Shown: in pieces, positions 1 through 64,000 of the stretch | Layout: each line of letters starts with the position of its first letter | How positions within the stretch are numbered: the stretch's first letter is position 1 | From: Longimicrobium sp. | Lineage (GTDB): Bacteria; Gemmatimonadota; Gemmatimonadetes; Longimicrobiales; Longimicrobiaceae | Length of the DNA stretch: 64,000 nt | Direction of reading: 5' to 3' | NCBI GenBank assembly: GCA_035691085.1 | Contig: DASSJS010000264.1 | Span: forward strand, 375 to 64,374 | Made by a program: the position numbers and the translations under genes | The notes under the pieces: model-generated | What the model saw: the letters and a program-made list of their open reading frames with translations, nothing else | The model's database searches: none | What the model was told of the DNA's origin: nothing

Positions 1-45
1 ACCCAGCACCCAGCACCCAGCACCCAGCACTCAGCACTCAGCACT
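1..45. repeat. 7-bp tandem repeat (ACCCAGC)x4 followed by (ACTCAGC)x2, cut by the window edge
   Basis: Read directly from the first 45 nt. It lies about 30 bp upstream of the first possible start of the TPR ORF. Confidence 0.85.
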
Positions 46-75
46 CCGTACGCCCCGCCTCCCACGTTTCCCGCC

Positions 76-1443
76 GTGGACTGGTACGCCCGACGTCCGT
101 ACGATGTTTACTTCTTCGGCCCCTTGTGGCCGGTGTGCGGTGTTCCATGCCAGCCACGCATCATCATGCAGCGAAAATCCAGCCGTTCTCCTCGCGGCCC
201 CGTGTTTCTCCAGGACCTGTACCCACTCCTGGTGCCGCCGAGCGAGCCGCCCGGCCACACCTTCATCCTGGAGCTGGGCGGCGCCGAGGCCATCTACGTG
301 ACGCAGGCGCACAGGCTGGTGCTTGCGTGGTGCCTGCGCGAGGTGGAGCCGGACCGCTTCGACGTTGCCGACATCCGGGCGCTCCTGCGCGAGCTGGCGG
401 ACACCTCGCTCACGCGTGACGTGCGGCACGCGCTGGTGCTGCTCGCGCGGGAGTTCCTGAAAAAGCGGATCGATCCGCACCGTGTGGCGCTGGCCTGCCT
501 TGCGGTGGGCGACTGCGCGGTGGCGCGTGGTGCGCGCAAGTCGGCGCTGCTGTGGAGCGAGGCAGCGGCGTGCGTGGTGCCGCTCAACCCGCGCTTCGCC
601 TGGCTCGCCGGGAAGCTGTACCGCAAGTGGGAGCACTACTCGGAAGCGGAATACTGGCTGGAGCGCGCCGCTCGTGTCGCCGTGCGCATCAACGAACGCT
701 ACACCCAGGCATTGGCGCTCAACTCGCTCGGCAACCTGTACCGGCAGATGGGCAACTACGCGCGATCGGTGGAACTGCTGAACCGTGCGCTTATGCGTGC
801 CCGCCGGCACCGTCTGGACCCGCTCGAAGGAGAGATCCTGCACGATCTGGCACTTCTGTCCGCAGCGATGGATCGCTTCCGTGACGCGGAGAAATACGCC
901 GTCCTATCATTTGCGCGTTACGGAAATCAACACCCGAATCTGCCCAAGCTCGCGTGCGACGTAGCATTCAACTGGGCAAATCAGGGTTTCTTCGATCGTG
1001 CGTATCGGGTGTACCAGTCTCTGCTCCGGCAGTTCGAAGCACCTCATGAACGGCTACGCGTGCTCTCCGCAATGGTCCGCTGCGCGGGAGCAATCCGCGA
1101 TCAGGACACCTTCGATCAACTGTGGTCTGCCGCGTGGAAACTCGCGCAGGAACCTCTCGGGGAACCCGTTCTGGCTGCGGCGCTCGTCGACATGGGCAAA
1201 GGCGCTGTCAGCATATCCGCTTGGGAACGGGCGACGACAGCGCTCGAGTGGGCCGTCCGGGCTGCGGAAGCGAGCGGCGAGGCCGATATGCTCGCTCTCG
1301 CGGATGCGGCGCTCAGTGCGGCTCACCAGCACCTCCGTATTGACGTTAACCTCCGCGATGTTCGGGAGAACTCTGCATCCGATCGGTTTGCCGACAGCCT
1401 CACTCAAGTCCTTGATCATCCTCGCCGCGAGCCAGCACGATAA
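76..1443 (+). CDS. TPR-repeat protein (putative regulator/scaffold); true start may be the ATG at 166
   Basis: 455-aa ORF with normal amino-acid composition and TPR-like helical repeats (LAGKLYRKWEHYSEAEYWLERAARVA; ALNSLGNLYRQMGNYARSVELLNRAL). The opposite-strand ORFs are Arg/Ala/Gly-rich shadows. Confidence 0.6.
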   Translation: MDWYARRPYDVYFFGPLWPVCGVPCQPRIIMQRKSSRSPRGPVFLQDLYPLLVPPSEPPGHTFILELGGAEAIYVTQAHRLVLAWCLREVEPDRFDVADIRALLRELADTSLTRDVRHALVLLAREFLKKRIDPHRVALACLAVGDCAVARGARKSALLWSEAAACVVPLNPRFAWLAGKLYRKWEHYSEAEYWLERAARVAVRINERYTQALALNSLGNLYRQMGNYARSVELLNRALMRARRHRLDPLEGEILHDLALLSAAMDRFRDAEKYAVLSFARYGNQHPNLPKLACDVAFNWANQGFFDRAYRVYQSLLRQFEAPHERLRVLSAMVRCAGAIRDQDTFDQLWSAAWKLAQEPLGEPVLAAALVDMGKGAVSISAWERATTALEWAVRAAEASGEADMLALADAALSAAHQHLRIDVNLRDVRENSASDRFADSLTQVLDHPRREPAR

Positions 1444-1482
1444 GGGCCGGGTGAAGATGCCACCCGGCCGCGGTATCAGCGG

Positions 1483-1644
1483 CTAGTTTCCGGAGCCGAA
1501 TCCGTTTGGTCCCCGGTCATTCGGTGGCGGAGGCGACTCGTCGGCGTGGAGGAGTGTGGGCGTGCGGGTGACGGCTGTCGGGTTGGTGCCGCATGCTGCG
1601 GCGGCGAGGGTCGTAGCGATGCAGAGCAGGCGCAGTGGCTTCAT
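1483..1644 (-). CDS. Mini-lipoprotein, paralog 1 (53 aa)
   Basis: Internal ATG of ORF 1483..1719 with GGAG about 9 nt upstream. MKPLRLLCIATTLAAAAC is a signal peptide plus lipobox-like Cys. The Pro-rich mature part ends in FGSGN. Confidence 0.55.
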   Translation of the reverse strand: MKPLRLLCIATTLAAAACGTNPTAVTRTPTLLHADESPPPPNDRGPNGFGSGN

Positions 1645-1952
1645 GGAAGCGCTCCGGACTGGGGGAGGAAGATGGCCAATCGGCGCCTCCAACTTCCTCC
1701 CGCTATCCGGATGCTGCAACCGATGAGGTGCCGGAAATGAGGGTACCTTTCACGACCAGCCCGCACCCGGTCCCCATTGAGCCAAGTTCAATCAGAGTGG
1801 GAAGATGCAGAGAATGGTGACGCGCGCCGGGCTGGTTCACGGTTCGCCCCGCCTGCGTCCATTTCTCCGATGCAGCCGCGACACCGTCGATTGACTTGTC
1901 CTCAGATCCTGGAGCCGGATAGGCTCTTAACCCTCGCGCGCCTGTTATCGGC

Positions 1953-2120
1953 TTAATTCCCCGAGCCGAACATGTTCGGACCAACAGTCGTGGACGGCGG
2001 CGGCGGTGGCACTTCGTCGGCGTGGAGGCGCGTGGGCGCGCGGGTGACGGCTGTCGGGCTGGTACCGCACGCGGCGGCGGCGAGCGTCGCGGCGAGACAG
2101 AGCAGACGCAGTGGCTTCAT
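1953..2120 (-). CDS. Mini-lipoprotein, paralog 2 (55 aa)
   Basis: Internal ATG of ORF 1953..2195. MKPLRLLCLAATLAAAAC..., same architecture as paralog 1, ending FGSGN. Confidence 0.55.
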   Translation of the reverse strand: MKPLRLLCLAATLAAAACGTSPTAVTRAPTRLHADEVPPPPPSTTVGPNMFGSGN

Positions 2121-2413
2121 GGAATCGCTCCGGACTGGGGAGGAGGATGGGCCGATTGGCGCCTGCAACATCCTCCGGCCGTCCGGGTGCTGCAACCGAT
2201 GAGGTGCCGGAAATGAGGGTACCTTTCACGACCGGCCCGCACCCGGTCTCCTTCGAGTGAAGTCCAATCAGAATGGGAAGATGCAGAGAGTGGTGACGCG
2301 CACCTGGCTGGTTCTCCGGCCACCGACCTGCGTCCATTCTCCGCAAACCACCGCCGACGTGTGCTCGGGAGACCGGAGCCGAATACGCTGGGGGACGTTG
2401 CGTCTGTATCGAC

Positions 2414-2587
2414 TCAAGTTCCCGAGCCAAAGATGTTCGGCCCACCAGTCGTGGACGGCGGAGGAGGTGGCGGAGGCGACTCGTCGGCGTGGAGGTGCGT
2501 GGGCGCGCGGGTGACGGCGGTCGGACTGGTGCCGCACGCGGCAGCGGTGAGGGTCGCGGTGATGCAGAACAGGCGCAGTGGCTTCAT
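2414..2587 (-). CDS. Mini-lipoprotein, paralog 3 (57 aa)
   Basis: Internal ATG of ORF 2414..2710. MKPLRLFCITATLTAAAC..., same architecture as paralogs 1 and 2, ending FGSGT. Confidence 0.55.
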   Translation of the reverse strand: MKPLRLFCITATLTAAACGTSPTAVTRAPTHLHADESPPPPPPPSTTGGPNIFGSGT

Positions 2588-2859
2588 GGAAGCGCTCCGG
2601 ACTGGGAGAGGGAGTTGGGCCGATCGGCGCGTGCAACTTCCTCCCGACGTCCGGATGGTGCAACCGATGAGGTGCCGGAAATGAGGGTACCTTTCACGAC
2701 CGGCCCGCACCCGGTCTCCCTTGAGCGAAGTTCAATCAGAATGGGAAGATGCAGAGGATGGTGACGCGCACCTGTCTGATTCTCCAATCGCCGCGCCTGC
2801 GTCCATTTCTCCCGTTGCCGGTGCCGTATGCGGCACGCACGGCGGCCGCTCCGGCAGAG

Positions 2860-3561
2860 ATGCTGGAGATGCTTCGCGACACCGGGCCGAACGGGGTGGT
2901 GCTGGTGGCGCCGGGAGAGGATTGCGCGCCGGCGTGGGTGCGTGAGCTGGTGGCGCGGGCGGGGATGGTGCCCGTGGTGGCCGCCGTGGAGCTGACCGGC
3001 GCCCGCGCCGCGCTGCTGGCCGAGCTGTGGGACGCCGGGATCAGCGAGGTGGCGGACCTGACGCCGCGGCGCAGGCCGCGGGCGCTGGGCGAAGCCCTGC
3101 GGGCGGCGCACGCGCGACCGTTCAAGCTGCGGCTGGAGGCCGGCCTTTCACCGCGCGTGTCGGTGAACGCGCTGACGCTGGTCCGCGCCGCCGCCGAGCT
3201 GGTGGTGGATGGCGGCACGTCGGCCGGGCTGGCGGCGCGGCTGGGCGCGCGCGAGCGGACGGTGCTGAACTGGTGCACGCGCGAGCACCTGCCCGCGCCC
3301 AAGCGGCTGATGGTGTGGCTGCGGCTTGCGCTGGCTACCGCGCTGCTGGAGCACCCAGGCCGCAGCATCACCGCCGCCGCCCTGGCCGCGGGGTACTCCG
3401 GCGACCACTCCCTGCGCCGCGTGCTGCGCACGGAACTTGGCCCCGCATACGGCAGCGCGCCCCGCACCGCGACCTTCGCCCACGTGCTCGGCCGCCTGAA
3501 CGCCGAGCTGCGGGTCCTGCGCGAAGCGGCGCGGGAGGCGCGGCGGAGCCGGGCGGCGTGA
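2860..3561 (+). CDS. AraC/XylS-family transcriptional regulator with N-terminal receiver-like domain
   Basis: ORF 2749..3561, with MLEMLRD as the plausible start. The C-terminus has the AraC double-HTH pattern (LAARLGARERTVLNWCTREHLPAPKRLMVWLRLALATALL...SITAAALAAGYSGDHSLRRVLRTELG). Confidence 0.7.
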   Translation: MLEMLRDTGPNGVVLVAPGEDCAPAWVRELVARAGMVPVVAAVELTGARAALLAELWDAGISEVADLTPRRRPRALGEALRAAHARPFKLRLEAGLSPRVSVNALTLVRAAAELVVDGGTSAGLAARLGARERTVLNWCTREHLPAPKRLMVWLRLALATALLEHPGRSITAAALAAGYSGDHSLRRVLRTELGPAYGSAPRTATFAHVLGRLNAELRVLREAAREARRSRAA

Positions 3562-3820
3562 GCGGGGAATCTTGACAGGTGCGGGAGTGCGTGGGTGCGC
3601 GAGTGCGTTGCAGGCGGGGGCACATCAGGGAGGTCGATCCGCGGGGTTCCTGACGGGCGGCGGTCTCCCGGTGGTGCCGGTTCCGTGTTCGTTGCGGGAC
3701 TCAATTGTTTCTGCTAAGATTGGCTCAGACAATGTGTCCCGCAGAGTCTCGCTGCATCCTTCCCGATTCGCCGATCTCCATCCTCTCTCGTCCCTTTCCG
3801 CCCCCCCGGAGAACCCCCTG

Positions 3821-5797
3821 ATGTCTGCAACCGTGCGACGCCTGCGCCGTTTCGCACTCGCCGCCCTGCTCGTCGCGCCGGCGGCCTGCACCGACCGCAA
3901 CCCGGCGGGGCTTGCCGGCGACGCGCCGAAACCAGCCCCGCCGCCCTCCTCGGCCCTGGCCGTGCTGACGTGCACGGCCGACGTGCGCGCGGCGACGCTG
4001 GCGTGCGTCCCGCAGGGAGCGCAACAGGCGCCGGGCGCGTCGGCCACCATCCTGGGCGGGCAGGGGACCAACGTGCGGCTGGCGTCGTCCGGCACCAGCT
4101 ACGACGGCACCAGCCTCCTCCGCTCGAACATCACGGTGGAGAACCTCACCCCGCAGGCGCTGGGCACGCAGGACGGCGTGACCCCCGCGCCCGAGGGCGT
4201 GCGCGTCTTCTTCCACTCCGGCCCCACCGTGACCGGCGGGAGCGGGGTGGTGGCGGTGGAGAACGCCGACGGGGAAGGGGCCTTCACCGCGGCGGGGCAG
4301 AAGTACTTCCAGTATGCGGGGATGCTGGAGCCGGGCGACACCACCCCGGCCAGGGAGTGGCGCTTCACCCTGCCGAAAACCGTCACCACCTTCGTGTTCA
4401 GCGTGTACGTGGCCACCCCGGTCCCCACCGAGGCCGGGTGGGTGAGCCTGTCGCCGGTCGCGCCCTCGCTGACCGAGGGTGAGACGGTGCGGCTGACCCC
4501 CACCGTGCGCACCGTGACCGGCCACCTGGCCGCGGGCGAGCCGGTGGTGGCGTGGTCCACCACCAACCCCGCCGTGGTCACGGTCGATTCCACCGGGCTG
4601 GTGACGGGCGTGGGCCCGGGGCTGGCGACCATCACCGCCACCAGCGGCGGGCGCACCGGGAGCGTGAGCGTGAAGGTGACGCCGGTGTGGTACCCGGGGC
4701 CGTCCCCCACCATCGTGGGGATCGAGCTTCCGCGGGTGGTCACGGCCAACGGAGTGGACTCGGCGTGGGTGCGGATGGCGGTGAAGTACCACGGGGAAAC
4801 GTCATTCATCGCCATCAACGTGACGCTGATGGCGCTCAACGGAGGGCAGCGCCTTTTCTGCAACAGCTTCACCCAGGAGTCGGGGACGGCAAAGGACGGG
4901 GTGTTCCGTTGCGCCACGCCGGTTCCCAACCGCTGGCGGGGCGGCGCCTGGAAGGTGGAGCAGGTGGCGGTGTACGGAGGGTGGGATGGGCGCTCGCTGA
5001 GCACGGCCGAGCTGGTGGCCGCGGGCGCGCCGGCGCGCCTGCACGTGCGCAGCCCCGACGAGGACACCACCGCGCCCGTGCTGCATGCCTTCTCCTTCTC
5101 CCCCAGCTCGATCACCGCGGGCGACATGGTATCGGCGGGCGTGAAGACGACCGACACCGGGCTGGGCACCGGCGGGATGAGCGTCACCTTCCGCAACTCG
5201 GCGAGCCACCAGGGAATCGGCTGTGCCTCCAGCACGCGCATCATGAAGGCCGACACCATCGGCTTCATCTGCCAGGTGCCGATCCCCGCGTACCTGCAGG
5301 GGGGGCAGTGGGTGGTGGAGACGGTACGGGTGTCGGACGCCAACGGGAACTTCACCCGCCTGAACACCGCCGACCTGCAGGCCGCCGGCTATCCCTGGGA
5401 GCTGAACGTGACCGGCGCCAGCCCCGACACGGTGCGGCCCGTCATCACCGCCTTCGCGTTCTCGCCCGACACCGTTCCGCCGAACGGGGTGCTCTCGGTG
5501 AACGTCGCGCTGTCGGCCGAAGACGCGCACAGCGGCATCGGGGTGCTGGTGGTGCGCTTCACCAACGCGGCCACCGGCAAGACGAAGGAGTGCATCTCCT
5601 CGCCGCCGTCCCTCTACCCCACCGCACCGCCGAGCTACACGCTCGAGTGCGCGCTGGGCTTCGGCGCGGCCGAGGCGGGAACGTGGCGGGTGAGCTCCCT
5701 CCGCGCCCAGGACATGGCGGGCAACACCCACCTGCTCCTGGCCGCCGACGTGCAGGCCGCCGGATACCAGACGGAGCTGACGGTGACACCGCCGTAA
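3821..5797 (+). CDS. Ig-like (BIG2) domain surface lipoprotein, paralog 1 (658 aa)
   Basis: Internal ATG of ORF 3572..5797. MSATVRRLRRFALAALLVAPAAC is a lipoprotein signal. BIG2-like segment VVAWSTTNPAVVTVDSTGLVTGVGPGLATITATSGGRTGSVSVKV. The N-terminal about 250 aa are paralogous to 10785 and 12407. Confidence 0.75.
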   Translation: MSATVRRLRRFALAALLVAPAACTDRNPAGLAGDAPKPAPPPSSALAVLTCTADVRAATLACVPQGAQQAPGASATILGGQGTNVRLASSGTSYDGTSLLRSNITVENLTPQALGTQDGVTPAPEGVRVFFHSGPTVTGGSGVVAVENADGEGAFTAAGQKYFQYAGMLEPGDTTPAREWRFTLPKTVTTFVFSVYVATPVPTEAGWVSLSPVAPSLTEGETVRLTPTVRTVTGHLAAGEPVVAWSTTNPAVVTVDSTGLVTGVGPGLATITATSGGRTGSVSVKVTPVWYPGPSPTIVGIELPRVVTANGVDSAWVRMAVKYHGETSFIAINVTLMALNGGQRLFCNSFTQESGTAKDGVFRCATPVPNRWRGGAWKVEQVAVYGGWDGRSLSTAELVAAGAPARLHVRSPDEDTTAPVLHAFSFSPSSITAGDMVSAGVKTTDTGLGTGGMSVTFRNSASHQGIGCASSTRIMKADTIGFICQVPIPAYLQGGQWVVETVRVSDANGNFTRLNTADLQAAGYPWELNVTGASPDTVRPVITAFAFSPDTVPPNGVLSVNVALSAEDAHSGIGVLVVRFTNAATGKTKECISSPPSLYPTAPPSYTLECALGFGAAEAGTWRVSSLRAQDMAGNTHLLLAADVQAAGYQTELTVTPP

Positions 5798-5896
5798 CGC
5801 TTCGTCGCGGGCGGGGGATACCGATGGGCGGCGCCGCTCCGGCCGGTGACCGCCCCCCGCCCATCCGAAACTCCGGTGATTTGTTGCCGTCGTTGG

Positions 5897-5963
5897 AGCC
5901 TCGCGCGGTTTGCGAGGCTTCTCGCCGTTGTTGCCGCGGCGCCGCGGCTTCGGGCCGCCGGTG
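5897..5963 (-). repeat. REP-A double-hairpin repeat (degenerate copy, reverse orientation)
   Basis: Reverse complement of the core CACCGGCGGCTGAAGCCGCAGCAACAACGACGAAAAGCCTCGCAAACTGCGCGAGGCT, which is found 7 more times in the window. Confidence 0.8.
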
Positions 5964-6030
5964 AGCGAGGCCGGCACGCTTATACCAGATCGGGCAGCTG
6001 GTTGTGCATTCTGGATGAGATCAAACGCTT

Positions 6031-6116
6031 GTCATCCTGAGCTGAGTCTGAGCCTGAGCGTCGCCGCTGCACCCGCACCGCGTCCGCACCAGGGATTGGC
6101 GGCGACCGAAGGATCC
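6031..6116 (+). repeat. REP-D repeat (GTCATCCTGAG ... CGAAGGATCC type)
   Basis: gtcatcctgagctgag...ggcgaccgaaggatcc. Related copies occur at 6202, 21307 and 27664. Confidence 0.7.
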
Positions 6117-6201
6117 ATGATCGAGGCAGCGCCATCGTCTGATTGACGGTGGATCCATGGCCCGGTGCGCTTCGGGGGATGGGCTCCGAGACCGGGCGAT
6201 A

Positions 6202-6268
6202 GATCCTTCAGTCGCCGCCAGGGTCCAGTGCGGGCGCCGCTCTGGCGCGGCGGCTCCTTCAGGATGAC
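6202..6268 (-). repeat. REP-D repeat, reverse orientation
   Basis: gatccttcagtcgcc...ctccttcaggatgac. Confidence 0.7.
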
Positions 6269-6527
6269 TTTCTCTGGGTGGGGGAATGCACAACGACTCT
6301 CCGCATCCGTATTACCCCCCGGTTCGAGCAACTCGCCCCGCGCCGCTGGCGTCAGACGTGCGGGGGCGTGTACGTTCCCACTAGCGGAGGCGGAGCGGGG
6401 ATCTATCGGGCGCGCTGGGGGGTATGCCCGCGGACCTCACGGACGGCAGGGAACCACCGGCCGGACGGCGGAGCGAGCGCCCGTCCGAACGGATCATCTC
6501 GCGCCCCAGGGCGCCACGGGACAGCAG

Positions 6528-8192
6528 ATGCGTGAACGGAATCAGACCGGCGGCGGTGCCCCGCGCGCCCGCGGCCGCAAGGTGAGGCGCGCGGCGCTGG
6601 CGGCGCTGGTGCTGCCAGTGGTGGTGGGCGGCTTCATGCTGCAGAGCGCCATCTCCGAGAACGGGCGCCTGTTCGAGGAGGTGCTCACCCGCGTGGCCGC
6701 CTACGGTGTGGACGGCGTGCCGCAGGACAGCCTGTACGCGCTGGCCGCCCGCGGGCTGCTGCGCCGCATCGGCGACCCGTACGCCGACCTGTACTCGCCC
6801 CGCGAGCTGGCCGACTTCCAGCGCGAGAACCTGCGCAACGGCTACGGCGGGATGGGGATGCTGGTGGAGACCGTGCGCGACACCGCCACGGTGATGCGCG
6901 TCTATCCGCACACCCCCGCCGAGCAGGCCGGCGTCCAGATCGGCGACCGCATCGTGGAGGTGGACGGGCAGAAGGTGACGGGGCTCACGCTGGACCGCGT
7001 GACCGCCAAGCTGCTGGGCCCGCAGGGCACCACCGTGCACGCCACCTTCATCCGCCACGGCCAGGCCGAGCCGCTGAAGATCGAGGCGCGCCGCGCGGTG
7101 GTGCACATCCCCGTGGTGGCCTACGCGCTGGTGCTGGACGGCGGCGTGGGGTACCTCCCGCTCGACCGCTTCAGCGAGACCTCGGCGCAGGAGGTGGCCA
7201 GCGCGCTGGCCGACCTGCGCCGGCGCGGCGCCACCAGCTTCGTGCTGGACCTGCGCGGCAACGGCGGCGGCAGCCTGGACCAGTCCATCCGCATGACCAA
7301 CCTTTTCCTGGACAAGGGGAAGGAGATCCTGCGCGTGGTCTACCGCAACGCCCCGCAGGAGGTCTACCGCGCCGAGGACGCGCCGCTGCTGGGCGGCGAG
7401 CCGGTGGTGGTGATGACCGACGAGGGGACGGCGTCGGCCAGCGAGATCGTGGCGGGCGCGCTGCAGGACCATGACCGCGCCGTCGTCGTGGGCCAGGTCT
7501 CCTTCGGCAAGGGGCTGGTGCAGGACCTGTTTCCGCTGGAGGGCGGGTGGGCGATGAAGCTGACCACGGGGAAGTGGTACACGCCCAGCGGCCGCTCCAT
7601 CCAGCGCCCGCGCAAGGTGAACCCCGACGGCACCTTCGCGCCCCAGGACACGCTGCCGCCCAGCGACAGCGCGCTGGCCGCGCGCCCGGTGTTCCACAGC
7701 GACGCCGGCCGGCCGGTGTACGGCGGCGGCGGCATCACCCCCGACGTGGTGGTGCGCGAGGACTCGCTCAGCGCCACCGAGCGCACGCTGCTGCGCGCGC
7801 TGGGCGCCCGGGCCACCGCCAGCAACCAGGTGCTCAGCGAATACACGCTGGAGCTGAGCCGCGGCGTGCGCCCCGGCTTCACCGCCGACCCGGCGTGGCG
7901 CGAGGAGCTGTACCGCCGGCTGGAGCGCGACGGCGTGCACGTGGACCGCGCCCAGTACCAGGCCGGCGTCACGCTGATCGACCGGATGATCCAGGGGCGC
8001 GTGGCGTCGCTGGCGTTCGGTGACTCGGCCAGCTTCAAGCTGGGGATCCCCAACGACACGCAGCTGCAGAGCGCGCTGGGGATCGTGCGCGGCGCCCGCA
8101 CCCAGGCCGAGGCGCTGGCCCGCGCCAACGCCGCCGCCCGCGCCCCGCAGCCCGCCCGCACCGCCGCCGCCCCCGCGCCCCCGCGCGGGTGA
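6528..8192 (+). CDS. S41-family C-terminal processing peptidase (Ctp/Prc-like) with PDZ domain
   Basis: In-frame ATG (MRERNQ...) of ORF 6165..8192, followed by a TM/signal segment. PDZ segment PAEQAGVQIGDRIVEVDG. S41 catalytic region DLRGNGGGSL ... TASASEIVAGALQDHDRAVVVGQVSFGKG. Confidence 0.9.
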   Translation: MRERNQTGGGAPRARGRKVRRAALAALVLPVVVGGFMLQSAISENGRLFEEVLTRVAAYGVDGVPQDSLYALAARGLLRRIGDPYADLYSPRELADFQRENLRNGYGGMGMLVETVRDTATVMRVYPHTPAEQAGVQIGDRIVEVDGQKVTGLTLDRVTAKLLGPQGTTVHATFIRHGQAEPLKIEARRAVVHIPVVAYALVLDGGVGYLPLDRFSETSAQEVASALADLRRRGATSFVLDLRGNGGGSLDQSIRMTNLFLDKGKEILRVVYRNAPQEVYRAEDAPLLGGEPVVVMTDEGTASASEIVAGALQDHDRAVVVGQVSFGKGLVQDLFPLEGGWAMKLTTGKWYTPSGRSIQRPRKVNPDGTFAPQDTLPPSDSALAARPVFHSDAGRPVYGGGGITPDVVVREDSLSATERTLLRALGARATASNQVLSEYTLELSRGVRPGFTADPAWREELYRRLERDGVHVDRAQYQAGVTLIDRMIQGRVASLAFGDSASFKLGIPNDTQLQSALGIVRGARTQAEALARANAAARAPQPARTAAAPAPPRG

Positions 8193-8420
8193 GCGCCGCG
8201 GCCTTCCGGCGAGCCAGCGCGCGCCGCTCCGGGGCGACCCGGGGCGGCGCGCGCGTGCGGGGGCGCCACGGATCGCATCGGGCCGGCGCCGCCGCGCGCG
8301 GGGTCCAGGCCGGCCGCTTGCCGGCGGGGCCCGTGATGTGAATGTTTTAGCACCTCTCCTCCGGGACCGGCGGCCCGCCGCTCCCCGTTCCACCCCCAGA
8401 CAGACGAGTCCGGACCGATC

Positions 8421-9497
8421 GTGAACATCCATCTACGCACCGGTGCGGCCGCGGCCGCGCTGGCCCTGGCGGCGGCGCCCGCGCTGGCGCAGGCCGGCGG
8501 CGGCGAGCTGCCGCTGAAGCACGCGCCCCAGCCCACCACCGCCGCGATCACCGCCGCCGACGCGATGACGCGCCTGTACATCCTGGCCGACGACTCGATG
8601 ATGGGGCGCGAGAGCGGGACGGCGGGGAACGTGAAGGGCACCGACTACATCGCCCGCGAGGCGCGCCGCATCGGGCTGGAGCCCGTCGGCGAGAACGGCA
8701 CCTACTTCCAGACCATCCCGCTGCGCCGCAGGGGCGTGGACCCGTCCGGCACCCTTTCCGCGGGCGGCACCGCGCTGGTCATGGGGCAGGACTACGGGCT
8801 CATCCCCACCGTCCCCGGCGTGTTCAGCTTTGCCGACAAGCTGCAGGCCAGCGGCGCGCAGGTGGTGTACGGCGGGCAGCTGGGCACGCCCAACGTGATC
8901 GATCCCGCCCAGGCCGCGGGGAAGCTGGTGGTGTTCGACGCGCCTCCGGGGCCCAACGGGACCAAGAGCTGGCGCTTCTGGACGGCGGGGCCGCCGCTGG
9001 ACCGCTACGCGCAGGCGGCGGGCGTGGCCATCGTGGCGCTGGACCTGGCGCCGGCGGGGATCCGCGACTTCCTGACGCAGCCGCAGGAGTCGCTGCAGGA
9101 CCCGGCCGAGGCGCGCCCCGCCTCGGCCGGCCCCGCGGGGCTGCTGGTGAGCAACGCGGCGGCCGAGCGGCTGCTGGGCCGGCCGCTGGCGGGGCTGCAG
9201 GTGGGCGCCACCGGCGCCACCGTGAACGCCAACGTGGTGTTCAAGGACGAGCCGTCGCCCTTCCCGGCGCGCAACGTGGTGGGGATCCTGCGCGGCACCG
9301 ACCCGGCGCTGCGCGGGCAGTTCGTGGCCATCGGGGCGCACAACGACCACGTGGGGATGTCGGCCGAGCCGCTGGACCACGACTCGGTGCGCGCCTTCAA
9401 CGAGGTGCTGCGCAAGGAGGGGCTCGAGGGCGAGCCCGACGCCGCCACCCCGCAGACGGCCCAGCTTGTTGGTGGCGGAGGCCATGCCATCTCCTGA
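8421..9497 (+). pseudogene. M28-family (PA-domain) aminopeptidase, C-terminally truncated
   Basis: GTG start and a signal peptide (AAAPALAQA). The PA and M28 N-terminal part reaches NVVGILRG...VAIGAHNDHVG. The ORF then stops about 47 codons later, without the downstream metal ligands (DDxSG, EE, distal His) expected in M28 enzymes. Confidence 0.6.
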
Positions 9498-9642
9498 GCA
9501 TGCGAATGAGCCAATCGCGGAGGTCGGTCGAGTCCTCGAGGTCTTCGGGATAGGGCGGCATCATGGCGGGATCCGGTAGGATGACGGTGGGGGTTCGTGG
9601 CGCGAGGGGAGCGGAGGTGGGACCGGCGCGGGTTCGCGGGTG

Positions 9643-10269
9643 CTAGGGCCGCCCACCCCTGGTGACCGAATCCCCGGGTGTGAGCCATTCCTTCACGCCG
9701 CGGTGGTGGGAGCAGCTCCCGGAGTGGGTGGTGCCGTACCAGTAGGTGCCGTCCCTGCACAGCGCCGTCGGCCGCCGCGCCGGTTCGGAATCGCCCGTCC
9801 CGAGCAACCCCAGCGCGCGCCCGGCGGCGGGAGGCGCCTGGCCGAAGTTGTCGTTGGAGCGGTACGCGTAGCCGATCGGGTGGCCGTCCGCCTCGTACAC
9901 CCGCGACCACCCGGATCCGTCGCGCTCGCCCGCCAGCACGCGCTCGCCGGGCTTCAGCGTGCGCACGGGCGGTGTCCCGCGCCCCACACCGCGATACACG
10001 CGCACGTCGCGCTGGGCGTACACGGTCGACAGCGGCGCGGGTGGGCGGGTGACCGCGCGGATTGCGATCGCAGCCAGCGCCGCCGCGGCCGCCACTACGA
10101 GCGTCCACGCGACGGCCCTCCACCTCCTTCTCGTGGCCGGCGGCGGCAGGGGCTCCCAGGCACCGCCGAGCCCCTCGCCATCCGCGGATTTCCGTACCTT
10201 GTTCTCCAGGCGGGCGATGAAGTCGTGGAGGTCGGGCGGACCATCGAAGGTGTCGTGATCGTGTGGCAT
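9643..10269 (-). CDS. Membrane-anchored SH3-like + DUF3761-like protein
   Basis: 208-aa ORF with one TM segment (WTLVVAAAAALAAIAI) and an SH3-like middle part. The C-terminal CRDGTYWYGTTHSGSCSHHRGVKEWL matches the CxDGxxS...GxCSxHGGV pattern of DUF3761. Confidence 0.65.
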   Translation of the reverse strand: MPHDHDTFDGPPDLHDFIARLENKVRKSADGEGLGGAWEPLPPPATRRRWRAVAWTLVVAAAAALAAIAIRAVTRPPAPLSTVYAQRDVRVYRGVGRGTPPVRTLKPGERVLAGERDGSGWSRVYEADGHPIGYAYRSNDNFGQAPPAAGRALGLLGTGDSEPARRPTALCRDGTYWYGTTHSGSCSHHRGVKEWLTPGDSVTRGGRP

Positions 10270-10784
10270 GCTCGTGCGGTCTATGCGTGGGATCTGTCCT
10301 GGTGCGCGGCTCTTGCCGGTGGCGAAGTTCGGCTACATGGCCGCTCCAATCACGCCTGCGTTGGAACAGCAGTGGCTTGACATTCGACCGCCCGTTCGAC
10401 GATCTCGTTGATACGGAAGGAGATACGCTCGATAGCGGTCCGCTCTCCTGGCGCCACCGGTGAATTGGAAGGACATCGACCGCGTGTTTCCCGGCCGTTC
10501 CCTCCTTCCGGAATGAATAACGGCAGCCGAGGAGGCTCCCACGGCTGCCGGAGGGTGAATAGCGGGCCAACGATGGGCCGGGTTGGCTGATCCCGTTGCC
10601 GCGCGGCGCGTTGGCCGGGCGGCCAGGAACGAAAATGTCTCGCGCGGCCAGAACCGTCCGTAGTTTGCTTGTGCGGGTGAACAGGTTCCGACATAATTCG
10701 AAAAGTGTTCCCCTCCGCGCCGCCCCGCGCCGAGCACTCCCCTGGGCCTTCCCCGGCCCGCCCCACTCTCCGGGAGGAACCGCA

Positions 10785-12101
10785 ATGCACTTCAACCGGT
10801 CCCAGCGGCGCCTGGTGCCTGTGGGTCTCGCGGCCCTGCTGGCGTGGGCGGTCGCGTGCACCGACCGTTCGAACCCGGTGGCGCCCGTCAAGGTCCAGCC
10901 GAAGGCGCCCGCCGCCGCGCGCATCCCCATCCAGCTCCTCGACTGCACCATCAGCCGCCAGGAGGTAACGCTGCAGTGCGTGGCGTCACGCCCGCACAAC
11001 GACGGGATGAGCGGCATCCTGCTGGGGAACCAGGGGGTGAACGTGCAGCTCACCTCCAGCAACGTGGCGTACAACAGCACTACCGAGGAGTACACGTTCG
11101 ACGTGACGGTGAAGAACCTGATCGAGCAGCCGATCGGCACCACCGACGGGTCGACCGTGGCGACGGGCGGCGTGCGGGTGTTCTTCACGTCGGGGCCCAC
11201 CGTGACCTCGGGGTCGGGGAGCATCAGCGTGGTGGCCGACGGGACGGACTTCTTCACCGCGGCGAACCAGGCGTATTACGAGTACGACGAGCTCCTGGCG
11301 CAGAACGCGACGTCGGCGGCGCACGGGTGGAAGTTCCTGATGCCGCCCTCGGTGGGCACCTTCAGCTTTACCGTGATGGTGTCGGCGCCGGTGCAATACC
11401 CGGCCGGGTACATCACGCTGGACGGGCACCTTCCCGGCTACAACTTCGGGAGCCTTCACCCCGACAGCGCGCACACGCTGGTGTACGAGGTGAAGAACGC
11501 GTTTGGTGCCGTCCAGTCTGGTCTGCTGGTGTCGTATTCGACCAGCGACGCCGCGTGCGCCACGGTGGACTACGCCGGCACGGTGACCGGTGTTCGCCTG
11601 GGCACCTGCACCATCTCGGCGAGCGACGGCTCGCATGATGGGTCGATGGTGTTCTCGGTGACGGGGACCACGCGCACCTGGACCGGCGCCGCGTCGAGCA
11701 ACTGGGACGTGGGGTCGAACTGGACGGGCGGCGTGACGCCGGCCACGGAGGACTCGGTGCTGGTGCCCACGGGCGTGCCGAACTTCCCGGCGCTGGCGTC
11801 GGACGTCACCGTTTCGGACGTGACCGTGGACGACCTGGCCAGCATCGACGTGGGCGCCTTCTCGCTCACCTCCACCGGCAACGTGGCGACCGGGCCCACG
11901 GTAGGGTGGGGAATCTTCTCTTCCAGCACGGGCCAGGTGCTGCTGACCGGGACCGCGCGCACCATGCAGGGCCGTTTCCCCAAGACCCGCGTGAGCGGAA
12001 CCTACACCGTCAACGGCCGCTACTGGGGCCGGGCGCCGCAGACGATCAACGGCGGCCGGGTGACGGTGAGCGGCGTGGAGATGCACATCCACAACAACTG
12101 A
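10785..12101 (+). CDS. Ig-like (BIG2) domain surface lipoprotein, paralog 2 (438 aa)
   Basis: ATG at 10785 preceded by GGGAGGA. MHFNRSQRRLVPVGLAALLAWAVAC is a lipobox. The body is paralogous to 3821 and 12407, e.g. VRVFFTSGPTVTSGSGSISV. Confidence 0.75.
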   Translation: MHFNRSQRRLVPVGLAALLAWAVACTDRSNPVAPVKVQPKAPAAARIPIQLLDCTISRQEVTLQCVASRPHNDGMSGILLGNQGVNVQLTSSNVAYNSTTEEYTFDVTVKNLIEQPIGTTDGSTVATGGVRVFFTSGPTVTSGSGSISVVADGTDFFTAANQAYYEYDELLAQNATSAAHGWKFLMPPSVGTFSFTVMVSAPVQYPAGYITLDGHLPGYNFGSLHPDSAHTLVYEVKNAFGAVQSGLLVSYSTSDAACATVDYAGTVTGVRLGTCTISASDGSHDGSMVFSVTGTTRTWTGAASSNWDVGSNWTGGVTPATEDSVLVPTGVPNFPALASDVTVSDVTVDDLASIDVGAFSLTSTGNVATGPTVGWGIFSSSTGQVLLTGTARTMQGRFPKTRVSGTYTVNGRYWGRAPQTINGGRVTVSGVEMHIHNN

Positions 12102-12157
12102 CGCGAGGCCCGGCGGCGGCAGTGTTCACGCCGCCGCCGTCCTCACGGCCGGAGCAC

Positions 12158-12185
12158 GAAAGGGAGGCCCCGCGGCCTCCCTTTC
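12158..12185 (+). terminator. Hairpin terminator (gaaagggaggcc-ccgc-ggcctccctttc)
   Basis: Perfect 12-bp stem about 55 nt after the stop of 10785..12101, followed by a T-containing tail (ctcgctctcc). Confidence 0.6.
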
Positions 12186-12406
12186 TCGCTCTCCGCCCCG
12201 GCGTGGCGGACCCCGCGGCAAAGGGGAGCGTCGCCGGCCAACGGCAGATTGCAGACGTTGTGGCTGATCGGGGGAGCGCAAAAGAAACTCTTGCGTTGTG
12301 AATCAGATCCCGACATCATTCGATGTAGTTCCTTCCGTGCCGTAGCGCGCGGAGCTCACCGTGCCGGGGGAACCTGGCGCGGCCCCCCTGTCCGGGAGGA
12401 ATCGCG

Positions 12407-13714
12407 ATGCTTCTTACCCCGGATCTCACCCGGCTGAGGGCCACCGCCTGCGCCGCCGTGCTGGCGCTCGCGAGCGCGGCCTGCTCCGACCGGGCCAATC
12501 CGCTCGCGCCCGAGCCTGTCCGCCCCCCCGGGTCGCCCTCCGCCCCCATCGTCATTCAGATCCTGGAGTGCACCGGCCAGCGCGCCGCGCTCACGGTGGA
12601 CTGCGTTCCCGCATCGCCAATCAGCGGCGCGCGGGGTGACATCGTCGTGGGCAGCACCGGCGCGAAGCTGACCTCGAGTAATGTGGCCTACAACAGCGGC
12701 ACGGGGGTGTACACCTTCGACGTGACGGTGCAGAACCTGATCGAGCAGCGGATGGGCACCACCGACGGTACAACGCTCGACCCGAACGGCGTGCGCGTGT
12801 TCTTCCAGTCTGGCCCCACGGTCACCGGCGGATCTGGAACCATCTCGGTGATCCCCGACGGATTTGACACCTTCACCGGCGCGGCGCAGCCGTATTACCA
12901 GCACGCGCAGGTGCTGGCGCAAAACGCCGTGTCATCGGCGCGCACCTGGACGTTCAACATGCCCTCGACCGTGACCTCGTTCAGCTTCACGCTGTACGTC
13001 TCGGCACCGGTGCAATATCCGACCGGGTACGTCACGCTGGATGGAAACCTTCCCGGCGGCACGTTGGGGAGCCTGCACCCCGACAGCACCCACGCGCTGG
13101 CCGCGGTGATCAAGAGCGCGGCGGGCGTGACGCAGAGCGGCACCGTCACCTTCTCCAGCAGCGATCCCGGCTGCGCCACGGTGGACGCGTCGGGCGTGGT
13201 GACGGGGGTGCGCGCCGGCACGTGCACCATCACCGCCACTTCGGGCACGCGTTCGGGGAGCATCGTCGTGCCGGTGGCTGGAACCAGGCGTACCTGGACG
13301 GGCGCGGTCTCGAGCCTGTGGAACGTGGGGGGGAATTGGGCCGGGGGCGTGGTTCCGGGCACCTTGGACACGGTGGTGATCCCCACGGGCGTGCCGAACT
13401 TTCCCGGGCTGGTGGCTGATGTCACGGTGGGCAGCGTGACCGTGGCCGACCTGGCCACCCTCGACGTGGGGGCGTTCGTCCTGACCGCCTCCAGCGACGT
13501 GGGCACAGGGCCCACGGCGGGGTGGGGGATCCGCTCGTCGACCACCGGATCGGTGGTGCTCACCGGCATTGCCCATACTGTGCACGGGCGCCTCCCCGCG
13601 ATGCGGGTGTTGGGGACGTACTCGCTGGACGGGCAGCTCTGGGCGCAGGTGCCCCAGGAAGTCTCCGGCGGCCGGCTCACCGCCACCGGCTACGAGATCA
13701 CCATCACCCCATGA
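12407..13714 (+). CDS. Ig-like (BIG2) domain surface lipoprotein, paralog 3 (435 aa)
   Basis: 435-aa ORF with GGGAGGA upstream. MLLTPDLTRLRATACAAVLALASAAC is a lipobox. Collinear with 10785..12101 along its whole length. Confidence 0.75.
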   Translation: MLLTPDLTRLRATACAAVLALASAACSDRANPLAPEPVRPPGSPSAPIVIQILECTGQRAALTVDCVPASPISGARGDIVVGSTGAKLTSSNVAYNSGTGVYTFDVTVQNLIEQRMGTTDGTTLDPNGVRVFFQSGPTVTGGSGTISVIPDGFDTFTGAAQPYYQHAQVLAQNAVSSARTWTFNMPSTVTSFSFTLYVSAPVQYPTGYVTLDGNLPGGTLGSLHPDSTHALAAVIKSAAGVTQSGTVTFSSSDPGCATVDASGVVTGVRAGTCTITATSGTRSGSIVVPVAGTRRTWTGAVSSLWNVGGNWAGGVVPGTLDTVVIPTGVPNFPGLVADVTVGSVTVADLATLDVGAFVLTASSDVGTGPTAGWGIRSSTTGSVVLTGIAHTVHGRLPAMRVLGTYSLDGQLWAQVPQEVSGGRLTATGYEITITP

Positions 13715-14835
13715 CGCGATCACCCCTGCGGAGGCTTGCCGCGATGAAGACGAGAATTCCTTGCGCCGCCGCGCTCACGGCCTCGCTGCTCTTCGGCCAC
13801 TCCGCGCAGGCGCAGTCCGACATCCTCCTGCGTTTGCGTTCGGGAACTCCCGCGGGCGACCGGTTCCGCGTGGACAGCGCGGGCGGGGTGGTGTCGCTGG
13901 GGATCAACACCCCGCCGTGCACCGCCTCCATCCCCGCCACCGGCGCGGGGAACCGGCTGATGTGGCACCCCTGCAAGGCCGCCTTCCGCGCCGGCACCGT
14001 GTCGGGCGCGCAGTGGGACGACGCCAGCGTGGGCCTGTACTCGTGGGCGGGGGGCGTGGGGTCCACCGCCAGCGGCCAGAGCGCGCTGGCCTTTGGCGAC
14101 GGGGCCACGGCGGGCGGGCAGGGCTCGGTGGCGCTGGGGTACCGGGTGACGGCGGCGAGCAACTACTCGGTGGCGCTGGGCTTCCGCGCGTCGAACAACG
14201 CGAAGACGGGCAGCATGGTGCTGGGCGACCAGTCGGCCACCGACTCGGTGCTGAACCAGAACAACAACGAGTTCCGCGCGCGCTACGCGGGCGGTTTTCG
14301 GCTCCGCACCAGCGCCGCGGCGAACGCCGCGCCGGGCGTGTCGGCGAACACCGGGTGCGACCTGCCCGCGGGGAGCGGCACCTGGACCTGCGCGTCGAGC
14401 CGCACGGTGAAGGAGAACTTCAGGGCGGTGGACGGCAACGACGTCCTGCTCCGCATCCGCGGCACCCCGGTTACCACCTGGAGCTACATCGCCGAGGGGC
14501 GGCAGGTGCGGCACATGGGGCCCGTGGCCGAGGACTTCGCCGCGGCGTTTGGGCTGGGCGTGGGCAGCAGCAGCATCGGCCTGGGTGACATCGACGGGGT
14601 GAACTTCGCGGGTGTGCAGGCGCTGGAGGCGCGCACCGCCCGGCTGCAGCGGCAGGCGGAGGCGAGCGCGGCGCGCGTGGCCGCGCTGGAGGCCGAGCTC
14701 GCGGCTACGCGCCGGCAGCTGGCGGAGCTCGCCGCCCGGCTGGACCGGCTGGACCGGCTGGACCGGCTGGATCGGCAGGACCGGCTGGATCAGCAGGACC
14801 GGCTGGATCGGCAGGACCGGCTGGAGCAGCGCTGA
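13711..14835 (+). CDS. Secreted tail-fibre-like protein: YadA-head-like Gly/Ala/Ser repeats + peptidase S74 (intramolecular chaperone) domain + coiled coil
   Basis: The ATG overlaps the upstream stop (ATGA). Signal peptide ...LLFGHSAQAQ. The central part has Gly/Ala/Ser-rich repeats (STASGQSALAFGDGATAGGQGSVALG). The S74-like segment is SSRTVKENFRAVDGNDVLLRIRGTPVTTWSYIAEGRQVRHMGPVAEDFAAAFGLG...GDIDGVNFAGVQALEAR. Confidence 0.7.
   Translation: MTRSPLRRLAAMKTRIPCAAALTASLLFGHSAQAQSDILLRLRSGTPAGDRFRVDSAGGVVSLGINTPPCTASIPATGAGNRLMWHPCKAAFRAGTVSGAQWDDASVGLYSWAGGVGSTASGQSALAFGDGATAGGQGSVALGYRVTAASNYSVALGFRASNNAKTGSMVLGDQSATDSVLNQNNNEFRARYAGGFRLRTSAAANAAPGVSANTGCDLPAGSGTWTCASSRTVKENFRAVDGNDVLLRIRGTPVTTWSYIAEGRQVRHMGPVAEDFAAAFGLGVGSSSIGLGDIDGVNFAGVQALEARTARLQRQAEASAARVAALEAELAATRRQLAELAARLDRLDRLDRLDRQDRLDQQDRLDRQDRLEQR
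14740..14829 (+). repeat. In-frame 9/18-bp tandem repeat (CTGGACCGG; CTGGATCGGCAGGACCGG) encoding LDR/LDRQDR
   Basis: Read directly. It encodes LDRLDRLDRLDRQDRLDQQDRLDRQDRLEQ at the C-terminus of 13711..14835. Confidence 0.85.
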
Positions 14836-14884
14836 CCCGGCGGGCACTGCGCATCGGCTTCCGGGGCGCGCAAGAGGTCTCGCT

Positions 14885-15045
14885 CACCGGCGGCTGAAGC
14901 CGCAGCAACAACGACGAAAAGCCTAGCAAACTGCGCGAGGCTGGTCGTGGCGGGGAGGGGCTGCCGGGGCGCGCGAGAGGTCTCGCTCACCGGCGGCTGA
15001 AGCCGCAGCAACAACGACGAAAAGCCTCGCAAACGGCGCGAGGCT
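14885..15045 (+). repeat. Two tandem REP-A copies (cores 14885..14942 and 14988..15045) in about 100-bp units, plus a partial third unit to about 15095
   Basis: caccggcggctgaagccgcagcaacaacgacgaaaagcct(a/c)gcaaac(t/g)gcgcgaggct occurs twice, between the convergent S74-protein gene and thrC. Confidence 0.85.
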
Positions 15046-15122
15046 GGTCGTGGCGGGGAGCGGCCCGGCGGGGCGCGCGAGAGTTCTCGCGACAGGTGGC
15101 CGCTCCACGTCTGTTGTATCGC

Positions 15123-16424
15123 CTACCGATTCTGCGGCGGATCCGCGCTGAGAGCTTCGCGGAGCGCGTCCAGAGTCGGCTCCAGCGGCTCGGCGTGCGA
15201 GGGTTGCTCCAGCAGGCGCTGAAGCTCGGCGGGGACGGGGACGGCGCGGCCCACCAGCGGCTCCACGACGGATTCGAACTTGGCGGGATGGGCGGTGGCG
15301 ACGATGATCCAGTCGCCACCGCCCAGTCGTTCGCGCACGGCCACGGCGGTGGCGGTGTGCGGGTCCCACACCTCGCCCCAGGCGTCCACACCTTCGCGGA
15401 TCACGCGGCGGATGTCGTCATCATCCACCTTCTCCGCCCGAAGTGCGCCGCGCGCCGCATCCTCGCCGCCGAACAGATGGAGGATGCGCTCCATGTTGCT
15501 GGGGCTGCCGACGTCCATCGCCGTGGCGAGCGTGGCGACGGTGGGGTGCGCGGCCCACGCGGCGCCGCCGGTGAAGGTGGTGAGGGCGGGGTTGGCGTTG
15601 GTGGCCATCACCACCTGGCGGATGGGCACGCCCACGCGCAGCGCCCAGAGCGCCGCGGTGGCGTTGCCCACGTTCCCCGAGGGGATGATGAAGCCGGGCT
15701 CCGTGCCGTGGCGGCGGCGGTAGGCATGGGCGGCCCAGGCGTAATACGCCATCTGCGGCAGCAGGCGGCCCACGTTGATGCTGTTGGCGGATGACAGGCG
15801 CCGCGCGGCGCGCAGCTCCGGGTCGGCCATTGCGGCCTTCACCAGGCGCTGGCAGTCGTCGAAGGTGCCGCGCACGGCGAAGGCGCGCACGTTGCCGCCC
15901 CACGCGGTGAGCTGCTTTTCCTGCCGCGGCGAGACCATCCCCGCCGGGTAGAGCACTGCCACCTCCACCCCCGGCCGCCCATGGAACGCCGCCGCCACCG
16001 CGCCGCCCGTGTCGCCCGAGGTGGCGACGAGGATGGTGAGCGGGCGGGCATCCGCATCCCCCGAAACAATCCGCGAGAGCACGGCCGCCAGGAAGCGCGC
16101 GCCCACGTCCTTGAACGCCGCGGTGGGTCCGTGGAACAGCTCCAGCACCGCCGTCCGCTCGCGCAGGTCGCGCAGCCGCACGGGAAAGGTGAATGCCTCG
16201 GCGCAGATCTCCGCCAGCTCGCCCGCCAGTGCATCGCCCGCGAAGAAGGGTGCCAGCAGCCGGACGGCGACTTCGGCCAGCGTCTCCGCGCCGTCGAGCG
16301 CGTCGGTCGGGAGGGTGGGGAAGATTTCGGGGACGTAGAGGCCACCGTCCGGCGCGATCCCGCGGAGCACGGCTTCACTGAGCGTGGCGGCGTGGGCGGG
16401 GTCGCGGGTGCTGATGTATCTCAT
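15123..16424 (-). CDS. thrC: Threonine synthase
   Basis: 433-aa ORF. The N-terminus MRYISTRD...LSEAVLRGIAPDGGLYVPE and the PLP-fold body are typical of ThrC. It lies downstream of thrA-thrB. Confidence 0.9.
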   Translation of the reverse strand: MRYISTRDPAHAATLSEAVLRGIAPDGGLYVPEIFPTLPTDALDGAETLAEVAVRLLAPFFAGDALAGELAEICAEAFTFPVRLRDLRERTAVLELFHGPTAAFKDVGARFLAAVLSRIVSGDADARPLTILVATSGDTGGAVAAAFHGRPGVEVAVLYPAGMVSPRQEKQLTAWGGNVRAFAVRGTFDDCQRLVKAAMADPELRAARRLSSANSINVGRLLPQMAYYAWAAHAYRRRHGTEPGFIIPSGNVGNATAALWALRVGVPIRQVVMATNANPALTTFTGGAAWAAHPTVATLATAMDVGSPSNMERILHLFGGEDAARGALRAEKVDDDDIRRVIREGVDAWGEVWDPHTATAVAVRERLGGGDWIIVATAHPAKFESVVEPLVGRAVPVPAELQRLLEQPSHAEPLEPTLDALREALSADPPQNR

Positions 16425-16560
16425 CTATCGATTGTCACCGGAGATCCGAATCGGGGGTGCGGCTGGGCCCGGCGGATGAATCCGCGGCTCCGTGGCAACA
16501 ACGGCGCGTGGTCCGTCTGCGCGGACTGCACACGTGCATCCGTGTGATGGGCGGGCGAGG

Positions 16561-16628
16561 GTGCATGCCGCGGCGGCCCCCTCCCCCCGGCCCCCTCCCC
16601 GCGCTCCGCGGGGGAGGGGGAGCACTAC
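16561..16628 (-). repeat. REP-B GC-rich palindromic repeat (CCCCTCCCCGCG-N3-CGCGGGGGAGGGG core)
   Basis: gtgcatgccgcggcggccccctccccccggccccctccccgcgctccgcgggggagggggagcac. Related copies occur at 31196, 51231, 57040, 57144 and 62161. Confidence 0.8.
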
Positions 16629-16676
16629 ACGATGAAGTCGCGCGCCGTGTACGCCAGGGTGAGGGTGGGTGCCGCG

Positions 16677-17621
16677 TCACTCCACCGTTTCCAGCCGCGC
16701 GCCCGGGCCATCCACCGGCGATACCCAGCCGGCGGCCTCGACGTGGGCCGAGCGGAAGGCGGCGACCATGGCGCCACACACGGAGGACGCGACCTCATCT
16801 CCCACGCACCACGCGAACATGCTGGGGCCGGCGCCGCTGATGGAGCAGCCGAGCGCGCCCGCCTGCATCGCCGCGGCCTGCACTTCGTGGAAGGCAGGGA
16901 TCAGGCGCGCGCGGTGCGGCTCCACCAGCACGTCGCGCAAGCACCGGGCGATCAGCTCCAGGTCGCCGCGGTAGCAGCCCGCCACCACCCCGGCCAGGTT
17001 CGCGCACTGGTGAATCACGTCGTGCAGCGGAAACTCGCGCGGGAGCACGGCGCGCGCGTCGCGGGTGTTCACGCTCAGGTCGGGGCGCACCAGCACGCAG
17101 CGCAGCCCGGCCGGCGCGGGGAGCGGCACCACGTCGGGCGGATCGGCCGAGCGGACCAGCACCAGCCCGCCGAACAGCGAGGGCGCCACGTTGTCACCGT
17201 GCACCGCGCCGCTGGCGATCGCCTCGCCGGCCAGCGCGTACGGGAACAGCTCCGCCGTGGCGAGCGGCCGGGGGAGCAGCGCGTTGGCGGCCACCACCGC
17301 GGCCACGGCGGAGGCGGCCGACCCGCCGATCCCCGAGCCGAGCGGGATTCCCTTGTCGATCGAAACGGAGATGCCCAGCTCCGGCGCGTGGTCGGCCAAC
17401 AGACGCAGCACGGCGCCGCCGGCGGTGTTCGCGGCGGGGTCCGTGGGCAGGGGGCCGGCGATGCCCGTCACCGCGCCCATGACCACGCCGGGCGCCTCGG
17501 TCCGCGTGACGGTGACGCGGTCGCCGGCGCCGGCGAGGGGGTGGCCCAGCAGGTCGAAGCCCACGGCCAGGTTGGAGGTGGTGGCCGGGGCGAAGGCGGT
17601 GGCGCGCGCGGGCAGAGTCAC
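16677..17621 (-). CDS. thrB: Homoserine kinase
   Basis: The GTG start overlaps the thrA stop (GTGA) and is in frame with ORF 16677..18518. GHMP-kinase motif GIPLGSGIGGSAASAVAA. Confidence 0.85.
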   Translation of the reverse strand: MTLPARATAFAPATTSNLAVGFDLLGHPLAGAGDRVTVTRTEAPGVVMGAVTGIAGPLPTDPAANTAGGAVLRLLADHAPELGISVSIDKGIPLGSGIGGSAASAVAAVVAANALLPRPLATAELFPYALAGEAIASGAVHGDNVAPSLFGGLVLVRSADPPDVVPLPAPAGLRCVLVRPDLSVNTRDARAVLPREFPLHDVIHQCANLAGVVAGCYRGDLELIARCLRDVLVEPHRARLIPAFHEVQAAAMQAGALGCSISGAGPSMFAWCVGDEVASSVCGAMVAAFRSAHVEAAGWVSPVDGPGARLETVE

Positions 17622-20092
17622 GGCTCGTTCCCCAGGTAGCTGGCCAGGCGCAGCAGGTCGGCGAACACGCCGGCGGCGGTCACCTGCGGGCCGGCGCCGG
17701 GGCCCTGCACGATCAGCGGGTTGGGCGTGTACCGCCGCGTCTGGAACTGCACGATGTTGTCGGTCAGGTTGAGGCGGGCGAAGGGGTGCTGGGCCGGGTA
17801 GCCGCGGAGCCGCACGCTGGCGTTGCCATCGCGATCGACCACGCCCACGAAGCGGAGCCGCTCGCCGCGGGCGTGCGCGTCGCGGCAGAGCCGGGCGAAG
17901 GCATCGTCGTGGCCGCGCAGGTTGCAGAGGAAGTCGTCCACGCTGCCCCCCTCCAGCTCGGGCGGCACCAGCCCCTCCAGCTCCACGTCGGTCAGCTCCA
18001 GCCGCAGCCCCATCTCGCGGGCCAGGATGACGACCTTGCGGGCCACGTCGGCGCCGGACAGGTCGTCGCGCGGGTCGGGCTCGGTGAAGCCCTCGCGCCG
18101 CGCCTGCGCCACCAGCTCCGAGAAGGGGCGCTCGCCGTCGAAGGCGTTGAACAGGTAGCTGAGCGTGCCCGAGAGCACCCCCTCGATCCGCTCGACCTCG
18201 TCGCCCGTGGCGATCAGCTCGCGCAGCGTCTGGATGATGGGGAGGCCGGCGCCCACGGTGGTCTCGTACAGGTAGTGCGCGGCGGGGCGGCGGCCCAGGC
18301 GGCGCAGCTCGTCGTAGTACTCCAGCTCCAGCGTGCTGGCGCGCTTGTTGGGGGTGATCACGTGGATGCCGCGGCGCATCCACTCGCCGTAGCGGCGCGC
18401 CACCCCCTCGTCGGCCGTGCAGTCGATGAGCACCGTGTGCGGGAGGTGGTCGGCCTGCACGTGGTCCACGAAGGCGTCCAGGTCGAACGCATCCCCCGCC
18501 TCCATCGCCTGGCGCCACTCACCCAGGTGGATGCGCCGCCCGTCCAGCGCCATCCGGCTGCGCCCGGCGATGCCGCGCACGCGGATGTCCACGCCGCGCT
18601 CGTCGCGGATCGCCTCCACCCGCTCGGCCAGCTGGCCCAGCAGCGCCGAGCCCACGGTGCCCGGGCCGATGATCCCCACCGACAGCGTCTGGCGCGACAG
18701 GTACAGCCCCGAGTGCACGGCGCGCAAGGCACGCTCGCCCTGCGCCCCATCCACCACCACCGAGATGTTGCGCTCGGACGAGCCCTGCGCGATGGCGCGG
18801 ATGTTCACCCCCGCCCCGGCCAGCGCGCCGAAGAAGCGCGCCGCCACCCCCGGGTGCCCCGCCATCCCGTCGCCGACCACGGCGAGCAGGGTGCAGCCGG
18901 GGTCCACCTCGGCCGCCTGGATCAGCCCGTGGTGGCGCTCGGCGAAGAAGGCGGCGTCCACCGCGGCCCGCGCGGCCTGCGCCAGCCCGGCGGGGACCGC
19001 GAGGCAGATGGAGTGCTGCGAGCTCCCCTGGCTCACCATCAGCGCCTCCACCCCGGCTTCGCGCAGCGCGGCGAAGAGGCGCGCGGCGGTGCCGGGGACG
19101 TCGCCCATCCCCGGCCCTTCCAGGTTGAGCAGCGCCACGGCCTCGACCGAGGAGATCCCCTTCACCCCGCCCTGCGGCGCGCCCTCGGCGTCGATGCGGG
19201 TGCCCGGCGCGTCGGGGCGGAAGGTGTTGCGGATGTAGACGGGGATGCCGTGCTCCACGGCGGGGCGCATGGTGGCCGGGTGCACCACCTTGGCGCCGAA
19301 GTGGGCCAGCTCCATCGCCTCGCGGTAGCTGAGCCGGTCCAGCACCAGCGCGTCGGGGACCAGGCGGGGGTTGGCGCTCATCACCCCGTCCACGTCGGTC
19401 CAGATGTGGATCTCGGCCGCGCCCAGCAGCGCGCCGAAGATGGAGGCGGAGTAGTCGCTGCCGTTGCGGCCCAGTGTCGTGGGCACGCCCGCGGCGGTGG
19501 AGGCCACGAAGCCGGTGATCACCAGCGTTTCGGGGAGGCCGCCGCGCGCCTGCGCCCACGCGCGCATCCGCTCGTGCGACGCGGGCCAGTCGATGCGCAC
19601 GGCGCCCTCGCCCGGCTCGGCGACCAGCACCTCGCGCGCGTCGAGCCAGGCGCCGCCCGCGCCGCCGCCGGCCAGGTGCGCGGCCAGCAGGCGCGCGCTC
19701 CACACCTCGCCCAGCCCGGCCACCATGTCGGCAGCGCCGCGCGGGGAGTGGCGCACGATCCAGGCGGCGCGCAGCACGTCGTCCACGTCGGCGAACTCGC
19801 GCTCCATCGCCTCGCGCACGGCGGCCAGGGCGGGCCCTTCCAGCAGCTCGGCGGCGGTCTGCAGGTGGCGCTCGTGCAGGGCCGCCAGCTCGCGCCGGTA
19901 CGCGGCGTCGCGCGCGCCGGCCAGCTCCACCACGCGCACGAGCGCGTCGGTGACGCCCGACATGGCGGAGACGACCACGGCGCGGCGCGCCTCGGGGCGG
20001 CCCAGCACGATCCGCGCGACGGCGCGATAGCGCTCGGCGCTGGCCAGGCTGGTGCCGCCGAACTTGTGGACGACCAGCGACGGATCACTCAT
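17618..20092 (-). CDS. thrA: Bifunctional aspartokinase / homoserine dehydrogenase
   Basis: ORF 17618..20119, with MSDPSLVVHKFGGTSL (KFGGTS aspartokinase signature) as the plausible start at 20092. Central ACT region, then a C-terminal homoserine dehydrogenase with GPGTVGSALLGQL. Confidence 0.9.
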   Translation of the reverse strand: MSDPSLVVHKFGGTSLASAERYRAVARIVLGRPEARRAVVVSAMSGVTDALVRVVELAGARDAAYRRELAALHERHLQTAAELLEGPALAAVREAMEREFADVDDVLRAAWIVRHSPRGAADMVAGLGEVWSARLLAAHLAGGGAGGAWLDAREVLVAEPGEGAVRIDWPASHERMRAWAQARGGLPETLVITGFVASTAAGVPTTLGRNGSDYSASIFGALLGAAEIHIWTDVDGVMSANPRLVPDALVLDRLSYREAMELAHFGAKVVHPATMRPAVEHGIPVYIRNTFRPDAPGTRIDAEGAPQGGVKGISSVEAVALLNLEGPGMGDVPGTAARLFAALREAGVEALMVSQGSSQHSICLAVPAGLAQAARAAVDAAFFAERHHGLIQAAEVDPGCTLLAVVGDGMAGHPGVAARFFGALAGAGVNIRAIAQGSSERNISVVVDGAQGERALRAVHSGLYLSRQTLSVGIIGPGTVGSALLGQLAERVEAIRDERGVDIRVRGIAGRSRMALDGRRIHLGEWRQAMEAGDAFDLDAFVDHVQADHLPHTVLIDCTADEGVARRYGEWMRRGIHVITPNKRASTLELEYYDELRRLGRRPAAHYLYETTVGAGLPIIQTLRELIATGDEVERIEGVLSGTLSYLFNAFDGERPFSELVAQARREGFTEPDPRDDLSGADVARKVVILAREMGLRLELTDVELEGLVPPELEGGSVDDFLCNLRGHDDAFARLCRDAHARGERLRFVGVVDRDGNASVRLRGYPAQHPFARLNLTDNIVQFQTRRYTPNPLIVQGPGAGPQVTAAGVFADLLRLASYLGNEP

Positions 20093-20128
20093 TTTTTGTC
20101 GTGCTCCGGTGTGGATCAACGTGCGGGC

Positions 20129-20162
20129 GAAGAAAAGCGGCCCGGGATCGCTCTCGGGCCGC
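20129..20162 (-). terminator. Intrinsic terminator/attenuator hairpin in the thrA leader (GCGGCCCG-N10-CGGGCCGC + TTTTCTTC)
   Basis: On the minus strand an 8-bp GC stem is followed directly by a T-tract, 36 nt before the thrA ATG and after a Thr-codon leader ORF. Confidence 0.6.
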
Positions 20163-20191
20163 TCGCGTCTGCCGGTGTGGTCGCGCGCAGG

Positions 20192-20278
20192 CTACCGGCG
20201 CACACCTCTCCAGCCGCGGCCCGGGATGCGGGTGGTGGTGGCCGGGGTGCGGGGAGGGCGACGGGCGGCGTCGGTCAT
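20192..20278 (-). CDS. Candidate thr-operon leader peptide (28 aa, MTDAARRPPRTPATTTRIPGRGWRGVRR)
   Basis: C-terminal part of ORF 20192..20482, starting at its internal ATG. It has three consecutive ACC (Thr) codons plus further Thr and Ile codons, and sits just upstream of the terminator hairpin. Confidence 0.45.
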   Translation of the reverse strand: MTDAARRPPRTPATTTRIPGRGWRGVRR

Positions 20279-20522
20279 GGCTTCCAATCGATAACCCGGT
20301 TCGGGACCGAAGTCAAGCAGGCGGGTGCTCGTGGTGGCGCGTTCGGGGTGAATGGTTACTCCGCCGAGGCGAGCGGTTCGTCCATGTGGCCGGACGGTTC
20401 CGAAGGCTTGGAGGCGGGTCGCGCCAGAATGGCTCGCGAGGCCACCCCAACTCTTCTCCGCTGTCAGAAATCGCGCGTGCACGCGGGCTCACGGGGCGAA
20501 CGGGCGCGGACGCGGGATCACG

Positions 20523-20972
20523 TTAGCCGCGGCGCCAGTACTCGTGCCCTGCGGGATAGCGCCAGTGTGCCACGCCGCCCTTTCCCGAGCAGGTTCCGGG
20601 GCGGCTCCGGCTCTCGGAGAAACCGCCGTTCCTGCATAGGGCAGACTTCCCCTCGGGCCATACGGCAGGCGGACCAGAAAGGACGGTGACGTGTGCCGGT
20701 GCCGTGACGGCCGCCTCCGCCAGGTGTGAAACCCACGAGATGCCGTTGGGGAACGTGGTGCCGAGTGCCAAGGCTGCGGCGGCATATGCGCCCAGCCATC
20801 GGCGCGGCATCCGGGACCTGGGTGGCGCGGGACGGTTGGGCGGGGGAGGAGTGTTGATCACCGTCACGTGCACGTCACCCACGTGCATGTCGCGGCCGGC
20901 CACCTTTACGTCGTTGTTCGTCCCTGAAACGTTCACGGACCGCCGCGTGCCCGGCTCACCGTCTGCGCTCAT
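20523..20972 (-). CDS. Membrane-anchored DUF3761-like protein
   Basis: Internal ATG (MSADGE...) of ORF 20523..21083, with a TM segment (WLGAYAAAALALG). The C-terminal CRNGGFSESRSRPGTCSGKGGVAHW matches the DUF3761 pattern. Paralogous in architecture to 9643..10269. Confidence 0.6.
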   Translation of the reverse strand: MSADGEPGTRRSVNVSGTNNDVKVAGRDMHVGDVHVTVINTPPPPNRPAPPRSRMPRRWLGAYAAAALALGTTFPNGISWVSHLAEAAVTAPAHVTVLSGPPAVWPEGKSALCRNGGFSESRSRPGTCSGKGGVAHWRYPAGHEYWRRG

Positions 20973-21306
20973 GATGAGATCTTCACTTGTGGACAATGCG
21001 GAAATCGCTCCGCCCCGATCACGCCATCGGAGCCCCGACAGGTAAGCCCTGTTGGAGCCAAATTCGACGCATCGTGCGCACAAGTCAAGGAAAATCGATT
21101 GTTCGAATGCGCGTATTCTGCGTCACCTCCGGCACGATACGGATCGGCGTGACATTTCGATTCAAGATGCCGACGAATGCAATCGGCAGCGCCAGCGCGC
21201 GGCCGATGATCCTGCCACGAACTCCCCGCCAAGCCCCATAACGCCGCGCTCCACTCCGTTGATGAAGAATCGATCGTCATCCAGGCCTGAGCGTGGAGTT
21301 AAGTAT

Positions 21307-21341
21307 GGATCCTTCAGTCGCTTAGGCTCGTTCAGGATGAC
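21307..21341 (-). repeat. REP-D repeat (short copy)
   Basis: ggatccttcagtcgcttaggctcgttcaggatgac. Confidence 0.6.
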
Positions 21342-21617
21342 AGCGTAGAGTACTCTCCGAACCAACGGGCCACCTGGATTTGAGATGAGATCGCAAACCG
21401 CATTTCAACACAAGGGACGACAAGGGACACGAAATCCGACTTGCCCGGGTCATCCGGCAAGGGAATGGTTACAGTGTTCCCGGTTGCGCCGATCCTGCTA
21501 CCAGCATATGTTTGTCGCTGCGGAGGATCTTTTGGGACATCGAAGGTAAACGTTACGCGCGTCATGGCAGCCTCCGCGACGGTCGGACGCGCGAAATCCA
21601 AGGGGAAGGGTAGTACC

Positions 21618-21794
21618 ATGAAGAAGATCACGCTGAACGTCGACGCCCTCGAAGTCACCACCTTCGAGACCGCCCAGGTCGAGCTCCAGGCGGGCACCGT
21701 CGAGGCGTTCCTTGGCACCAAGGCCCAGCAGTACACCTGCGACCCGCTCGTGGGCACCTGCTTCGGCTACACCTGCGCCGGCGCCGGCTGCTGA
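21618..21794 (+). CDS. RiPP-precursor-like peptide P1 (58 aa, 4 Cys)
   Basis: Internal ATG of ORF 21441..21794 with AAGGGG upstream. MKKITLNVDALEVTTFETAQVELQAGTVEA is followed by FLGTKAQQYTCDPLVGTCFGYTCAGAGC. The leader is shared with the 37902 and 46357 peptides, and a terminator follows. Confidence 0.6.
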   Translation: MKKITLNVDALEVTTFETAQVELQAGTVEAFLGTKAQQYTCDPLVGTCFGYTCAGAGC

Positions 21795-21824
21795 GCCACT
21801 GCCGGACCGTGAAGTAACCACGAA

Positions 21825-21858
21825 GCGGGCGCCGGGGACGAAAGTCTCCGGCGCCCGC
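21825..21858 (+). terminator. Hairpin terminator (gcgggcgccgg-N12-ccggcgcccgc + ctgtttcc)
   Basis: 11-bp perfect stem 30 nt after the P1 stop, followed by a T-containing tail. Confidence 0.65.
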
Positions 21859-21891
21859 CGCTGTTTCCGCGCGTTTGGTGGACAGGCCCCC

Positions 21892-21949
21892 CACCGGCGG
21901 CTGAAGCCGCAGCAACAACTACGAAAAGCCTCGCAAACTGCGCGAGGCT
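21892..21949 (+). repeat. REP-A copy
   Basis: caccggcggctgaagccgcagcaacaactacgaaaagcctcgcaaactgcgcgaggct. Confidence 0.85.
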
Positions 21950-22031
21950 TCACCAGCCCGGTGGCGGCATCGCGGCTCGATCCGCCACGAGGTCTCCACT
22001 TCGCCTTTCATCTCCGCGTCGACTCGGGAAA

Positions 22032-23414
22032 TCAGCCGTCCCCGTCGGCCGTGGCGGGGAGGACGAGGAGCGCCCGGGCGCCGCGGGCATCGGGGCGGTT
22101 CTCCAGCGAGAGCGTGCCGCCGTGTGCCTCGGCGATCTGCCGCGAGAGGGCCAGGCCGATGCCGGTGCCCTGCGGCTTGGTGGTGAAGAAGGGGACGAAG
22201 AGGTTGGCGCTCTCGGGAACGCCGGGGCCGTCGTCTTCCACCCACAGCACCAGCGGTCCGTTGTCGCGGCTCCACCCCACGCGCACGCCGCCGCCGGTCT
22301 CCAGCGCCGCGTCGGCGGCGTTGCGGAGCAGGTTGATCAGCAGCTGGTCGAGCTGGTCGGGGTCGGCGTGGATGGTGGCGTCGCCGCTGGAGACGACCTC
22401 CACTGCGAGCCGCGTCTCCAGCGCCGCCGTCCGCCGCACCCAGGCGGCGACGTCCACCGGCGCGGGCTCGGGGGGCGGAAGGCGGGCCATGCGGGCGTAT
22501 GCGGCCATGAACCGCCCCAGCGCCTCGGAGCGGGTGCCGATCACGCCCAGGCCGCTGCGCAGGTCGTCGTCCAGGTCGGCCGGGCGGGGATCGGCGTCCA
22601 CCAGGCCGCGCAGGGTGCCGGCGATGGAGTGGATCGGCGCCAGCGAGTTGTTGATCTCGTGGCTCAGCACGCGGATCAGCCGTTCCCACGCCTGGTGCTC
22701 TTCCTCGCGCAGCACGCGGCTCACGTTGCCGATCACCAGCAGCTCGTGCGGCCGCCCCTCGAGCCGGAAGTGCGCGCGCCGCACCTGCCAGCGCCCCCCG
22801 CCGCCCGGAAAGGCGTGGCGCAGCGTGCCGCCGGGCTCCACCGCCAGGGTGGGGGCCAGCCCCGCCTCGCTCGCGGGGCGGCCCAGCAGGCGCGCGGCGG
22901 GGGTGTCCAGCAGCCGCTCGCCGGCGCGGTTCACCAGGCGCAGCCGCCCTTCTCCATCCAGCGCGAACACGGCCACGTCGATCTCTTCCATCACCCGCCG
23001 CAGCAGGGTGGTGGCCTCGAAGGCGCGGATGCGCTGGTCCTGCAGCATCCCGGCGAGCGCGTTCACCTCCAGGAAGGCCAGCCCCATCGCGTCTCCGCTC
23101 TCCACCTGCTGGGCCCGCAGCGAAAAATCACCCTCTCGAAGCGCGGAAAGGAGGTTGGAAAGGAGCTGCACCGGGCGGATCACCGTCTCGCGCAGGGCCA
23201 GCGCCGACACCACCCATCCAACCAGGAGGAAGAGGGCGAGCGTCCAGCGCACCTTGGGGGTGTAGTCGCCAGTCCACACCAGCGCCAGCGCCACGCCGGT
23301 GCCCAGCGCGCCGGTCAAAAAGGAGAGATGGAGCACACGCCGCTCGAACGAGCGGCCCCGTCTCCGGCGCGCGCCCCGGGGCGTCATCGGCGGGCCGGGA
23401 TCGCCGGACCGCAC
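22032..23414 (-). CDS. Sensor histidine kinase (TM-HAMP-PAS-HisKA-HATPase; NtrY/AtoS-like)
   Basis: 460-aa ORF with two TM segments. H-box VLSHEINNSLAPI. The N/G boxes are in the C-terminus (LLINLLRNAADA, DDGPGVP, GTGIGLALS). The start may instead be the ATG at 23387. Confidence 0.85.
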   Translation of the reverse strand: MRSGDPGPPMTPRGARRRRGRSFERRVLHLSFLTGALGTGVALALVWTGDYTPKVRWTLALFLLVGWVVSALALRETVIRPVQLLSNLLSALREGDFSLRAQQVESGDAMGLAFLEVNALAGMLQDQRIRAFEATTLLRRVMEEIDVAVFALDGEGRLRLVNRAGERLLDTPAARLLGRPASEAGLAPTLAVEPGGTLRHAFPGGGGRWQVRRAHFRLEGRPHELLVIGNVSRVLREEEHQAWERLIRVLSHEINNSLAPIHSIAGTLRGLVDADPRPADLDDDLRSGLGVIGTRSEALGRFMAAYARMARLPPPEPAPVDVAAWVRRTAALETRLAVEVVSSGDATIHADPDQLDQLLINLLRNAADAALETGGGVRVGWSRDNGPLVLWVEDDGPGVPESANLFVPFFTTKPQGTGIGLALSRQIAEAHGGTLSLENRPDARGARALLVLPATADGDG

Positions 23415-23550
23415 ACCGTCCCCGGTGAAGCCAGGGCGAATGAATTCGCCGCAACGATCACACGAAGGCCGCCTTCGCGGACTACCGGTTTCGGCGCGGA
23501 CGCGGATCCGGCGCGCGGGAGGGGCGCCGTGAGTGGATGCGACGGCGCGC

Positions 23551-24918
23551 TCACAGGCCGTACCGCTGCAGGCGGCGGTAGAGGGCGCTGCGGGAGAGGC
23601 CCAGCGCCTCGGCGGCCTGGCTCACGTTGCCGCCGTGGCGCTCCAGCGCCTTGCGGATCAGCAGGCGCTCCACGTCTTCCAGCGGCAGCTCGTCGAGGGT
23701 GGGCGCCGCGGTGGCGCGGCGGGAGCGGAGCGCCAGGTCCTCGGCGCCGATCTCGGTGCCGCCGGCCAGCAGCACCGCGCGCTCGATGGTGTGCTGCAGC
23801 TCGCGCACGTTGCCGGGCCAGGCGTAGTCGAGCAGCGCGCGCATGGCCTCGGCGTCGAAGCCGGTGAGCGGCTTGCGGTAGCGCGCGGCCTGGCGATGGA
23901 GGAAGTGCAGCGCCAGCGGGGGGATGTCTTCCCTGCGCTCGCGCAGCGGCGGCAGGTGGATCTCCACCGTGTTGAGGCGAAAGAGGAGGTCTTCGCGGAA
24001 GCGCCCCTCGGCCACCGCGGCCGCAAGGTCGAGGTTGGTGGCCGACAGCACGCGCACGTCCACCGTGCGGGTCCGCGACGAGCCCACGCGCTGGAACTCG
24101 CCGGTCTGCAGCACCCGCAGCAACTTGGACTGCTGCTCGGGCGGCATGGTGCCGATCTCGTCGAGGAAGAGCGTGCCGCCGTCGGCCAGCTCGAAGGCGC
24201 CCGCGCGGTCGGCGCGCGCGTCGGTGAAGGCACCCTTCACGTGGCCGAAGAGCTCGCTCTCGAACACGCCCTCGGCGATGGCGCCGGCGTTGACCGTCAC
24301 CAGCGGGCGCTGCGCGCGGGGGGACGATGCGTGGAGCCAGCGCGCCACCACGTCCTTCCCCGTCCCGTGCTCCCCCGTGATCAGCACGTGCGCGTCGGAA
24401 GGCCCGATGCGCTCCATCAGGTGCAGCACGGGGCGCATGGCGCGGCTCTCGGCGATCATGTCGGGATAGCCGTCGCGCCGCAGCCGGCGGTCCTCCTGCT
24501 CCAGCCGCTGCGTTTGCCGCAGCGCGCGCCCCAGCTCCACCTGCGCCTGCAGCGTGGCCAGGAGCCGCGCGTTGTCCCACGGCTTGGTCACGTAGTCGCG
24601 CGCGCCGCGGCGCATGGCCTCCACCGCGCCCTCCACGCTCCCCCAGGCGGTCATCACGACCACGGGGAGGGTCGCGTCTGCCGCCTGAAGCGAGGGGAGC
24701 AGGTCCAGCCCCTCGCGGCCGCTGGTGGTGTCGCGGGTGTAGTTCAGGTCCATCAGCACCAGGTCCAGGTCCTGGTCGCGCGCGGCGGCCAGCACCCCGG
24801 CGGGCGACGAGGCGGTGGCGATCTGGAACCCGGCGCCCTTCAGCAGCAGCCGCAGCGCCTCGAGCACGTCGGGCTGGTCGTCGGCGATCAGGATACGGGG
24901 CGGGGCTGCGTTCGGCAT
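23551..24918 (-). CDS. Sigma-54-dependent Fis-family response regulator (NtrC/AtoC-like)
   Basis: 455-aa ORF. It has a receiver domain (ILIADDQPDV...DLVLMDL), an AAA+ EBP core (ITGEHGTGKD, ESELFGHVKGAFTDA, a GAFTGA variant) and a C-terminal Fis HTH (NVSQAAEALGLSRSALYRRL). Confidence 0.9.
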   Translation of the reverse strand: MPNAAPPRILIADDQPDVLEALRLLLKGAGFQIATASSPAGVLAAARDQDLDLVLMDLNYTRDTTSGREGLDLLPSLQAADATLPVVVMTAWGSVEGAVEAMRRGARDYVTKPWDNARLLATLQAQVELGRALRQTQRLEQEDRRLRRDGYPDMIAESRAMRPVLHLMERIGPSDAHVLITGEHGTGKDVVARWLHASSPRAQRPLVTVNAGAIAEGVFESELFGHVKGAFTDARADRAGAFELADGGTLFLDEIGTMPPEQQSKLLRVLQTGEFQRVGSSRTRTVDVRVLSATNLDLAAAVAEGRFREDLLFRLNTVEIHLPPLRERREDIPPLALHFLHRQAARYRKPLTGFDAEAMRALLDYAWPGNVRELQHTIERAVLLAGGTEIGAEDLALRSRRATAAPTLDELPLEDVERLLIRKALERHGGNVSQAAEALGLSRSALYRRLQRYGL

Positions 24919-25074
24919 GGCTTCAGGATGGGCTCGGCGGACGGGATCGGCAACGTCTTCTTGGTGCGACGGGGATGCTGCGTGCCTTGGAAAGACTCAA
25001 CGGCAACTGCATGAACCCATGCGGAGCCATTCTCGCCACGGTCTGGGTCGAAGCGCGCATGGGAGCGCCGGCCC

Positions 25075-27474
25075 TCAATCGGCACGCAGGGCGGTCATGG
25101 GGTCGGCGGCGGTGGCGCGGCGGACGGGGGCCCAGCTGGCGGCCAGGGCCACCAGGGCCAGCACCAGCGGCGTGCCCAGCAGCACCGCGGGGTCGGTGGG
25201 CGCCACGCCGTACAGGAACGCGCGCACGGCACGCCCCGCCAGCAGCGCCAGCACCACGCCCACCACCATCCCGACGCCCACCACGCGCAGCGTGCCGGCG
25301 ATCACGTAGCCGATCAGCATTCGCCGCCCCGCGCCCAGCGCCGCGCGGATGCCGATCTCGCGCGTCCGCTGGCTCACCGTGTACGACACCACGCCGTAGA
25401 TCCCCACCGCCGCCAGCAGCAGCGCCAGCGACCCGAACCCGCCCAGCAGCCACGCGCCGATCCGGGCCGGGAGGAGCGCCACGCGCAGCTGCTGCCGCAT
25501 CGGCCGGGCCGCCTCGAACGGGAGCACGGGGTCCAGCGCGCGCGCCGCCCGCGCCACCGGCCGAACCAGCGCGGCGGGGTCGCCCGCGGCACGCACGTGC
25601 AGCACCATCTCGCTGACGTAGTTCTGGCCGAAGGGGACGTAGAGCATGGCGCGCGGCTCTTCGCCCAGGCTCACGTACTTGGCGTCGCGCACCACGGCCA
25701 CGATGGTCAGGAACGGCCCCTGTGCCCCGTTCGTGCTCACGCGCCGGCCCAGGGCGTCGCCGTTCGGGAAGTTGCGGCGGGCGAAGGTCTGGTTGACGAT
25801 GGCCACGGGGGGCGCCTGGGCCCGGTCGCCCGCGCCGAACTCGCGGCCGCGCAGCACGGGGATGCCGAGGGTGCGGAAGTAGCCGGCACTCACCACGTCG
25901 AAGTTGCTGACGCGCCGGGCCGCGTCGTCGCCCTCGCCCTCGAGGGTGAAGCGCGTTTCCATGTTGTCGCCCTGCAGCGGCATCACCTGCTGCAGCGAGG
26001 CCGAGCGCACGCCGGGGATCCGCCCCACGCCCTCCAGCAGCCGCCGGTAGAACTCGGGGCCGGTGCGCTCGTCGTACCTGCCGAGGCGGAGGTCGACCGG
26101 CATCACCAGCAGCGGCGCGGGGTCGAAGCCGGGGTCGATGCGGCTGGCGTTGCCCAGCGAGCGCAGGAAGAGCGCGGAGCCGGCGAGCAGAACCGTGCAG
26201 AGCGCCACCTGCGCCCCCACCAGCAGGGCGCGCAGCCGCGACCGCCGCGGCGCCGTGGTGTCTTCCTTGAGCGCGGTGAGCACGTCGGGGCGCGAGGCGC
26301 GGAACGCCGGCGCCAGGCCGAACACGATCCCCGCGAAGAGCGACGCGGCCACCGTGAAGCCCAGCACCCGCCCGTCCAACGACAGGTCCAGGTTCACCGG
26401 CGTTCCGGCGGGGACCGCGGTCATGGCCAGCGCCAGCAGCCACGAGGAAAGGAGGAGCCCCAGCGTGCCGCCGGCCAGCGCCAGCAGCACGCTCTCGGTG
26501 AGCAGCTGCCGCACCAGCCGCCAGCGCGACGCGCCCACCGCCAGCCGGATCCCGATCTCGCGCCGCCGCGCGGCCGCCCGGGCCAGCAGCAGGTTGGCCA
26601 CGTTGGTGCAGGCGATCAGCAGCACCAGCAGCGTCACCACCTGCAGCGCGCCCACGATGGCCGCGGCGCCGCCGCGCAACTCCTGCGTGAGCCCGCGCGC
26701 GTGCCCCACCCACAGCCGCACGGGGTCGCGGCGCGCGGGGTCCTGCCGGGTCAGCTCGGCGGCCAGCACGCGCGCGTCGGCGTTGGCCTGGCCCAGCCCG
26801 ATGCCCCGGTTCAGCCGCCCCGCCACGTACACGCTTCCCGCGTCGCGCACGTCCACGCCGGTCAGCGGCCGCATCTCGGCCATGGGCGCCCACAGCTGGG
26901 GCGCGAAGCCGGGGAAGGCGTTGGCGAAGCCCTCGCGCGCCACGCCGGCCACGGTGTAGGCGCGGCCGTTCAGCCGGATGGTGCGCCCCACGATGGCCGA
27001 GTCGCCGCCGAAACGGTCGCGCCAGTAGCGGTGGCTGAGCACCACCACGGGGCTGGCGCCGGGGATGGAATCGTCGGCCGGCGCGATCAGCCGGCCCAGC
27101 GCGGCGGTGACGCCCAGGGCGGGGAAGTAGCTCCCCGAGACCAGCTCGGCCTGCACCTTCTCGTTCCCCGCGCGCGTCTCCAGCGCGAGCACGGCGTTGC
27201 GCTCGGCCCACATGCTGCCGAACGAGCGGCTGTGCTGGCGCACGAAGTCGAACTCGCGCCACGCGAGCGGCGAGTGGTCGTTGCGGTACACGCGGGCGAT
27301 GCGCCCCGGGTCGCGCGCCTCGGGCGGGCGCAGCAGCACCGCGTTGGCGACGCTGAACACCGCCGTGTTCACGCCGATCCCCAGCGCCAGCGTGAGCACC
27401 GCCGTGAGCGCGAACCCCGGCGCGCGCGCGAACGCGCGCAGGGCGTAGCGAAGGTCGTTCAGGAGCGAATCCAT
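25075..27474 (-). CDS. ADOP-family duplicated FtsX/MacB-type ABC permease (800 aa)
   Basis: Internal ATG (MDSLLNDLRYALRAFARAPGFALTAVLTLALGIG) of ORF 25075..27756, confirmed in frame. Two FtsX-like modules. Confidence 0.85.
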   Translation of the reverse strand: MDSLLNDLRYALRAFARAPGFALTAVLTLALGIGVNTAVFSVANAVLLRPPEARDPGRIARVYRNDHSPLAWREFDFVRQHSRSFGSMWAERNAVLALETRAGNEKVQAELVSGSYFPALGVTAALGRLIAPADDSIPGASPVVVLSHRYWRDRFGGDSAIVGRTIRLNGRAYTVAGVAREGFANAFPGFAPQLWAPMAEMRPLTGVDVRDAGSVYVAGRLNRGIGLGQANADARVLAAELTRQDPARRDPVRLWVGHARGLTQELRGGAAAIVGALQVVTLLVLLIACTNVANLLLARAAARRREIGIRLAVGASRWRLVRQLLTESVLLALAGGTLGLLLSSWLLALAMTAVPAGTPVNLDLSLDGRVLGFTVAASLFAGIVFGLAPAFRASRPDVLTALKEDTTAPRRSRLRALLVGAQVALCTVLLAGSALFLRSLGNASRIDPGFDPAPLLVMPVDLRLGRYDERTGPEFYRRLLEGVGRIPGVRSASLQQVMPLQGDNMETRFTLEGEGDDAARRVSNFDVVSAGYFRTLGIPVLRGREFGAGDRAQAPPVAIVNQTFARRNFPNGDALGRRVSTNGAQGPFLTIVAVVRDAKYVSLGEEPRAMLYVPFGQNYVSEMVLHVRAAGDPAALVRPVARAARALDPVLPFEAARPMRQQLRVALLPARIGAWLLGGFGSLALLLAAVGIYGVVSYTVSQRTREIGIRAALGAGRRMLIGYVIAGTLRVVGVGMVVGVVLALLAGRAVRAFLYGVAPTDPAVLLGTPLVLALVALAASWAPVRRATAADPMTALRAD

Positions 27475-27663
27475 GCGGCTCCGGTTGTGCAGAGGGCGAG
27501 TCGCAGCCGGCACGAGCCGACGCAACGTATGATTGTGTAAGAGCCTACCTGTCATCCCGCGGCCCGGCTGCCCGTCCTTGCGGCATGCGGACGCCTCCGC
27601 GGGCTCGAAGGATTCCGCCGCCGGCCGATGCGTCACACCGGCCGGAGCGCGCCGTCGGCGATA

Positions 27664-27728
27664 GATCCTTCGCCGCGCCCCGCCATCCGTGCGGACGCGG
27701 TTCCGGCGCGGACGCTCCTCAGGATGAC
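27664..27728 (-). repeat. REP-D repeat
   Basis: gatccttcgccgcgcc...gacgctcctcaggatgac. Confidence 0.65.
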
Positions 27729-27864
27729 ATCGTCCGGTCGTGTTTCGGTAACGCACTGCGCATGCTGATGCCGCGCAAGGGCTTCCCGTCTCATCCCGAG
27801 TCTTCCGCCGCGCTGCGCGCGGCCACGGAGGACGAACGTGGTCACACGAGGTTCAGGCTGTTGG

Positions 27865-27922
27865 AGCCTCGCGCGGTTTGCGAGGCTTTTCGTCGTTGTT
27901 GCCGCGGCTTCAGCCGCCGGTG
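27865..27922 (-). repeat. REP-A copy (reverse orientation)
   Basis: agcctcgcgcggtttgcgaggcttttcgtcgttgttgccgcggcttcagccgccggtg, between the two permease genes. Confidence 0.85.
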
Positions 27923-27948
27923 CACAAGGCCTGGCGGCGACTGGGGTG

Positions 27949-30357
27949 TTACTCCATGCGCAGCGCGGTCATCGGCTCCACGCGGGCGGCACGGCGGGCG
28001 GGGATGTACGCGGCGGCCAGCGCCACGGCCGAGAGGAGCGCGGCGATGGCCAGGAAGGTGGCCGGGTTGCTGGCCGACACGCCGTACAGCGCGCCGCGCA
28101 GCACCTGCGCCAGCGCGAACGCCGCCGGGATGCCGATGGCCAGGCCGATGGCGATCAGCCGGGCGCCGCGGCGCACCATCAGCCGGATCACCCCGGCCGG
28201 CGGCGCGCCCAGGGCGATGCGCACCCCCACCTCGTGCGTGCGCTGCGCCACCGTGTAGCTCATCACCCCGTACAGCCCCACGCTGGCCAGCAGCAGCGCC
28301 ACCAGCGCGAACACCGCGAACATCGACCCGTACACGCGCGACTCGAACATCCGCAGCCGCACCACCTCGGCCATCCCCTGCACGCGGGTGAGCGGCAGGT
28401 CGGGGTCCAGCGCGCGCACCGCCTGGCGCACCGCGGGGGCCAGCGCCGCCGGCTCGCCCGCGGTGCGCACCACGATCGAAAGGGTGCGCCACGGCTGCTG
28501 CGCGTGCGCCAGGTACAGCTGCGGCAGGTCCGGGTCGTTCAGCTTGTGGTACTTGGTCTCGCGCGCCACGCCCACCACCGTGAACCAGGTGGTGTCGGCG
28601 GCGCCGAAGCGGAAGCGCTTCCCCAGCGCGCTCTGCCCCGGCCACGTGCGCTCGGCCATGACGCGGTTGACGATGGCCACCCGCGGCACGCCCTCGCGGT
28701 CGGCGCCGTTGAACTCGCGCCCCGCCAGCAGGGGGATGCCCAGCGTGGCGAAGTAGCCGGGCGTGGCCGCGCTGGTCAGCGCCTCGGGGGCGCTGCCGGC
28801 GGGATAGTCGCGCCCCTCGGCGAAGAAGGTGCTGCTGCTGCAGCAGTCCGCCACGGGGAGGCTGGAGATGGCGGCCGCGCCCTTCACCCCCGGCAGCGCG
28901 CGGATGCGCTCCAGCATCTGCCCGTACCCCAGGGTGACCGCGGAGCCGGCGGGGTAGCGCGGGCCCTGCAGCGAGGTCTGCAGCGTGAGCACGTTCCCGG
29001 CGCGGAAGCCGGGGCTCGCCGTGTGCAGCCGCATGAACGAGCGGATCATCAGCGTGGCGCCCACCAGGAGGACCAGGGAGAGCGCCAGCTGCACCACCAC
29101 CAGCCCGGCCTGCAGCCGCCCCGAGCGCACGCCGGTGGTGCCGCGCCCGCCGTCCTTCAGCTCGCTCACCAGGTCCAGCCGCGAGGCGCGCAGCGCGGGG
29201 ACCAGGCCGAACGCCAGCGCGCTGGCCGCGGCGATCCCCAGCGTCATGGCCAGCACGCGGCCGTCCACGTTGAACACCATCCAGAACGGGAGGTCGGCGG
29301 GGAGGCTGGCGGTGAGCGCGTCCATCCCCCAGGTGCCCAGCAGCGCGCCCAGGATGCCGCCCAAGAGCGCGATCAGCAGGCTCTCGGTGAGCAGCTGGCG
29401 GATCACCCGGCCGCGCCCGGCGCCCACGGCCAGCCGCACGGCGATCTCGCGCCGGCGGGTGGTGCCGCGCGCCAGCAGCAGGTTGGCCACGTTGGCGCAG
29501 GCGATCAGCAGCACGAAGCTCACGGCGCCGAGCATGATCAGCATCATCGGCCGCACCTGGCTCGAGAAGATCTCGCGGTACGGCTGCACGCCGCCGCCGC
29601 GCCGCGCGTCGTCCTGCGGGTAGCGTTCGGCCAGCTGGCTCGCCCGGGCGGCGGCGCGCGCGCCGGCCTGCCGCACGGTCACGCCCGGCGCCAGCCGGCC
29701 GATCACGTTGAAGTTGCGGTAGCCGCGCGCGTCGGCGCCGGTGGGCGGGTCGATGGGGAGCCAGAGGCGGGCCGTCTCGGGGAACTGGATGCGGGGCTGC
29801 ATCACCCCCACCACGGTGTACGGCTCGCCGTCGAGGCTCACCGTGCTCCCCAGCACCCGCCGGTCGCCGCCGAAGCGGCTCTGCCACAGGTCGTGCGAGA
29901 GGACCACCACCCTCCCCCCGCGGTCCTCCGCGGGAACGAAGCCGCGCCCCAGCGCCATCCTCACGCCCAGCACGGGGAAGAGCGACGCGGTCACCCGCGC
30001 GGCCTGCAGCCGCTGCGGCTCGTCGATCCCGCCCAGGTTCACCATGGCGTTGGTGTACGCCGCCGTGGCGGTCAGCGCGCCGTCCAGGTTCCCCCAGTCC
30101 TCGAAATCGGGATACGACAGGCTCTCGTGCCCGAAGCGCGTGTCGCCAGCCGCGTCGGGGGCAACGCTGTACAGCGCCATCAGCCGGTCGGGGTCGGCGA
30201 AGGGGAGGGGGCGCAGCAGCAGCGTGTTGACCGCGGTGAGCACCGTGGTGTTGGCGCCGATCCCCAGCGCCAGGCACACCACGGCGATCAGCGTGAACGC
30301 CGGGTCGCGCGCCAGGCGGCGGGCGCCGTAGCGAAGGTCCTGCAGCAGCAGGTCCAT
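27949..30357 (-). CDS. ADOP-family duplicated FtsX/MacB-type ABC permease (802 aa), paralog of 25075..27474
   Basis: Internal ATG (MDLLLQDLRYGARRLARDPAFTLIAVVCLALGIG) of ORF 27949..30492. The start overlaps the ATPase stop (TGATG). Confidence 0.85.
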   Translation of the reverse strand: MDLLLQDLRYGARRLARDPAFTLIAVVCLALGIGANTTVLTAVNTLLLRPLPFADPDRLMALYSVAPDAAGDTRFGHESLSYPDFEDWGNLDGALTATAAYTNAMVNLGGIDEPQRLQAARVTASLFPVLGVRMALGRGFVPAEDRGGRVVVLSHDLWQSRFGGDRRVLGSTVSLDGEPYTVVGVMQPRIQFPETARLWLPIDPPTGADARGYRNFNVIGRLAPGVTVRQAGARAAARASQLAERYPQDDARRGGGVQPYREIFSSQVRPMMLIMLGAVSFVLLIACANVANLLLARGTTRRREIAVRLAVGAGRGRVIRQLLTESLLIALLGGILGALLGTWGMDALTASLPADLPFWMVFNVDGRVLAMTLGIAAASALAFGLVPALRASRLDLVSELKDGGRGTTGVRSGRLQAGLVVVQLALSLVLLVGATLMIRSFMRLHTASPGFRAGNVLTLQTSLQGPRYPAGSAVTLGYGQMLERIRALPGVKGAAAISSLPVADCCSSSTFFAEGRDYPAGSAPEALTSAATPGYFATLGIPLLAGREFNGADREGVPRVAIVNRVMAERTWPGQSALGKRFRFGAADTTWFTVVGVARETKYHKLNDPDLPQLYLAHAQQPWRTLSIVVRTAGEPAALAPAVRQAVRALDPDLPLTRVQGMAEVVRLRMFESRVYGSMFAVFALVALLLASVGLYGVMSYTVAQRTHEVGVRIALGAPPAGVIRLMVRRGARLIAIGLAIGIPAAFALAQVLRGALYGVSASNPATFLAIAALLSAVALAAAYIPARRAARVEPMTALRME

Positions 30358-31094
30358 CACGCCACCTCGAAGCCGCTGCGCTCCAGCGCGGCCGCCAGCG
30401 GGCTGCGCTCGTCGCGCACCACGCGCCCGTCGAACAGGTGGATGGTGCGCGCGGCGTGCTCGGCGTAGCGCGGGTCGTGGGTGACCATGCAAATGGTGGC
30501 GCCCTCGCGGTGGAGCCCGGCCAGCAGGTCCATCACCGCCTCGCCGTTGGTGGAGTCGAGGTTCCCGGTGGGCTCGTCGGCCAGCAGGATCGACGGCTTG
30601 CCGGCGATGGCGCGGGCCACGGCCACGCGCTGCTGCTGGCCGCCGGAGAGCTGGCTGGGGTAGTGCCGCATGCGGTGGCTCATCCCTACCTTTTCCAGCG
30701 CCTCGGCCACGCGCTGCCGGCGCTCGGCCGCCGGCATCCCGCGGTAGGTGAGCGGCAGCTCCACGTTCTCGGCCACGGTGGCGTCGCCGATCAGGTTGAA
30801 GGCCTGGAACACGAAGCCGATCTCGCGGTTGCGGATGCGCGCGCGCTCGGCGGCGCTCAGGCGCGACACGTCGTTGCCGTTCAGGTGGTAGGTGCCGCTG
30901 GTGACCGAGTCGAGCAGCCCCAGCAGCGACAGGAGCGTGGTCTTGCCGCTGCCGCTGGGCCCGGCGATGGCCAGGTAGTCGCCGCGCGCCACCTCCAGGT
31001 GCACCTCCTCCAGCGCGTGGGTCTCCATCTCGTCGGTGTAGAACACCTTCTTCACGCCGTCCAGGCGGATCACGGGCGAGTTCTGGGTGGACAT
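30357..31094 (-). CDS. ABC transporter ATP-binding protein (MacB/LolD-type)
   Basis: Internal ATG (MSTQNSPVIRLDGVKKVF) of ORF 30357..32402. Walker A GPSGSGKTT, signature LSGGQQQRVAVARA, Walker B ILLADEPTGNLD. Confidence 0.9.
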   Translation of the reverse strand: MSTQNSPVIRLDGVKKVFYTDEMETHALEEVHLEVARGDYLAIAGPSGSGKTTLLSLLGLLDSVTSGTYHLNGNDVSRLSAAERARIRNREIGFVFQAFNLIGDATVAENVELPLTYRGMPAAERRQRVAEALEKVGMSHRMRHYPSQLSGGQQQRVAVARAIAGKPSILLADEPTGNLDSTNGEAVMDLLAGLHREGATICMVTHDPRYAEHAARTIHLFDGRVVRDERSPLAAALERSGFEVA

Positions 31095-31195
31095 CTGCGG
31101 GTCTCCCTGGGGATGAAGGGCTCGCGCCCGGGTGGGTTTCACGTTGCTGGTTGATGAACCGCGGTCCGTCTCGAGGCTTCGATTCGCAACCTCGT

Positions 31196-31268
31196 CTGCC
31201 GTTCCCCCCTCCCCCCGCGCAGCGGGGGGAGGGGCCGGGGGAGGGGGGCTCGCCGCGGCATGCGCCTG
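31196..31268 (+). repeat. REP-B GC-rich palindromic repeat
   Basis: ccgttcccccctccccccgcgcagcggggggaggggccgggggaggggggctcgccgcggcatgcgcc, between the adaptor and ATPase genes. Confidence 0.8.
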
Positions 31269-31294
31269 GGTCGGCTCCCCGCGCCGTATCGAAC

Positions 31295-32539
31295 CTACTT
31301 CAGCCGCACGCGCGGGTACTGCTCGTACTGCGACATGTCGGAGAGGATCAGGATGTCGCCGGGGCGGGCGCCGCCGCGGATCTCGATGCTGTTGGCGCTG
31401 CCGCGGCCCAGCGTGACGCGCACGCGCTCGGCCTCGCGGCCGCCCGGAAGGACGCGGAACATGGCCAGCGTTCCCTCGGCCTGGCCGTACGCCGGCCGGC
31501 CCACGTAGGTCACGTCGCGCAGCCGCTCGATCTCGATCGTCCCGTCCACGCTCAGGTCGGGCCGGGCGCCCCGCGGGAGCGCCCCCTCCAGCGCCACGTC
31601 CACCGTCACCGTGCCGTTCTGCGCCGCCGGGTCGATGCGCACCACGCGGCCGGCCACGACGCCGTTGCGCGTGTCCACCTGCGCGGGCTGGCCCAGGGTG
31701 ATGTCGCGCGCCTGCGTCTCGGCGATGCGCAGCACGGCCTTCAGGCGCCCGGGCTGAACCACCTTGGCGAGCGTGGCGCCGCTCTGCACCCACTGGCCGA
31801 GCTCGACGGGAAGCTCCTGCAGCACGCCGTCCTGCGGCGAGCGCACCTGCATCGACGCGATCTGCTGCTGGCTGAACGCGGCCAGGCGGCGGAGCATCTC
31901 CACCTGGCTCTGCTGCGCGGACAGCTGCTGCTGCAGCGAGCCGCGCTGCTGCCGGAGCCGCTCCTGCTCCACGGAAAGGCGCGTCTGCAGGTCGCTCGCG
32001 TTGTCGCGGGCGCGCTCCAGCTCCTGCCGCGAGATCAGCTCGCGCTGCGCCAGGCCGTCGGCGGAGCGCGCCTGGCGGGCGGCCTCGTTGTACTGCGCCT
32101 GCACCTGCGACGCGTTGGACTGCTGCGCCAGGATCTGCCCCTGCAGGGTGGCGCGCAGCGTGGTCAGGTCGGCCTCGGCCGAGCGGAGCTGGCGCTCGGC
32201 CTCCAGCGCGTTGCGTTCGACGTCGGGGTTGCTGAGGACGAGCAGGACCGTGCCGGCCTTCACCTCGGTGCCGGGCTCCACCAGCTTCCGCTCCACGCGC
32301 CCCTGCGTGACCGCGCTGATCCAGCGGATGTCCTGCGACACCAGCGTTCCCGGCCCGCGCACCTGCCGCAGCATCTCGCCGCGCCGCACGGTGTCGGTCC
32401 ACACGGCGCCCGACTCCACGGCCGGCGCCGCGGGGCCCACGCGGGCCAGGGCGACGGTGGCCACGCCCAGCACCCCCACGCCGGCGGCCACGTAGATCCA
32501 GCGCCGCGGCTTGCGCCGGTCAGTGCGCGGGATGTCCAT
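31295..32539 (-). CDS. Efflux periplasmic adaptor subunit (HlyD/MacA family)
   Basis: 414-aa ORF with an N-terminal TM anchor, a biotinyl-lipoyl-like hairpin (VKAGTVLLVLSNPD), a long coiled coil and a beta-barrel C-terminus. Confidence 0.85.
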   Translation of the reverse strand: MDIPRTDRRKPRRWIYVAAGVGVLGVATVALARVGPAAPAVESGAVWTDTVRRGEMLRQVRGPGTLVSQDIRWISAVTQGRVERKLVEPGTEVKAGTVLLVLSNPDVERNALEAERQLRSAEADLTTLRATLQGQILAQQSNASQVQAQYNEAARQARSADGLAQRELISRQELERARDNASDLQTRLSVEQERLRQQRGSLQQQLSAQQSQVEMLRRLAAFSQQQIASMQVRSPQDGVLQELPVELGQWVQSGATLAKVVQPGRLKAVLRIAETQARDITLGQPAQVDTRNGVVAGRVVRIDPAAQNGTVTVDVALEGALPRGARPDLSVDGTIEIERLRDVTYVGRPAYGQAEGTLAMFRVLPGGREAERVRVTLGRGSANSIEIRGGARPGDILILSDMSQYEQYPRVRLK

Positions 32540-32882
32540 CGTGCCCTCCCGTGGCTGGATGTGCGTGCGTGGGGACCTGGCGCGGCGCGTCGTGCTGTGT
32601 GGAGGCGAACGCCAGGGCGGCGGCGGGGCAGGGAAGCGTGCCGCGCGCGGCGGCGATGCGGTCGACGCGCGCCGCGAGCGCCGCCATCGCGCGCTCCATC
32701 CGGGCCAGCCGCGCTTCGGCCGCGTCGGAGGGGCAAGGCGCCCGGCCCGCGGCGCGCGCCTCGGCGACGGCTTCCACGAGCGGCACCAGGCCGAAGCGCG
32801 CCGTGAACGCCAGCAGCGGCAGCGCCACGATGCTGCTCCCCAGCCAGACGGCCGCGATCAGGGGGATGTCGAGGGTGTGCAT
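32520..32882 (-). CDS. Small membrane protein at the head of the efflux operon
   Basis: Internal ATG (MHTLDIPLIAAVWLGSSIVALPLLAFTARFGLVPLV) of ORF 32520..32942. It overlaps the adaptor start by 20 nt. No family recognised. Confidence 0.4.
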   Translation of the reverse strand: MHTLDIPLIAAVWLGSSIVALPLLAFTARFGLVPLVEAVAEARAAGRAPCPSDAAEARLARMERAMAALAARVDRIAAARGTLPCPAAALAFASTQHDAPRQVPTHAHPATGGHDGHPAH

Positions 32883-33179
32883 GGTTCCTTCGCGATGTGC
32901 CGTGCGGCGGTGGGATGTGCGCCGCGAACGGGTCTCATCCAAAGGAAGGAGCGTGCCGTATCCCGCCGTGCATCTAAGTCGATGTGGGGATATGATTTAG
33001 ATGCGTATAGCCGAATGAAGGCGGGTGCGTGTCGTGACCGCCTGTGGGATTTCTCGTCCCATAAGCGGACACCTGCGGGAACGTCGTTCGTTGAGGGATC
33101 AGCGGGGAATGGCCGAACCCTTGCGAGCTGTCTTGGTCGGATGACGTGCGCTGACGGCTCTCACCACCAGGAGGTCGAA

Positions 33180-33338
33180 ATGGCACAGAAGGGGATCGAG
33201 AAACAGAATCCGCCCGACCAGCGCGCGCGGGGGATGAACGATGAGCACCCGGAAGGGCAGGCGAACGAGCGGAACCGCCAGCGCCAGGAAGGCGGAGCCG
33301 GTGCGGCTCCAAAGCCGAAGCCCGAGCCGGGCGGCTGA
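33180..33338 (+). CDS. Small hydrophilic protein (52 aa)
   Basis: The ATG is preceded by AGGAGG. MAQKGIEKQNPPDQRARGMNDEHPEGQANERNRQRQEGG... A strong hairpin follows. Confidence 0.5.
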   Translation: MAQKGIEKQNPPDQRARGMNDEHPEGQANERNRQRQEGGAGAAPKPKPEPGG

Positions 33339-33355
33339 TCAGCTCTGAAACAGGC

Positions 33356-33377
33356 GGGGCGCCATCGATGGCGCCCC
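33356..33377 (+). terminator. Hairpin terminator (ggggcgccatcgatggcgcccc)
   Basis: Perfect palindrome 18 nt after the stop of 33180..33338, followed by gttctgcttcc. Confidence 0.65.
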
Positions 33378-33592
33378 GTTCTGCTTCCGCGCGGTCCTTC
33401 AACGCTCGGCGAGGGGTGTCGTGGAATGAACGCCGGGCGCGCGTGGTCAAGTGAGGTGACGGATGCGCTCTCCACGCGCCGGGTGCTGTACGAGCCTGGC
33501 GCCCGGGCCGCGTAGGGTGGCGGCCACGGTGAGTGTTTCCATGACGAACGGCTCCCGTGCCGCTCTCCCTCACCCGACGCCCGAGGCCTCCC

Positions 33593-35317
33593 ATGCGCCT
33601 TCCCCCGTGCCTTGCCGCCGTGCTCCTCTGCATCACCGCCGCCGTGGCCTGCGACGACGCCCCGTCACCCGTGGACAGCCCGCGCGACGGACCGGCGCCG
33701 GCGCTCGCCACCCCGAACGTGGCCGTGGGCGTCACCGTGGGGCAGCCGGTGAGCTACGACGCCACGCAGGGGGGCGCGGCGTTCACCGGCGGAAGCACGC
33801 TGCAGTACCGCATCACCTTCGAGGGGGCGGCCAACGGGCTCTCGGCGCAGGGCGCCACGGTGGTGGGGCAGCCGCTGGCGCCGGGGGTGACCTGGGCGAC
33901 CCTCACCGCGACCGACGCGGCGGGGCGCACGGCCAGCGACCGCTTCGCCATCTCCGCGTTCGCGCAGGGGCTCCCCACGCCCACGCTGCCGCCCGTCCCG
34001 TTCCCGTACAACGACGCCGCCAACCCCCTTCCCGCGCACTTCCTGGCGAACGCGCCCGGCGGGCCGGTGGTGGCGGCCGACAACACGCCGGGCGACAACC
34101 CGATCACCGACGCCGGCGCCACGCTGGGCCGCGTGCTCTTCTACGACACGCGCGTGTCGGCGAACGACGGGCTCAGCTGCGCGGGGTGCCACAGCCCCTT
34201 CGCCAGCTTCTCCGACTCGCCGGCGCGCAGCGTGGGCTTCGCGGGCGGGCTCACCGCGCGGCACGCGCCGGCGCTGGTGAACGCGCGCTTCTACCGCCGC
34301 GGGCGCTTCTTCTGGGACGAGCGCGCGCCCTCGCTCGAGGCGCAGGTGCTCGGGCCGATCCAGGACGGCACCGAGATGGGGATGCCGCTCGACAACCTGG
34401 TGGCCAAGCTCCAGGCCACGCGCTACTACCCGGCGCTCTTCACGGCCGCGTTCGGCTCGCCCACCGTCACCAGCGACCGCGTGTCGAAGGCGCTCGCCCA
34501 GTACGTGCGCTCGCTGGTGTCGAAGGACTCGCGCTACGACCGCGCCTTCACGCCCGCGGGCACGCCCAACTTCGCCGCGGTGTTCACACCGCAGGAGCTG
34601 GACGGCGAGCGGCTGTTCCGCGTGAGCGGCTGCGCGGGGTGCCACACCACGGCGGCGCAGGTGAGCGACTCGGTCCACAACACCGGGCTCGACGCGGTGA
34701 GCGCCGACACGGGGGCCGGCCGCGGCGCCTTCAAGGTGCCGTCGCTGCGCAACGTGGCGGTGCGGCCGCGCTTCATGCACGACGGGCGCTTCACCTCGCT
34801 GGGCCAGGTCATCGAGTTCTACGACTCCGGCGTGCAGCCCAACCCCGGCCTCGACCGGCGGCTGCGCAACCCCGACGGCACGCCCCGGCGCCTGAACCTG
34901 ACCGCGGCGCAGAAGGCGGCGCTCCTCGCCTTCCTCAACACGCTCACCGATTCCACGTTCCTGAACGCGCCGCGCTTCGCCAATCCGTTCGCGCCCACGG
35001 CCACCACGCCGGCGACGCCTGGGACGCCGATCACACCCACCACGCCGACGACTCCCACGCCGGCGCCCGGCGCGGTCAGCATCCAGGCGAACTCCTATCG
35101 CCCGGCCACGATCACCGTATCGCCCGGCGCGGTGGTCACGTGGACCAACCTCGACAACGCGCGCCACAGCGCAAGCTTCGCGTCATCGGCCATCGGGGGC
35201 ACGCCGATTTTCACCTCCGGCACCCAGCAGCTGACGATGCCCACCGCGCCCGGCACGTATGCCTACCAGTGCGCCGTCCACGGCGCGGCGATGCAGGGCA
35301 CGGTCATCGTGCGGTGA
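33593..35317 (+). CDS. Di-haem cytochrome c peroxidase (CCP/MauG family) lipoprotein with C-terminal cupredoxin domain
   Basis: Internal ATG (MRLPPCLAAVLLCITAAVAC) of ORF 33557..35317. Two CxxCH haem motifs (CAGCHSP, CAGCHTT). The C-terminal YQCAVHGAAMQGTVIV is a type-1 copper C..H..M ligand pattern, after a Pro/Thr linker. Confidence 0.8.
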   Translation: MRLPPCLAAVLLCITAAVACDDAPSPVDSPRDGPAPALATPNVAVGVTVGQPVSYDATQGGAAFTGGSTLQYRITFEGAANGLSAQGATVVGQPLAPGVTWATLTATDAAGRTASDRFAISAFAQGLPTPTLPPVPFPYNDAANPLPAHFLANAPGGPVVAADNTPGDNPITDAGATLGRVLFYDTRVSANDGLSCAGCHSPFASFSDSPARSVGFAGGLTARHAPALVNARFYRRGRFFWDERAPSLEAQVLGPIQDGTEMGMPLDNLVAKLQATRYYPALFTAAFGSPTVTSDRVSKALAQYVRSLVSKDSRYDRAFTPAGTPNFAAVFTPQELDGERLFRVSGCAGCHTTAAQVSDSVHNTGLDAVSADTGAGRGAFKVPSLRNVAVRPRFMHDGRFTSLGQVIEFYDSGVQPNPGLDRRLRNPDGTPRRLNLTAAQKAALLAFLNTLTDSTFLNAPRFANPFAPTATTPATPGTPITPTTPTTPTPAPGAVSIQANSYRPATITVSPGAVVTWTNLDNARHSASFASSAIGGTPIFTSGTQQLTMPTAPGTYAYQCAVHGAAMQGTVIVR

Positions 35318-35506
35318 GGGGAGCTGGACGGACGCTTCGCCCCGTCCACCGCATCGGTGCACCTGCGCCTCCGCCGCCTGGGCCCGTCACCGCAAGGCGG
35401 ATGAGACACGGCACGCCCGGTTCGTGGGAACGATGGCGGAGAAACGAAAATGGCCGTGGGCGCGCACGAAGCGCGTCCACGGCCTGCCGCAATCCGGCGA
35501 TGGCTG

Positions 35507-36658
35507 TCAATCAGGCGGCCGGATGAACCGGTCCAGCCGGAACGGTGCCAGGTCGAAGCGGGAGCGGCCCTCGGTCAGCAGGTCGGCGTGGAGCTCGCCG
35601 ATGGCGGCGGCGAACTTGAAGCCGTGGCCCGAGCACGGGCTGGAGACCAGCACCCGCGGGTGCGCGGGGTGGAAGCCGATGGCGAAATCGGTGTCGGGGG
35701 TGTTGGTGAACAGGCACACCGCGCGCTCGCGCACCGAGGCGCCGGCCACGCCGGGAAGCATCTGCGTGAGCGCCGCGCGGACCGGCTCCACCTCGTCCGC
35801 ATCGATGGTGCGGCGGACGGCGTCGGGGTGCGCCGAGACCTCGCCCTGGTGCATCAGCGCGGCCTTCATCCCCCGCTCCAGCCGCGGGAAGCCGTAGCCG
35901 ATGAACCCCGGCGTGTGCTCCCATGCGTAGATGGGGCACCGGTCCGGCTCGTACCGATTGTCCGCGGCGGGCGGATCGAACCAGAAGACCACCTGGCGCT
36001 CCACGACGAGCGGAAGGTCGAGGTCCCGCAGCAGCTCGCGCGCCCACGCGCCGGCGGTGATGACGAGCGATCCGGCCGTGTACGATCCCTCCGCCGTGCG
36101 GACGCGCACCCCTTCGCCGTCCCCTTCCCACGAGAGCACCGGCTCTTCGAAGCGGAGCCCGGCGCCCAGGCGCGCGGCCAGCGCCAGGTGCGCGTCCACG
36201 CACGCCTGCGGGCGCAGGAAGCCGGCGCGCGGGTCGTGCACGGCCACCAGCCCGTCCGCCAGGCGGAACGCGGGGAAGCGCGCCGCCACCTCGCGGGGCC
36301 GCAGCAGCTGGCAGGGGAGGCCGTGCTCGGCGGCGCTGCGGAGGGTGCCGCCCACCAGCATCCCGTCGGGCGGGCCGATCATCAGCCCGCCGTTCAGCGT
36401 CATCAGCGGCGTGGCGGCGTCGCGCTCCAGCGCCCGCCACCGTTCGTAGGCGCGCTGCACCAGCGGCACGTAGAGCGGGTGCTCGAAGTACATCTCCCGG
36501 ATGATGCGGCTGTCGCCGTGCGACGAGCCCATCGCGTGGCCGGGCGCGAACCGGTCCAGCCCCAGCACCCGCTTCCCGCGTGCCGCCAGGTGGTACGCCG
36601 TTGCGCTCCCCATCGCCCCCAGGCCGGCGACGATCACGTCGAAATTTCGTTCAGGCAT
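35507..36658 (-). CDS. FAD-dependent sarcosine / N-methyltryptophan oxidase family protein (MSOX/SolA-like)
   Basis: Internal ATG (MPERNFDVIVAGLGAMGSATAYHLA) of ORF 35507..36733. Rossmann GxGxxG motif. The C-terminal SPCSGHGFKF matches the covalent-FAD Cys region of MSOX/MTOX. Confidence 0.8.
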   Translation of the reverse strand: MPERNFDVIVAGLGAMGSATAYHLAARGKRVLGLDRFAPGHAMGSSHGDSRIIREMYFEHPLYVPLVQRAYERWRALERDAATPLMTLNGGLMIGPPDGMLVGGTLRSAAEHGLPCQLLRPREVAARFPAFRLADGLVAVHDPRAGFLRPQACVDAHLALAARLGAGLRFEEPVLSWEGDGEGVRVRTAEGSYTAGSLVITAGAWARELLRDLDLPLVVERQVVFWFDPPAADNRYEPDRCPIYAWEHTPGFIGYGFPRLERGMKAALMHQGEVSAHPDAVRRTIDADEVEPVRAALTQMLPGVAGASVRERAVCLFTNTPDTDFAIGFHPAHPRVLVSSPCSGHGFKFAAAIGELHADLLTEGRSRFDLAPFRLDRFIRPPD

Positions 36659-37072
36659 CCGCGCAGGTTGTGATTCGGGACATGGGCTTCCAGCGATGCC
36701 GCCGCGAGTGGCCCCGGTCCGCCCCTCTCTCACGCGGCGGGCGGATGCGGGCTGACCAGCTCGAATCCGCCATCGCGCTTCGTTCCTTCAGGGTGTATCG
36801 AAAGCGCACGTGGAACGATGCAGGGCAACACCGGGGCGATGCAGGCGCCGGCTGGCCACGTGCAAGGACCGGAATACGCAACTATTTGCACGCGGCAGGT
36901 TTGCCGGGAATCGCGGATCGTGGCTCCATCCGTGCTTTCAGGGACCGGTGCGCAGTCGCTCTGCGCGAGGGGCGTCCGGACGCCCGCCGTCATGGTACCG
37001 CGTCTTTCGATTCCTCGGAAGCGCACCGGCATCCGCCGGATCTTCATGGGTCAATGCAAGGCACAACACACA

Positions 37073-37729
37073 ATGTCGACCACCGAGAACGCCGCGCCCG
37101 AGGGCATCCAGATCGCCGCCGCCGACGTCGCCCTCCAGAACCTGGGGGTTCGCGCTCCGCTTACCGGGGCCATGCAGCGCGTGCAGGACGCCACGGGCGT
37201 GTCGAGCACCCTCTCGCTCTCCACCAGCAAGGTGCAGCTGGGCACCGCCACCGAGCCGGCGGCGTTCCAGGTCCAGGTGCCCTGGAACGATCCCAGCGGC
37301 CCCAGCTTCATCATCGGCGACACCGGCCGCTCCAACCTGCGGATGGGCGTCGAGCGGGAGTTCTCGTGGGTCCAGAGCCACGGGGGCAAGCCGCTGCAGG
37401 TGAACCCCATCGGCAACAACGTGGTGATCTCCCGCGACCGGACGGCCCGGGTGGGGATTGGAACCGAGAAGCCGCAGGCCCTGCTGGACGTGAACGGCGA
37501 TCTCCGCGCCACCTCGCTCACCGTGGGCGGCTCGGCGGCGGTGTCGGGCGCGCTGAGCGTGGCGGGCGCGCTGAGCGTGGGGACGCTCGCCGTGGCCGGC
37601 GCGCTGACCGTGCACGGGCCCGGCTTCAAGATCAGCGGCATCCCCTCGGCCGACTCGGCGCCGGACCACGGGGCGAAGCTGAAGCACGTGTACGTGGACC
37701 CCGACACGGGCTCGCTGTACATGCGCTGA
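37073..37729 (+). CDS. Hypothetical protein with repetitive beta-helix-like C-terminus
   Basis: Internal ATG (MSTTENAAPEG...) of ORF 36818..37729. Repeats GDLRATSLTVGGSAAVSGALSVAGALSVGTLAVAGALTVHG. No family recognised. Confidence 0.5.
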   Translation: MSTTENAAPEGIQIAAADVALQNLGVRAPLTGAMQRVQDATGVSSTLSLSTSKVQLGTATEPAAFQVQVPWNDPSGPSFIIGDTGRSNLRMGVEREFSWVQSHGGKPLQVNPIGNNVVISRDRTARVGIGTEKPQALLDVNGDLRATSLTVGGSAAVSGALSVAGALSVGTLAVAGALTVHGPGFKISGIPSADSAPDHGAKLKHVYVDPDTGSLYMR

Positions 37730-37795
37730 CGTAACCGGGAGGGAAGGCCGCGGCGCTCCCTCGACGCCCCAGCCCCACCCAGCTCCCGTGAGCCG

Positions 37796-37829
37796 CCGTG
37801 CCCCGGCGCAGTCCAGCGCCGGGGCACGG
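37796..37829. terminator. Bidirectional hairpin between convergent genes (ccgtgccccggcg-N8-cgccggggcacgg)
   Basis: 13-bp stem between 37073..37729 (+) and 37902..38198 (-). Confidence 0.6.
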
Positions 37830-37901
37830 CTCGTCATCATCCCTGCCGCCTCGAGCGTCACGCCGCAGGGCGCCGCACGCCGGGAGCCGTGCTCCGCGCC
37901 G

Positions 37902-38198
37902 TCAGCACACGGGGGTGATCTGGCGCGTGCCGCACACCTGGTAGGAGGTGTCCGGGCAGTCCACCGCCGTGCGTTCGCACGTCTCGTCCACGGTGAGCTC
38001 GCAGATTCCGTTCACCGATTCGTCGCACGAGTAGATGGTGGCGGGGCCGGTGCCGCAGACCGCGTACGCCGTCTCGCAGTAGCAGCTATCGTCCATCGTG
38101 CAGCCGCGGGCGCGCACCGTCCCGGTCTGCTGCATGGCCGGGGGCGTGGCGAACGACTCCACGGAAAGGCTATCCGGCTCCAGCCTGAGCTTTTTCAT
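37902..38198 (-). CDS. RiPP-precursor-like / Cys-rich secreted peptide P2 (98 aa, 10 Cys)
   Basis: Internal ATG of ORF 37902..38276 with GGAG upstream. The leader MKKLRLEPDSLSVESFATPPAMQQTGTVRA is shared with P1 and P3. The C-terminal 67 aa contain 10 Cys. Confidence 0.6.
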   Translation of the reverse strand: MKKLRLEPDSLSVESFATPPAMQQTGTVRARGCTMDDSCYCETAYAVCGTGPATIYSCDESVNGICELTVDETCERTAVDCPDTSYQVCGTRQITPVC

Positions 38199-38381
38199 CG
38201 GTGTGGCTCCGCGTGTGTGGGGGGAACTCGGCTCGTGTCGCAACCCATCCAGTGTAACGCGGAAACCAACTCTCATCCAGCAGATTGTGTCAGGATCGGG
38301 GAAGCGGCGCGGGGTGCCTCACCCACGCCGGTGCCGGGATTGCCCGCACACGTGAATGCCCCGGCGCTGCCCGGGAGACGG

Positions 38382-39017
38382 CTACGGCTTCTTGCCGCCA
38401 CCGCCCAGCGCCCGCCGGAGGTGCTCGGTGGGGAGGGTGACGTCGAAGTAGAAGGTGCGTTTTTCTCCGGTAGCCGGGTTGGCCGCCTCCATCCTGTCGC
38501 ACGCGCGACTACCGCAGCGATCCAGCGCCTGGTCGCCACGCTCGAAGCCGTTCACCCCCAGGTACGCATACTCCTCCGCCACGGTCACCACCACGAACGG
38601 CGACTGCTGCGTCCCCTTTCCGCTCGCGGCCACCGACTGGACGATGCGCGCAACCACCCCGCGTTCGCGGCCCGCCGCCTCCGTGTCGCCCAGTTGCTCG
38701 GCGGCGTACGCCTTCATCGCGTGTGTGCGGGCGTCGAGCCAGGTCACCGCCAGCACCGCGTCGGCCTCGCGGACCGCGCGTGCCCAGTCGCGCCGCTGGA
38801 GCGCCGCCCGCATGCTGTCGGCGTGCTCGTCGGCGTCGGAGCCGTAGGGCGCATACTCCGGCGACGCGGCCCATGCCTTCCGCAGCGCCGTATAGTCCAC
38901 GGTGGTGTCCCCCGCCTGCGCGCGTGCCAGCAGCGTGCGATACGCCGCCGCGTCCTGCGCGCGCGCCGGGAAGGCGAGCGAACAAAGGAGGAGAAGGGTG
39001 AGTGCCGCGGTTCGCAT
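38382..39017 (-). CDS. Secreted hypothetical protein (possibly DUF4919-like)
   Basis: 211-aa ORF with signal peptide MRTAALTLLLLCSLAFPARAQ and a helical body. The family assignment is from memory only. Confidence 0.55.
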   Translation of the reverse strand: MRTAALTLLLLCSLAFPARAQDAAAYRTLLARAQAGDTTVDYTALRKAWAASPEYAPYGSDADEHADSMRAALQRRDWARAVREADAVLAVTWLDARTHAMKAYAAEQLGDTEAAGRERGVVARIVQSVAASGKGTQQSPFVVVTVAEEYAYLGVNGFERGDQALDRCGSRACDRMEAANPATGEKRTFYFDVTLPTEHLRRALGGGGKKP

Positions 39018-39206
39018 GGTGGGCTCTCCTGATCGGGAAGATGGTGGGAAATCGCCATCTCATCTCATGTACCACAATAGGATGTTTCATCGCCCGCCGT
39101 TCTGACACCCTCCGCCCCAGCTTCCGCCCCTGCAGGCCGCGACGCGCTCATCCAGCTCTGCTCCTTTGCCGCTCGGATCGGACCCACCTGGGGCGGGCCA
39201 GAACAC

Positions 39207-39238
39207 GAATGCCCCGGCGAGTGATTGCCCGGGCATTC
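39207..39238 (-). terminator. Hairpin (gaatgccccggcg-N6-cccgggcattc type)
   Basis: Lies about 40 nt downstream of the 39277..39462 stop on the minus strand. Same stem family as the hairpins at 39614 and 40164. Confidence 0.5.
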
Positions 39239-39276
39239 TTCATTCATCGCTCCCAAGCTTGCGATGCGGCTGCTGC

Positions 39277-39462
39277 TTATCGTTTCGAATTGCCGATGCA
39301 GTATGCGCAGTTATCGTAGCCGGCGTCATTCGCCGCCTTCTGCGTGTCGTACGGCTTGTCGTTGCCCGCGGCGATGATCTCGTCGATCTGGCACTCGTTC
39401 TTGCCGGTCTTTTCGTTGTCCAGATCGTGGACCTCCTTCTTGCTGGGGCTGGTGTTCGCCAA
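39277..39462 (-). CDS. Small Cys-containing protein with Ada-like Zn-binding pattern; in-frame TAA separates it from an upstream RBS+ATG
   Basis: TTG-start ORF from the track. The pattern C-x26-GYDNCAYC resembles the Ada-type metal-binding pattern (...AGYxPCxxC). GGGAGA-ATG at 39504 opens the same frame but hits TAA at 39475..39477. Confidence 0.4.
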   Translation of the reverse strand: MANTSPSKKEVHDLDNEKTGKNECQIDEIIAAGNDKPYDTQKAANDAGYDNCAYCIGNSKR

Positions 39463-39648
39463 ATACTGCTGGCCTTACATGTTGCCCGTGTACCGTCTGG
39501 CCATGGTCGTCTCCCTTCTGATGCGGTGAAGTGCGGCAGATCAGAAGTGAGACGGACGCAGGTTCAAGACTTTCCCGGACCGTGGAACGAGCTGGCGATC
39601 CGAGGTGGCAAAAGCCCCGGCGCCTGCGCGCCGGGGCATCCTCCTGCG

Positions 39649-39795
39649 TCACGCGGCCAGGCGCCGCACCACCTCCCGCGCGCCGCGCCGGTACACCGTG
39701 AGGCACACCAGCTCGCCCGCGGGGTCGCGCACCTCCCACCAGCGCGTGTCCTTCTTCTTCTGGTAGGTGTAGCCGGCGGGTTCCGTGGCAACCGA
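39649..39795 (-). pseudogene. Start-less second copy (X') of the 57-aa gene X, in frame directly behind the TGA of gene Y
   Basis: It translates to SVATEPAGYTYQKKKDTRWWEVRDPAGELVCLTVYRRGAREVVRRLAA, compared with X = ...ATEPAGYTIQKKKDTRWWDMRDHAGELVCLTVYRRGAREVVRRLAA. There is no in-frame start codon. The distance from the Y stop is a multiple of 3. Confidence 0.55.
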
Positions 39796-40101
39796 TCATT
39801 CGCGATCAGGGAACCTGAAGGCTGCCTCGAGCAGCCGGAGAATCTCAGGGTCCGTGATTCCGGGGAACGACGGCGGGCCGAACGACACTCTGCCAACTGC
39901 ACAGATCTCCGCCAGATCATCCACCATTCTCGCACGGAATTCGGGCCGCATTCGTGCGAGCAGCGCCTCGAACGCGGTCAGGTCCACGCCGGATGTAAGC
40001 CGCGCGCGGTCAGCGTCCGTGAGGCGGAAATCCAGGTCGGGTGTGGCGAGGAAAATCGCTTCGGGTGCTGGCCGCTCCATAACGCTGCTCCGGGTTTCCA
40101 T
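39796..40101 (-). CDS. Hypothetical protein Y (about 100 aa)
   Basis: Internal ATG (METRSSVMERPAPEAIFLATPDLDF...) of ORF 39796..40194. Normal composition. No family recognised. Confidence 0.45.
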   Translation of the reverse strand: METRSSVMERPAPEAIFLATPDLDFRLTDADRARLTSGVDLTAFEALLARMRPEFRARMVDDLAEICAVGRVSFGPPSFPGITDPEILRLLEAAFRFPDRE

Positions 40102-40163
40102 GATCGTGCCGCGTTTCGCAAACGCTGCCGAGCCGGAAGGATACGAAGGGAGAGACAAAAACC

Positions 40164-40196
40164 GAATGCCCCGGCGCCTGCGCTGCCGGGGCATTC
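40164..40196 (-). terminator. Hairpin after gene X (gaatgccccggcg-cctgcgct-gccggggcattc)
   Basis: 11-13-bp stem 8 nt after the X stop on the minus strand. Confidence 0.55.
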
Positions 40197-40203
40197 TCGT
40201 GCG

Positions 40204-40377
40204 TCACGCCGCCAAGCGCCGCACCACCTCTCTCGCGCCACGCCGGTACACCGTGAGGCACACCAGCTCGCCCGCGTGGTCGCGCATGTCCCACCACCGC
40301 GTGTCCTTCTTCTTCTGGATGGTGTAGCCGGCGGGTTCCGTGGCGGCGGGAGCGGCGCCCTGCTGTGCATCGGCCAT
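40204..40377 (-). CDS. Small protein X (57 aa; below the ORF-track cut-off)
   Basis: Found by reading the sequence. GGAGGTG lies 5 nt before the ATG. MADAQQGAAPAATEPAGYTIQKKKDTRWWDMRDHAGELVCLTVYRRGAREVVRRLAA, TGA at 40204..40206, 174 nt in total. Confidence 0.55.
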   Translation of the reverse strand: MADAQQGAAPAATEPAGYTIQKKKDTRWWDMRDHAGELVCLTVYRRGAREVVRRLAA

Positions 40378-40500
40378 CGTGCACCTCCTGGCTGGCTTGA
40401 CCCTCGGCGCCCGGCAGGGCTACCTTTGGCGAGCGGGCGGCCTTCGGGTCGGTTCGCGAATGGGCTGGCCGAGGCTTCTTCGCGGGAGATTCGGCCAGCC

Positions 40501-40570
40501 TTGCTTTTTGCCCTGCTGGATAGAATAATATATCCAATCCGCTGTTCTGTCAAGAGCATTCTATCCAATT
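40501..40570 (+). promoter_or_regulatory. AT-rich promoter/operator region upstream of the HTH gene
   Basis: TTGCTT-N17-AATAAT hexamers. The inverted repeat GGATA-N8-TATCC (40518..40535) overlaps the -10. TATCCAAT occurs twice (40531 and 40562). Confidence 0.45.
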
Positions 40571-40576
40571 CGCGCG

Positions 40577-40801
40577 ATGGATTTCAAGGAAGCCACCGAC
40601 ATCCTGACCCGCCGCATCACCGCCGACGAGATCGCTGAGGCCGCCGGCGTGTCGATCAGCTCGATCGCGCGGGCGCGGTTGGACCCAGCCAGTTCCGCCT
40701 ACCGCTCACCGCCTGAGGACTGGCGATCCGTGCTGGGGCGATTGGCGCGAGAACGTCTTCAAGAGCTGGCAGCATTTGCTGAAGAGATGGAGGCTGCGTA
40801 A
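40577..40801 (+). CDS. Small HTH DNA-binding protein (74 aa), candidate controller of the downstream operon
   Basis: 74-aa ORF. ITADEIAEAAGVSISSIARARL is a helix-turn-helix pattern. It lies 50 nt upstream of and co-directional with the four-gene operon. Confidence 0.65.
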   Translation: MDFKEATDILTRRITADEIAEAAGVSISSIARARLDPASSAYRSPPEDWRSVLGRLARERLQELAAFAEEMEAA

Positions 40802-40851
40802 TTTGAAGGTCCCGCAAACGTTTTCACACTGACAATCGCCCAAGGTCACGA

Positions 40852-41763
40852 ATGCTGTATGATCGCGATATTGTGAGAGTGCGTGAGAAGCTGGAGTTCT
40901 TTAAGAAGGCAGCAATCTGGCCATTGGAATTTAGTTTTGACCCGGAAGGTTGGCTTACAAATTTCCGGGATGACGAACTGGACGTTGCTGTCGCTCTTCT
41001 CGATGGATTTTCATACTTCGCACCGGAGCTTACCAAAAAGATTCTCAGCACTGCTTTCCATCGACTGAGCCACTACGTGGCAGACCCTTCGAGTGCGCCT
41101 GCTGAACGGATAAATCTTTGGGACGGGTTTCGGGAAAGCGTGATTATCACGTATCCGACGGACGAACGACCAGGAGCTACAGACAGCGGGCGCACCTACC
41201 TCCGCAAGGCGAGAACAATTCTTGGGCTAGAGCAAGAGCAGTATATGGATCCAGTTGATGCGCTTTCCGCGCGTATTTTAGATCCGTCTAGACCACTAAT
41301 CTTTCTTGATGATTTCGCCGGAAGTGGGAATCAATTTTGTGAGACTTGGCATAGACCCTACATGATCGCTGGACGGCGTTGGTCTTTCAACTCGGCAGGT
41401 GGTGCAGGACTTTTGGCGTATATTCCGATACTCAGTTCCCACATGGCAGTTCGGAGCATTGATCGATGTGCATCGAACGTCCTGTTTCTACCAGGGCATG
41501 TCGTAGGGGAGGAATATTCCGCCTTCCACCCTGAGTCAGTGCTTTGGCCATCGCCGGAAGTGCAACAGAAAGCCCGAGATGTTATCTACGAGGCGAGCGC
41601 GCGCGCCGGGATTCCACTCGGCGATGGATCCGTGCCGGACGATTGGTGCGGATACCGAGAGTTAGGACTAGCGTTGGCGATTGACGACACCATTCCCGAT
41701 GCCTGCCTAACGATTCTGTACTGGAACGCGAATGGCTGGCAACCGTTGTTCAGGAGGCCGTAA
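40852..41763 (+). CDS. Operon gene A: PRTase-like protein (303 aa)
   Basis: Low-GC ORF. PLIFLDDFAGSGNQF resembles the PRPP-binding loop of type I phosphoribosyltransferases (hhhhDDhxxTGxT). The TAA stop abuts the gene B ATG. Confidence 0.75.
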   Translation: MLYDRDIVRVREKLEFFKKAAIWPLEFSFDPEGWLTNFRDDELDVAVALLDGFSYFAPELTKKILSTAFHRLSHYVADPSSAPAERINLWDGFRESVIITYPTDERPGATDSGRTYLRKARTILGLEQEQYMDPVDALSARILDPSRPLIFLDDFAGSGNQFCETWHRPYMIAGRRWSFNSAGGAGLLAYIPILSSHMAVRSIDRCASNVLFLPGHVVGEEYSAFHPESVLWPSPEVQQKARDVIYEASARAGIPLGDGSVPDDWCGYRELGLALAIDDTIPDACLTILYWNANGWQPLFRRP

Positions 41764-43644
41764 ATGCAAGAGGATGTATTCACCGCTTTACGGGCGGTAT
41801 TCGGTCGGTATAAGGCCGAGTGGCTACGTGGGGATGTTTTTCGTCTGTTCCAGAAACCCGGGTACTTTCCGGAATTGGAAGAGCCGAGGCCGACTGCACT
41901 CATCGGAGGACGGGGGACAGGTAAAACCAGTGTATTAAAGAGCCTTTCCTATAGAGGGCATTTCGAGTTAAGTGGCAAGTCTGCCGCAGCCGCTGTTAAC
42001 GCCCCGTACGTCGGACTGTATTGGTGCATCGATTCTAACCGGGTTACAGCTTTTGCTGGGCCTGAGCTCGAGCCCAAGCAGTGGATAAGGCTGTTTGCAC
42101 ACTATGTTAACTTGGAAATCGTAGCGATGTTTTGTGAGTATGTCCTTTGGTTTGAAAACACGACTGGAACAACTGTCACGGTGCCACAATCCAGACTAGC
42201 GAAAGTTGGGACTGCTCTCCACATCACGGGTGCGGCGACGATAAACGAGCTCGCGTCTAAGGTGAGTGAAGCGCTGGTTACTTTGGAAGCTAGCATCAAC
42301 TCCGTTGCGGATCGCGCAAATGCCCCGCTGAGCATGCAAAGCGTGCCGATCGAGTACTTAGCGGAGGCCCTGATTTCAACTGATGCCTTCAGTGGAAAGG
42401 TTTTTTACATAGTTGTTGACGAATTTGAGAACTTGGACGAAACGCAACAATCTCTGTTCAACACGCTCATCAAGCATGGCCGTGACAAGTTTGCGTTCAA
42501 GATTGGAATGAAAGACTCGGGATGGCGGACCAAAGCCACCCTTAATGGTGAAATCTTGACGCATCCGGCAGACTACGACCTGATCGATCTATCGGAACGT
42601 TTTGGTAATGGTCAGTACCCGAGTTTTGCTCGTGAAGTATGTGAGGCTCGGTTGGCTCACGCCTTTGTAAGGGCGGGTCTTGTAAACATGCCTCCGGAGA
42701 TTCCCTCCTATTTTCAAGACCTTGCGGTGGATGAAGAGGCTCGACTGCTGGGGTTAGGTCGGCGGATCGCCCCAATTCGCGCGAGTGTTATGAAGGACCC
42801 TAACGCCTCCGAGCTGTTGAACGATCTCTCGGATCTCGACCTGTACTACCTCCACCGGCGGGCAGAGAGTGAGAGTGTATCTTTGACCGAGATCTTGGCT
42901 GAATACAGTTTGAATCCCAAAGGCTATCTATCTAGCTACAGAGAAAACTACCGACAGTCCTTGCTATTTACGATAAGCGAGCACTCCGGGAAAGGCCTGC
43001 AAAAGTACTATTCAGGATGGAATACCCTCACAAAGGTATCCGGCGGGAACATTCGTTATTTAGTGGAAATCGTGGAGCGGGCATTTGAACTCCACCGCAC
43101 TACAAGTAACGACATTCGCAAGGCTGTATCAGCTCGCGATCAAACAGAGGCTTGTATTGCTGTGGGACGCAAGTACGTGCAAGAAGTACAGGCTTTAGAC
43201 CCACAGGGACACAGGCTCACATTCCTGCTACTTGGCCTCGGTCGTCTGCTGAATCTTCTAGCGCGCCATTCTCTTGGGAAGCAGCCAGATACAACGTCAT
43301 TTGTACTTGCGCGTCCCACTTCTCAGGAGATAGCCCAAGAACTTGATGATCTGTTGCGTATCGCGGTGATGCATCAGGTACTGCGGAAGTGGCCAGCGAC
43401 TAAATTGACGAGTCACACCGAAGCGAAGGAATCCGAGTATTCTGTGCATCCAATCTTTGCTGCGTTCTTTGTATTCCCTTATCAGAAGAAACGTCGGATC
43501 AGGATTTCGGGTGAGGATCTACTACTGCTCTCTGTGGACCTGAAGGCTGGGTTGGCGGCGGTACTGAATGCTGTCGGACAGCCCGATGATCCTACTGAGG
43601 CTCTTCCACGGCAACTGAGTCTTTTCGAGGCAGCATATGAGTGA
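41764..43644 (+). CDS. Operon gene B: P-loop NTPase, ORC/Cdc6-like AAA+/STAND-like (626 aa)
   Basis: Walker A LIGGRGTGKTSV, Walker B VFYIVVDEFENL, and a long helical C-terminal region. Translationally coupled on both sides. Confidence 0.8.
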   Translation: MQEDVFTALRAVFGRYKAEWLRGDVFRLFQKPGYFPELEEPRPTALIGGRGTGKTSVLKSLSYRGHFELSGKSAAAAVNAPYVGLYWCIDSNRVTAFAGPELEPKQWIRLFAHYVNLEIVAMFCEYVLWFENTTGTTVTVPQSRLAKVGTALHITGAATINELASKVSEALVTLEASINSVADRANAPLSMQSVPIEYLAEALISTDAFSGKVFYIVVDEFENLDETQQSLFNTLIKHGRDKFAFKIGMKDSGWRTKATLNGEILTHPADYDLIDLSERFGNGQYPSFAREVCEARLAHAFVRAGLVNMPPEIPSYFQDLAVDEEARLLGLGRRIAPIRASVMKDPNASELLNDLSDLDLYYLHRRAESESVSLTEILAEYSLNPKGYLSSYRENYRQSLLFTISEHSGKGLQKYYSGWNTLTKVSGGNIRYLVEIVERAFELHRTTSNDIRKAVSARDQTEACIAVGRKYVQEVQALDPQGHRLTFLLLGLGRLLNLLARHSLGKQPDTTSFVLARPTSQEIAQELDDLLRIAVMHQVLRKWPATKLTSHTEAKESEYSVHPIFAAFFVFPYQKKRRIRISGEDLLLLSVDLKAGLAAVLNAVGQPDDPTEALPRQLSLFEAAYE

Positions 43645-44620
43645 ACGGATTCTCTTGCCGGTTTGCACTGGCCGCTTCACCTCGCGGGCCTCCTTCAACG
43701 TGCGTCCTGGCGCGGTATACATCTACGGAGAGTCGCTTGAGAATCGCAGCCACCTTCCGCAGAGTTGGATGGAAACGCAGGATTGCCACTTTTTTCGAGT
43801 GGAAGAACAGGAATATGAGCGTTTTGCGTTCACAGTTGCTGGGCGGGAATATCGCCTGCGCAGTCGCATCGATGTAGAGGCTTTCATAGATCACATTCTG
43901 GCAGTTTCCCCAGTCGTCTATGTAGACATCACAGGACTTAGTCACCATGTCTGGGCGCCCTTGATTTCGGAAATAGTGCTAAGGGTGGCCCGATTCCCAA
44001 ATGCGGGCATTCAATTAGCCGCAGTGTATGTAGAACCCGTGCATTATACCAAGTCGAAAGTCCCGCGTCCGGGCGACATCTTCGCACTGAGTGATAAATT
44101 GCATGGTATACGCCCGTTACCCGGGCTTGTCCGTCTTCGGCGACATGAGAGTGACAAGGCGATGATTGTAGCGCTTCTCGGATTCGAAGGGTGGCGCTTC
44201 GATGCAGTGCTTGCGAAGCTTGAACCGGACGCTGGGACTGTTGTACCGGTGATCGGTGTTCCTGGATTTCGCGCGGAGTACCCGTTCTACACCCTCGAAG
44301 GCAACATAATTCCGCTTGAGCGAGATGGTAACTGGACTCGGCGGAAGTTCGCGACGGCGAATGATCCTTTCGAAGTTTACCACATTCTCGAAATGCTGCA
44401 GACTCGACACCCTGAGACCCTTCTCAGGGTTGCATTGGTCGGGACGAAGCCCCATGCTCTCGGTGCCGTTATCTTCCATGCGGTGCACCCGGGGATGAGT
44501 GAACTCATCTACGATAACCCAGTACGGAGTGCCGGACGGACCGACTCTGACCGAACGCTCTTGGAGTACGACGTCTCCTCGTTCCTTGGGATGATGAACG
44601 ACCCAAGCTTCGCCGCATAA
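43637..44620 (+). CDS. Operon gene C: unknown protein with alternating beta/alpha (Rossmann-like) pattern (327 aa)
   Basis: The start overlaps the gene B stop by 8 nt. Strand-like segments VVYVDITGLSHH, AMIVALLGFEG, VVPVIGVPGF and LRVALVGTKPHALG. No catalytic motif recognised. Confidence 0.7.
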   Translation: MSERILLPVCTGRFTSRASFNVRPGAVYIYGESLENRSHLPQSWMETQDCHFFRVEEQEYERFAFTVAGREYRLRSRIDVEAFIDHILAVSPVVYVDITGLSHHVWAPLISEIVLRVARFPNAGIQLAAVYVEPVHYTKSKVPRPGDIFALSDKLHGIRPLPGLVRLRRHESDKAMIVALLGFEGWRFDAVLAKLEPDAGTVVPVIGVPGFRAEYPFYTLEGNIIPLERDGNWTRRKFATANDPFEVYHILEMLQTRHPETLLRVALVGTKPHALGAVIFHAVHPGMSELIYDNPVRSAGRTDSDRTLLEYDVSSFLGMMNDPSFAA

Positions 44621-44630
44621 CGAGTTCTAG

Positions 44631-45773
44631 ATGGCCACTCTTCCGAGTAGAGTGATGATCGACGCCCACTACACGCCGCCCTCGATCGCACGAGAACTTA
44701 TCAGCCACGTTGGTCGGCTGCTTCCGGGCTCTATTGCCGACTTCGCGGCTGGGGGCGGCGAGTTGCTCCTACAAGCTGCGAATAGGTGGCCGAGACGCGA
44801 ATTCGCTGCTTGCGATATCTCGCGCCAAGCTGTGGCCAGACTTTCCAGGGAACGACCCGAGTGGAAAATCGGCACGTGTGATTTCTATTCTTCGCGTTCG
44901 CGGGCAGCTTCGCGGGTTCTTCGTTCTGTGCGGGGCGATGTGGCGCTGTGTCTCGCAAACCCTCCGTTTTCCTATCGTGGTGGTGAGCAGTGGCGAGTTG
45001 TTCCGGCAACAGGGACGTCTCTTTTCTGTGGTCCAGCGATGGCATTCCTCCTGAATGCCGTTGAATATCTCCGACCGGGTGGACAATTGGTGGCCATCGT
45101 CCCTGCCAATGCCCTTAGGAGTGCGAAGGACGAGGCGGCAGTCAATTTTCTGAACGAGTCGGGGACGCTAAAACTACTCGACAGTTATCCCAGAGGAGCG
45201 TTTCCAAACTGCACTTCTCAAACTGTAAGTATTAGTTACCACCGCGACAGGGTATCGCGCGAAGTTGAGGTTGTTGGGAAAGAGGTTCGCGCCGTAAGGG
45301 TGGAGGTTGAACTTACTCGGGGAAGCACCCCGATGCACTCCGTTCTGCCTCTCGGCGCTGGGCACATACCTGTCGTGCACACGTCAGATCTCCGGAACAA
45401 CACTGTGCAGCGCCCTAATCATGGGGTCACACGGGCTAATAACGTTGTTCGTGGTCCCGCAGTGTTAGTTCCTCGAGTCGGGAAGCCACAAAGCGACAAA
45501 GTTGCAATTTACACAGCCGACGATCCGGTCGTACTGTCCGACTGCGTATTTGCGATTAGGTGTGCATCTGCAGGCGACGCTCTATACGTTCTAAACATCC
45601 TCTTGGCGAATTGGGTAATCCTTTGTCGAGTATATCACGGAACGTGCGCACCATATATCACGATTAAGGACTTGGTGGGAGCATTACATGGCATGGGAAT
45701 ACACGTGTGTGCCCGTTCGTCAGAGGTGCATAGCAACAACCTGCAACAAATCGCAGCGACGGTGGTCATCTAG
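44631..45773 (+). CDS. Operon gene D: gamma-class N6-adenine DNA methyltransferase (380 aa)
   Basis: Motif I IADFAAGGGELL (AdoMet binding) precedes motif IV LANPPFSY (NPPF/Y). The C-terminal about 180 aa are plausibly the target-recognition domain. Confidence 0.85.
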   Translation: MATLPSRVMIDAHYTPPSIARELISHVGRLLPGSIADFAAGGGELLLQAANRWPRREFAACDISRQAVARLSRERPEWKIGTCDFYSSRSRAASRVLRSVRGDVALCLANPPFSYRGGEQWRVVPATGTSLFCGPAMAFLLNAVEYLRPGGQLVAIVPANALRSAKDEAAVNFLNESGTLKLLDSYPRGAFPNCTSQTVSISYHRDRVSREVEVVGKEVRAVRVEVELTRGSTPMHSVLPLGAGHIPVVHTSDLRNNTVQRPNHGVTRANNVVRGPAVLVPRVGKPQSDKVAIYTADDPVVLSDCVFAIRCASAGDALYVLNILLANWVILCRVYHGTCAPYITIKDLVGALHGMGIHVCARSSEVHSNNLQQIAATVVI

Positions 45774-45852
45774 GCATGTCGGGAATCCTGACGCGGTTCA
45801 ACGCGGTGTCGCGCAGCCCCATTCCGACGGAGAAACCCGCGCCAACTGTTCG

Positions 45853-46206
45853 CTACACGCCGCCGCCCACACGCTCGTAGCGGTAGCGCACCGTCCGCTG
45901 GGGCGTGAAGACGAGGCGCTCGAGCCGCACCTCGTTTCCCGAGAAGACGCCCTTCTGCTGCTCGGAATGGCCAGTCTCGGCGTCGAACAGGTTGATCGTG
46001 TCGCCGCAGGGGCCGCGCAGCTCGAAGCGCCCGCCGCCGTAGTGCATCCACGACGTGACGGGCGGCGGATCATCGTCGCACCAAGCGCGCGCCTCGCTCT
46101 GCTGGGCGTAGGTGCCATCCGCGCGCAGCGTGACCACATTGCGGATGAGGAACGACGTGCACGTCCGGCCGGCGAGCCACGCCTCGCCGACGACACGTTC
46201 ACACAT
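45853..46206 (-). CDS. Hypothetical protein (117 aa)
   Basis: Only the C-terminal part (MCERVVGEAWLAGRTC...RYRYERVGGGV) of ORF 45853..46902 has protein-like composition. GGAAAG lies upstream of the ATG at 46206. An alternative ATG is at 46263. Confidence 0.45.
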   Translation of the reverse strand: MCERVVGEAWLAGRTCTSFLIRNVVTLRADGTYAQQSEARAWCDDDPPPVTSWMHYGGGRFELRGPCGDTINLFDAETGHSEQQKGVFSGNEVRLERLVFTPQRTVRYRYERVGGGV

Positions 46207-46356
46207 CCCGCTTTCCGTTCTGTTCGTCACAATGTATCGTGGCTGGTCCGCCGTACACTGCATCCCGGGGGCACATCGGGCACTCTCTTCTGCCGGCCTC
46301 TGGCATCGGCCGCGAACGCCGCGGACCTGCGCATTCACCATTCCAGTGAGGACGCC

Positions 46357-46533
46357 ATGGAAAAGCTGAGGCTGAACGTGGAGGAACTGACGGTGCAGTC
46401 GTTCGCCACGGACGATGCGGACGCGCAGATGGGCACCGTGCAGGGGCAGGAGGTGGCGGCGCCGAGCGCCTTCTACACGCGTTGCTGTCAGACGAACGAA
46501 GTCCAGTCGTGCCCGGCCCGCTGCACCCCGTGA
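46357..46533 (+). CDS. RiPP-precursor-like peptide P3 (58 aa, 4 Cys)
   Basis: Internal ATG of ORF 45688..46533 with GAGGA upstream. MEKLRLNVEELTVQSFATDDADAQMGTVQG is followed by QEVAAPSAFYTRCCQTNEVQSCPARCTP. Confidence 0.6.
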   Translation: MEKLRLNVEELTVQSFATDDADAQMGTVQGQEVAAPSAFYTRCCQTNEVQSCPARCTP

Positions 46534-46642
46534 GCGGTCGAACCACGACCCGACCAACGGGCCTCCGGAGTGAATGATCGCCGCAGTGACGGATGGAGAG
46601 GTTTGGAGGCACCGGGGCGGGGAAGAACGCAGGCGGAAATTC

Positions 46643-46670
46643 GGCCCCGGCGATCCAGATCGCCGGGGCC
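46643..46670. terminator. Hairpin ggccccggcg-N8-cgccggggcc (left copy of a duplicated terminator)
   Basis: 10-bp stem between P3 (+) and the AKR fragment (-). Its counterpart lies at 49567..49593. Confidence 0.55.
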
Positions 46671-46708
46671 GAGTCACGTCAGCACGTGAGCAGGGAAGCC
46701 GACCGGCC

Positions 46709-46906
46709 TCAATCCGCCGCGGCCGTCTCCACCACCTGGGGCGCGCCGGGGAAGCCGTCGCCGGCGTAGCGGTAGTGCGGGCCCAGGTCGCTGCCGTCGC
46801 GGACCATGGTGCCCTTGTAGCGCATGTGCTCCTCGTGCACGCCGAAGTTGATGCGCTGCAACTCGTCGATGCGGCGCAGGCGGTCCGGAGTAGCCCAAGC
46901 ACGAGG
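46709..46906 (-). pseudogene. 3'-terminal fragment (about 65 codons) of an aldo/keto reductase gene, duplicate of the 3' end of 49634..50734
   Basis: About 180 bp are nearly identical to 49631..49808. It encodes ...RRIDELQRINFGVHEEHMRYKGTMVRDGSDLGPHYRYAGDGFPGAPQVVETAAAD and is bounded upstream by an in-frame TAG. Confidence 0.8.
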
Positions 46907-47081
46907 CTAGACGAGACAACTTCGCTTAAAGAACTTGCCTTTTGTGCCGATCCATCTTTATCGTACTGGCAATTCCATAGGAGTCTATACCCTGCAGGAA
47001 TGCGTTGCGGAGGTCACGACTTGCGTTCGGGCGCACGATGGCGGGTGCGCGAAGATTTACATCATTCCGGGAGATATTGCG

Positions 47082-47519
47082 ATGTGGCGAGTCATCTCGG
47101 CAGGGACCGTCTTCGCGCTCACCGCGATCGCGGCAGCGTGCGAAACGACGGGTGGGGCGCTCGGCACGATGGAACCACCCAGGAACTATACCGAGCTCAG
47201 GATGACCACCCGTGACGAGAGCTACCACCTCTCGCAATCTCAGCACGACCTGGTGCGCCGCGGGTTCGATGTGAACGCGCTCGAGCGCCTTTTGTCGCAC
47301 GTGCCGGTGTCACGGCGCGAGGAGATTCTCTCATCCTTCCTGTTATCGACTAACAACGAGATGCACGAGCTCTGGTACATCGGTGATCCGGGACTGCAGT
47401 CAATTCTGGAGGAGGTGTGGGCTCCGACATGGGAGCATCGCACGGCGGCGGAGATCGAGGCGGATCGCACGGAGCGCCCAGGTAAGCGTCTCGCCCTCGC
47501 CCGGCTGCGTTCGCGTTAG
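47082..47519 (+). CDS. Hypothetical lipoprotein (145 aa)
   Basis: Internal ATG (MWRVISAGTVFALTAIAAAC) of ORF 46935..47519, with signal peptide plus lipobox. Confidence 0.55.
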   Translation: MWRVISAGTVFALTAIAAACETTGGALGTMEPPRNYTELRMTTRDESYHLSQSQHDLVRRGFDVNALERLLSHVPVSRREEILSSFLLSTNNEMHELWYIGDPGLQSILEEVWAPTWEHRTAAEIEADRTERPGKRLALARLRSR

Positions 47520-47566
47520 AACGCCTCCCCCAAGTCTCCCTCGATCACGCATCCGAGGAGCTCACC

Positions 47567-48271
47567 ATGCGCATACGTCCGATATCTGCACTTCTTCTAG
47601 CCCTCGCCTGCGCTTCTATTTGGCCCTCGTATTTGTTCGCGCAGTATAGCCAACTGGAGCCAATGGCCTGTCCGTACAGGCTCAACCAGTTCCGGGTGGC
47701 TGTCGAGGCGCCGTCCGGTGAGAAGTACTTCTTCGTGGCGGATTGGATCCACGCATCCAACATCGGCAGCGGCGTCTCCAGCGCCTTCTACGATGTTGAT
47801 ACAACGCTCGGGCCATACTCGCCGCTCGGGCTGACGTCAGATGACGGAAAGGCCAGGTGGAAGTACCCAGGGATCTACGTTTCCTGCCACAAGCGTGTCT
47901 ACTATCGGGCGGATCGCTCGATAGAAAACGTGGTCCCGATCTACCGCGTGGAGTACACGGAAGGCGATATCCAGGAACTCGCGAGCACCTGCGGCCCGAA
48001 AACCTCCTACGCGGAGTATGACCCGTACGCCCCCACCAACGACGAAGACTGCTCGCACGACGGTTCCGGCAGCGGCGGTGGAAGCGGTATCCAGTTTGAA
48101 CCCGGCGACAGCACCGGCGGTGAGACAGTCGACTGGCAGACAGGAATCGGAAACGGCGGGGTCAGCGCCTGCGGGACGGCTGCTACCGTCGAGTACATCT
48201 GCATCGACCTATGGAACGACTTCGAGCAGAAGTGGGACCTGTACTCCTGCGGCTACGCAACAACCTGCTGA
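47567..48271 (+). CDS. Secreted hypothetical protein (234 aa), Cys-containing with Gly/Ser linker
   Basis: Signal peptide MRIRPISALLLALACASIWPSYLFAQ. Lower GC than the flanks. No family recognised. Confidence 0.6.
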   Translation: MRIRPISALLLALACASIWPSYLFAQYSQLEPMACPYRLNQFRVAVEAPSGEKYFFVADWIHASNIGSGVSSAFYDVDTTLGPYSPLGLTSDDGKARWKYPGIYVSCHKRVYYRADRSIENVVPIYRVEYTEGDIQELASTCGPKTSYAEYDPYAPTNDEDCSHDGSGSGGGSGIQFEPGDSTGGETVDWQTGIGNGGVSACGTAATVEYICIDLWNDFEQKWDLYSCGYATTC

Positions 48272-48283
48272 ACGGAGCAGACC

Positions 48284-48763
48284 ATGCGATCCCCGATCCT
48301 CACCGCGCTCGTCGCACTCATCCTGTTCGTGGCTGACGCGCACACGCAACGTGCCGGTCCCCCAGCCAAGGGGTCGCCGCGCGTACCGCTCACGATTGCG
48401 GTCGTGAACGAGCTCCCCCACTTGGGCGCGCCGTACGAGATCCTCCGCCGTACGTCAGGAGCGAACCTGGACGTTGTGCTGCTCCCTGAAGGTGCGACGG
48501 TGGCGCAGTTCTCCGACGCGATCCGGGGTGTGCTCACGGCGAGAGCGGCGGGTGGCGATACGGCAACCGAACCCGCGGTGCTTCGCGTGCGCCAGCGGTC
48601 CGGCGTGGACCTTCGCCCCGTGTTTCCATGGGCGCGCCGTGTCCTTTCCGACGTGGAGCATGCGCCCGTGCGTCCTCTGGAGGGTGTCGGCATGGCACGG
48701 ACGGTCCAGATCTGGCTGCCAGCCCAGCATCCGCACACCAGGCCGCAGCGGTCATCCAACTGA
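48284..48763 (+). CDS. Secreted hypothetical protein (159 aa)
   Basis: Signal peptide MRSPILTALVALILFVADAHTQ. Starts 12 nt after the previous stop. Confidence 0.55.
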   Translation: MRSPILTALVALILFVADAHTQRAGPPAKGSPRVPLTIAVVNELPHLGAPYEILRRTSGANLDVVLLPEGATVAQFSDAIRGVLTARAAGGDTATEPAVLRVRQRSGVDLRPVFPWARRVLSDVEHAPVRPLEGVGMARTVQIWLPAQHPHTRPQRSSN

Positions 48764-48878
48764 ACGGCCGTTGGGATACACCGCCGGGCGAGAGCGCGAG
48801 AGGCAGCGCCCTCGCCCACCGACGTGCTTATATTCCGCTCGCTTGTCGTAAGCCAGAACGCCAGACTCGGAATGCGAG

Positions 48879-49535
48879 ATGACCAGCGAGCCCCAGAGCG
48901 CAACTGACGTCGTAAGGGCTGCCGCGGCAGCCCTTGAAGCTCAGCGATGGACCGACGTCGTTCCACTCGTCCATCCGGACTCGCTCGAAAGCTTCAAGGA
49001 AGCCCAGCTGCGAAGGCTGCGCAGGGATGAAGAGTTCGCACGCGCCGCTGCCGGCTCGGACGAGATACGGCCCGGCGGCAACGCGGCGGCGCACGAGACG
49101 GTTCGGGCAGGCGAAGCGCGCGCGCTGCCGCAGATCCTCGCCGAATGGGAAGTGCGGTCTTCTTTCCGCGAATTGGAAGACCTCGCACCCGCGGATTTCC
49201 TCGTACGGTTCCTTGCGGCTACCTCTCCAGGGGCCCTCGCCCGCATCGCCCTCGCGGTGCACGATCCTTCAGCCGATGCAGGAGCTTTCCGCGACGAATC
49301 GCCCCAGCGGCAGATCATCGTCCTAGGCGAGGTGCGGGAAGGCTCAAGCACGGCGCACGTCCTTTACCGCGACCTCAGTCCGGGCGAGCAGTATGATCCG
49401 GAGTCGCCGCAGGGATTCGTGCTTGTCACCGAGGCACATCATCGCGACGGCCGCTGGTGGTTGCAGCTCGGCCGCCGCGGCCTCCTGGAACGGCCATCCG
49501 TCGTCTGGGCTAATCTCCTCTCCGCGCAGGCATAG
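48879..49535 (+). CDS. Hypothetical cytoplasmic protein (218 aa)
   Basis: 218-aa ORF with normal composition. No motif recognised. Confidence 0.5.
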   Translation: MTSEPQSATDVVRAAAAALEAQRWTDVVPLVHPDSLESFKEAQLRRLRRDEEFARAAAGSDEIRPGGNAAAHETVRAGEARALPQILAEWEVRSSFRELEDLAPADFLVRFLAATSPGALARIALAVHDPSADAGAFRDESPQRQIIVLGEVREGSSTAHVLYRDLSPGEQYDPESPQGFVLVTEAHHRDGRWWLQLGRRGLLERPSVVWANLLSAQA

Positions 49536-49633
49536 GCGGCGCAGATGGCGCAAAGAGATACGCGATGGCCCCGGCGAGCATCTCGCCGGGGCCAAGTCAT
49601 ATCACACGAGCAGAGCAGGGAAGTGCGTACGCC

Positions 49634-50734
49634 TCAATCCGCCGCGGCCGTCTCCACCACCTGGGGCGCGCCGGGGTAGCCGTCGCCGGCGTAGCGGTAG
49701 TGCGGGCCCAGGTCGCTGCCGTCGCGCACCATGGTGCCCTTGTAGCGCATGTGCTCCTCGTGCACGCCGAAGTTGATGCGCTGCAGCTCGTCGATCCGCT
49801 GCAGGTCGTCGGCCGAGAGATCGGGCAGGTCGCTGGCGGCGGCGAACTCCTCCAGCTGCTCCTGGTTGTAGATGTTGGGGAGCGTGGTCATCACCGCGGG
49901 GCTGGCCAGCAGCCACTTGAGCGCGGCCTGGCCGATGGTCATCCCGCGCCCCTCGTGCAGCCAGCCCAGGCTCTCCAGCTTCTTCAGGCCGTTGGTGAGC
50001 CAGCTGCGCGGGCGGTGGCGACGGTGGTCGTTCTTGGCGAACTCGGTGTCCTCGGTGTACTTGCCCTCCAGCATCCCGCTGCTGTGCGTCACGCGCACCT
50101 GCAGCCCCACGCCCGCCTTCTCGGCCGCGCGCGTCAGGATCTCGCCGGGGAAGGGCTCCAGCACGTTGTTGATCAGCTGCAGGTTCTTCACGCCCTTGCC
50201 GTCGATCAGCTCCAGCCCCTCGTACAGGTAGCCGTTCGATGGCCCCAGCGCGGCGCCCCAGGCGCGGACCTTCCCCTCGTCCTGCAGCCGCGCCAGCGTC
50301 TCCCAGATGGCGTCGACCGGCACGTGCTCCTCGTGGGCGTTGTGGTAGCTCACGATGTCGATCACGTCGGTCCCCATCCGCTTCAGCGATTCCTCCACGG
50401 CGTAGCGGATGTACGCCGGGTCGGCGTTGTGCGGGATCTCCTGCTGGCCGCGGCGCGCGTCGGGATGGCTGTAGAAATCGTACCCCACCTTGGTGGTGAT
50501 CACCACCTGGTCGCGCCGGTCGCCAAAGGCACGCGCCAGGATCTCGTCCGCGCGGCCGTTGCCGTAGGTGTCGGCGCTGTCGAAGGTGGTGATGCCCAGG
50601 TCGAAGGCGCGGTGCAGCATCTCCACCGCCTGATCGTCGGTGAACTCGCCCCACCACCCGGCGGCCAGCGTCCAGAGCCCGAAGCCCACCTCACTGACGG
50701 TGATGTCGGTGCCGGGATAGGTACGATATTTCAT
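49634..50734 (-). CDS. Aldo/keto reductase family oxidoreductase (366 aa)
   Basis: Internal ATG (MKYRTYPGTDITVSEVGFGLW...) of ORF 49634..51133. AKR signatures FDSADTYGNGRADEILA and VITTKVG. Confidence 0.85.
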   Translation of the reverse strand: MKYRTYPGTDITVSEVGFGLWTLAAGWWGEFTDDQAVEMLHRAFDLGITTFDSADTYGNGRADEILARAFGDRRDQVVITTKVGYDFYSHPDARRGQQEIPHNADPAYIRYAVEESLKRMGTDVIDIVSYHNAHEEHVPVDAIWETLARLQDEGKVRAWGAALGPSNGYLYEGLELIDGKGVKNLQLINNVLEPFPGEILTRAAEKAGVGLQVRVTHSSGMLEGKYTEDTEFAKNDHRRHRPRSWLTNGLKKLESLGWLHEGRGMTIGQAALKWLLASPAVMTTLPNIYNQEQLEEFAAASDLPDLSADDLQRIDELQRINFGVHEEHMRYKGTMVRDGSDLGPHYRYAGDGYPGAPQVVETAAAD

Positions 50735-50956
50735 CAGAGCAGCCCTCCAATCAGGCGCGGAACAGGTCGTAAACGTCAGCGGGGGCGGATGAAACTCCCG
50801 CGAACTCAAAGCTGATGAGCAGACAGGAAAAGTGCTCTCCCCGGCGGGGCAGGGCAAGTGGGAAGATGCCCGACCGGGGCGATGGGGTGATGCCGGACGC
50901 GGCGCTTCGGCGGCATCATCACCAGACCGCCAGAGATCCGCTTCGGCGATTATGCC

Positions 50957-51146
50957 CACCGGCGGCTGAAGCCGCAGCAACAACGACGAAAAGCCTCGCA
51001 AACTGCGCGAGGCTCCTGGCTGAGTGCCGAATCCAGCCCGTCGCTCGGAGCCCCGCGGCGCTGTGGAAGTGCTTCGGCCGATATCGCTCACCGGCGGCTG
51101 AAGCCGCAGCAACAACGACGAAAAGCCTCGCAAACTGCGCGAGGCT
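50957..51146 (+). repeat. Two tandem REP-A copies (cores 50957..51014 and 51089..51146) in about 130-bp units extending to about 51215
   Basis: The identical core caccggcggctgaagccgcagcaacaacgacgaaaagcctcgcaaactgcgcgaggct occurs twice, with conserved right flanks (tggctgagtgccgaatccagcc...). Confidence 0.85.
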
Positions 51147-51337
51147 CCGTGGCTGAGTGCCGAATCCAGCCTGTCGCTCGGAGCCCCGCGGCGCTGTGGA
51201 ACTGCGTTTCCGCCGAGACGCTCCGAACCAGCAGTGCTCCCCTTTCTTCCGCGGAGCGGGGGAGAGGGGCCGGGGGAGAGGGGGAAGACGGGGCTCGGCG
51301 AGTGCCTGTCTGACGATCGCCCGGGCCCGATCCCGCC

Positions 51338-52729
51338 TCAGCAGTGCGAGCTCATGGCGAAGCCTTCCTGCGCGTCCACCAGCGGGGCGCGGTAGTCGCC
51401 GGTGAAGCAGGCGGTGCAGTAGGTCTCGCCGTTGTCGCGCACGCAGTCCAGCATCCCCTCGGGCGACAGGTAGCCGAGCGAATCCACGCCCAGGTACTCG
51501 CGGATCTCGTCCACGCTCTTTCCCGAGGCGATCAGCTCGCCCTTGCTGGGCATGTCGATGCCGTAGAAGCAGGGCCAGCGCACCGGGGGGCTCGCCAGGC
51601 GCAGGTGCACCTCGGCCGCGCCCGCGTCGCGCAGGATTGCCACCAGCGCGCGCGACGTGGTCCCGCGCACCAGCGAATCGTCCACCACCACCACGCGCTT
51701 CCCCTCCAGCACCTCGCGAACGGGGCTGAACTTGAGGCGCACCTTGAAGTCACGCCCGGCCTGCGTGGGGGTGATGAAGGTGCGGCCCACGTAGTGGTTG
51801 CGGATCAGCCCCAGCTCGAACGGCACGCCGCTCTGCTCGGCGTAGCCCACCGCCGCCGAGTTGGCGCTGTCGGGCACGCTGATCACGATGTCGGCGCTTG
51901 CGGGGCGCTCCTGCGCCAGGCGCCGGCCGAATGCGCGGCGGGCGCGGTCCACCGTGTATCCCCACAGCCGCGTGTCGGGGCGGGCGAAGTACACCAGCTC
52001 GAACACACACGGCTGCGGCTCGGCCACGAAGCGCGGGAGCCGCACCACGCTCTCGATCTCGCCGCCGCGGATGCGGATCAGCTCGCCCGGCTCCACGTCG
52101 CGCACGTAGCGCGCGTGCACGATGTCGAGCGCGCACGTCTCGCTGGCCACCACCAGCCCGCCGGTGGGGAGCGCACCGATCACCAGCGGGCGGTAGCCGT
52201 ACGGGTCGCGCGCGGCATACAGCGTGTCATCCACCGTGGCCAGGATGCAGTACGCGCCCTCCAGCTGGCTCAGCGCGTCCACGATCTGCGCCTCCGGCGT
52301 GTTGTCGCGCGAGCGGGCGATCAGGTGCACGATCACCTCGCTGTCGATGGTGCTCTGGAAGAACGCACCCTCTTCGAGCAGGCGGTCGCGGATGGCGTGG
52401 AAGTTGGTGAGGTTGCCGTTGTGGACCACCGCGAGGTGGCCGAAGCGGTACGTTTCGCGGATCGGCTGGGCGTTCTTGAGCCCCGCGCCCCCGGCGGTGG
52501 AGTAGCGGATGTGCCCCACCGCCGTCTCGCCGGGTAGCTCGGCCAGCTTCTGGTCGGTGAACACGTCGGAGACCAGCCCCGCCTCGCGGACACGGTGCGT
52601 CTCGCCCGTCGCACCCTCGTAGGTGACGATGCCGGCGGCCTCCTGGCCGCGGTGCTGGAGCGAGTAGAGGCCCAGGTAGGTGAGCCGGGCGGCTTCGGGA
52701 TTGCCGGAAACCGCTACGATTCCACACAC
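51338..52729 (-). CDS. purF: Amidophosphoribosyltransferase
   Basis: 463 aa. N-terminal nucleophile MCGIVAV, PRPP loop VVVVDDSLVRGTTS, C-terminal Fe-S Cys cluster (CTACFTGDY). Confidence 0.93.
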   Translation of the reverse strand: MCGIVAVSGNPEAARLTYLGLYSLQHRGQEAAGIVTYEGATGETHRVREAGLVSDVFTDQKLAELPGETAVGHIRYSTAGGAGLKNAQPIRETYRFGHLAVVHNGNLTNFHAIRDRLLEEGAFFQSTIDSEVIVHLIARSRDNTPEAQIVDALSQLEGAYCILATVDDTLYAARDPYGYRPLVIGALPTGGLVVASETCALDIVHARYVRDVEPGELIRIRGGEIESVVRLPRFVAEPQPCVFELVYFARPDTRLWGYTVDRARRAFGRRLAQERPASADIVISVPDSANSAAVGYAEQSGVPFELGLIRNHYVGRTFITPTQAGRDFKVRLKFSPVREVLEGKRVVVVDDSLVRGTTSRALVAILRDAGAAEVHLRLASPPVRWPCFYGIDMPSKGELIASGKSVDEIREYLGVDSLGYLSPEGMLDCVRDNGETYCTACFTGDYRAPLVDAQEGFAMSSHC

Positions 52730-52925
52730 GGAGCTCGATCCTGCTGCTGTGGGTTGTGGCGCGCGAGACGGTGGTACCCCGCACGCACGACGGGGAGCCC
52801 GCCACTGGCATTTCGCGAGGCGCCGCGCGAAAACTGACCGTGGTCAGATACGCCCTATCTTCCGAGAGCAAAATGGGTTGAGTGACCTCGGCACCGCGGC
52901 CCTCTCCCTGGCTCGTTCCTCGCCT

Positions 52926-53200
52926 GTCCCTCCCCCAAAAACAGCCTGGGGGAGGGACGTGGGCGCTTCGCGCGGCGACTTCATCGCGCGCGTTTGATCC
53001 GTCGCGCTCCGGCGGCGCCGCGCCCCCTCCCCGCGCCTGAGAGCGCGACCCTCCCCCGTACCGGGAGAGGGTGGCTCACACATGTTCGCGCGTCCTGCTG
53101 ATGTTCGTGCGCGCGGGAGCTCCCGGACCGCAACCCTGCGTCTCCCGCAAACCTCTCCCGGTACGGGGGAGGTGCGAGCCTGAGCGAGCGGAGGGGGCCC
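52926..53200. repeat. Cluster of GC-rich palindromic repeats between purF and purL (REP-E 52926..52958; REP-C 53018..53075 reversed and 53152..53200)
   Basis: gtccctcccccaaaaacagcctgggggagggac, and acctctcccggtacgggggaggtgcgagcctgagcgagcggagggggc together with its reverse complement. Confidence 0.75.
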
Positions 53201-53259
53201 GAGGCGGAGGATCTGACGAGGCGCCTCTCCTCGCGACGTCCGAGACCCCGAGCGTCCCC

Positions 53260-55572
53260 TCACGCGTGCTGCACTTCGCTCTCCAGCGAGGTCTCCACGT
53301 CCGCGGCGCTGCCTTCCATGCGGCGGGGGATGGCGCGCTCGTAGATCTGCTGCAGGCCGAAGGCGGGGGCGTGGATCGCGCCGCCCTTCGTCTCGATCCG
53401 TATCGCGCTGTTGCGCCCGCCCACCGTGCCGATCCGCTTCGCCGGCACGCCGTGGATCTCCAGGCAGCGCGTCAGCTCATCCACCTTCGCCGCGTCGCAC
53501 GAGAGCACCACGCGCCCCTGCGCCTCGCCGAAGAGGAGCGCGTTGGCCGGGAGATCGTCGTCCAGCCGCACCTCGATGCCGAAGGGCTCGCTTCCGCCCG
53601 CGAAGGCGCTCTCCACCAGCGCCACCGCCAGCCCGCCCTCGGCCGGGTCATGCGCGCTGCGGACCAGCCCGGCGTGGATGGCGGCCAGGATGCCGCGCTG
53701 CAGGCGGCTCTCGGCGGCCAGGTCCAGCGCGGGGGCATCTCCGGCCACGCGGTCGTGGATCACCTTCAGGTACTCGCTCCCGCCCAGCTCGCCCGTGTTG
53801 CGGCCCGCCAGCACAATCGCGTCGCCTTCGCCCTGAAAGCCGGCCACGGTCACGTGCGCCAGGTCTTCCACGATCCCCACCATCCCGATCGTGGGCGTGG
53901 GATAGATGGCGCCGCGCGGGTTCTCGTTGTACAGGCTCACGTTCCCGCCCGTCACCGGCGTCTCGAACGCCTCGCACGCCTCGCCGATGCCGCGCAGCGC
54001 CTCGGCCATCTGGAAGTAGACCTCGGGCTTCAGCGGGTTGCCGAAGTTGAGGTTGTCGGTCACCGCGCGGGGGAGGGCGCCGGAGCAGACGAGGTTTCGA
54101 GCGGCTTCCGCAACGGCGATCAGGCCGCCGCGGTACGGGTTGAGGTGCACGTAGCGGCCGTTGCAGTCCACCGTCATCGCCACGCCCTTGTTCGTCCCCC
54201 TCAGACGTAGGACGGCGGCATCGCTGCCGGGGCCTACGACGGTGTTCGTCCGCACGGTGCTGTCGTACTGCTCGTAGACCCAGCGCTTGGACGCGATGGA
54301 GGGCGAATCCAGCAGCCGCTCCAGCGTCCACGTGGGATCACGCTCCTCGAACACGGGCGCGATCGCGGAGACGTCCGTCGCGCGCAGCGCCGCGATCTCG
54401 GGCGATTCCACGCCTTCGCGGGTGTACGTGGGGCAGCCTTCCACCAGCGGCTCGCCGGGGATGTCCACCACCACCGTGCCGTTCTCGCGGACCACGTAGC
54501 GCCCCGTCTCCGTCACACGGCCGATCGTCTCCGCGTCCAGGTCCCACTTGCCCAGGATGGCGCGCACGTCCTCGTCGTGGCCGTTCTTCGCGACCACCAG
54601 CATGCGCTCCTGCGTCTCGGAAAGGAGGATCTCGTACGGCGTCATCCCCGTCTCGCGCACGGGGACCTTGGTGATCTCGATGTCCACCCCCGTGCCGCCG
54701 CGCGCCGCCATCTCGGTACTCGAGGAGACCAGCCCCGCCGCGCCCATGTCCTGGATGCCAACGATGTGGCCGCTCTTGATCAGCTCGAGCGACGCCTCCA
54801 GCAGCAGCTTCTCGGTAAACGGGTCGCCCACCTGCACCTGCGGCCGCTTCGCCTCGCTCTCCTCGGACAGCTCGGCGGACGCGAAGGTGGCGCCGTGGAT
54901 GCCGTCGCGGCCGGTCTTGGCGCCCACGGCCATGATCGGGTTGCCGACGCCGGCCGCCACGCCGCGGATCAGGTCCTCGTGCTTCATCAGGCCCACGCAC
55001 ATGGCGTTGACCAGCGGGTTCCCCTCGTACGCGCCGTCGAAATAGACCTCGCCGGCCACGGTGGGGATCCCCACGCAGTTGCCGTAGTCGCCGATCCCCT
55101 TCACGCACCCGGCGAACAGGTAGCGCACCCGGTCGCCCTGCTCGCCGTCGATCTCGCCGAAGCGCAGGGAGTTGAGCATGGCGATGGGCCGCGCGCCCAT
55201 GGTGAACACGTCGCGCAGGATGCCACCCACGCCCGTCGCCGCGCCCTGGTACGGCTCCACGGCACTCGGATGGTTGTGCGACTCGATCTTGAAGGCCACC
55301 GCCAGCCCGTCGCCCACGTCGATCACGCCGGCGTTCTCGCCGGGGCCCTGGAGCACCCAGGGGGCTTTCGTGGGGAGCTTCTTGAGGAGCGGGCGGCTGT
55401 TCTTGTAGCCGCAGTGCTCGCTCCACATGGCGCTGAACACGCCCAGCTCGGTGAACGTGGGCTCGCGCCCCAGGATGCCCAGGACGAGGTGGTACTCTTC
55501 AACGGAAAGCCCGTGCTCCGCGACCAGCTCGGGGGTGATCGCGGGATCGCCGGGGCGTGCGCTTGCGGTCAC
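53260..55572 (-). CDS. purL: Phosphoribosylformylglycinamidine synthase subunit PurL
   Basis: 770 aa. Typical small-type PurL (FGAM synthase II), with N-terminus ...[41 protein letters not shown]. Confidence 0.93.
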
Positions 55573-55846
55573 GGTCTATGCCTTCAGGGGTGGATGGACG
55601 CTCTCCCAACACCAAATCCCGGCGCGAGGCTCGGCCGGGCGATTGAAATCGCGGCAACAACGGCCCGAAGTCCGCCTTCGCGGACTCCCACGCGGGCATC
55701 GTTGCGCCGGGCCCGGCACCGATGCGATTCACCCGTCCGGCGGGTTGAAACCCGCCGCTGATCAGGAAACGTCCGCCTTCGCGGACTGCGCGCGAGCATT
55801 CGCGCGCTGCGACGGCGCAATCAGTCGCGCGCCGGGCTTTCCTTGC

Positions 55847-55897
55847 AACCTCTCCCGGTACGGGGGAGGCGCGAGCCTAAGCGAGCGGAGGGGGCGC
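55847..55897 (+). repeat. REP-C repeat
   Basis: aacctctcccggtacgggggaggcgcgagcctaagcgagcggagggggcg. Confidence 0.75.
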
Positions 55898-55939
55898 GGT
55901 GCCGCGGCACGCGCCCTCATCCACTTCACGCGATGAGGC

Positions 55940-56836
55940 TTACGGCCGCGGGACCACGCGCGGAGTCACGCTGTTCTCGCGGTCGCGGCGCTTGGCCTGC
56001 ACGGTGTCGGGCTGGTTCGGCAGCGTGGTGCGCGTCACCTGGCTCTCGCGCTCGGCGCGCGTGTCGTCCACCGAGGTGGCGCGCGTGCTGGTGCTGTCGG
56101 TGAGCTGCACCGGCGGCTGCGCGCCCTGCGTGATCGGGCCGGGGCCGGTCACCGTGCGCCCGTCGGGGCTCATCGAGCCCGTGGGGCTGCGCGAAAGGCC
56201 GCGCGTCACGCCACCCGTCGCCCCGCCGCCGGCATTTCCTCCACCGGCCGCGCCCTGCTGGCCGGCGCCGGTGCGGATGATGGTGCCCTGGCCCTGCGCC
56301 TCGTCGTTCCCCGAGCGCGCGGGCGGGGGAAAGTCGCGCACCTGTCCCTGCGCGCCCGGCTCCACGCTCACGCCGCCCACGCGCGCGGGCGCGTCATCGC
56401 CCGGGTCGCTGTTGCGGTCGCGGCTGCGGCCCTTCACGATGATCCGCTCGGGGCCGTTTCCGCCGCGCACGTCCAGGTCCTGCCCGCTCGCCGGCGCGGC
56501 GTTCAGCCGCACGGCGGCCGAGCCCGCGTTCCCGCCCGCCCGCTCCAGCGCGTCGGCCGCGGGGCCAGACGCGATGCGGCGCGAGCCGGTGCGGAGGACG
56601 GCGGCCACCACGCGCTCGTTGCGGAAGAACACCACGTCGTCGCTGCCGCAGCGGTTGGGGCAGCCGTTGGAGTAGAACCAGTAGCTCCACTCGCCCTCGC
56701 CGCGCGTTCTGGCCGGCGCGCCGAAAGTGCCGCGCACCTGGTCGGGGCTCATCCCGGGGCTGATCACCCGCTGCGCCGCCGCGGGGAGTGCGGAAAACAC
56801 CAGGAGTGCCGCCGCCATCGCAAGCTTCGCCTTCAT
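55940..56836 (-). CDS. Secreted BamE/SmpA-like domain protein with long low-complexity C-terminal tail
   Basis: Internal ATG (MKAKLAMAAALLVFSALPAAAQ) of ORF 55940..56932. ISPGMSPDQVRGTFGAP resembles the BamE/OmlA fold start. The rest is Gly/Arg/Asp/Thr-rich. Confidence 0.55.
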   Translation of the reverse strand: MKAKLAMAAALLVFSALPAAAQRVISPGMSPDQVRGTFGAPARTRGEGEWSYWFYSNGCPNRCGSDDVVFFRNERVVAAVLRTGSRRIASGPAADALERAGGNAGSAAVRLNAAPASGQDLDVRGGNGPERIIVKGRSRDRNSDPGDDAPARVGGVSVEPGAQGQVRDFPPPARSGNDEAQGQGTIIRTGAGQQGAAGGGNAGGGATGGVTRGLSRSPTGSMSPDGRTVTGPGPITQGAQPPVQLTDSTSTRATSVDDTRAERESQVTRTTLPNQPDTVQAKRRDRENSVTPRVVPRP

Positions 56837-57039
56837 CGTTTCCACCTCCGGTGTGTCAGGGGCGCGGGTGCGTCCATCCGGTCCAGCCCGTCCGTCGGTA
56901 GATGACCTCCGAGCCGCGGAACGCATCCGCATCGACCCGCATTCGCATCTCCCGACCTGCCATCATCATGCCGCGGCACGATTTCCGTGCGCGCCCGCGG
57001 CGCCGCGGCATCGTATCTCCCGCGAGGACAAGCGTCCGC

Positions 57040-57296
57040 GCATGCCGCGGCAGGCCCCCCTCCCCCCGGCCCCCTGCCCCCGCTCCGCGGGGGAGGGGGA
57101 GCACTTCATCTCGTTGCTATCCGCGACGTTGATGCAGTTCGGGCAGTGCCCCCTCCCCCCGCGTTGCGGGGGGAGGGACCAGGGGAGAGGGGGCCAGCCG
57201 GCGCTCGGCAGATCTTTCCCGCCCGCGCAGACCTTTCACCCGCCAACCTCTCCGGGTACGGGGGAGGTGCGAGCCTGAGCGAGCGGAGGGGGCGCG
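57040..57296. repeat. Cluster of three GC-rich palindromic repeats (REP-B 57040..57112 reversed, REP-B 57144..57210, REP-C 57245..57296)
   Basis: Read directly, in the intergenic region between the BamE-like gene and purQ. Confidence 0.8.
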
Positions 57297-57357
57297 GCGC
57301 GGAGGAAACGCGTTTCTGCCTCTTCCGACGTGGCCAGGACGTTGTCGTCGCCCCGTC

Positions 57358-58053
57358 TTACACCCGCGCCAGGTGCGCCGCCAGCGAGCGGAAGAAGCCC
57401 AGCCCGTCGGTGCTCCCCAGCAGCGGCTCGATGGCGCGCTCGGGGTGCGGCATCATCCCCAGCACGTTCCCCGCGGCGTTGATGATCCCGGCGATGCTGC
57501 GCGCGGAGCCGTTGGGGTTGGCGGCGGGGGAGACCAGCCCCTCGCCGTCGCAGTAGCGGAAGACGACCTGGCCGTTGGCCTCCAGCTCGTCCAGCGTCTC
57601 CGGGGCCGCGAAGTAGCACCCCTCGCCGTGCGCGATCGGGATCCGGAGCACGTCGCCGGTCGCGTATTCGCTGGTGAACGCCGTGTCGGCGCGCTCCACC
57701 AGCAGGTGGACGGGGCGGCTGCGGAACTTGAGGGTGCGGTTGCGCATCAGGCCGCCGGGAAGCATCCCCGCCTCGCACAGGATCTGGAAGCCGTTGCAGA
57801 TGCCGGCCACCGGCCCGCCCCCGGCCGCGAACGCCTTCACCTCGCGCATGATGGGGCTGTGCGCCGCGATGGCGCCCGCGCGCAGGTAGTCGCCGTAGCT
57901 GAACCCGCCGGGGAGGAAGACGGCGTCAACCCCGTGCAGGTCGTGCTCCTTGTGCCAGATGTAGATGGCCTCGGCGCCCAGGCCGTCCTTCACGGCCCTG
58001 TAGCAATCGTAGTCGCAATTGCTGCCGGGGAAGGTCACCACGCCGATCTTCAT
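57358..58053 (-). CDS. purQ: Phosphoribosylformylglycinamidine synthase subunit PurQ (glutaminase)
   Basis: Internal ATG ([16 protein letters not shown]) of ORF 57358..58353. Catalytic GICNGFQ and HPE. The start overlaps the purS stop. Confidence 0.92.
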
Positions 58054-58313
58054 GCGGCCGCCAGCGCCTCCACCCGCACGTCGTAGTCCTCGGTCACCGG
58101 GTTGGCCAGCAGCTGGCGGCACATGGCGTCCACCCGCTCCCGGGCCTCGGCGTCGCCGTCCGCCTGCAGGGTGAAGCGGATCAGCCGCCCCACGTGCACG
58201 TCTTCCACGCCGCCGAAGCCCAGCGACTTGAGCGCGCCCTGCACGGCGCTTCCCTGCGGGTCCAGGATCCCCCGGCGCGGCGTGACCCGCACCTCCACGC
58301 GATAGTCCGTCAC
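58050..58313 (-). CDS. purS: Phosphoribosylformylglycinamidine synthase subunit PurS
   Basis: 87 aa. [33 protein letters not shown] is typical of PurS. Confidence 0.9.
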
Positions 58314-59197
58314 GGCCTGTGCTCCTCGTCAATCGGGATCGGCCCGGCCGCACGCGGGCCGCGCCGCACGTCTTCGTATTCCAGCGGGCGGACCTCGTCG
58401 GGGTCCGGGTCCACGGTCTCGATCGGCTCCTCGTCGGGCAGCTTCTCCTCGAACCCCTGCAGCACCGTCCGCAGCAGCCCGTAGCCGATGTAGAGGATGG
58501 ACATGGGGAAGAAGAAGTACGCCGGGTAGGTGAAGATCGCCACGATGGCCAGCACCGCCACCAGCATGGCGAATCGCCCGCTCCAGGTGCGCAGGTTGAA
58601 CCGCGGGACCACCGGGTACAGGACGTTGCTCACCATCAGCACGGCGATGAACATCATCAGCCACCCGGCCGCGCGCCCCTCGTCCACGTGGGCGAACCAG
58701 CGGTGCCAGAGCGCCGTCTGCGTGAACGCGTAATACGTGCTCACGCAGGCGCCCGCGCTGGGCGACGGGAGGCCGTGGAAGGCCGTCTTGGCGGTGCCCG
58801 CCTGCTCGATGTTGAAGCGGGCCAGGCGGAAGATGGCGCCGGTGAGGTAGAGGAAGCTGATCAGCCAGCTCCACTCGCCGCCGTTCTTCAGGAAGGTGAA
58901 GTAGATGATGAGCGCCGGCGCCATCCCGAACGAGACGGCGTCGACCAGCGAGTCGAGCTCCTCGCCGAAGGCGCTGCCGGTGGCGGTGAAGCGCGCGATG
59001 CGACCGTCGAGCATGTCGAACACCGCCGCCAGCACGATCAGCCAGCCGGCGGTGATGAAGTCGCCCCGGGCGGCGTGGACGATGGCCCACACCCCCAGGA
59101 ACATGTTCCCCACCGTGAAGGCGCTGGGGAGGATGATGATCCCGCGCCTGAGCCGGCGCCTGCGCGCGCCCGCGACGGTGTTCGTGGGGTCCGTCAA
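58310..59197 (-). CDS. pssA: CDP-diacylglycerol--serine O-phosphatidyltransferase (CDP-alcohol phosphatidyltransferase family)
   Basis: In frame with ORF 58310..59794. Motif [31 protein letters not shown] plus multiple TM segments. The proposed TTG start at 59197 overlaps the purC stop (TTGA), and there is no earlier plausible ATG. Confidence 0.8.
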
Positions 59198-60207
59198 CTC
59201 GCCCCTCCGTGGATCGGGAACTCGTCCAGCGTCATCCCCGTGAGCCGCCGGAACGCGTCCTGGTACCGCGCCGATGTCGCCTCGATCACTTCGGGCGGCA
59301 GCTCGGGCGCGGGGTACGCCTTGTTCCACTCGCCGCGGGCCACGAGCTGTTCCAGCCAGTCGCGCAGCGGCTGCTTGTCGAGCGAGGGCTGGCCGCGCCC
59401 CGGCGCGTAGCGCTCCGCCGGCCAGAAGCGCGAGCTGTCGGGCGTCAGCACCTCGTCCATCACGCGGATCGCCCCACCCTCGTCCCGCCCGAACTCGAAC
59501 TTGGTGTCGGCGATGATGATCCCGCGTTCCGCCGCCACCTCGCGCCCGCGGGCATACAGCGCGAGCGAGTGGGCGCGCAGCTGTCCGGCAACCTCCGCGC
59601 CCACGATCTCCGCCATCCGCCCGAAGGGGATGTTCTCGTCGTGCCCGGTCTCGGCCTTGGTGGCGGGGGAGAAGACCGGCGGATCCAGCCGGCCGCTTTC
59701 CTCCAGCCCCGCGGCCAGCGGCTCGCCGGCCAGGGTGCCGCTCTCGCGGTACTCCTTCCACGCGCTCCCGGAGAGGTAGCCGCGCACCACGCACTCAACC
59801 GGGAACGGCTCCAGCTTGCGCACCAGCATGGCGCGCCGCGCCCACTGCCCGCGCACCGGCCCCAGCGCCGGGTAGCGCGCCGCGATGGCATCCGGATCGA
59901 CCGAGATCAGGTGGTTGGGGACGATGCCGGCGGTGCGCCCGAACCACCACGCGCTGATCAGGGTGAGGACCTCGCCCTTGCGCGGCACGGGGTTGGGCAT
60001 CACCACGTCGAAGGCGCTCACGCGGTCGGTGGCCACCATCAGCAGGGCGTCGCCCAGGTCGTACACGTCCCGCACCTTCCCGCGCACGCGCAGCGGGAAG
60101 GGGAGGTCGGTGGTGACGAGCGTCGGGGTCAGGAGAATGGCTCCGATGCTTGGTTTGGCGTGGGTTGCGGAAGGCGGGAAGGTAGCGGGTGCGGCGCCGG
60201 GCGGCAA
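59194..60207 (-). CDS. purC: Phosphoribosylaminoimidazole-succinocarboxamide (SAICAR) synthase
   Basis: The ORF contains GKVRDVYDLGDALLMVATDRVSAFDVV, typical of PurC. The start is uncertain: the ATG at 60207 adds about 24 aa. Confidence 0.88.
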   Translation of the reverse strand: MPPGAAPATFPPSATHAKPSIGAILLTPTLVTTDLPFPLRVRGKVRDVYDLGDALLMVATDRVSAFDVVMPNPVPRKGEVLTLISAWWFGRTAGIVPNHLISVDPDAIAARYPALGPVRGQWARRAMLVRKLEPFPVECVVRGYLSGSAWKEYRESGTLAGEPLAAGLEESGRLDPPVFSPATKAETGHDENIPFGRMAEIVGAEVAGQLRAHSLALYARGREVAAERGIIIADTKFEFGRDEGGAIRVMDEVLTPDSSRFWPAERYAPGRGQPSLDKQPLRDWLEQLVARGEWNKAYPAPELPPEVIEATSARYQDAFRRLTGMTLDEFPIHGGAS

Positions 60208-60394
60208 CCGCGAACCCCGCCGCCGCGCGCGGCAGCCGGATCGGCTGCCTCATCCTCTCGCCCCGGTTGCGGATCGGCTCGTCACGAAGTCGTCCGGGTG
60301 CCCCGGGATGGGGCCGTTCTCAGGGTACGGACGCACATCGCCCCGCCGGCAGCCGCCAGCGCCGCGGGGCACCATCCCCGGAGAAAGGCCCGCC

Positions 60395-61954
60395 ATGAGA
60401 GCCCGCCATCCACGCACCGCCGCGCTCGCGCTGGCCGCCCTGCTGGGCGCCGGCGCCTGCACCGACCACCCCGACCCCACCGCCGTGCCGTCGCGGCCGC
60501 GCGCGGTGGTGGGGAGCCCCGGCCGGCTGCTGTACTTCGGCTACGCCGGCGAGTCGTTCGACGCCAGCTCGCTGAACGGCACCGAGTCGTACGCCAACTG
60601 GGCCGAGGCGATCACCGACACCTTTCCGTCGAGCACCTACGTGACCACGCAGGTGAACGCCTACGCCGGCCGGGGGATGAAGGTGCTGGTGGAGCTGGGC
60701 CCGCTGCTCTGGAAGGACGCCACGCCGACCTCGCCGCGCTCGCTGCGCGCCGACTACGTGCAGCGCTGGAACAGCTGGCGCGCTGCCAACGCGTCGGTGC
60801 TCAACAGTACCAATGTCCTCGGCTTCCTGATCGCCGACGAACCGCACTGGGGCGGGATCGACATGACCAAGTGGCAGGACGCGGCGGCGCTGGTGAAGAA
60901 CACCTATCCCTGGTCCAAGATCGTGATGATCGAGGCGGCGGCCGCCATCGGCGGGCCCACGCCCACGGCCGCGTGGAACAACGCGCCGGTGGTGCAGACG
61001 GTGGACTGGATCGGGATCGACCGCTACGGCCGCAACCCCGCCACCGACGACACCATCCTGACCGCCCGCACGCGGATGAAGGCGCGCTACCCGAACCGGA
61101 AGTTCGTGTACGTGGCCGACGGGTGGTTCGCCAAGGACCCCAACGTGCAGACGTACACCTACATGACGCCAGGGAACATGGGCGTGGCCATGCAGCAGTG
61201 GTACGATTTCGCCCGCGCCGACACCTCGGCCATCCTGCTGGGCACCTTCCTCTGGCCCAGCTTCGGCGAGGGGACCGGCTCGCAGCGGCTGCCGCCCTCG
61301 GCGCTGGCCAAGCACACCGAGGTGGGGCGCGCCATCACCGGCCGCTCGCGCGCCGCGGCGTACCTGCCGGTGGGCGTGATCGACACCATCACCTCGGCGG
61401 GGCTGGTGGCCGGGTGGGCCTGCGACCCCGACGCGGCCTGGGGCGAGACGGTGACCGTGCAGCTCACGCTGGCCGGCGGGAGCACGCTGACGACGAACGC
61501 CAACCTGGTGAACCCCGACACGGCGGTGATCGCGGCGTGCCGCAGCGGCGGGTACCGCAGGTTCCGCATCCAGTTCGCGGGGTACTCGGGGCAGAAGGTG
61601 ACCGGCGTGGCGTTCGACCTGAACGCCGGGTCCAGCACGCTGGAGCAGGCGAAGATGATCTGGATCCAGCCGCAGGCCAGCGCCGGGTTCGGCCCTCCGG
61701 GAAGCCTGGTGGTGGCGGGAAGCGCCAGCGGCGCGCCGGCGGGCACCGTGGTGCGCTTCTTCTGGCGCGACGTGACGGCGAACGGCCCGTGGACGCAGGA
61801 GCCCTACACGCCCACCCCCGACGCCAACGGGATCTGGTACCATGCCATCCCGAACGCCGTCTACACGCACCGCTACGCCACCTTCGCGCGGTACGACCTG
61901 GTGCAGTCCATCACCTGCACCTACTTCGGCACCAACGCCTACACCGCGTGCTGA
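60395..61954 (+). CDS. Lipoprotein, function unknown (weak guess: TIM-barrel glycoside-hydrolase-like N-terminal half plus beta-sandwich C-terminal half)
   Basis: Internal ATG (MRARHPRTAALALAALLGAGAC) of ORF 59885..61954, in frame. The functional guess rests only on the alternating beta/alpha pattern. Confidence 0.6.
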   Translation: MRARHPRTAALALAALLGAGACTDHPDPTAVPSRPRAVVGSPGRLLYFGYAGESFDASSLNGTESYANWAEAITDTFPSSTYVTTQVNAYAGRGMKVLVELGPLLWKDATPTSPRSLRADYVQRWNSWRAANASVLNSTNVLGFLIADEPHWGGIDMTKWQDAAALVKNTYPWSKIVMIEAAAAIGGPTPTAAWNNAPVVQTVDWIGIDRYGRNPATDDTILTARTRMKARYPNRKFVYVADGWFAKDPNVQTYTYMTPGNMGVAMQQWYDFARADTSAILLGTFLWPSFGEGTGSQRLPPSALAKHTEVGRAITGRSRAAAYLPVGVIDTITSAGLVAGWACDPDAAWGETVTVQLTLAGGSTLTTNANLVNPDTAVIAACRSGGYRRFRIQFAGYSGQKVTGVAFDLNAGSSTLEQAKMIWIQPQASAGFGPPGSLVVAGSASGAPAGTVVRFFWRDVTANGPWTQEPYTPTPDANGIWYHAIPNAVYTHRYATFARYDLVQSITCTYFGTNAYTAC

Positions 61955-62093
61955 GCTGGCTCGCGCGAGAGGTGGACGGATGATTGGACGCCCGCCATCG
62001 ACCATCGCGGCCGGTGGCGGGCGATGCGTTGGGCCAGCCCAGCAGGCCCTCACCCTGGCTTTCCGGCGCGACTGCGTCGCGTCCGGAAAGCCT

Positions 62094-62225
62094 GTCCCTC
62101 TCCCGAAACAGCCCGGGAGAGGGACCCGAGGGCGCTCCGCGCGGCAACTTCGAAGAAGTTGTAGTGCTCCCCTCCCCCGCGAAGCGCGGGGAGGGGCGGG
62201 GGAGGGGGCTCGCCGCGGCATGCGG
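62094..62225 (+). repeat. REP-E (62094..62125) followed by REP-B (62161..62225)
   Basis: gtccctctcccgaaacagcccgggagagggac, and gtagtgctcccctcccccgcgaagcgcggggaggggcgggggagggggctcgccgcggcatgcgg. Confidence 0.8.
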
Positions 62226-62419
62226 CAGACCGCCCCGGATCACCTCGACTCCGCTCCGCCAACCTCCGCCGCACCCATCTCCGTTGCGACGAGATTCCAT
62301 TGTGCGACCCGGCCGCCCTGTATATCATTTGTTTTGATGGCTGTAGCGCAACGTGTTTGTCCACAGTGCGTTCGCGCTCTTCCTGGCTCTCCTTCCAATC
62401 CTGCACGCACGGGTTGCCC

Positions 62420-64000
62420 ATGCGCAGGCCTCCGCTGTTCCATCATCCGATTCGAATCATCCTGGCGCTCGTGCTGCTGTGCGCGAGCGCTGCCGGCGCG
62501 CGCGCGCAGTTCACCACCGCCGCGCCGCCCCAGCGGCAGATGCCCAGCGTGATCGGCTTCTCCTCGGGCGACGCCGCCGGGCGGCTGCGGCAACTCGGCC
62601 TCACCGTCTCCACCCGCGACGTGCCGTCCGCCCAGCCGCAGGGCACGGTGATCAGCCAGCGCCCCGAGGCGGGGACGGTGATCCGGCAGGGGCAGACGGC
62701 CACGCTCGACATCTCCACCGGACAGGCGCCCGGCGAGACGCAGCAGCCGTCCGGGCAGACGGATGGGCAGCAGCGGCTGCGGACGGTGCCCGACCTGACG
62801 GGGCTGAACCGGACGGGCGTGCTGGTGGCGCTGCTCGCCGCGGGCTTGGCGCCCGGGCCGGTGGATTCGGCGACCGTGGAGGGTGCCCGCGGCGGGCGCG
62901 TGGTGGCGCAGGACCCGAAGGCGGGCGCGCAGGTGGCGCGCGGCACCCGCGTGAGCGTCACCCTGGCGCGTCACGCCACGCCGCCCGTGCAGCCGCAGCC
63001 GCAGCCGCAGCCGCAGCCCGAGCCGCGGCAGCCGCGCCCCGAGACCGTCACGGTCCCCAACCTCTCCACCCTCACCGAGGCCCAGGCGCGCACCGCGCTG
63101 GGCCGCGCGCGCCTGCTGCTGGGCGCCGCGGACAGCAGCGAGAGCGGCTTCACCGCGCCGGGGACGGTGTTCGCGCAGCGGCCCGCCGCCGGCGAGGCGG
63201 TGCCGCCCGGCACCTTCGTGACCGTCACGCTCACCCGCTCCACGCGCGTGACCATGCCCTCGCTCGTGGGCCGGCCTGTGGCCGAGGCGCGGCGCGTGCT
63301 GGCGGACGCCGGGCTGCGGGCGGGCGGCGTGACGGAGAGGGATGCGCGGGGGGCCGCCGGCCGCGTGCTCACGCAGTCCATCCCCGCGGGCACGCGCGTT
63401 CGCCCAGGGACGGCGGTGGACCTCGCCGTCTCGCGCGTCCCCGTCGCACGCCCCGACTCGCCCGCCGTCGCCACCCAGCCGCCGGCGCCGGCGCAGCGCG
63501 ACACGCCGGCGCGCGCGCAGCAGGACACACCCGTGGCGGCGCAGCCCGTGCAGCCCGTCACCGATTCAGCGGTCGCGCAGCCGGCCGATACCGCGGTTGT
63601 CACTCCGCCCGTGGTCGGCCAGCAGCCCGTCGTCCCCGCGCAGGTGCCCGCGGCGCGCGACAGGGCGCCGGTGCGGGTGGAGCTTCCCGCGCCCGGGCTG
63701 GACGGTGGCATCCCCCGCGAGGTGCTGTGGGGATTGGTCGCGCTGCTGGTGCTGATCGCCGCGGGCGTCCTCTACCGCTTCACGAGGCGTGGCGCGGAAC
63801 CGGAAGCGCCGCCCGCCGCGACGACGGCCGTGGTGCCGCCGCCGGCGGCGGGCGCGGTGCGGATGCGCGTGGGGGCGGGGGAGTGGCAGTCCGCCTCCAG
63901 CGCCGAGGGGCCCGTGCAGGGCGCGAAGCTGCGGCTGAACGTGCGCATCGCGGACCCGGTTCCCGCCGCGGAGCCGGCGGGCGGCGCGCTGGCGGCGGGG
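62420..64000 (+). CDS. Secreted multi-PASTA-domain protein with Pro-rich linkers and a C-terminal TM segment (partial, runs off the window)
   Basis: Not in the ORF track because there is no stop within the window. ATG at 62420, MRRPPLFHHPIRIILALVLLCASAAGARAQ. There are four PASTA-like units (e.g. MPSVIGFSSGDAAGRLRQLGLTVSTRDV...GTVISQRPEAGTVIRQGQTATLDIS) and a TM segment LWGLVALLVLIAAGVLY. Confidence 0.7.
   Translation, partial: MRRPPLFHHPIRIILALVLLCASAAGARAQFTTAAPPQRQMPSVIGFSSGDAAGRLRQLGLTVSTRDVPSAQPQGTVISQRPEAGTVIRQGQTATLDISTGQAPGETQQPSGQTDGQQRLRTVPDLTGLNRTGVLVALLAAGLAPGPVDSATVEGARGGRVVAQDPKAGAQVARGTRVSVTLARHATPPVQPQPQPQPQPEPRQPRPETVTVPNLSTLTEAQARTALGRARLLLGAADSSESGFTAPGTVFAQRPAAGEAVPPGTFVTVTLTRSTRVTMPSLVGRPVAEARRVLADAGLRAGGVTERDARGAAGRVLTQSIPAGTRVRPGTAVDLAVSRVPVARPDSPAVATQPPAPAQRDTPARAQQDTPVAAQPVQPVTDSAVAQPADTAVVTPPVVGQQPVVPAQVPAARDRAPVRVELPAPGLDGGIPREVLWGLVALLVLIAAGVLYRFTRRGAEPEAPPAATTAVVPPPAAGAVRMRVGAGEWQSASSAEGPVQGAKLRLNVRIADPVPAAEPAGGALAAG

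Follow-up and report, generated by a model that had tools for sequence, protein, structure and literature searches.

A dispersed family of candidate pinensin-type lanthipeptide precursors in a soil Longimicrobium genome

We show that three small genes scattered over a 64,000-nucleotide stretch of a Longimicrobium genome (the window) belong to a family of 209 genes with a conserved leader and hypervariable cores, that the same genome holds a class I lanthipeptide gene cluster in which further members of the family are embedded, and that leader copies and the dehydratase of this cluster go together across the genus. The three genes, here called P1, P2 and P3, are probably LanA genes of a pinensin-type class I system whose roughly 209 precursors lie at 136 loci and whose maturation machinery is encoded once. 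That enzymes encoded elsewhere modify the dispersed precursors, P1-P3 among them, is inferred, and so are the site of leader cleavage, the ring patterns of the products and their biological role.

Results

The three genes of the window share a leader

The window corresponds to positions 375-64374 of contig C264 in a metagenome-assembled genome (MAG) of a soil Longimicrobium (7.59 Mb in 546 contigs, 71% GC, 93% completeness, 4% contamination). An earlier note on this DNA had described three ORFs with near-identical N-termini, and these are present exactly where it placed them: P1 at 21618-21794 on the forward strand (58 aa, ending in FLGTKAQQYTCDPLVGTCFGYTCAGAGC), P2 at 37902-38198 on the reverse strand (98 aa), and P3 at 46357-46533 on the forward strand (58 aa). 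Their common leader reads M-K-K-L-x-L-x(2)-[DE]-x-L-x-V-[ED]-S-F-x-T…G-T-V-x-[GA]. In P1, the 30-aa leader MKKITLNVDALEVTTFETAQVELQAGTVEA (21618-21707) includes an L-x-V-x-[ST]-F box and the G-T-V-x-[GA] motif, and is followed by the core FLGTKAQQYTCDPLVGTCFGYTCAGAGC and the stop codon (21708-21794); the core contains three [Y/G]-T-C units and a C-terminal Cys, in the pattern YTC...GTC...YTC...GC. The 30-aa leader of P2 (38198-38109, reverse strand) precedes a 68-aa core with 10 Cys, and the leader of P3 (46357-46446, forward strand) precedes a core with 4 Cys. A hidden Markov model (HMM) built from the three leaders and run against six-frame ORFs of the genome scores each of them at E 1e-17 to 1e-19 (2e-17 for P1, 6e-19 for P2) and recovers about 160 further ORFs at E<0.01, which excludes chance similarity.

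Each of the three genes has a ribosome-binding site of its own, as had been claimed: a Shine-Dalgarno-like AAGGGGAAGGG at 21600-21610 on the forward strand upstream of P1, GGAG upstream of P2, and GAGGA upstream of P3. The accompanying claim of one terminator per gene holds for P1 but not for the other two. Located 3' of P1 is a GC-rich hairpin (21825-21858, forward strand) with a 15-bp GC stem and a short T-containing tail, whose folding (-46.5 kcal/mol, z = -4.4, equalled by 0 of 200 shuffles) makes it a probable transcription terminator; a strict scan for T-tailed terminators did not call it. The regions 3' of P2 and P3 fold no more strongly than shuffled sequence.

The leader family comprises 209 intact genes

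A search of the genome ORFs with the three-leader HMM returned about 164 genes, and one iteration raised this number to 209 genes on 101 contigs. They form 136 loci, comprising 102 solitary genes and 34 tandem arrays of 2-8 genes. The earlier note had proposed searching the genome for additional members of the leader family; with about 209 found, the three dispersed precursor-like genes are confirmed and turn out to be a small part of a genus-wide expansion to hundreds. The note would have abandoned its reading had the genome lacked further members or modification enzymes; it has both. In public databases, the family peptides are labelled 'hypothetical protein'.

The leader consensus is MKKLKLDLDALRVESFATAAAAAARGTVRGH, with L6, L11, V13, S15, F16, G26, T27 and V28 near-invariant, and the G-T-V-x-[G/A] motif is absent from 43 of the 209 members, including two of the three genes inside the lanthipeptide cluster described below. 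All 209 members are intact ORFs, and an ATG start together with a GGAG-type site is visible in most of them; GGAG at -11 to -8 is the main position-specific signal upstream of their start codons. Since every pair is less than 95% identical, with only four members in the 80-95% range, inflation of the count by co-binned or duplicate strains is ruled out. At the conserved leader sites pN/pS is 0.36 and codons vary synonymously, Ser15 being encoded by TCG, AGC and TCC, a combination that points to selection on the peptide rather than on a DNA repeat.

The cores are hypervariable and rich in Cys and Thr

Family cores are mostly unique within the genome and contain 16% Cys and 13% Thr. We computed core statistics on the 166 members that bear the G-T-V-x-[G/A] motif, with spacing z-scores taken against shuffled cores. 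The median core has 40 aa, 6 Cys and 8 Ser plus Thr, and Ser plus Thr equal or outnumber Cys in 161 of the 166. Ser or Thr is found far above chance both directly before Cys (z = 23.6) and five residues N-terminal of it (z = 18.1), and pairs of Cys are overrepresented at distances of 4, 8 and 12, which gives a repeated unit [S/T]-C-x-x of period 4. Judged by sequence, this composition fits the formation of thioethers. Moreover, the number of Cys is odd in 76 of the 166 cores, with which all-disulfide folds do not agree.

The C-termini had been called unrelated. This is correct among P1, P2 and P3, but the P1 core TCDPLVGTCFGYTC is kept in at least 10 related peptides from other Longimicrobium genomes and metagenomes, where it is conserved better than the leader. 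A protein with a P1-type core, P0106, sits in a different gene context in another genome (L054, the one related locus checked), and positional orthology of P1 is thus unsupported. The P2 core is partly shared (CGTGPxTIYSCD) with the paralogue C326_24352. A cluster of 54 cores obtained by BLAST was discarded as an artefact of low-complexity Cys-rich matches under single linkage.

One class I cluster with a split LanB carries family members

No modifying-enzyme gene lies near P1, P2 or P3, as previously noted, and the expectation that modifying and export enzymes are encoded elsewhere was borne out by genes on three other contigs. The genome has four LanC-like genes and a single LanB, which is split: a glutamylation protein (Lant_dehydr_N, 163 bits; C257 2412-5639, reverse strand) and an elimination protein (Lant_dehydr_C, 134 bits; C257 1427-2443, reverse strand), neither domain being found in any other gene of the genome. 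After Lant_dehydr_C comes a LanC gene (LANC_like, E 9.5e-57) that runs off the end of the contig. Contig C450 carries, in this order, the end of LanC, three precursor genes of the family (1801-1941, 1480-1725 and 1331-1483, each on the reverse strand) and the start of an ABC exporter, while C159 carries the rest of the exporter, an HlyD-type membrane-fusion protein (MFP) and an S8 subtilase (P0186, 79 bits) with an intact D/H/S triad. We joined the three contigs, which do not form one continuous assembly, on the basis of homology to L024, the most similar related locus (nucleotide identity about 86%); so reconstructed, the order is LanB(N), LanB(C), LanC, three LanA, LanT, MFP and LanP. In relatives, this order is found on single contigs, and LanC and the exporter enclose up to six family genes; L055 and L056 have six, all small. 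Upstream of LanB the genes vary among relatives and are outside the cluster, and no immunity genes were identified within it.

The best NCBIfam or curated match of LanC is the cyclase region of LanM, and that of the elimination-domain protein is TIGR03891, 'thiopeptide-type bacteriocin biosynthesis'. The LanC orthologue P0121 contains WCHG and LCHG motifs, which we take, by analogy with NisC, to be zinc ligands. A second LanC paralogue, on contig C57, is directly followed by a family member of 109 aa, and the C-terminal region of this LanC has a sub-threshold match to NGO1945_C (E 0.00096, 20 bits against a cut-off of 27).

The LanC of the cluster has a putative leader-binding extension

The cluster LanC is about 686 aa long and consists of a LANC_like domain followed by an extension of about 235 aa. 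This extension has no significant Pfam match, and a profile search of PDB sequences with it returned nothing; two LanC orthologues have sub-threshold matches to the PqqD Pfam model at the same place (E 0.007-0.012). A structure model from an alignment of 14 sequences reached pLDDT 84 and pTM 0.79, and a single-sequence model was useless (pLDDT 46). Compared with the PDB by Foldseek, the extension matched TglI of the TglHI complex (E 1.4e-5), NGO1945, PqqD, and B1 proteins of lasso-peptide pathways whose structures include a leader peptide (target TM-scores 0.74-0.76). These matches are RRE-containing proteins of RiPP pathways, together with their relative NGO1945. We thus read the extension, from its modelled fold, as a RiPP recognition element (RRE) fused to the cyclase. 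In a word-limited search, it was seen only in LanCs of Longimicrobium/Gemmatimonadetes (61 protein clusters).

Leader and LanB are associated physically and across the genus

The resemblance to pinensin-type leaders, which had been put forward in the earlier note, is supported for part of the family by the NCBIfam model NF038180 (leader_pinensin). P3 scores 24.0 bits, equal to the cut-off of 24 bits; of 44 family members sampled, 17 match the model with E<=0.01, the best at 1.4e-5. P1 and P2 have no match to NF038180, although the leader HMM groups them with P3 in one family. None of the three has a Pfam match, and the match of P2 to an unrelated Maf-like NCBIfam model is at chance level (E 0.075, 12 bits against a cut-off of 315).

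While P1-P3 lie away from any modifying enzymes, the three paralogues on C450 and family genes in 10 related loci are adjacent to them. In the 10 loci, which were gathered with LanB as the query and come from relatives named Longimicrobium sp., mostly soil MAGs, the family genes are on the LanB strand within 0.5-5 kb. Among 24 congeners, every one of the 19 with at least 12 leader copies has LanB, and it is missing from four of the five that have 0-1 copies (Fisher p = 4.7e-4 without phylogenetic correction); the fifth, G024, has LanB and a single leader match. Copy number ranges within the genus from 0 to more than 150 per genome and is at least 150 in several congeners. No other family of the order has the leader, and in a phylum sample of 201 genomes from 98 genera it was restricted to this genus apart from one single match elsewhere. 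Recurrent neighbours of the family genes were sought by all-against-all BLAST of the 568 genes within 4 kb of members, which revealed no locus-linked enzyme; the matches were generic paralogue families such as histidine kinases, ABC ATPases, SDRs, NRPS and aldo-keto reductases.

Putative transcripts of P1 orthologues

In the soil-type metatranscriptome X1, a 221-nt contig with a depth of 22 matches 21586-21799 at 93% identity; it spans the P1 gene and 32 nt upstream, while the flanks have no coverage at >=90% identity. We take this as modest support for the transcription of P1 orthologues as short units, given that a metatranscriptome may carry DNA and that the organism is a relative. RNA matching P2 is weak (one 115-nt contig of depth 2), and among the RNA contigs none was specific to P3, the only match being a leader fragment of a paralogue. 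Upstream of the family genes, a search for a shared promoter or operator yielded only the ribosome-binding site and a C-rich tract, with no 7-mer beyond z ~3.8.

Discussion

Our analysis places P1, P2 and P3 in a large family of precursor-like genes whose leader is tied, by position and by distribution, to a class I lanthipeptide cluster. The following model would account for these observations. Each precursor would be translated from its own ribosome-binding site, and its conserved leader would be bound by the C-terminal RRE domain of LanC and, we presume, by LanB as well. The main determinant of recognition may be the L-x-V-E-S-F box, which lies about 14-17 residues ahead of G-T-V-x-[G/A]. 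The split LanB would dehydrate Ser and Thr of the core, the glutamylation protein acting first and the separate elimination protein second, and LanC would add Cys thiols to the dehydro residues to form thioether rings. The S8 protease of the cluster could then cut off the leader, and export of the product could fall to the ABC exporter and the membrane-fusion protein. Because recognition would rest on the leader, tandem duplication and divergence of the cores would generate a natural library of hundreds of Cys/Thr-rich products. The predicted fusion of LanC to an RRE would also explain how precursors encoded anywhere in the genome are captured. A bolder form of this proposal is that one class I set, composed of the split LanB and the LanC-RRE, matures more than 200 different cores in one cell; we regard this as possible, with the balance leaning somewhat against it.

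A different account, which the earlier note had entertained, takes the family for unmodified, disulfide-rich secreted peptides of a bacteriocin- or defensin-like kind, with the N-terminus serving as an export or propeptide signal, for instance for a peptidase-containing ABC exporter. The Cys content of the cores (16%) and the scarcity of enzymes near most loci agree with this account, and so does one family member (C144 1036-1374) that adjoins a TolC-like protein, an HlyD-type protein and a C39-peptidase ABC exporter. However, this exporter is the only one of its kind in the genome and lies near one of the 136 loci, and the leader varies at the position preceding its final G/A (R, H, A, Q, L), as would not be expected of a double-glycine site; we therefore discarded it as a general processing route. 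Moreover, disulfides would leave unexplained the excess of Ser/Thr before Cys, and they are hard to reconcile with odd Cys counts in nearly half of the cores, whereas the match of the leader to the pinensin model, its co-occurrence with LanB across the genus and its presence inside LanB-LanC clusters all point to lanthipeptide precursors. Collectively, these data disfavour merely disulfide-rich products, and we consider them improbable.

We judge it similarly improbable that the precursors in or beside LanB-LanC clusters are the only substrates and that the dispersed genes, P1-P3 included, are decaying, silent or co-opted as unmodified peptides. Such a fate would be in line with the fast turnover that copy numbers from 0 to more than 150 suggest, with the lack of a shared promoter motif, and with RNA support limited to the P1 orthologue. 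Yet decay is difficult to square with 209 intact ORFs that mostly retain a visible GGAG-type site and ATG, with leader boxes whose amino acids are kept through synonymous changes, or with a P1 core that persists across several genomes despite different neighbours at L054; and silence is difficult to square with a transcript-sized contig of the P1 orthologue at depth 22 between uncovered flanks. Less probable still is a different chemistry acting on the family, whether of the azol(in)e or thiopeptide type on the [S/T]-C units, by a LanM, or by a class V system (kinase, HopA1-like and LanC-like proteins). Repeated [S/T]-C units do resemble azole-forming cores, the elimination protein matches a thiopeptide-type model best, and the genome has both a LanM (C531) and a LanC-like, HopA1 and APH set that we read as class V (C286). 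Nevertheless, no YcaO (PF02624) was matched in this genome (93% complete), whereas five control genomes were positive, and we dropped azole and thiopeptide chemistry on these grounds. The LanM has its own separate GG-type peptide adjoining it, while the two family members on its contig are about 19 kb away; the class V contig has no family member; and it is in the LanB-LanC cluster, here and in relatives, that members are embedded.

The class I reading of P1-P3 would have several consequences. If more than 200 cores were matured by one set of enzymes, they would constitute the largest known natural lanthipeptide library, the prochlorosins would have their first class I counterpart, and the period-4 [S/T]-C-x-x cores would yield ladder-like, overlapping thioether topologies that have so far not been described. 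If the dispersed precursors are processed, peptide engineering would gain in LanB and LanC a class I tool of unusual substrate tolerance, the LanC-RRE fusion would exemplify the tethering of a cyclase to a leader, and the thousands of Cys/Thr-rich cores in soil Longimicrobium would represent an untouched pool of natural products. Genome mining based on clusters, such as that by antiSMASH, would overlook nearly all family genes. A genome note on Longimicrobium terrae lists three lanthipeptide clusters (PMC7291104), and in the literature that we searched we found no description of the family expansion.

The Longimicrobium family most likely belongs to a pinensin-type class I system that operates in the manner of the prochlorosins, in which few enzymes serve many precursors encoded in trans. 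The leader family matches that of pinensin, a class I product of Chitinophaga pinensis, through P3 and the 17 of 44 sampled members that hit NF038180, even though P1 and P2 are not matched by this model. The pinensin pathway has a split LanB, and LanCs of the pinensin family group with the cyclase domains of LanMs (PMC7268733); in Longimicrobium, too, the dehydratase is divided into glutamylation and elimination proteins and LanC is closest to the LanM cyclase domain. Unlike the pinensin system, the one described here is hosted by Gemmatimonadota rather than Bacteroidota, has about 209 precursors per genome, nearly all far from the enzymes rather than inside one cluster, fuses a putative RRE of about 235 aa to its LanC, and has long cores (median 40 aa) that are very rich in Cys and built on the period-4 [S/T]-C-x-x unit.

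Other peptide classes offer partial parallels. The dehydratase, cyclase, ABC exporter and subtilisin-like S8 protease recall nisin-type clusters (LanA, LanB, LanT, LanC, LanP), and the position of the leader box, about 14-17 residues before the putative end of the leader, is comparable to that of the nisin FNLD box. The Longimicrobium cluster departs from the nisin type in its split LanB, in the fusion of LanC to a putative RRE, in having an HlyD-type membrane-fusion protein, as expected for a Gram-negative envelope, in the lack of identified immunity genes, and in the hundreds of precursors encoded in trans. Membership of two further classes finds no support: the varying residue (R, H, A, Q or L) before the final G/A separates the family from the double-glycine bacteriocins exported by C39 ABC transporters, and the missing YcaO separates it from thiopeptides and linear azol(in)e peptides.

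In its organization, the family is most reminiscent of the prochlorosins and SyncA peptides of marine picocyanobacteria, in which one enzyme set (ProcM or SyncM) serves many precursors with a conserved leader and a hypervariable core. Many prochlorosin precursors are encoded far from their synthetase, and a Nif11/NHLP-type leader has been named for them (PMC7268733). Such a leader was not seen here in Pfam searches with P1-P3, and leader_pinensin was the only relevant NCBIfam model; the host, moreover, is a soil bacterium of the Gemmatimonadota. SyncM is reported to modify up to 79 SyncA substrates (PMC9872173), so that the roughly 209 precursors reported here are about 2.6 times more than this figure, the largest that we found for a single strain. 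While ProcM and SyncM are bifunctional class II LanM enzymes, the Longimicrobium system has a tRNA-dependent split LanB and a separate LanC of class I. The textbook case of one enzyme and many precursors has so far been a class II one, and our findings identify a class I system that appears to share this strategy.

Family members and modification machinery elsewhere in the genome

The genome's only LanB is split between a Lant_dehydr_N protein for glutamylation and a separate Lant_dehydr_C protein. The glutamylation protein (contig C257, 2412-5639, minus strand) carries long, low-complexity inserts that are acidic and rich in Pro and Ala (e.g. …PQPDPQIAGEAADASPAAKEDDPQPQAAAAPAGSPEAK…), and its Lant_dehydr_N match is broken up by them. 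The locus at 13717-20461 on contig C57 contains a second LanC paralogue, with a C-terminal region that gives a sub-threshold match to NGO1945_C. Directly after this paralogue is a 109-aa precursor of the P1-P3 leader family with 11 Cys, and nearby genes encode a TauD-like dioxygenase, a methyltransferase and two ABC transporters; the locus also adjoins an NRPS gene of >9200 aa. It may represent a lanthipeptide locus with separate tailoring.

The locus at 1036-7924 on contig C144 encodes the sole C39-peptidase ABC exporter of the genome, in an operon with genes for a TolC-like outer-membrane protein and an HlyD-type protein, and a 112-aa family member that is divergent from this operon. On contig C374 (4409-5597, minus strand), five family members stand in tandem, with cores in which Thr, Val and Ile are abundant and Cys is almost absent (e.g. 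HSDTVVVTVTVTLTIEATVALSWIC). If modified, their products would be rich in dehydrobutyrine rather than in rings. The genes surrounding this array are those of peptidoglycan recycling, encoding an amidase, an AmpG-like MFS transporter, a GH3 enzyme and AnmK.

Genomic surroundings in the window

The precursor gene P3 (46357-46533) is flanked on one side by a defence-type cassette of four low-GC genes (40852-45773) and on the other by an aldo-keto reductase cassette bracketed by repeats (46643-49821). Its position between two such cassettes means that the surrounding DNA shows signs of having been rearranged or acquired.

The window also holds copies of a dispersed element of ~58 nt (…GGCGGCTGAAGCCGCAGCAACAACTACGAAAAGCCTCGCAAACTGCGCGAGGCTTCACC…), present in 338 copies on 182 contigs of the same genome. 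One copy occupies 21892-21950, and further copies are found at about 5897-5940, 14885-14942, 14988-15045, 27856-27922, 50955-51014 and 51089-51146. The element folds into hairpins, and on the minus strand the hairpin together with UUUUCGU resembles a terminator, which would serve the kinase gene ending at 22032. An Rfam search with the element returned no match. It is very abundant in soil metatranscriptomes, where it occurs on many different contigs with a summed depth of 500-670. The element has no specific link to the peptide family, 13 of the 338 copies being near a member.

Other lanthipeptide systems

The locus at 19026-21682 on contig C531 encodes a class II LanM that is incomplete at the contig end. 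Beside it lies a separate peptide of 61 aa, unrelated to the P1-P3 leader family, whose leader has the typical ...ELESVAGG form and whose core is hydrophobic and rich in Thr and Ile. Contig C286, which is 6 kb long and on which no precursor was identified, has a gene for a LanC-like protein in a row with genes for a HopA1-family protein and an APH-type kinase (2303-5900, minus strand). We take this row of genes to match the way in which class V lanthipeptide synthetases are built from three components.

Follow-up and report, generated by a model that had tools for sequence, protein, structure and literature searches.

A conserved four-gene module of a PRTase-fold protein, an ORC/Cdc6-like ATPase, a CARF6-family protein and an N6-adenine DNA methylase in Longimicrobium: a candidate methylation-linked defense system

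Several described systems share individual parts with the locus considered here. BREX (type 1: BrxA/B/C, PglX, PglZ and BrxL) combines an AAA+ ATPase of the ORC/Cdc6 clade with an N6-adenine DNA methylase, lacks a classical restriction nuclease and is horizontally mobile, all features that recur in the present module. Retrons of type III-A comprise a reverse transcriptase, an ncRNA, a PRTase-like effector and, in some cases, a winged-helix protein. CARF or SAVED sensors operate in type III CRISPR and CBASS systems, and N6-adenine methylases in MADS and in type I/II restriction–modification (R-M) systems with a controller. In ShosTA, the PRTase toxin ShosT is paired with the DprA-like antitoxin ShosA; ShosT must bind PRPP to be toxic, and its toxicity upsets nucleotide metabolism (PMC11961720, PMC12961424).

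In the window (the whole 64,000-nucleotide stretch of a Longimicrobium contig that was analyzed), a sequence-only reading had picked out four tightly packed genes on one strand, here called A to D, and re-reading of all coordinates and junctions bears this out (Table 1). The A/B junction reads ...TAA ATG..., with a Shine-Dalgarno-like cAGGAGG close 5′, B and C overlap by 8 nt (ATGAGTGA), and C and D are separated by 10 nt; homologues of C favor the ATG at 43637 over the shorter NCBI call. Each gene has hundreds of homologues, so the four ORFs are real and not chance reading frames. The AT-richer composition remarked on earlier was measured as a GC content of 0.53 (53%) for the module, compared with 0.71 and 0.68 for the left and right flanks in a contig of ~70% GC, and the GC profile breaks near 40.5 kb and near 45.78 kb. 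The Longimicrobium copy is flanked by housekeeping genes, among which no integrase was found. The cassette is horizontally acquired, and the module looks horizontally mobile.

Table 1. Positions of the module and its neighboring features in the window
Feature	Coordinates	Strand	Remarks
Gene A, PRTase-fold protein (Pfam PRTase-CE)	40852..41763	+	303 aa; proposed effector
Gene B, ORC/Cdc6-like AAA+ ATPase	41764..43644	+	626 aa; proposed sensor or switch
Gene C, CARF6-family Rossmann-like protein	43637..44620	+	327 aa; proposed nucleotide-binding regulator
Gene D, gamma-class N6-adenine DNA methyltransferase, conserved C-terminal TRD-like domain	44631..45773	+	380 aa
GC-poor island with four-gene module	40500..45780		Composition profile and GC comparison
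74-aa ORF, weakly HTH-like	40577..40801	+	Sub-threshold HTH matches only; probably outside the system
AT-rich stretch with 9-bp inverted repeat GGATAGAAT / ATTCTATCC	40519..40567		Direct sequence reading

The motifs originally quoted for A, B and D are all present in the translations and proved invariant, or nearly so, in the family alignments. Gene A matches the full PRTase-CE profile (PF24390, 2.9e-39, 135.9 bits where the cutoff is 27) and, in PADLOC, the PRTase_III-A family of type III-A retron effectors (3e-13, or 1.8e-23 for A of the Klebsiella clade described below), the homology to these effectors spanning nearly its full length. In LIFLDDFAGSGNQ, D153 and D154 are invariant within the F.DDF.GSG.Q PRPP loop. 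No sequence match for A was found in the PDB; with its AF2 model (pLDDT 91.9), the best PDB folds in Foldseek were uracil PRTases, with OPRT and HGPRT likewise matched at probability 1.0, but at low TM-scores (0.3–0.48). By its fold and its hydrophobic-strand/DD/(S/T)G PRPP-binding loop, A classifies as a type I phosphoribosyltransferase, with catalysis predicted from sequence and model. The predicted fold is uracil-PRTase-like, and the PRPP-binding DD loop is intact.

Gene B covers the full ORC-CDC6-like profile (PF24389, 2.6e-114, 383.5 bits), whose accession number and that of the gene A family are consecutive in Pfam. Its Walker A GGRGTGKT (G48..K54-T55) and Walker B DE (D219, E220) are invariant in the family alignment and a sensor-2-like GNIRYL motif (N429, R431) is conserved; the ORC/Cdc6-type ATPase site is intact. 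PDB sequence matches for B are at the P-loop level only, and the Pfam profile search revealed no recognizable effector domain.

Gene C, previously described as having no nameable motif, in fact matches PADLOC CARF6 (PDLC01913, 3.8e-90, positions 5–303 of 305) over its full length, and its AF2 model (pLDDT 93.3) gives local Foldseek matches to the CARF domain of T. thermophilus Csm6 (probability 0.97–1.0) at low TM-scores (0.2–0.28). Both profile and model therefore place C in a CARF-like fold, and we propose that it is a nucleotide-binding regulator. The low TM-scores make inferences on the substrates of A and C weak. The protein carries an extra N-terminal domain and is unfused to any effector. 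Clustering of the family at 50% identity gives about 1081 clusters; the best 150 listed are, apart from one of 439 aa, stand-alone proteins of roughly 310–330 aa or shorter pieces. In an alignment of 115 sequences, 27 columns are invariant, and charged residues occupy many of these.

The assignment of D as a gamma-class N6-adenine DNA methyltransferase was upheld. The motif order is retained, with DFAAGGGELL (D37) preceding NPPF (110–113), D37, D62 and NPPF are invariant, and the family profile matches BseCI (4.8e-15), HsdM, TaqI and CamA over residues 3–202; the best PADLOC matches are mad2 (2e-13) and MTase_II (2e-10). The predicted protein thus has the complete set of DNA N6-adenine methylase catalytic motifs. 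Its putative specificity domain, with the signature RG..H / PRVG / DCV / G.GA.Y.T, is conserved like the catalytic domain (median pairwise identities of 30% and 33% for the C- and N-terminal domains, respectively), which is atypical for arms-race methylases; the target may be fixed and non-discriminating, or the domain may serve in protein interaction.

The sequence-only reading had also assigned to the system an R-M-type HTH controller with a palindromic operator. A 74-aa ORF does lie 50 nt upstream of A; its best Pfam HTH matches are weak (E = 0.07–0.17), its GC content is host-like (0.64), and it has no homologue in any of 80 related loci, so this controller does not belong to the conserved system and the ORF is probably outside it. 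The sole clear inverted repeat (GGATAGAAT at 40520–28 and ATTCTATCC at 40559–67) is upstream of the ORF and not between it and gene A. The GC content of 40500–40576 is 0.44, and promoter-like sites around the repeat are on the minus strand only, in numbers not exceeding the shuffled expectation.

To define the module we used a comparison set of 80 related loci in genomes of many phyla, with further loci (80+ in total) contributing. A, B, C and D are present in 74, 76, 80 and 77 of the 80 loci, respectively, and in the 68 fully typed loci the order is ABCD in 61, as in Longimicrobium, and DABC in seven; at least 97% of the junctions have gaps no longer than 30 nt. The Longimicrobium locus has all four components (MTase, PRTase-CE, ORC-CDC6-like and CARF6). 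The same four families recur in a divergent second clade (22–26% identity) on Klebsiella plasmids (at least 129 plasmid records, mostly typed conjugative; in the single record inspected, the module is about 1.3 kb downstream of repA), and the module is found on other plasmids also. The D family aligns end to end with the Klebsiella plasmid methylase (hhalign probability 99.7). The co-occurrence of A to D in unrelated genomes, earlier proposed as a check, is present, and the methylase belongs to the core. In sphingomonads without D, an N6_Mtase/Eco57I-type methylase takes its place; for two loci with A-B-C, tblastn of the available flank found no methylase, so methylation may not be strictly needed. 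These results support one conserved functional unit, co-evolving and fixed in order. The co-occurrence data refute a chance juxtaposition of an orphan methylase with unrelated genes: in 68 fully typed loci across many phyla the genes keep their order and their junctions overlap, and the second clade adds to this, which leaves chance a probability close to nil.

Module GC is below flank GC in 56 of 69 related loci. The 141 nearest neighbors include six integrases, three resolvases and at least five transposases, with occasional defense-type genes (retron-type RTs, Upx, a type IIG R-M enzyme, a NACHT protein and a DarT/macro pair); enrichment of defense genes among the sampled neighbors is modest only. 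In-frame stops in A or D occur at five loci. A dUTPase adjoins the module in 27 of the 80 loci, belonging to either of two unrelated folds (PF00692 or PF08761), and accompanies it on a Moraxella plasmid and an Acinetobacter contig; the Longimicrobium copy has none, and ThyX is a neighbor at one locus. Attachment of two different folds in about a third of loci probably reflects a target chemistry of dUTP, dUMP or uracil, and the frequency of the linkage directs attention to nucleotide chemistry, giving a specific lead that biochemistry can test. Besides the dUTPases, no fifth conserved gene was detected in the 80 loci.

Comparison with known systems gave no whole-system match in either PADLOC or NCBIfam, no match by sequence to a solved structure and, in the literature searched, no published description of the module. 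That it corresponds to no nameable system thus stood, membership tests for BREX, MADS, R-M, retrons and cOA signaling all being negative. With A and B in curated Pfam families, the components are already catalogued, and the term "undescribed" is too strong at the family level. Relative to BREX, B is about half the length of BrxC (626 versus 1200–1300 aa), lacks a BrxC model match in PADLOC and resembles it only at the level of the ORC/Cdc6 clade. PglZ, BrxL, BrxA and BrxB are absent (PglZ alkaline-phosphatase-family models match none of five locus proteins at E ≤ 1 in PADLOC, and no such neighbor is conserved in the 80 loci); D, which has no PglX match at E ≤ 1 in PADLOC, is a small gamma-class methylase with a conserved C-terminal domain; and the CARF and PRTase components are not part of BREX. 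With type III-A retrons only the PRTase is homologous: the winged-helix partner is missing, no reverse transcriptase occurs among the four genes or conserved neighbors, and an Rfam scan for msr/msd RNA was empty. B, C and D would regulate A in place of the retron RT, ncRNA and winged-helix parts.

ShosTA likewise joins a PRPP-binding PRTase fold to a Rossmann-like nucleotide-/nucleic-acid-binding partner, but it has no ATPase or methylase, C is CARF-like whereas ShosA is DprA-like, and the best structural matches of A are uracil, orotate and purine PRTases; the 50 listed PDB matches do not include ShosT. C falls in the CARF superfamily shared with type III CRISPR and CBASS sensors and is locally Csm6-CARF-like, but Cas10 or CD-NTase is not conserved near the module, no nucleotide cyclase for a CARF ligand is conserved in its neighborhood (80 loci) and the locus has no CRISPR or repeat array. 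With MADS and controller-type R-M systems the module has the N6-adenine methylase in common and, at the Longimicrobium locus, the small unconserved HTH-like ORF upstream; MAD2 and MAD8 are matched only at the domain or P-loop level (for mad8, residues 37–68), and the NCBIfam MADS2 model, whose cutoff is 720 bits, scores 10.2. R-M types I–III were rejected as there is no cognate restriction endonuclease and no HsdR/Res subunit. REase models match none of A, B or C, no nuclease neighbor is conserved in the 80 loci, and the module contains no nuclease or membrane effector.

Our tentative explanation, to which we give a little less than an even chance, is a self-contained, horizontally mobile conflict module, directed most likely against phages or plasmids, with a methylation arm and a nucleotide-metabolic effector arm; we infer methylation-linked defense with a CARF-regulated PRTase effector. 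D would mark resident DNA, and B would act as an ATP-driven sensor or scaffold triggered by unmarked invader DNA or an invader protein. C would bind a nucleotide ligand and gate A, a PRPP-dependent effector that may perturb the nucleotide pool and cause growth arrest or abortive infection, as in the precedent of ShosT; one option is that the dTMP precursor pool is drained, with dUMP and PPi supplied by the dUTPase. Counted for defense were the four-gene co-occurrence, the second plasmid clade, the methylase replacement in sphingomonads, low GC, mobile-element and defense neighbors, plasmid carriage, the retron III-A kinship of A, the ShosT precedent and the dUTPase linkage. Counted against it were the modest neighbor enrichment, the lack of a nuclease or membrane effector and of a conserved cyclase, the conserved C-terminal domain of D, the two methylase-less loci, the low TM-scores and the Longimicrobium copy without a dUTPase.

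The same parts could be wired differently, with A generating a nucleotide-like messenger from PRPP and a base, C sensing it, and B acting as an ORC-like DNA-binding executor that blocks replication of unmethylated DNA in a BREX-like manner. The intact PRPP loop, a CARF fold that needs a ligand where no cyclase is conserved nearby, and the BREX-like pairing of an ORC/Cdc6-type ATPase and a methylase without a nuclease speak for such a scheme; we consider it unlikely, as the relatives of A are retron effectors and not signal generators, the 27 invariant and often charged columns of C better fit an enzyme or a tight complex partner, and B has no recognizable effector domain. Alternatively, the module may serve its own maintenance or competition between elements, through plasmid or island addiction or the exclusion of rival plasmids, with D providing an antidote-like mark and A the poison. 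Carriage on Klebsiella and other plasmids, the position near repA, the GC-poor island behavior with mobile-element neighbors, and the in-frame stops, which suggest a costly cargo, fit this; most copies, however, are chromosomal with no recognizable mobile-element backbone within 10 kb, and no integrase was found alongside the housekeeping genes that flank the Longimicrobium copy. We judge a selfish role improbable, while noting that defense and selfish roles are not mutually exclusive.

It is very unlikely, in our assessment, that the PRTase, dUTPase and methylase synthesize or introduce a modified pyrimidine or adenine, with B loading the machinery onto DNA. The dUTPase linkage through two unrelated folds, the ThyX neighbor, the absence of a nuclease and the conserved C-terminal domain of D, which suggests a constant target, are compatible with such a pathway, but the 80 loci show no conserved partner of the thymidylate-synthase-like, glycosylase or transglycosylase kind, the dUTPase is found in only about a third of them, and A is kin to toxic retron effectors. 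Within methylation-linked defense itself, a more specific and speculative version, which we hold with little confidence, is a new class of immunity, gated by methylation and metabolic in its output: the PRTase would be under the control of a CARF protein acting independently of CRISPR and, where a dUTPase is present, the dUMP/uracil branch would be destroyed or diverted, inducing a "thymineless" abortive infection, with common Klebsiella IncFII plasmids also among the carriers.

If functional, the module would be a widespread defense or competition system with an unusual combination of parts, reaching across many phyla and at least 129 Klebsiella plasmid records, with a CARF6 family of about 1081 clusters at 50% identity. 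It would bring together self-marking by DNA methylation without a nuclease, a CARF sensor independent of CRISPR and of any known cyclase, and a PRTase as effector. It would also provide a handle on what PRTase-like effectors do, including those of type III retrons, and on the ligand sensed by non-CRISPR CARF proteins.

The module, which encodes a PRTase-CE protein (A), an ORC-CDC6-like ATPase (B), a CARF6-family protein (C) and an N6-adenine methylase (D), lies on a MAG contig of Longimicrobium sp. as four co-directional ORFs with tight junctions, just as the sequence-only reading had described them: the TAA stop of A runs directly into the ATG of B, B and C share an overlap (ATGAGTGA) and C and D are spaced by 10 nt. 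The block has a GC content of 53%, versus 71% and 68% in its flanks, and the composition shifts at ~40.5 kb and ~45.78 kb. The NCBI gene calls are shorter for A (294 versus 303 aa) and C (283 versus 327 aa), with starts downstream of the ATGs at 40852 and 43637 that homologues support; exact-protein lookup returned no record for the NCBI-called C protein, and RefSeq labels A, B and C 'hypothetical protein'. The motifs quoted in the sequence-only reading are all present in the translations, at alignment columns that are invariant or near-invariant, and its interpretation is partly supported overall.

The A protein matched Pfam PF24390 'PRTase-CE' across the whole profile (2.9e-39) and the PADLOC 'PRTase_III-A' models at 3e-13. 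That label was rejected as denoting a CRISPR III-A accessory, as it refers to the effector of type III-A retrons, which have PRTase-like effectors of undetermined catalytic function (Mestre et al. 2020, PMC7736814). The AF2 model of A (pLDDT 91.9) matches type I PRTases, uracil first and then orotate and purine (probability 1.0, TM 0.3-0.48), and the family alignment shows no variation at D153 and D154 of the PRPP loop and almost none at F151, F155, G157, G159 and Q161. No solved structure in the PDB matched the A profile by sequence, and no NCBIfam model matched A.

Similarly, B matched the full length of the PF24389 'ORC-CDC6-like' profile (2.6e-114), with Walker A and Walker B invariant in the family alignment, and it carries a GNIRYL motif (N429, R431) that we take to resemble the ORC/Cdc6 sensor-2 GDAR motif. 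Sequence comparison of B with solved structures gave P-loop matches only, NCBIfam gave sub-threshold matches only for B and D, and a PHROGs search with A, B and C gave none. An apparent phage match for B ('Acinetobacter phage MD-2021a', CAKLQF020000018.1) is probably a bacterial contig, carrying efp, cstA, tdcB and other housekeeping genes; the module on this contig (L082) adjoins a tRNA-Val.

The C protein, previously thought to lack any nameable motif, gave a full-length match to PADLOC 'CARF6' (3.8e-90). Its AF2 model (pLDDT 93.3, pTM 0.93) comprises an N-terminal alpha/beta domain followed by a Rossmann-like domain; Foldseek matched the whole chain poorly (TM about 0.2) and, locally, the CARF domain of T. 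thermophilus Csm6 (probability 0.97-1.0). In a 1.84-billion-protein library the family comprises 1081 clusters (50% identity), its best 150 members listed are stand-alone without obvious domain fusions, and 27 columns, many of them charged, are invariant among 115 sequences. C had no PDB sequence match and no NCBIfam model.

For D, the matches of residues ~1-200 are to gamma-class N6-adenine DNA methylases, with BseCI (4.8e-15) followed by HsdM, TaqI and CamA, and D37, D62 and NPPF are invariant in the family, in line with the class assigned from sequence alone. The C-terminal domain had no PDB or Pfam match; median pairwise identity is 30% there versus 33% in the catalytic domain. Sphingomonad loci have another methylase, of the N6_Mtase/Eco57I type, in place of D, and in two loci with A-B-C (L025 and L061) tblastn found no methylase in the available flank. 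In-frame stops interrupt otherwise full-length homologues of A (L022, L058) and D (L020, L021, L062); these may reflect gene decay or faulty assembly.

To assess conservation, the C alignment was scanned against the species genomes of GTDB, which yielded 80 loci spread over Acidobacteriota, Pseudomonadota, Actinomycetota, Planctomycetota, Verrucomicrobiota, Spirochaetota, Chloroflexota, Bacteroidota, Nitrospirota, Elusimicrobiota, Myxococcota and other phyla. The four genes do co-occur across these unrelated genomes, a point on which the sequence-only reading depended: tblastn detected A in 74, B in 76, C in 80 and D in 77 of the 80. The genes run ABCD in 61 loci and DABC in 7, and at least 97% of module junctions have a gap of no more than 30 nt. 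ORF clustering revealed no fifth universal neighbor, and the 74-aa, weakly HTH-like ORF upstream of A, earlier proposed as a controller, is found in none of the 80 loci (tblastn). At least 129 records of Klebsiella plasmids, most of them typed as conjugative, carry a divergent clade of the module (22-26% identity) that retains the four families and arranges them D-A-B-C, with scores of 2.9e-50 (PRTase-CE), 3e-116 (ORC-CDC6-like) and 5e-47 (CARF6) and a methylase that aligns end-to-end with D (probability 99.7). In the one record examined, repA lies ~1.3 kb upstream of the module; the ATPase gene of this plasmid is intact yet absent from its gene table.

In 56 of 69 loci the module has a lower GC content than the flanking DNA (median difference -8.5 points). 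Its 141 nearest neighbors include six phage-type integrases, three resolvases, at least five transposases and two retron-type RTs, and the eight longest include a single Upx protein and a single type IIG R-M enzyme. A Moraxella plasmid carries the module next to a NACHT protein and an IS5 element, and a Burkholderia plasmid next to a DarT-like/macro pair. The window copy sits among ordinary genes, with no integrase, tRNA or further defense gene seen near the GC-poor island that carries it, no tRNAs in the window and no convincing direct repeats flanking the island. Neither Rfam nor tandem-repeat searches of the surroundings of the island gave anything relevant, and predicted promoters and terminators were as frequent as expected from shuffled sequence. 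The region is flanked by a pair of small, Cys-rich paralogous ORFs, both beginning M(K/E)KLRL..E.L.V.SFAT and without Pfam match; they look like precursor-peptide genes. One copy of a 160-nt direct repeat overlaps a 57-aa minus-strand ORF (...YTIQKKKDTRWWDMRDHAGELVCLTVYRRGAREVVRRL) just left of the island, also without Pfam match.

Coordinates of the module, its surroundings in the window and selected features of related loci.
Feature	Sequence	Position (strand)	Remarks
Module, four co-directional ORFs	window	40852-45773	A 303 aa, B 626 aa, C 327 aa, D 380 aa
MacB/FtsX-type ABC transporter	window	27952-32402 (-)	upstream of island
purF-like and purL-like genes	window	51341-52729 (-) and 53263-55572 (-)	downstream of island
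Cys-rich ORFs	window	37902-38276 (-) and 46357-46533 (+)	opposite orientation; several kb left and ~0.6 kb right of island
Inverted repeat of Cys-rich ORFs	window	38145-38198 / 46357-46410	
160-nt direct repeat	window	39630-39789 and 40185-40344	92% identity
18-nt tandem repeat	window	37541-37612	4.2 copies, 77% matches, within high-GC ORF
dUTPase gene	L003	10299-10751	example
dUTPase gene	L023	6493-7197	example
dUTPase gene	L081 (Moraxella plasmid)	4383-5048	example
dUTPase gene	L082 (Acinetobacter contig)	5377-6015	example
Replacement methylase	L012	6470-7018	sphingomonad
Replacement methylase	L040	6020-7045	sphingomonad
Replacement methylase	L068	11045-11989	sphingomonad
MTase-PRTase-ATPase-CARF6 module	L083	2789-7891	Klebsiella pneumoniae IncFII plasmid pJX6-2

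Of the 80 loci, 27 have a dUTPase gene no more than 300 bp from the module, directly upstream or directly downstream and on either strand; the same adjacency is present on the Moraxella plasmid p4, where the five genes span L081 4383-9906, and on the Acinetobacter contig, and the window copy has no dUTPase. Nineteen of the 27 are trimeric (PF00692), all keeping every catalytic motif, and eight are all-alpha (PF08761 'dUTPase_2'). The presence of two unrelated folds at the same position argues for a functional link to the conversion of dUTP to dUMP and PPi. In one locus the nearest neighbor is ThyX. Together with the uracil-PRTase-like fold of A, the dUTPase link weakly suggests that the chemistry of the module concerns pyrimidine deoxynucleotides.

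Among known systems, the module resembles BREX in its logic, pairing an ORC/Cdc6-clade ATPase with an N6A methylase without a nuclease, but a PADLOC search for PglZ, BrxC-type and PglX-type proteins found none in it, and it is not among the DUF499/BrxC systems of the 2026 BREX-diversity paper. By NCBIfam it is not MADS, and it has no REase as in R-M, no RT or ncRNA (Rfam scan) as in a retron, and no cyclase as in a cOA pathway. PADLOC 2.0, in which the sequence-only reading had proposed to look, returned no whole-system match, and neither it nor NCBIfam 20.0 holds a system-level model covering the module; a full-text literature search, outside which lay Burroughs et al. 2015 and Makarova et al. 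2020 (both NAR), returned no description of the gene set. The earlier description of the system as 'undescribed' is too strong for its components, which two consecutive curated Pfam families and the PADLOC CARF6 model show to be already catalogued. Comparative genomicists have probably come across the module already.

The module is a co-inherited set of four genes, for a methylase, an AAA+ ATPase, a CARF-like protein and a PRTase, in which the active-site motifs are intact; their chance juxtaposition is excluded. In the model we favor, tentatively and at slightly less than even confidence, D would mark resident DNA, B would sense unmarked DNA or an invader cue, C would bind a nucleotide and gate A, and A would act as a PRPP-dependent effector that disturbs nucleotide pools. 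The last step follows the precedent of ShosT, a toxin that depends on PRPP binding and perturbs purine metabolism (PMC11961720, PMC12961424). Against this marking-and-sensing model, no ligand-producing cyclase is conserved, the C-terminal domain of D is conserved although variable specificity domains are expected for arms-race methylases, and defense-island enrichment is only modest. Rival readings are a signal generator, an addiction or plasmid-competition role, and a modification pathway. We rate the module as a putative methylation-linked, NTPase-dependent conflict system with a CARF/PRTase output. It is real, widespread and uncharacterized, and the dUTPase provides a fresh mechanistic lead.

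Follow-up and report, generated by a model that had tools for sequence, protein, structure and literature searches.

The window analyzed here, a 64,000-nucleotide stretch of DNA, contains a translationally coupled four-gene operon, A-B-C-D, on its plus strand, with gene A as the first gene. The GC content of this cassette is 51 to 55%, compared to approximately 72% in the flanks. The features of the locus are as follows:

40577 to 40801, plus strand: small upstream open reading frame (ORF), 74 aa, with a weak helix-turn-helix (HTH) signal (sub-threshold HTH matches)
40852 to 41763, plus strand: gene A, PRTase-CE family, predicted effector of the cassette (Pfam PF24390, PADLOC PRTase_III-A, AlphaFold2, and Foldseek)
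41182 to 41214, plus strand: second conserved patch of gene A, D111-S112-G113 ... R118 ... R121, at the N terminus of helix 112-124
41290 to 41337, plus strand: PRPP-loop-like motif of gene A, RPLIFLDDFAGSGNQF, residues 147 to 162 (AlphaFold2 model, alignment A1, and 147-sequence set)
41764 to 43644, plus strand: gene B, ORC-CDC6-like P-loop ATPase, 626 aa (Pfam PF24389)
43637 to 44620, plus strand: gene C, CARF6-like two-domain Rossmann-type protein, 327 aa (PADLOC CARF6)
44631 to 45773, plus strand: gene D, gamma-class amino-methyltransferase, 380 aa, with a C-terminal target-recognition-like domain (motifs and profile)

Gene A is a 303-aa ORF with an ATG start, and this start is backed by homologues with the common N terminus MLYDR(D/E). 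The NCBI record gives a shorter product of 294 aa, and the gene is labelled only "hypothetical" in its genome record. Its GC content is 52.5%, against approximately 72% in the flanks. The Pfam PRTase-CE family (PF24390) covers gene A end to end (E 2.9e-39), with profile positions 2 to 253 of 253 aligned to residues 32 to 302 and a score of 135.9 bits, above the gathering threshold of 27. The same precomputed PF24390 domain was present in all homologues found for gene A (52/52). The PADLOC retron PRTase_III-A models also matched gene A over residues 33 to 302 (E 3.3e-13 and 3.7e-13). The original prediction, which proposed a phosphoribosyltransferase (PRTase)-like fold for this protein, is therefore supported by a full-length profile match to PRTase-CE and by matches to the models of retron type III-A effectors. 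There was no match of gene A to the canonical Pfam Pribosyltran model at an E value of ≤1 or to the NCBIfam salvage enzyme models. An HMM search of the PRTase-CE family yielded 3,064 representative clusters at an E value of ≤1e-3. The "CE" is said to stand for conflict effector, and the naming of the family is reportedly due to Nicastro, Burroughs, Iyer, and Aravind (NAR 2023). The comparative-genomics proposals mentioned in the original prediction most likely concern this family. The observation is thus real but not a first, as the family has already been catalogued by Pfam.

The original prediction was based on a hydrophobic strand followed by DD and an SG-containing loop. This segment (RPLIFLDDFAGSGNQF) does exist in the 303-aa ORF, but it lies at 49 to 53% of the protein length rather than about two-thirds along. 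DD closes its beta strand, which is followed by a G-S-G loop and the N terminus of a helix; the model of gene A places the strand at residues 149 to 156 and the helix at residues 160 to 167. When all six frames of the 64-kb window (approximately 128,000 codons) were searched with the loose PRPP-loop pattern [LIVMFYCA]4-DD-h-x0-3-[ST]G, gene A was the sole match. D153, D154, G159, and Q161 are invariant in alignment A1, which contains 35 aligned homologues down to 30% identity. We additionally used a set of 147 sequences, consisting of 146 representatives of 50%-identity clusters and the query, obtained with an HMM search that did not demand the motif. In this wider set, D153 and D154 were present in 146 of 147 sequences, and DD, G157, [ST]158, G159, and Q161 were each present in at least 145. 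Gene A has a variant of the PRPP-loop consensus x-x-[ST]-G-x-[ST]: it retains the strand, DD, and S-G but has the invariant Gln in place of the last Thr and one more Gly before the Ser. The suggestion that the Thr-to-Ser and Thr-to-Gln changes denote an inactive binding module is not supported, as G-[ST]-G-x-Q hardly varies within the PRTase-CE family and the effector of Retron-Eco11 has the same GSGNQ loop (PMC12746101).

The second conserved patch follows a lower-confidence loop of the model (residues 101 to 111) and has S112 in 146, G113 in 141, R118 in 141, and R121 in 137 of the 147 sequences. The D111-R121 patch is a candidate pyrophosphate- or phosphate-binding loop, comparable to the PPi loop of type I PRTases. 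The C terminus of gene A contains a conserved G-x14-P-D-A...W-x-P-L region, in which the G-x14-P-D motif corresponds to G267...P282-D283. All three elements (h-h-D-D-F-x-G-[ST]-G-x-Q, the S-G...R...R patch, and G-x14-P-D) are present in gene A and are invariant or nearly so in A1 and in the 147 sequences. The ribose-5-phosphate site, formed by the DD pair and the G-S-G-x-Q loop, is predicted from this conservation to be intact.

The AlphaFold2 model of gene A was of high confidence (pLDDT 91 and pTM 0.87). In a Foldseek search against the PDB, 47 of the 50 best matches were type I PRTases or PRTase-related proteins, in agreement with the fold originally proposed. Neither of the refutations named in the original prediction, a lack of PRTase-fold matches in profile and structure searches or a DD motif not kept among homologues, was thus borne out. 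The matches included uracil, orotate, hypoxanthine-guanine, adenine, and xanthine PRTases, the uncharacterised PRTase-family entries 2e55, 1v9s, and 1vch, and, at rank 50, the PurR repressor. The best match was the uracil PRTase 1o5o (E 1.9e-4 and probability 1.00). The matches are modest, with target-normalised TM scores between 0.27 and 0.48 (0.34 to 0.48 for the PRTases and PRTase-related proteins) and high rmsd. The model has a Rossmann-like alpha/beta core in common with solved PRTases, with a moderate rather than close match. It also contains a helical N-terminal extension of approximately 95 residues. The A1 profile had no match among PDB chain sequences at an E value of ≤10, and the fold assignment therefore needed the predicted structure. 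The PurF motif that the original prediction had used for comparison, VVVVDDSLVRGTTS, was located on the minus strand near nucleotide 51694, in a 463-aa ORF at positions 51338 to 52729. An hhalign comparison of the A1 profile with this PurF gave no significant match (E 0.16), and the stretch that it aligned was an unrelated one. Canonical type I PRTases have the same alpha/beta core, in which a strand with two acidic residues at its end leads into a small-residue phosphate loop and then a helix. However, they share only 9 to 14% identity with gene A, which has no Pribosyltran profile match, and their loop is x-T-G-x-T rather than G-[ST]-G-x-Q. Unlike these enzymes, gene A also has the long helical N-terminal extension and the conserved C-terminal region.

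The ATG of gene B abuts the gene A stop codon (TAAATG), with AGGAGG 8 nt upstream. The product matched PF24389 over all 571 of 571 positions (E 2.6e-114). Conservation across 76 orthologues is at least 93% for both Walker A (G48-G-R-G-T-G-K-T55) and Walker B (D219-E220). A PDB search with gene B gave P-loop-level matches only, such as midasin, and the protein is predicted to be a sensor or scaffold. Gene C overlaps gene B by 8 nt (ATGAGTGA). It matched the PADLOC CARF6 model with an E value of 3.8e-90, had no match in Pfam or in a PDB sequence search, and contains an invariant G-T-K-P-H motif at residues 269 to 273. Its AlphaFold2 model (pLDDT 87 and pTM 0.90) was aligned locally by Foldseek with the Csm6 and Can2 CARF domains, at probabilities between 0.91 and 0.99. 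Gene C is predicted to be a ligand sensor or adaptor.

Gene D contains the invariant methyltransferase motifs D11..T15-P16 (Y/F-T-P), D37-F-x-x-G41-x-G43, and N110-P-P-F113, and it matches Pfam MTS and N6_Mtase as well as PADLOC mad2 (2.2e-13) and MTase_II (2e-10). A PDB search with the gene D sequence alone gave no match. With the profile of its orthologues, matches were obtained to generic methyltransferases only, namely, the type I M subunit EcoR124II (E 1.9e-10), StySJI M, METTL5, and M.BseCI. Gene D is predicted to be a self-marking DNA m6A methylase. An N6-adenine-type methyltransferase and a P-loop ATPase are therefore present in the same operon as gene A, and the restriction-modification-like context noted in the original prediction is real. 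No nuclease or helicase family was recognized in gene A, B, or C with Pfam, PADLOC, and NCBIfam, with limited sensitivity for the unassigned C-terminal half of gene B, and neither Pfam nor PADLOC identified a Cas10, CD-NTase-type, or other cyclic-nucleotide synthase in the cassette. PDB searches likewise gave no solved structure related by sequence to gene A, B, or C.

The 74-aa upstream ORF had only sub-threshold matches to TetR_N, HTH_24, and mad1 (E 0.0011), and its GC content of 64% is between those of the island and the host. It may be a local regulator, but its being part of the system is doubtful. We rejected it as a controller protein, as no counterpart was present in any of 83 related loci.

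The scan for sigma-70 promoters and terminators gave counts no better than those in shuffled sequences, with no plus-strand promoter upstream of gene A. No tRNA genes were found in the 64-kb window, there was no Rfam match at an E value of ≤1 between positions 38000 and 48000, no convincing direct or inverted repeats flank the region from 40.5 to 45.8 kb, and the scanned flanking ORFs included no recognized integrase. The foreign base composition and the four-gene set kept across phyla indicate that the cassette is horizontally acquired and mobile.

To describe its distribution, 185,579 species genomes were scanned, yielding 166 confirmed relatives, from which 80 loci were kept. Because the pattern used to fetch these 80 loci contained DD, they served for gene-neighbourhood counts only and played no part in assessing how well the motif is kept. 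Genes A to D and a dUTPase were the tblastn queries across related loci, and precomputed Pfam annotations were consulted for some loci. All four genes were found together in 71 of the 80 loci, spanning at least 10 phyla (Acidobacteriota, Planctomycetota, Chloroflexota, Pseudomonadota, Actinomycetota, Bacteroidota, Verrucomicrobiota, Spirochaetota, Nitrospirota, Myxococcota, and others), and of the nine incomplete loci, three are truncated by the end of a contig. The pairing of genes A and B (PRTase-CE and PF24389) occurred in every locus with enough sequence, and in approximately 10 loci gene D is directly upstream of gene A. The cassette also occurs on plasmids. Its neighbours elsewhere include defence and mobile genes, i.e., DarT/Macro, HsdR, PIN-PhdYeFM, AbiEi, Type ISP, SoFic, NACHT, and transposases.

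A dUTPase abuts the cassette in 28 of the 80 loci and belongs to either of two unrelated families, PF08761 or PF00692; none was found beside the cassette in this window. Whether or not this recurrent association has been reported before, it helps to limit the possible substrates of gene A. Effector swapping beside gene C homologues was not seen, as all three independent homologues sampled were in the same cassette with PRTase-CE. The argument for an effector slot therefore rests on a single fusion protein, P0287, a relative in which a calcineurin-like phosphoesterase is fused to a PRTase-CE domain that has lost S112, DD, G159, Q161, and the P-D motif. Judging from these losses, P0287 is what effector replacement would look like. 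An alternative view of P0287 as a fusion of genes D and A was rejected, as its N terminus is the calcineurin-like phosphoesterase.

We infer a defence role for the cassette, together with its sensing protein, its substrate, and the role of methylation. We estimate a probability of about 0.6 that gene A is a divergent type I PRTase fold used as an immune effector and that A-B-C-D is a methylation-keyed anti-phage system with BREX-like logic, in which gene A would drain nucleotides or PRPP. The cassette would thus probably attack the nucleotide supply rather than cut DNA. The gene D methyltransferase would mark the host's own DNA, and the gene B ATPase and the CARF-like gene C protein would respond to DNA that is unmarked or invading, or to an alarm ligand derived from a nucleotide. 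The PRTase-CE enzyme would be set free by this detection and, with its ribose-5-phosphate site, would use up PRPP or cleave the glycosidic bond of nucleotides. Replication would then run short of precursors, and infection would be halted by growth arrest or abortive infection. If this is true, the cassette would be a compact and portable defence module combining epigenetic self-marking with a metabolic attack on PRPP or nucleotides, and the nucleotide depletion paradigm would then include a system with BREX-like logic. The cassette is also tractable, with four small genes, clear putative catalytic residues, and an ORC/Cdc6-type ATPase that may couple methylation status to the effector.

A more elaborate version, which we consider unlikely, is that the output of the methylation-keyed, CARF-gated cassette is a two-enzyme nucleotide-destroying cascade and not DNA cleavage. 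A dUTPase-type pyrophosphatase, or the host's own enzyme where the cassette is without one, would convert (d)NTP to NMP and PPi, and PRTase-CE run "backwards" on these products would release the free base and (deoxy)ribose-phosphate-diphosphate. The CARF-like sensor would read a nucleotide alarm, for which a methylated mononucleotide from system-marked DNA is a candidate. An alarm role of this kind is played by m6-dAMP for PUA-Cal-HAD (bioRxiv 10.64898/2026.01.15.699771).

Other explanations of the cassette differ in the role that they give to gene A. It could transfer a phosphoribosyl group or a base in DNA or base modification, with genes A and D building a protective hypermodification and genes B and C restricting unmodified DNA; modification of a base or of DNA was one option of the original prediction. 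Multi-enzyme DNA modification systems exist, and the cassette would resemble them in having two modification enzymes in one operon; genes A and D are always co-inherited, with gene D directly upstream in the loci mentioned above, PRTase chemistry makes N-glycosidic bonds, and the ribose-phosphate site is predicted to be intact. However, with no nuclease or restriction module recognized in gene B or C, nothing would read the modification mark. Among tested relatives, the nearest are the Retron-Eco11 effector and ShosT, whose targets are small-molecule pools rather than DNA; Pfam classes the family as a conflict effector, and the dUTPase association points to the nucleotide pool. The loss of catalytic residues and gain of a phosphoesterase in P0287 also fit a toxic output better, and a modification role for gene A appears improbable to us.

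The occurrence of a CARF-like protein without a recognizable cyclase in the cassette means that something must supply its ligand. Gene A could be this source, making a PRPP-derived messenger for gene C, or it could be a non-catalytic nucleotide sensor, with gene B or a host factor as the effector; sensing of a nucleotide signal was also proposed in the original prediction. PRTase-fold proteins can indeed be regulators, as illustrated by the PurR repressor among the fold matches. In contrast, the near invariance of DD and of the whole loop argues for catalysis over mere binding, there is no recognizable toxic domain in gene B, and a dead PRTase site joined to an added phosphoester-degrading enzyme, as in P0287, is the behaviour of an output module. 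We therefore give the signalling role little credence. It is very improbable that gene A is an ordinary nucleotide salvage or biosynthesis PRTase located by chance beside a methylase. In favour of this are the PRTase fold and the uracil PRTases at the top of the structural matches, but gene A matches no Pribosyltran or NCBIfam salvage model, lies 20 percentage points below its host in GC content, carries the N-terminal extension and family-specific motifs, and belongs to a fixed four-gene cassette that spreads across phyla and to plasmids.

Classical restriction-modification systems of types I to III share the methyltransferase motifs of gene D, but Pfam, PADLOC, and NCBIfam gave no match to an endonuclease, HsdR, or Res in gene A, B, or C, with sensitivity limited for the C-terminal half of gene B. 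Membership in MADS was rejected, since the MAD2 model gave gene D 10.2 bits against an NCBIfam cutoff of 720; the mad1 and mad8 PADLOC matches were marginal and confined to the HTH and the P-loop. The local fold matches of gene C are to cA4-binding CARF domains of the sensors Csm6 and Can2, whereas its whole-protein fold matches are weak (TM approximately 0.25). The G-T-K of gene C follows a strand, as in CARF ligand sites. Unlike Csm6 and Can2, gene C has no fused nuclease, and the cassette contains no Cas10 or other oligoadenylate source.

The nearest tested relative of gene A is the PRTase-like effector of Retron-Eco11 from E. coli. This effector is anti-phage, and its activation lowers PRPP by approximately 50% and leads to abortive infection; a construct mutated in the PRTase catalytic site served as the inactive control (PMC12746101). 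It has VVILTDTIGSGNQ at the position of the gene A motif, with the loop in common (PMC12746101). Both proteins have a G-x14-P-[ND] motif, and the PADLOC PRTase_III-A models show type III-A retron effectors to be homologous to gene A over residues 33 to 302. However, the acidic pair is DD in gene A and T-D in the Retron-Eco11 effector, and gene A (303 aa) has no C-terminal winged-helix lobe, compared to the 51-kDa retron effector. Its partners, an ATPase, a CARF-like protein, and a methylase, also differ from those of a type III-A retron. No reverse transcriptase domain was found with Pfam in the five cassette ORFs, and Rfam gave no msr/msd RNA match between positions 38000 and 48000. Gene A is therefore a relative of the retron effector and not part of a retron.

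ShosT is a PRTase-fold toxin that binds PRPP, as observed in its crystal, and disturbs nucleotide metabolism; a DD-to-AA mutant did not show the filamentation of the wild type (PMC11961720). The toxin comes with a further phosphate-handling enzyme, a fused pyrophosphatase (PMC11961720), and can in this be likened to the many cassettes paired with a dUTPase. Unlike gene A, the PRTase domain of ShosT is canonical and APRT-like, and the toxin belongs to a two-gene toxin-antitoxin system with no methylase, ATPase, or CARF-like partner, and no sequence match between it and gene A was detectable in PDB searches.

The proposed logic of the cassette is similar to that of type 1 BREX, which combines an AAA+ ATPase with a self-marking N6-adenine methylase and has no classical restriction nuclease; the ATPase of BREX, BrxC, belongs to the ORC/Cdc6 clade, and its partner is an m6A methylase (PMC12839542). 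A further parallel is that the BREX core contains a phosphate-chemistry enzyme, PglZ (PMC12839542). The enzyme in the cassette is a PRTase. BrxA, BrxB, BrxL, and PglZ are absent from the cassette, no PADLOC BREX model matched, and gene B is approximately half the size of BrxC and belongs to a different Pfam family.

Among the papers covered by a full-text literature search, we found no description of the cassette and no experiment on it. Compared to PF24390/PF24389 loci elsewhere, the locus described here differs in having no adjacent dUTPase and in the extra 74-aa HTH-like ORF, but it has the same gene set and the same motifs. The paired Pfam accessions suggest that the published PRTase-CE description covers exactly this four-gene cassette.

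The four open reading frames of the island form a translationally coupled operon that was horizontally acquired. The window has a G+C content of about 72%, compared with 51 to 57% in the stretch from roughly 40.5 to 45.8 kb (51 to 55% for each of the four genes, with flanks at 72% and 70.5%). The features of the island are as follows.

40577-40801, plus strand: HTH-like ORF of 74 aa, with a weak helix-turn-helix signal and intermediate G+C (64%)
40852-41763, plus strand: gene A, ORF of 303 aa in the low-GC stretch
41764-43644, plus strand: gene B, ORF of 626 aa in the low-GC stretch
43637-44620, plus strand: gene C, ORF of 327 aa in the low-GC stretch
44631-45773, plus strand: gene D, ORF of 380 aa in the low-GC stretch

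The ATG of gene B abuts the stop codon of gene A (TAAATG, with AGGAGG just 5'), genes B and C overlap by 8 nt, and gene D starts 10 nt past gene C. The flanks encode ordinary or unknown genes (di-haem peroxidase, FAD oxidoreductase, DUF4919, and aldo-keto reductase). No tRNA in the window, integrase in the flanking ORFs, or bounding repeats around the island were found to mark an insertion. A 100% identical copy of the gene A protein is recorded as a "hypothetical protein" in a Longimicrobium sp. metagenome-assembled genome. The deposited annotation of the genome gives shorter products for genes A and C (294 and 283 aa); because homologues keep the longer N termini (303 and 327 aa), the public start codons are probably wrong.

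Gene A and an AT-rich stretch (40500-40575) flank the 74-aa ORF, which had no counterpart in 83 related loci and may be either a regulator acquired locally or no gene at all. Just left of the island is a direct repeat of 160 nt (39630-39789 and 40185-40344; 92% identical, copies 555 nt apart). Read on the minus strand, each copy encodes the same peptide of about 45 to 57 aa (...EPAGYT(I/Y)QKKKDTRWW...VYRRGAREVVRRLAA), and a GC-rich hairpin (AATGCCCCGGCG...) comes next. The left copy is 3' of a 132-aa ORF and has no obvious start codon. Pfam and Rfam searches with the repeat and peptide gave no match. A putative sigma-70-type promoter (minus strand, 40553-40525; TTGACA, 17 nt, TATTAT; 11 of 12 consensus matches) faces left, from the AT-rich island border to the repeated small ORFs, and no comparable plus-strand promoter was found for the cassette.

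Gene A belongs to a catalogued family by every feature tested. Pfam PF24390 (PRTase-CE) covers it over the entire model (E value of 2.9e-39, 135.9 bits, cutoff of 27), and the PADLOC PRTase_III-A models, which describe type III-A retron effectors, match it with an E value of 3e-13. There was no match to the canonical Pfam Pribosyltran or NCBIfam families, and a profile search of PDB sequences found no chain. AlphaFold2 gave a confident model from 35 homologues (pLDDT of 91, pTM of 0.87). Among the top 50 Foldseek matches of this model in the PDB, 47 are type I phosphoribosyltransferases or related proteins (uracil, orotate, hypoxanthine-guanine, adenine, and xanthine classes, together with uncharacterized PRTase-family entries and PurR), with probabilities up to 1.00 and modest TM-scores of 0.27 to 0.48. 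This combination points to a PRTase-like but divergent fold, modeled with about 95 N-terminal residues as a helical extension, and the profile and structure searches together bear out the PRTase-like fold of the original prediction. With respect to the wider type I superfamily, gene A has the fold, carries the motif only as a variant, and does not match the canonical sequence model.

The motif RPLIFLDDFAGSGNQF spans residues 147 to 162 (nt 41290 to 41337) and is therefore in the middle of the protein rather than about two-thirds into it, as first described; the PurF motif cited for comparison, VVVVDDSLVRGTTS, is present on the minus strand near 51694. Gene A was the sole match to a loose PRPP-loop pattern in six reading frames of the whole window. 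In the model, a strand (149-156) carrying D153-D154 at its end is followed by the G-S-G loop and a helix (160-167), an order that appears to be the PRPP loop arrangement of known PRTases. When 1.84 billion representatives were searched exhaustively by HMM, 3,064 family clusters were found at an E value of ≤1e-3 and 439 at ≤1e-30. The query and its 146 best representatives (n = 147) keep DD in 146 sequences, [ST]158 in 146, G157 and G159 in 145, and Q161 in 145. Residues invariant in the 35 aligned homologues (down to 30% identity) include D153, D154, G159, Q161, S112, R118, R121, G267, and P282. The DD pair is thus conserved. The suggestion that replacement of Thr by Ser and Gln might mark an inactive module is unsupported, because the variant loop is kept in at least 145 of 147 sequences. 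G-[ST]-G-x-Q is the constrained signature of the family.

The lone DD-less exception is a 678-aa relative (P0287; L092:1444-3480), on a metagenome contig that stops before the partner genes. It has lost S112, DD, G159, Q161, and the P-D motif together, and its N terminus is a calcineurin-like phosphoesterase fused to the degenerate PRTase-CE domain. This looks like effector replacement, with one nucleotide- or phosphate-directed enzyme swapped for another and the scaffold kept.

PF24389 (ORC-CDC6-like) aligns with gene B over its full length (E value of 2.6e-114), and 76 orthologues show at least 93% conservation of Walker A (G48-T55) and Walker B (D219-E220); no close solved structure was found in the PDB. 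Gene C matched no Pfam family and matches the PADLOC CARF6 model (E value of 3.8e-90). Its model (pLDDT of 87) has two Rossmann-type halves with local fold matches to the cA4-binding CARF domains of Csm6 and Can2 (probability of 0.91 to 0.99), and D-I-T-G and G-T-K-P-H are invariant. The motifs Y/F-T-P, D-F-x-x-G-x-G, and N-P-P-F are invariant in gene D, which also has a conserved C-terminal domain, and a profile of its orthologues hits type I M subunits (EcoR124II, E value of 1.9e-10), METTL5, and M.BseCI. These motifs and matches identify it as a predicted gamma-class N6-adenine-type amino-methyltransferase that probably acts on DNA. Searches of the cassette with Pfam, PADLOC, and NCBIfam recognized no nuclease, helicase, reverse transcriptase, or nucleotide cyclase.

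A scan of one genome per species gave 166 relatives of gene A, from which 80 loci were kept. All four genes occur together in 71 loci (tblastn with the window's proteins); three of the nine incomplete loci are cut by contig ends, and several have insertions. Gene D is directly 5' of gene A instead of at the operon end in about ten loci (L009, L017, L021, L026, L034, L041, L057, L060, L061, and L087), where the order is permuted and the gene set unchanged. Three independent gene C homologues, chosen without regard to gene A, were all within the same cassette. The hosts are Acidobacteriota, Planctomycetota, Chloroflexota, Alpha-, Beta-, and Gammaproteobacteria, Actinomycetota, Bacteroidota, Verrucomicrobiota (including Akkermansia), Spirochaetota, Nitrospirota, Myxococcota, Elusimicrobiota, and Latescibacterota, and mobilizable plasmids of Moraxella and Burkholderia also carry the cassette. 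Its neighbors elsewhere are of the kind usual in defence islands and on mobile DNA: DarT/Macro, HsdR, PIN-PhdYeFM, AbiEi, Type ISP, SoFic, a NACHT protein, a resolvase, and many transposases.

On an Armatimonadetes contig (L087), the cassette occurs with FRG and SoFic-like genes between fragments at 1-606 and 10472-10960, both matching the C-terminal domain of Type ISP restriction enzymes. The cassette may have inserted into another defence gene or occupy a hotspot beside one. The only "phage" records with the cassette resemble ordinary bacterial chromosome. In CAKLQF020000018.1 ("Acinetobacter phage MD-2021a"; L091), the neighbors are a non-ribosomal peptide synthase, threonine dehydratase, tRNA-Val, cstA, and EF-P, and the phage label is doubtful.

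Of the 80 genome loci, 28 have a dUTPase gene adjoining the cassette, no more than about 250 nt from the gene A start or the D/C end; none was found in the 64-kb window. Examples from related loci are as follows.

L089, 6309-6974: dUTPase
L046, 7335-7955: dUTPase
L002, 1386-1811, minus strand: dUTPase, trimeric, all five dUTPase motifs present by eye
L003, 14840-15235, minus strand: dUTPase

Two unrelated families occupy this position: the dimeric, all-alpha dUTPase_2 (PF08761; 9 genome loci, a Moraxella plasmid, and an Acinetobacter record) and the trimeric dUTPase (PF00692; 19 genome loci). The supply of one activity by two unrelated folds at the same position speaks for the importance of dUTP hydrolysis as such and suggests chemistry involving dUTP or uracil nucleotides. 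The dUTPase may supply gene A with NMP and PPi as a cascade, by analogy with the ShosT PRTase and pyrophosphatase or the HAD and Calcineurin-CE pair of PUA-Cal-HAD. Alternatively, it may shield host DNA from uracil during pool disturbance. The dUTPase linkage and the fusion of a dead PRTase to a phosphoesterase are the parts most worth following.

Gene A is modeled as an enzyme of PRTase fold whose ribose-phosphate site is under constraint, and its operon ties it to an ATPase that looks active, a CARF-like protein, and a methylase of the adenine type. This operon is mobile and found among defence-island genes, and the nearest tested relative of gene A is a PRPP-depleting anti-phage effector. 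We favor gene A as an effector acting on the nucleotide pool (probability of about 0.6). Gene D would mark self DNA, gene B would read DNA status, and gene C would bind a nucleotide-type ligand or bridge B to A; gene A, once released, would burn PRPP or split nucleotides, and replication would stop. A role of gene A in DNA or base modification is unlikely, and one as a maker or sensor of a signal is improbable to the same degree. A housekeeping salvage enzyme is scarcely credible, as gene A matches neither canonical Pribosyltran nor any NCBIfam family.

Pfam already includes both the family and its ATPase partner, so gene A is an addition to a known family, merely unannotated in Gemmatimonadota, class Longimicrobiia. 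The finding is correct and biologically attractive but would not surprise a specialist. "CE" in this Pfam name series reportedly stands for "conflict effector," a term attributed to Nicastro, Burroughs, Iyer, and Aravind (NAR 2023); that A and B have consecutive Pfam accessions suggests that their paper covers this cassette. No experimental study of the cassette was found in the literature searched.

The Retron-Eco11 effector has the PRPP motif VVILTDTIGSGNQ and the retron-specific motif G-x14-P-N-N-x-P (PMC12746101); gene A has LIFLDDFAGSGNQ and G267-x14-P282-D-A. Retron-Eco11 is triggered by phage helicases; its activation lowers PRPP by about half and results in abortive infection, and a PRTase catalytic-site mutant served as the inactive control (PMC12746101). 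ShosT, a separate PRTase toxin, has PRPP bound in its crystal, no longer causes filamentation when DD is changed to AA, and is fused to a pyrophosphatase thought to drive the reaction forward (PMC11961720). In BREX, an ATPase of the ORC/Cdc6 kind, as in gene B, anchors the system beside an m6A methylase (PMC12839542). The cassette itself was rejected as MADS, as BREX, and as a classical restriction-modification system, no nuclease being recognized, and gene A was rejected as a retron part, there being no reverse transcriptase or ncRNA. By inference, gene A would work like the retron and ShosT effectors, within a cassette whose logic is BREX-like.
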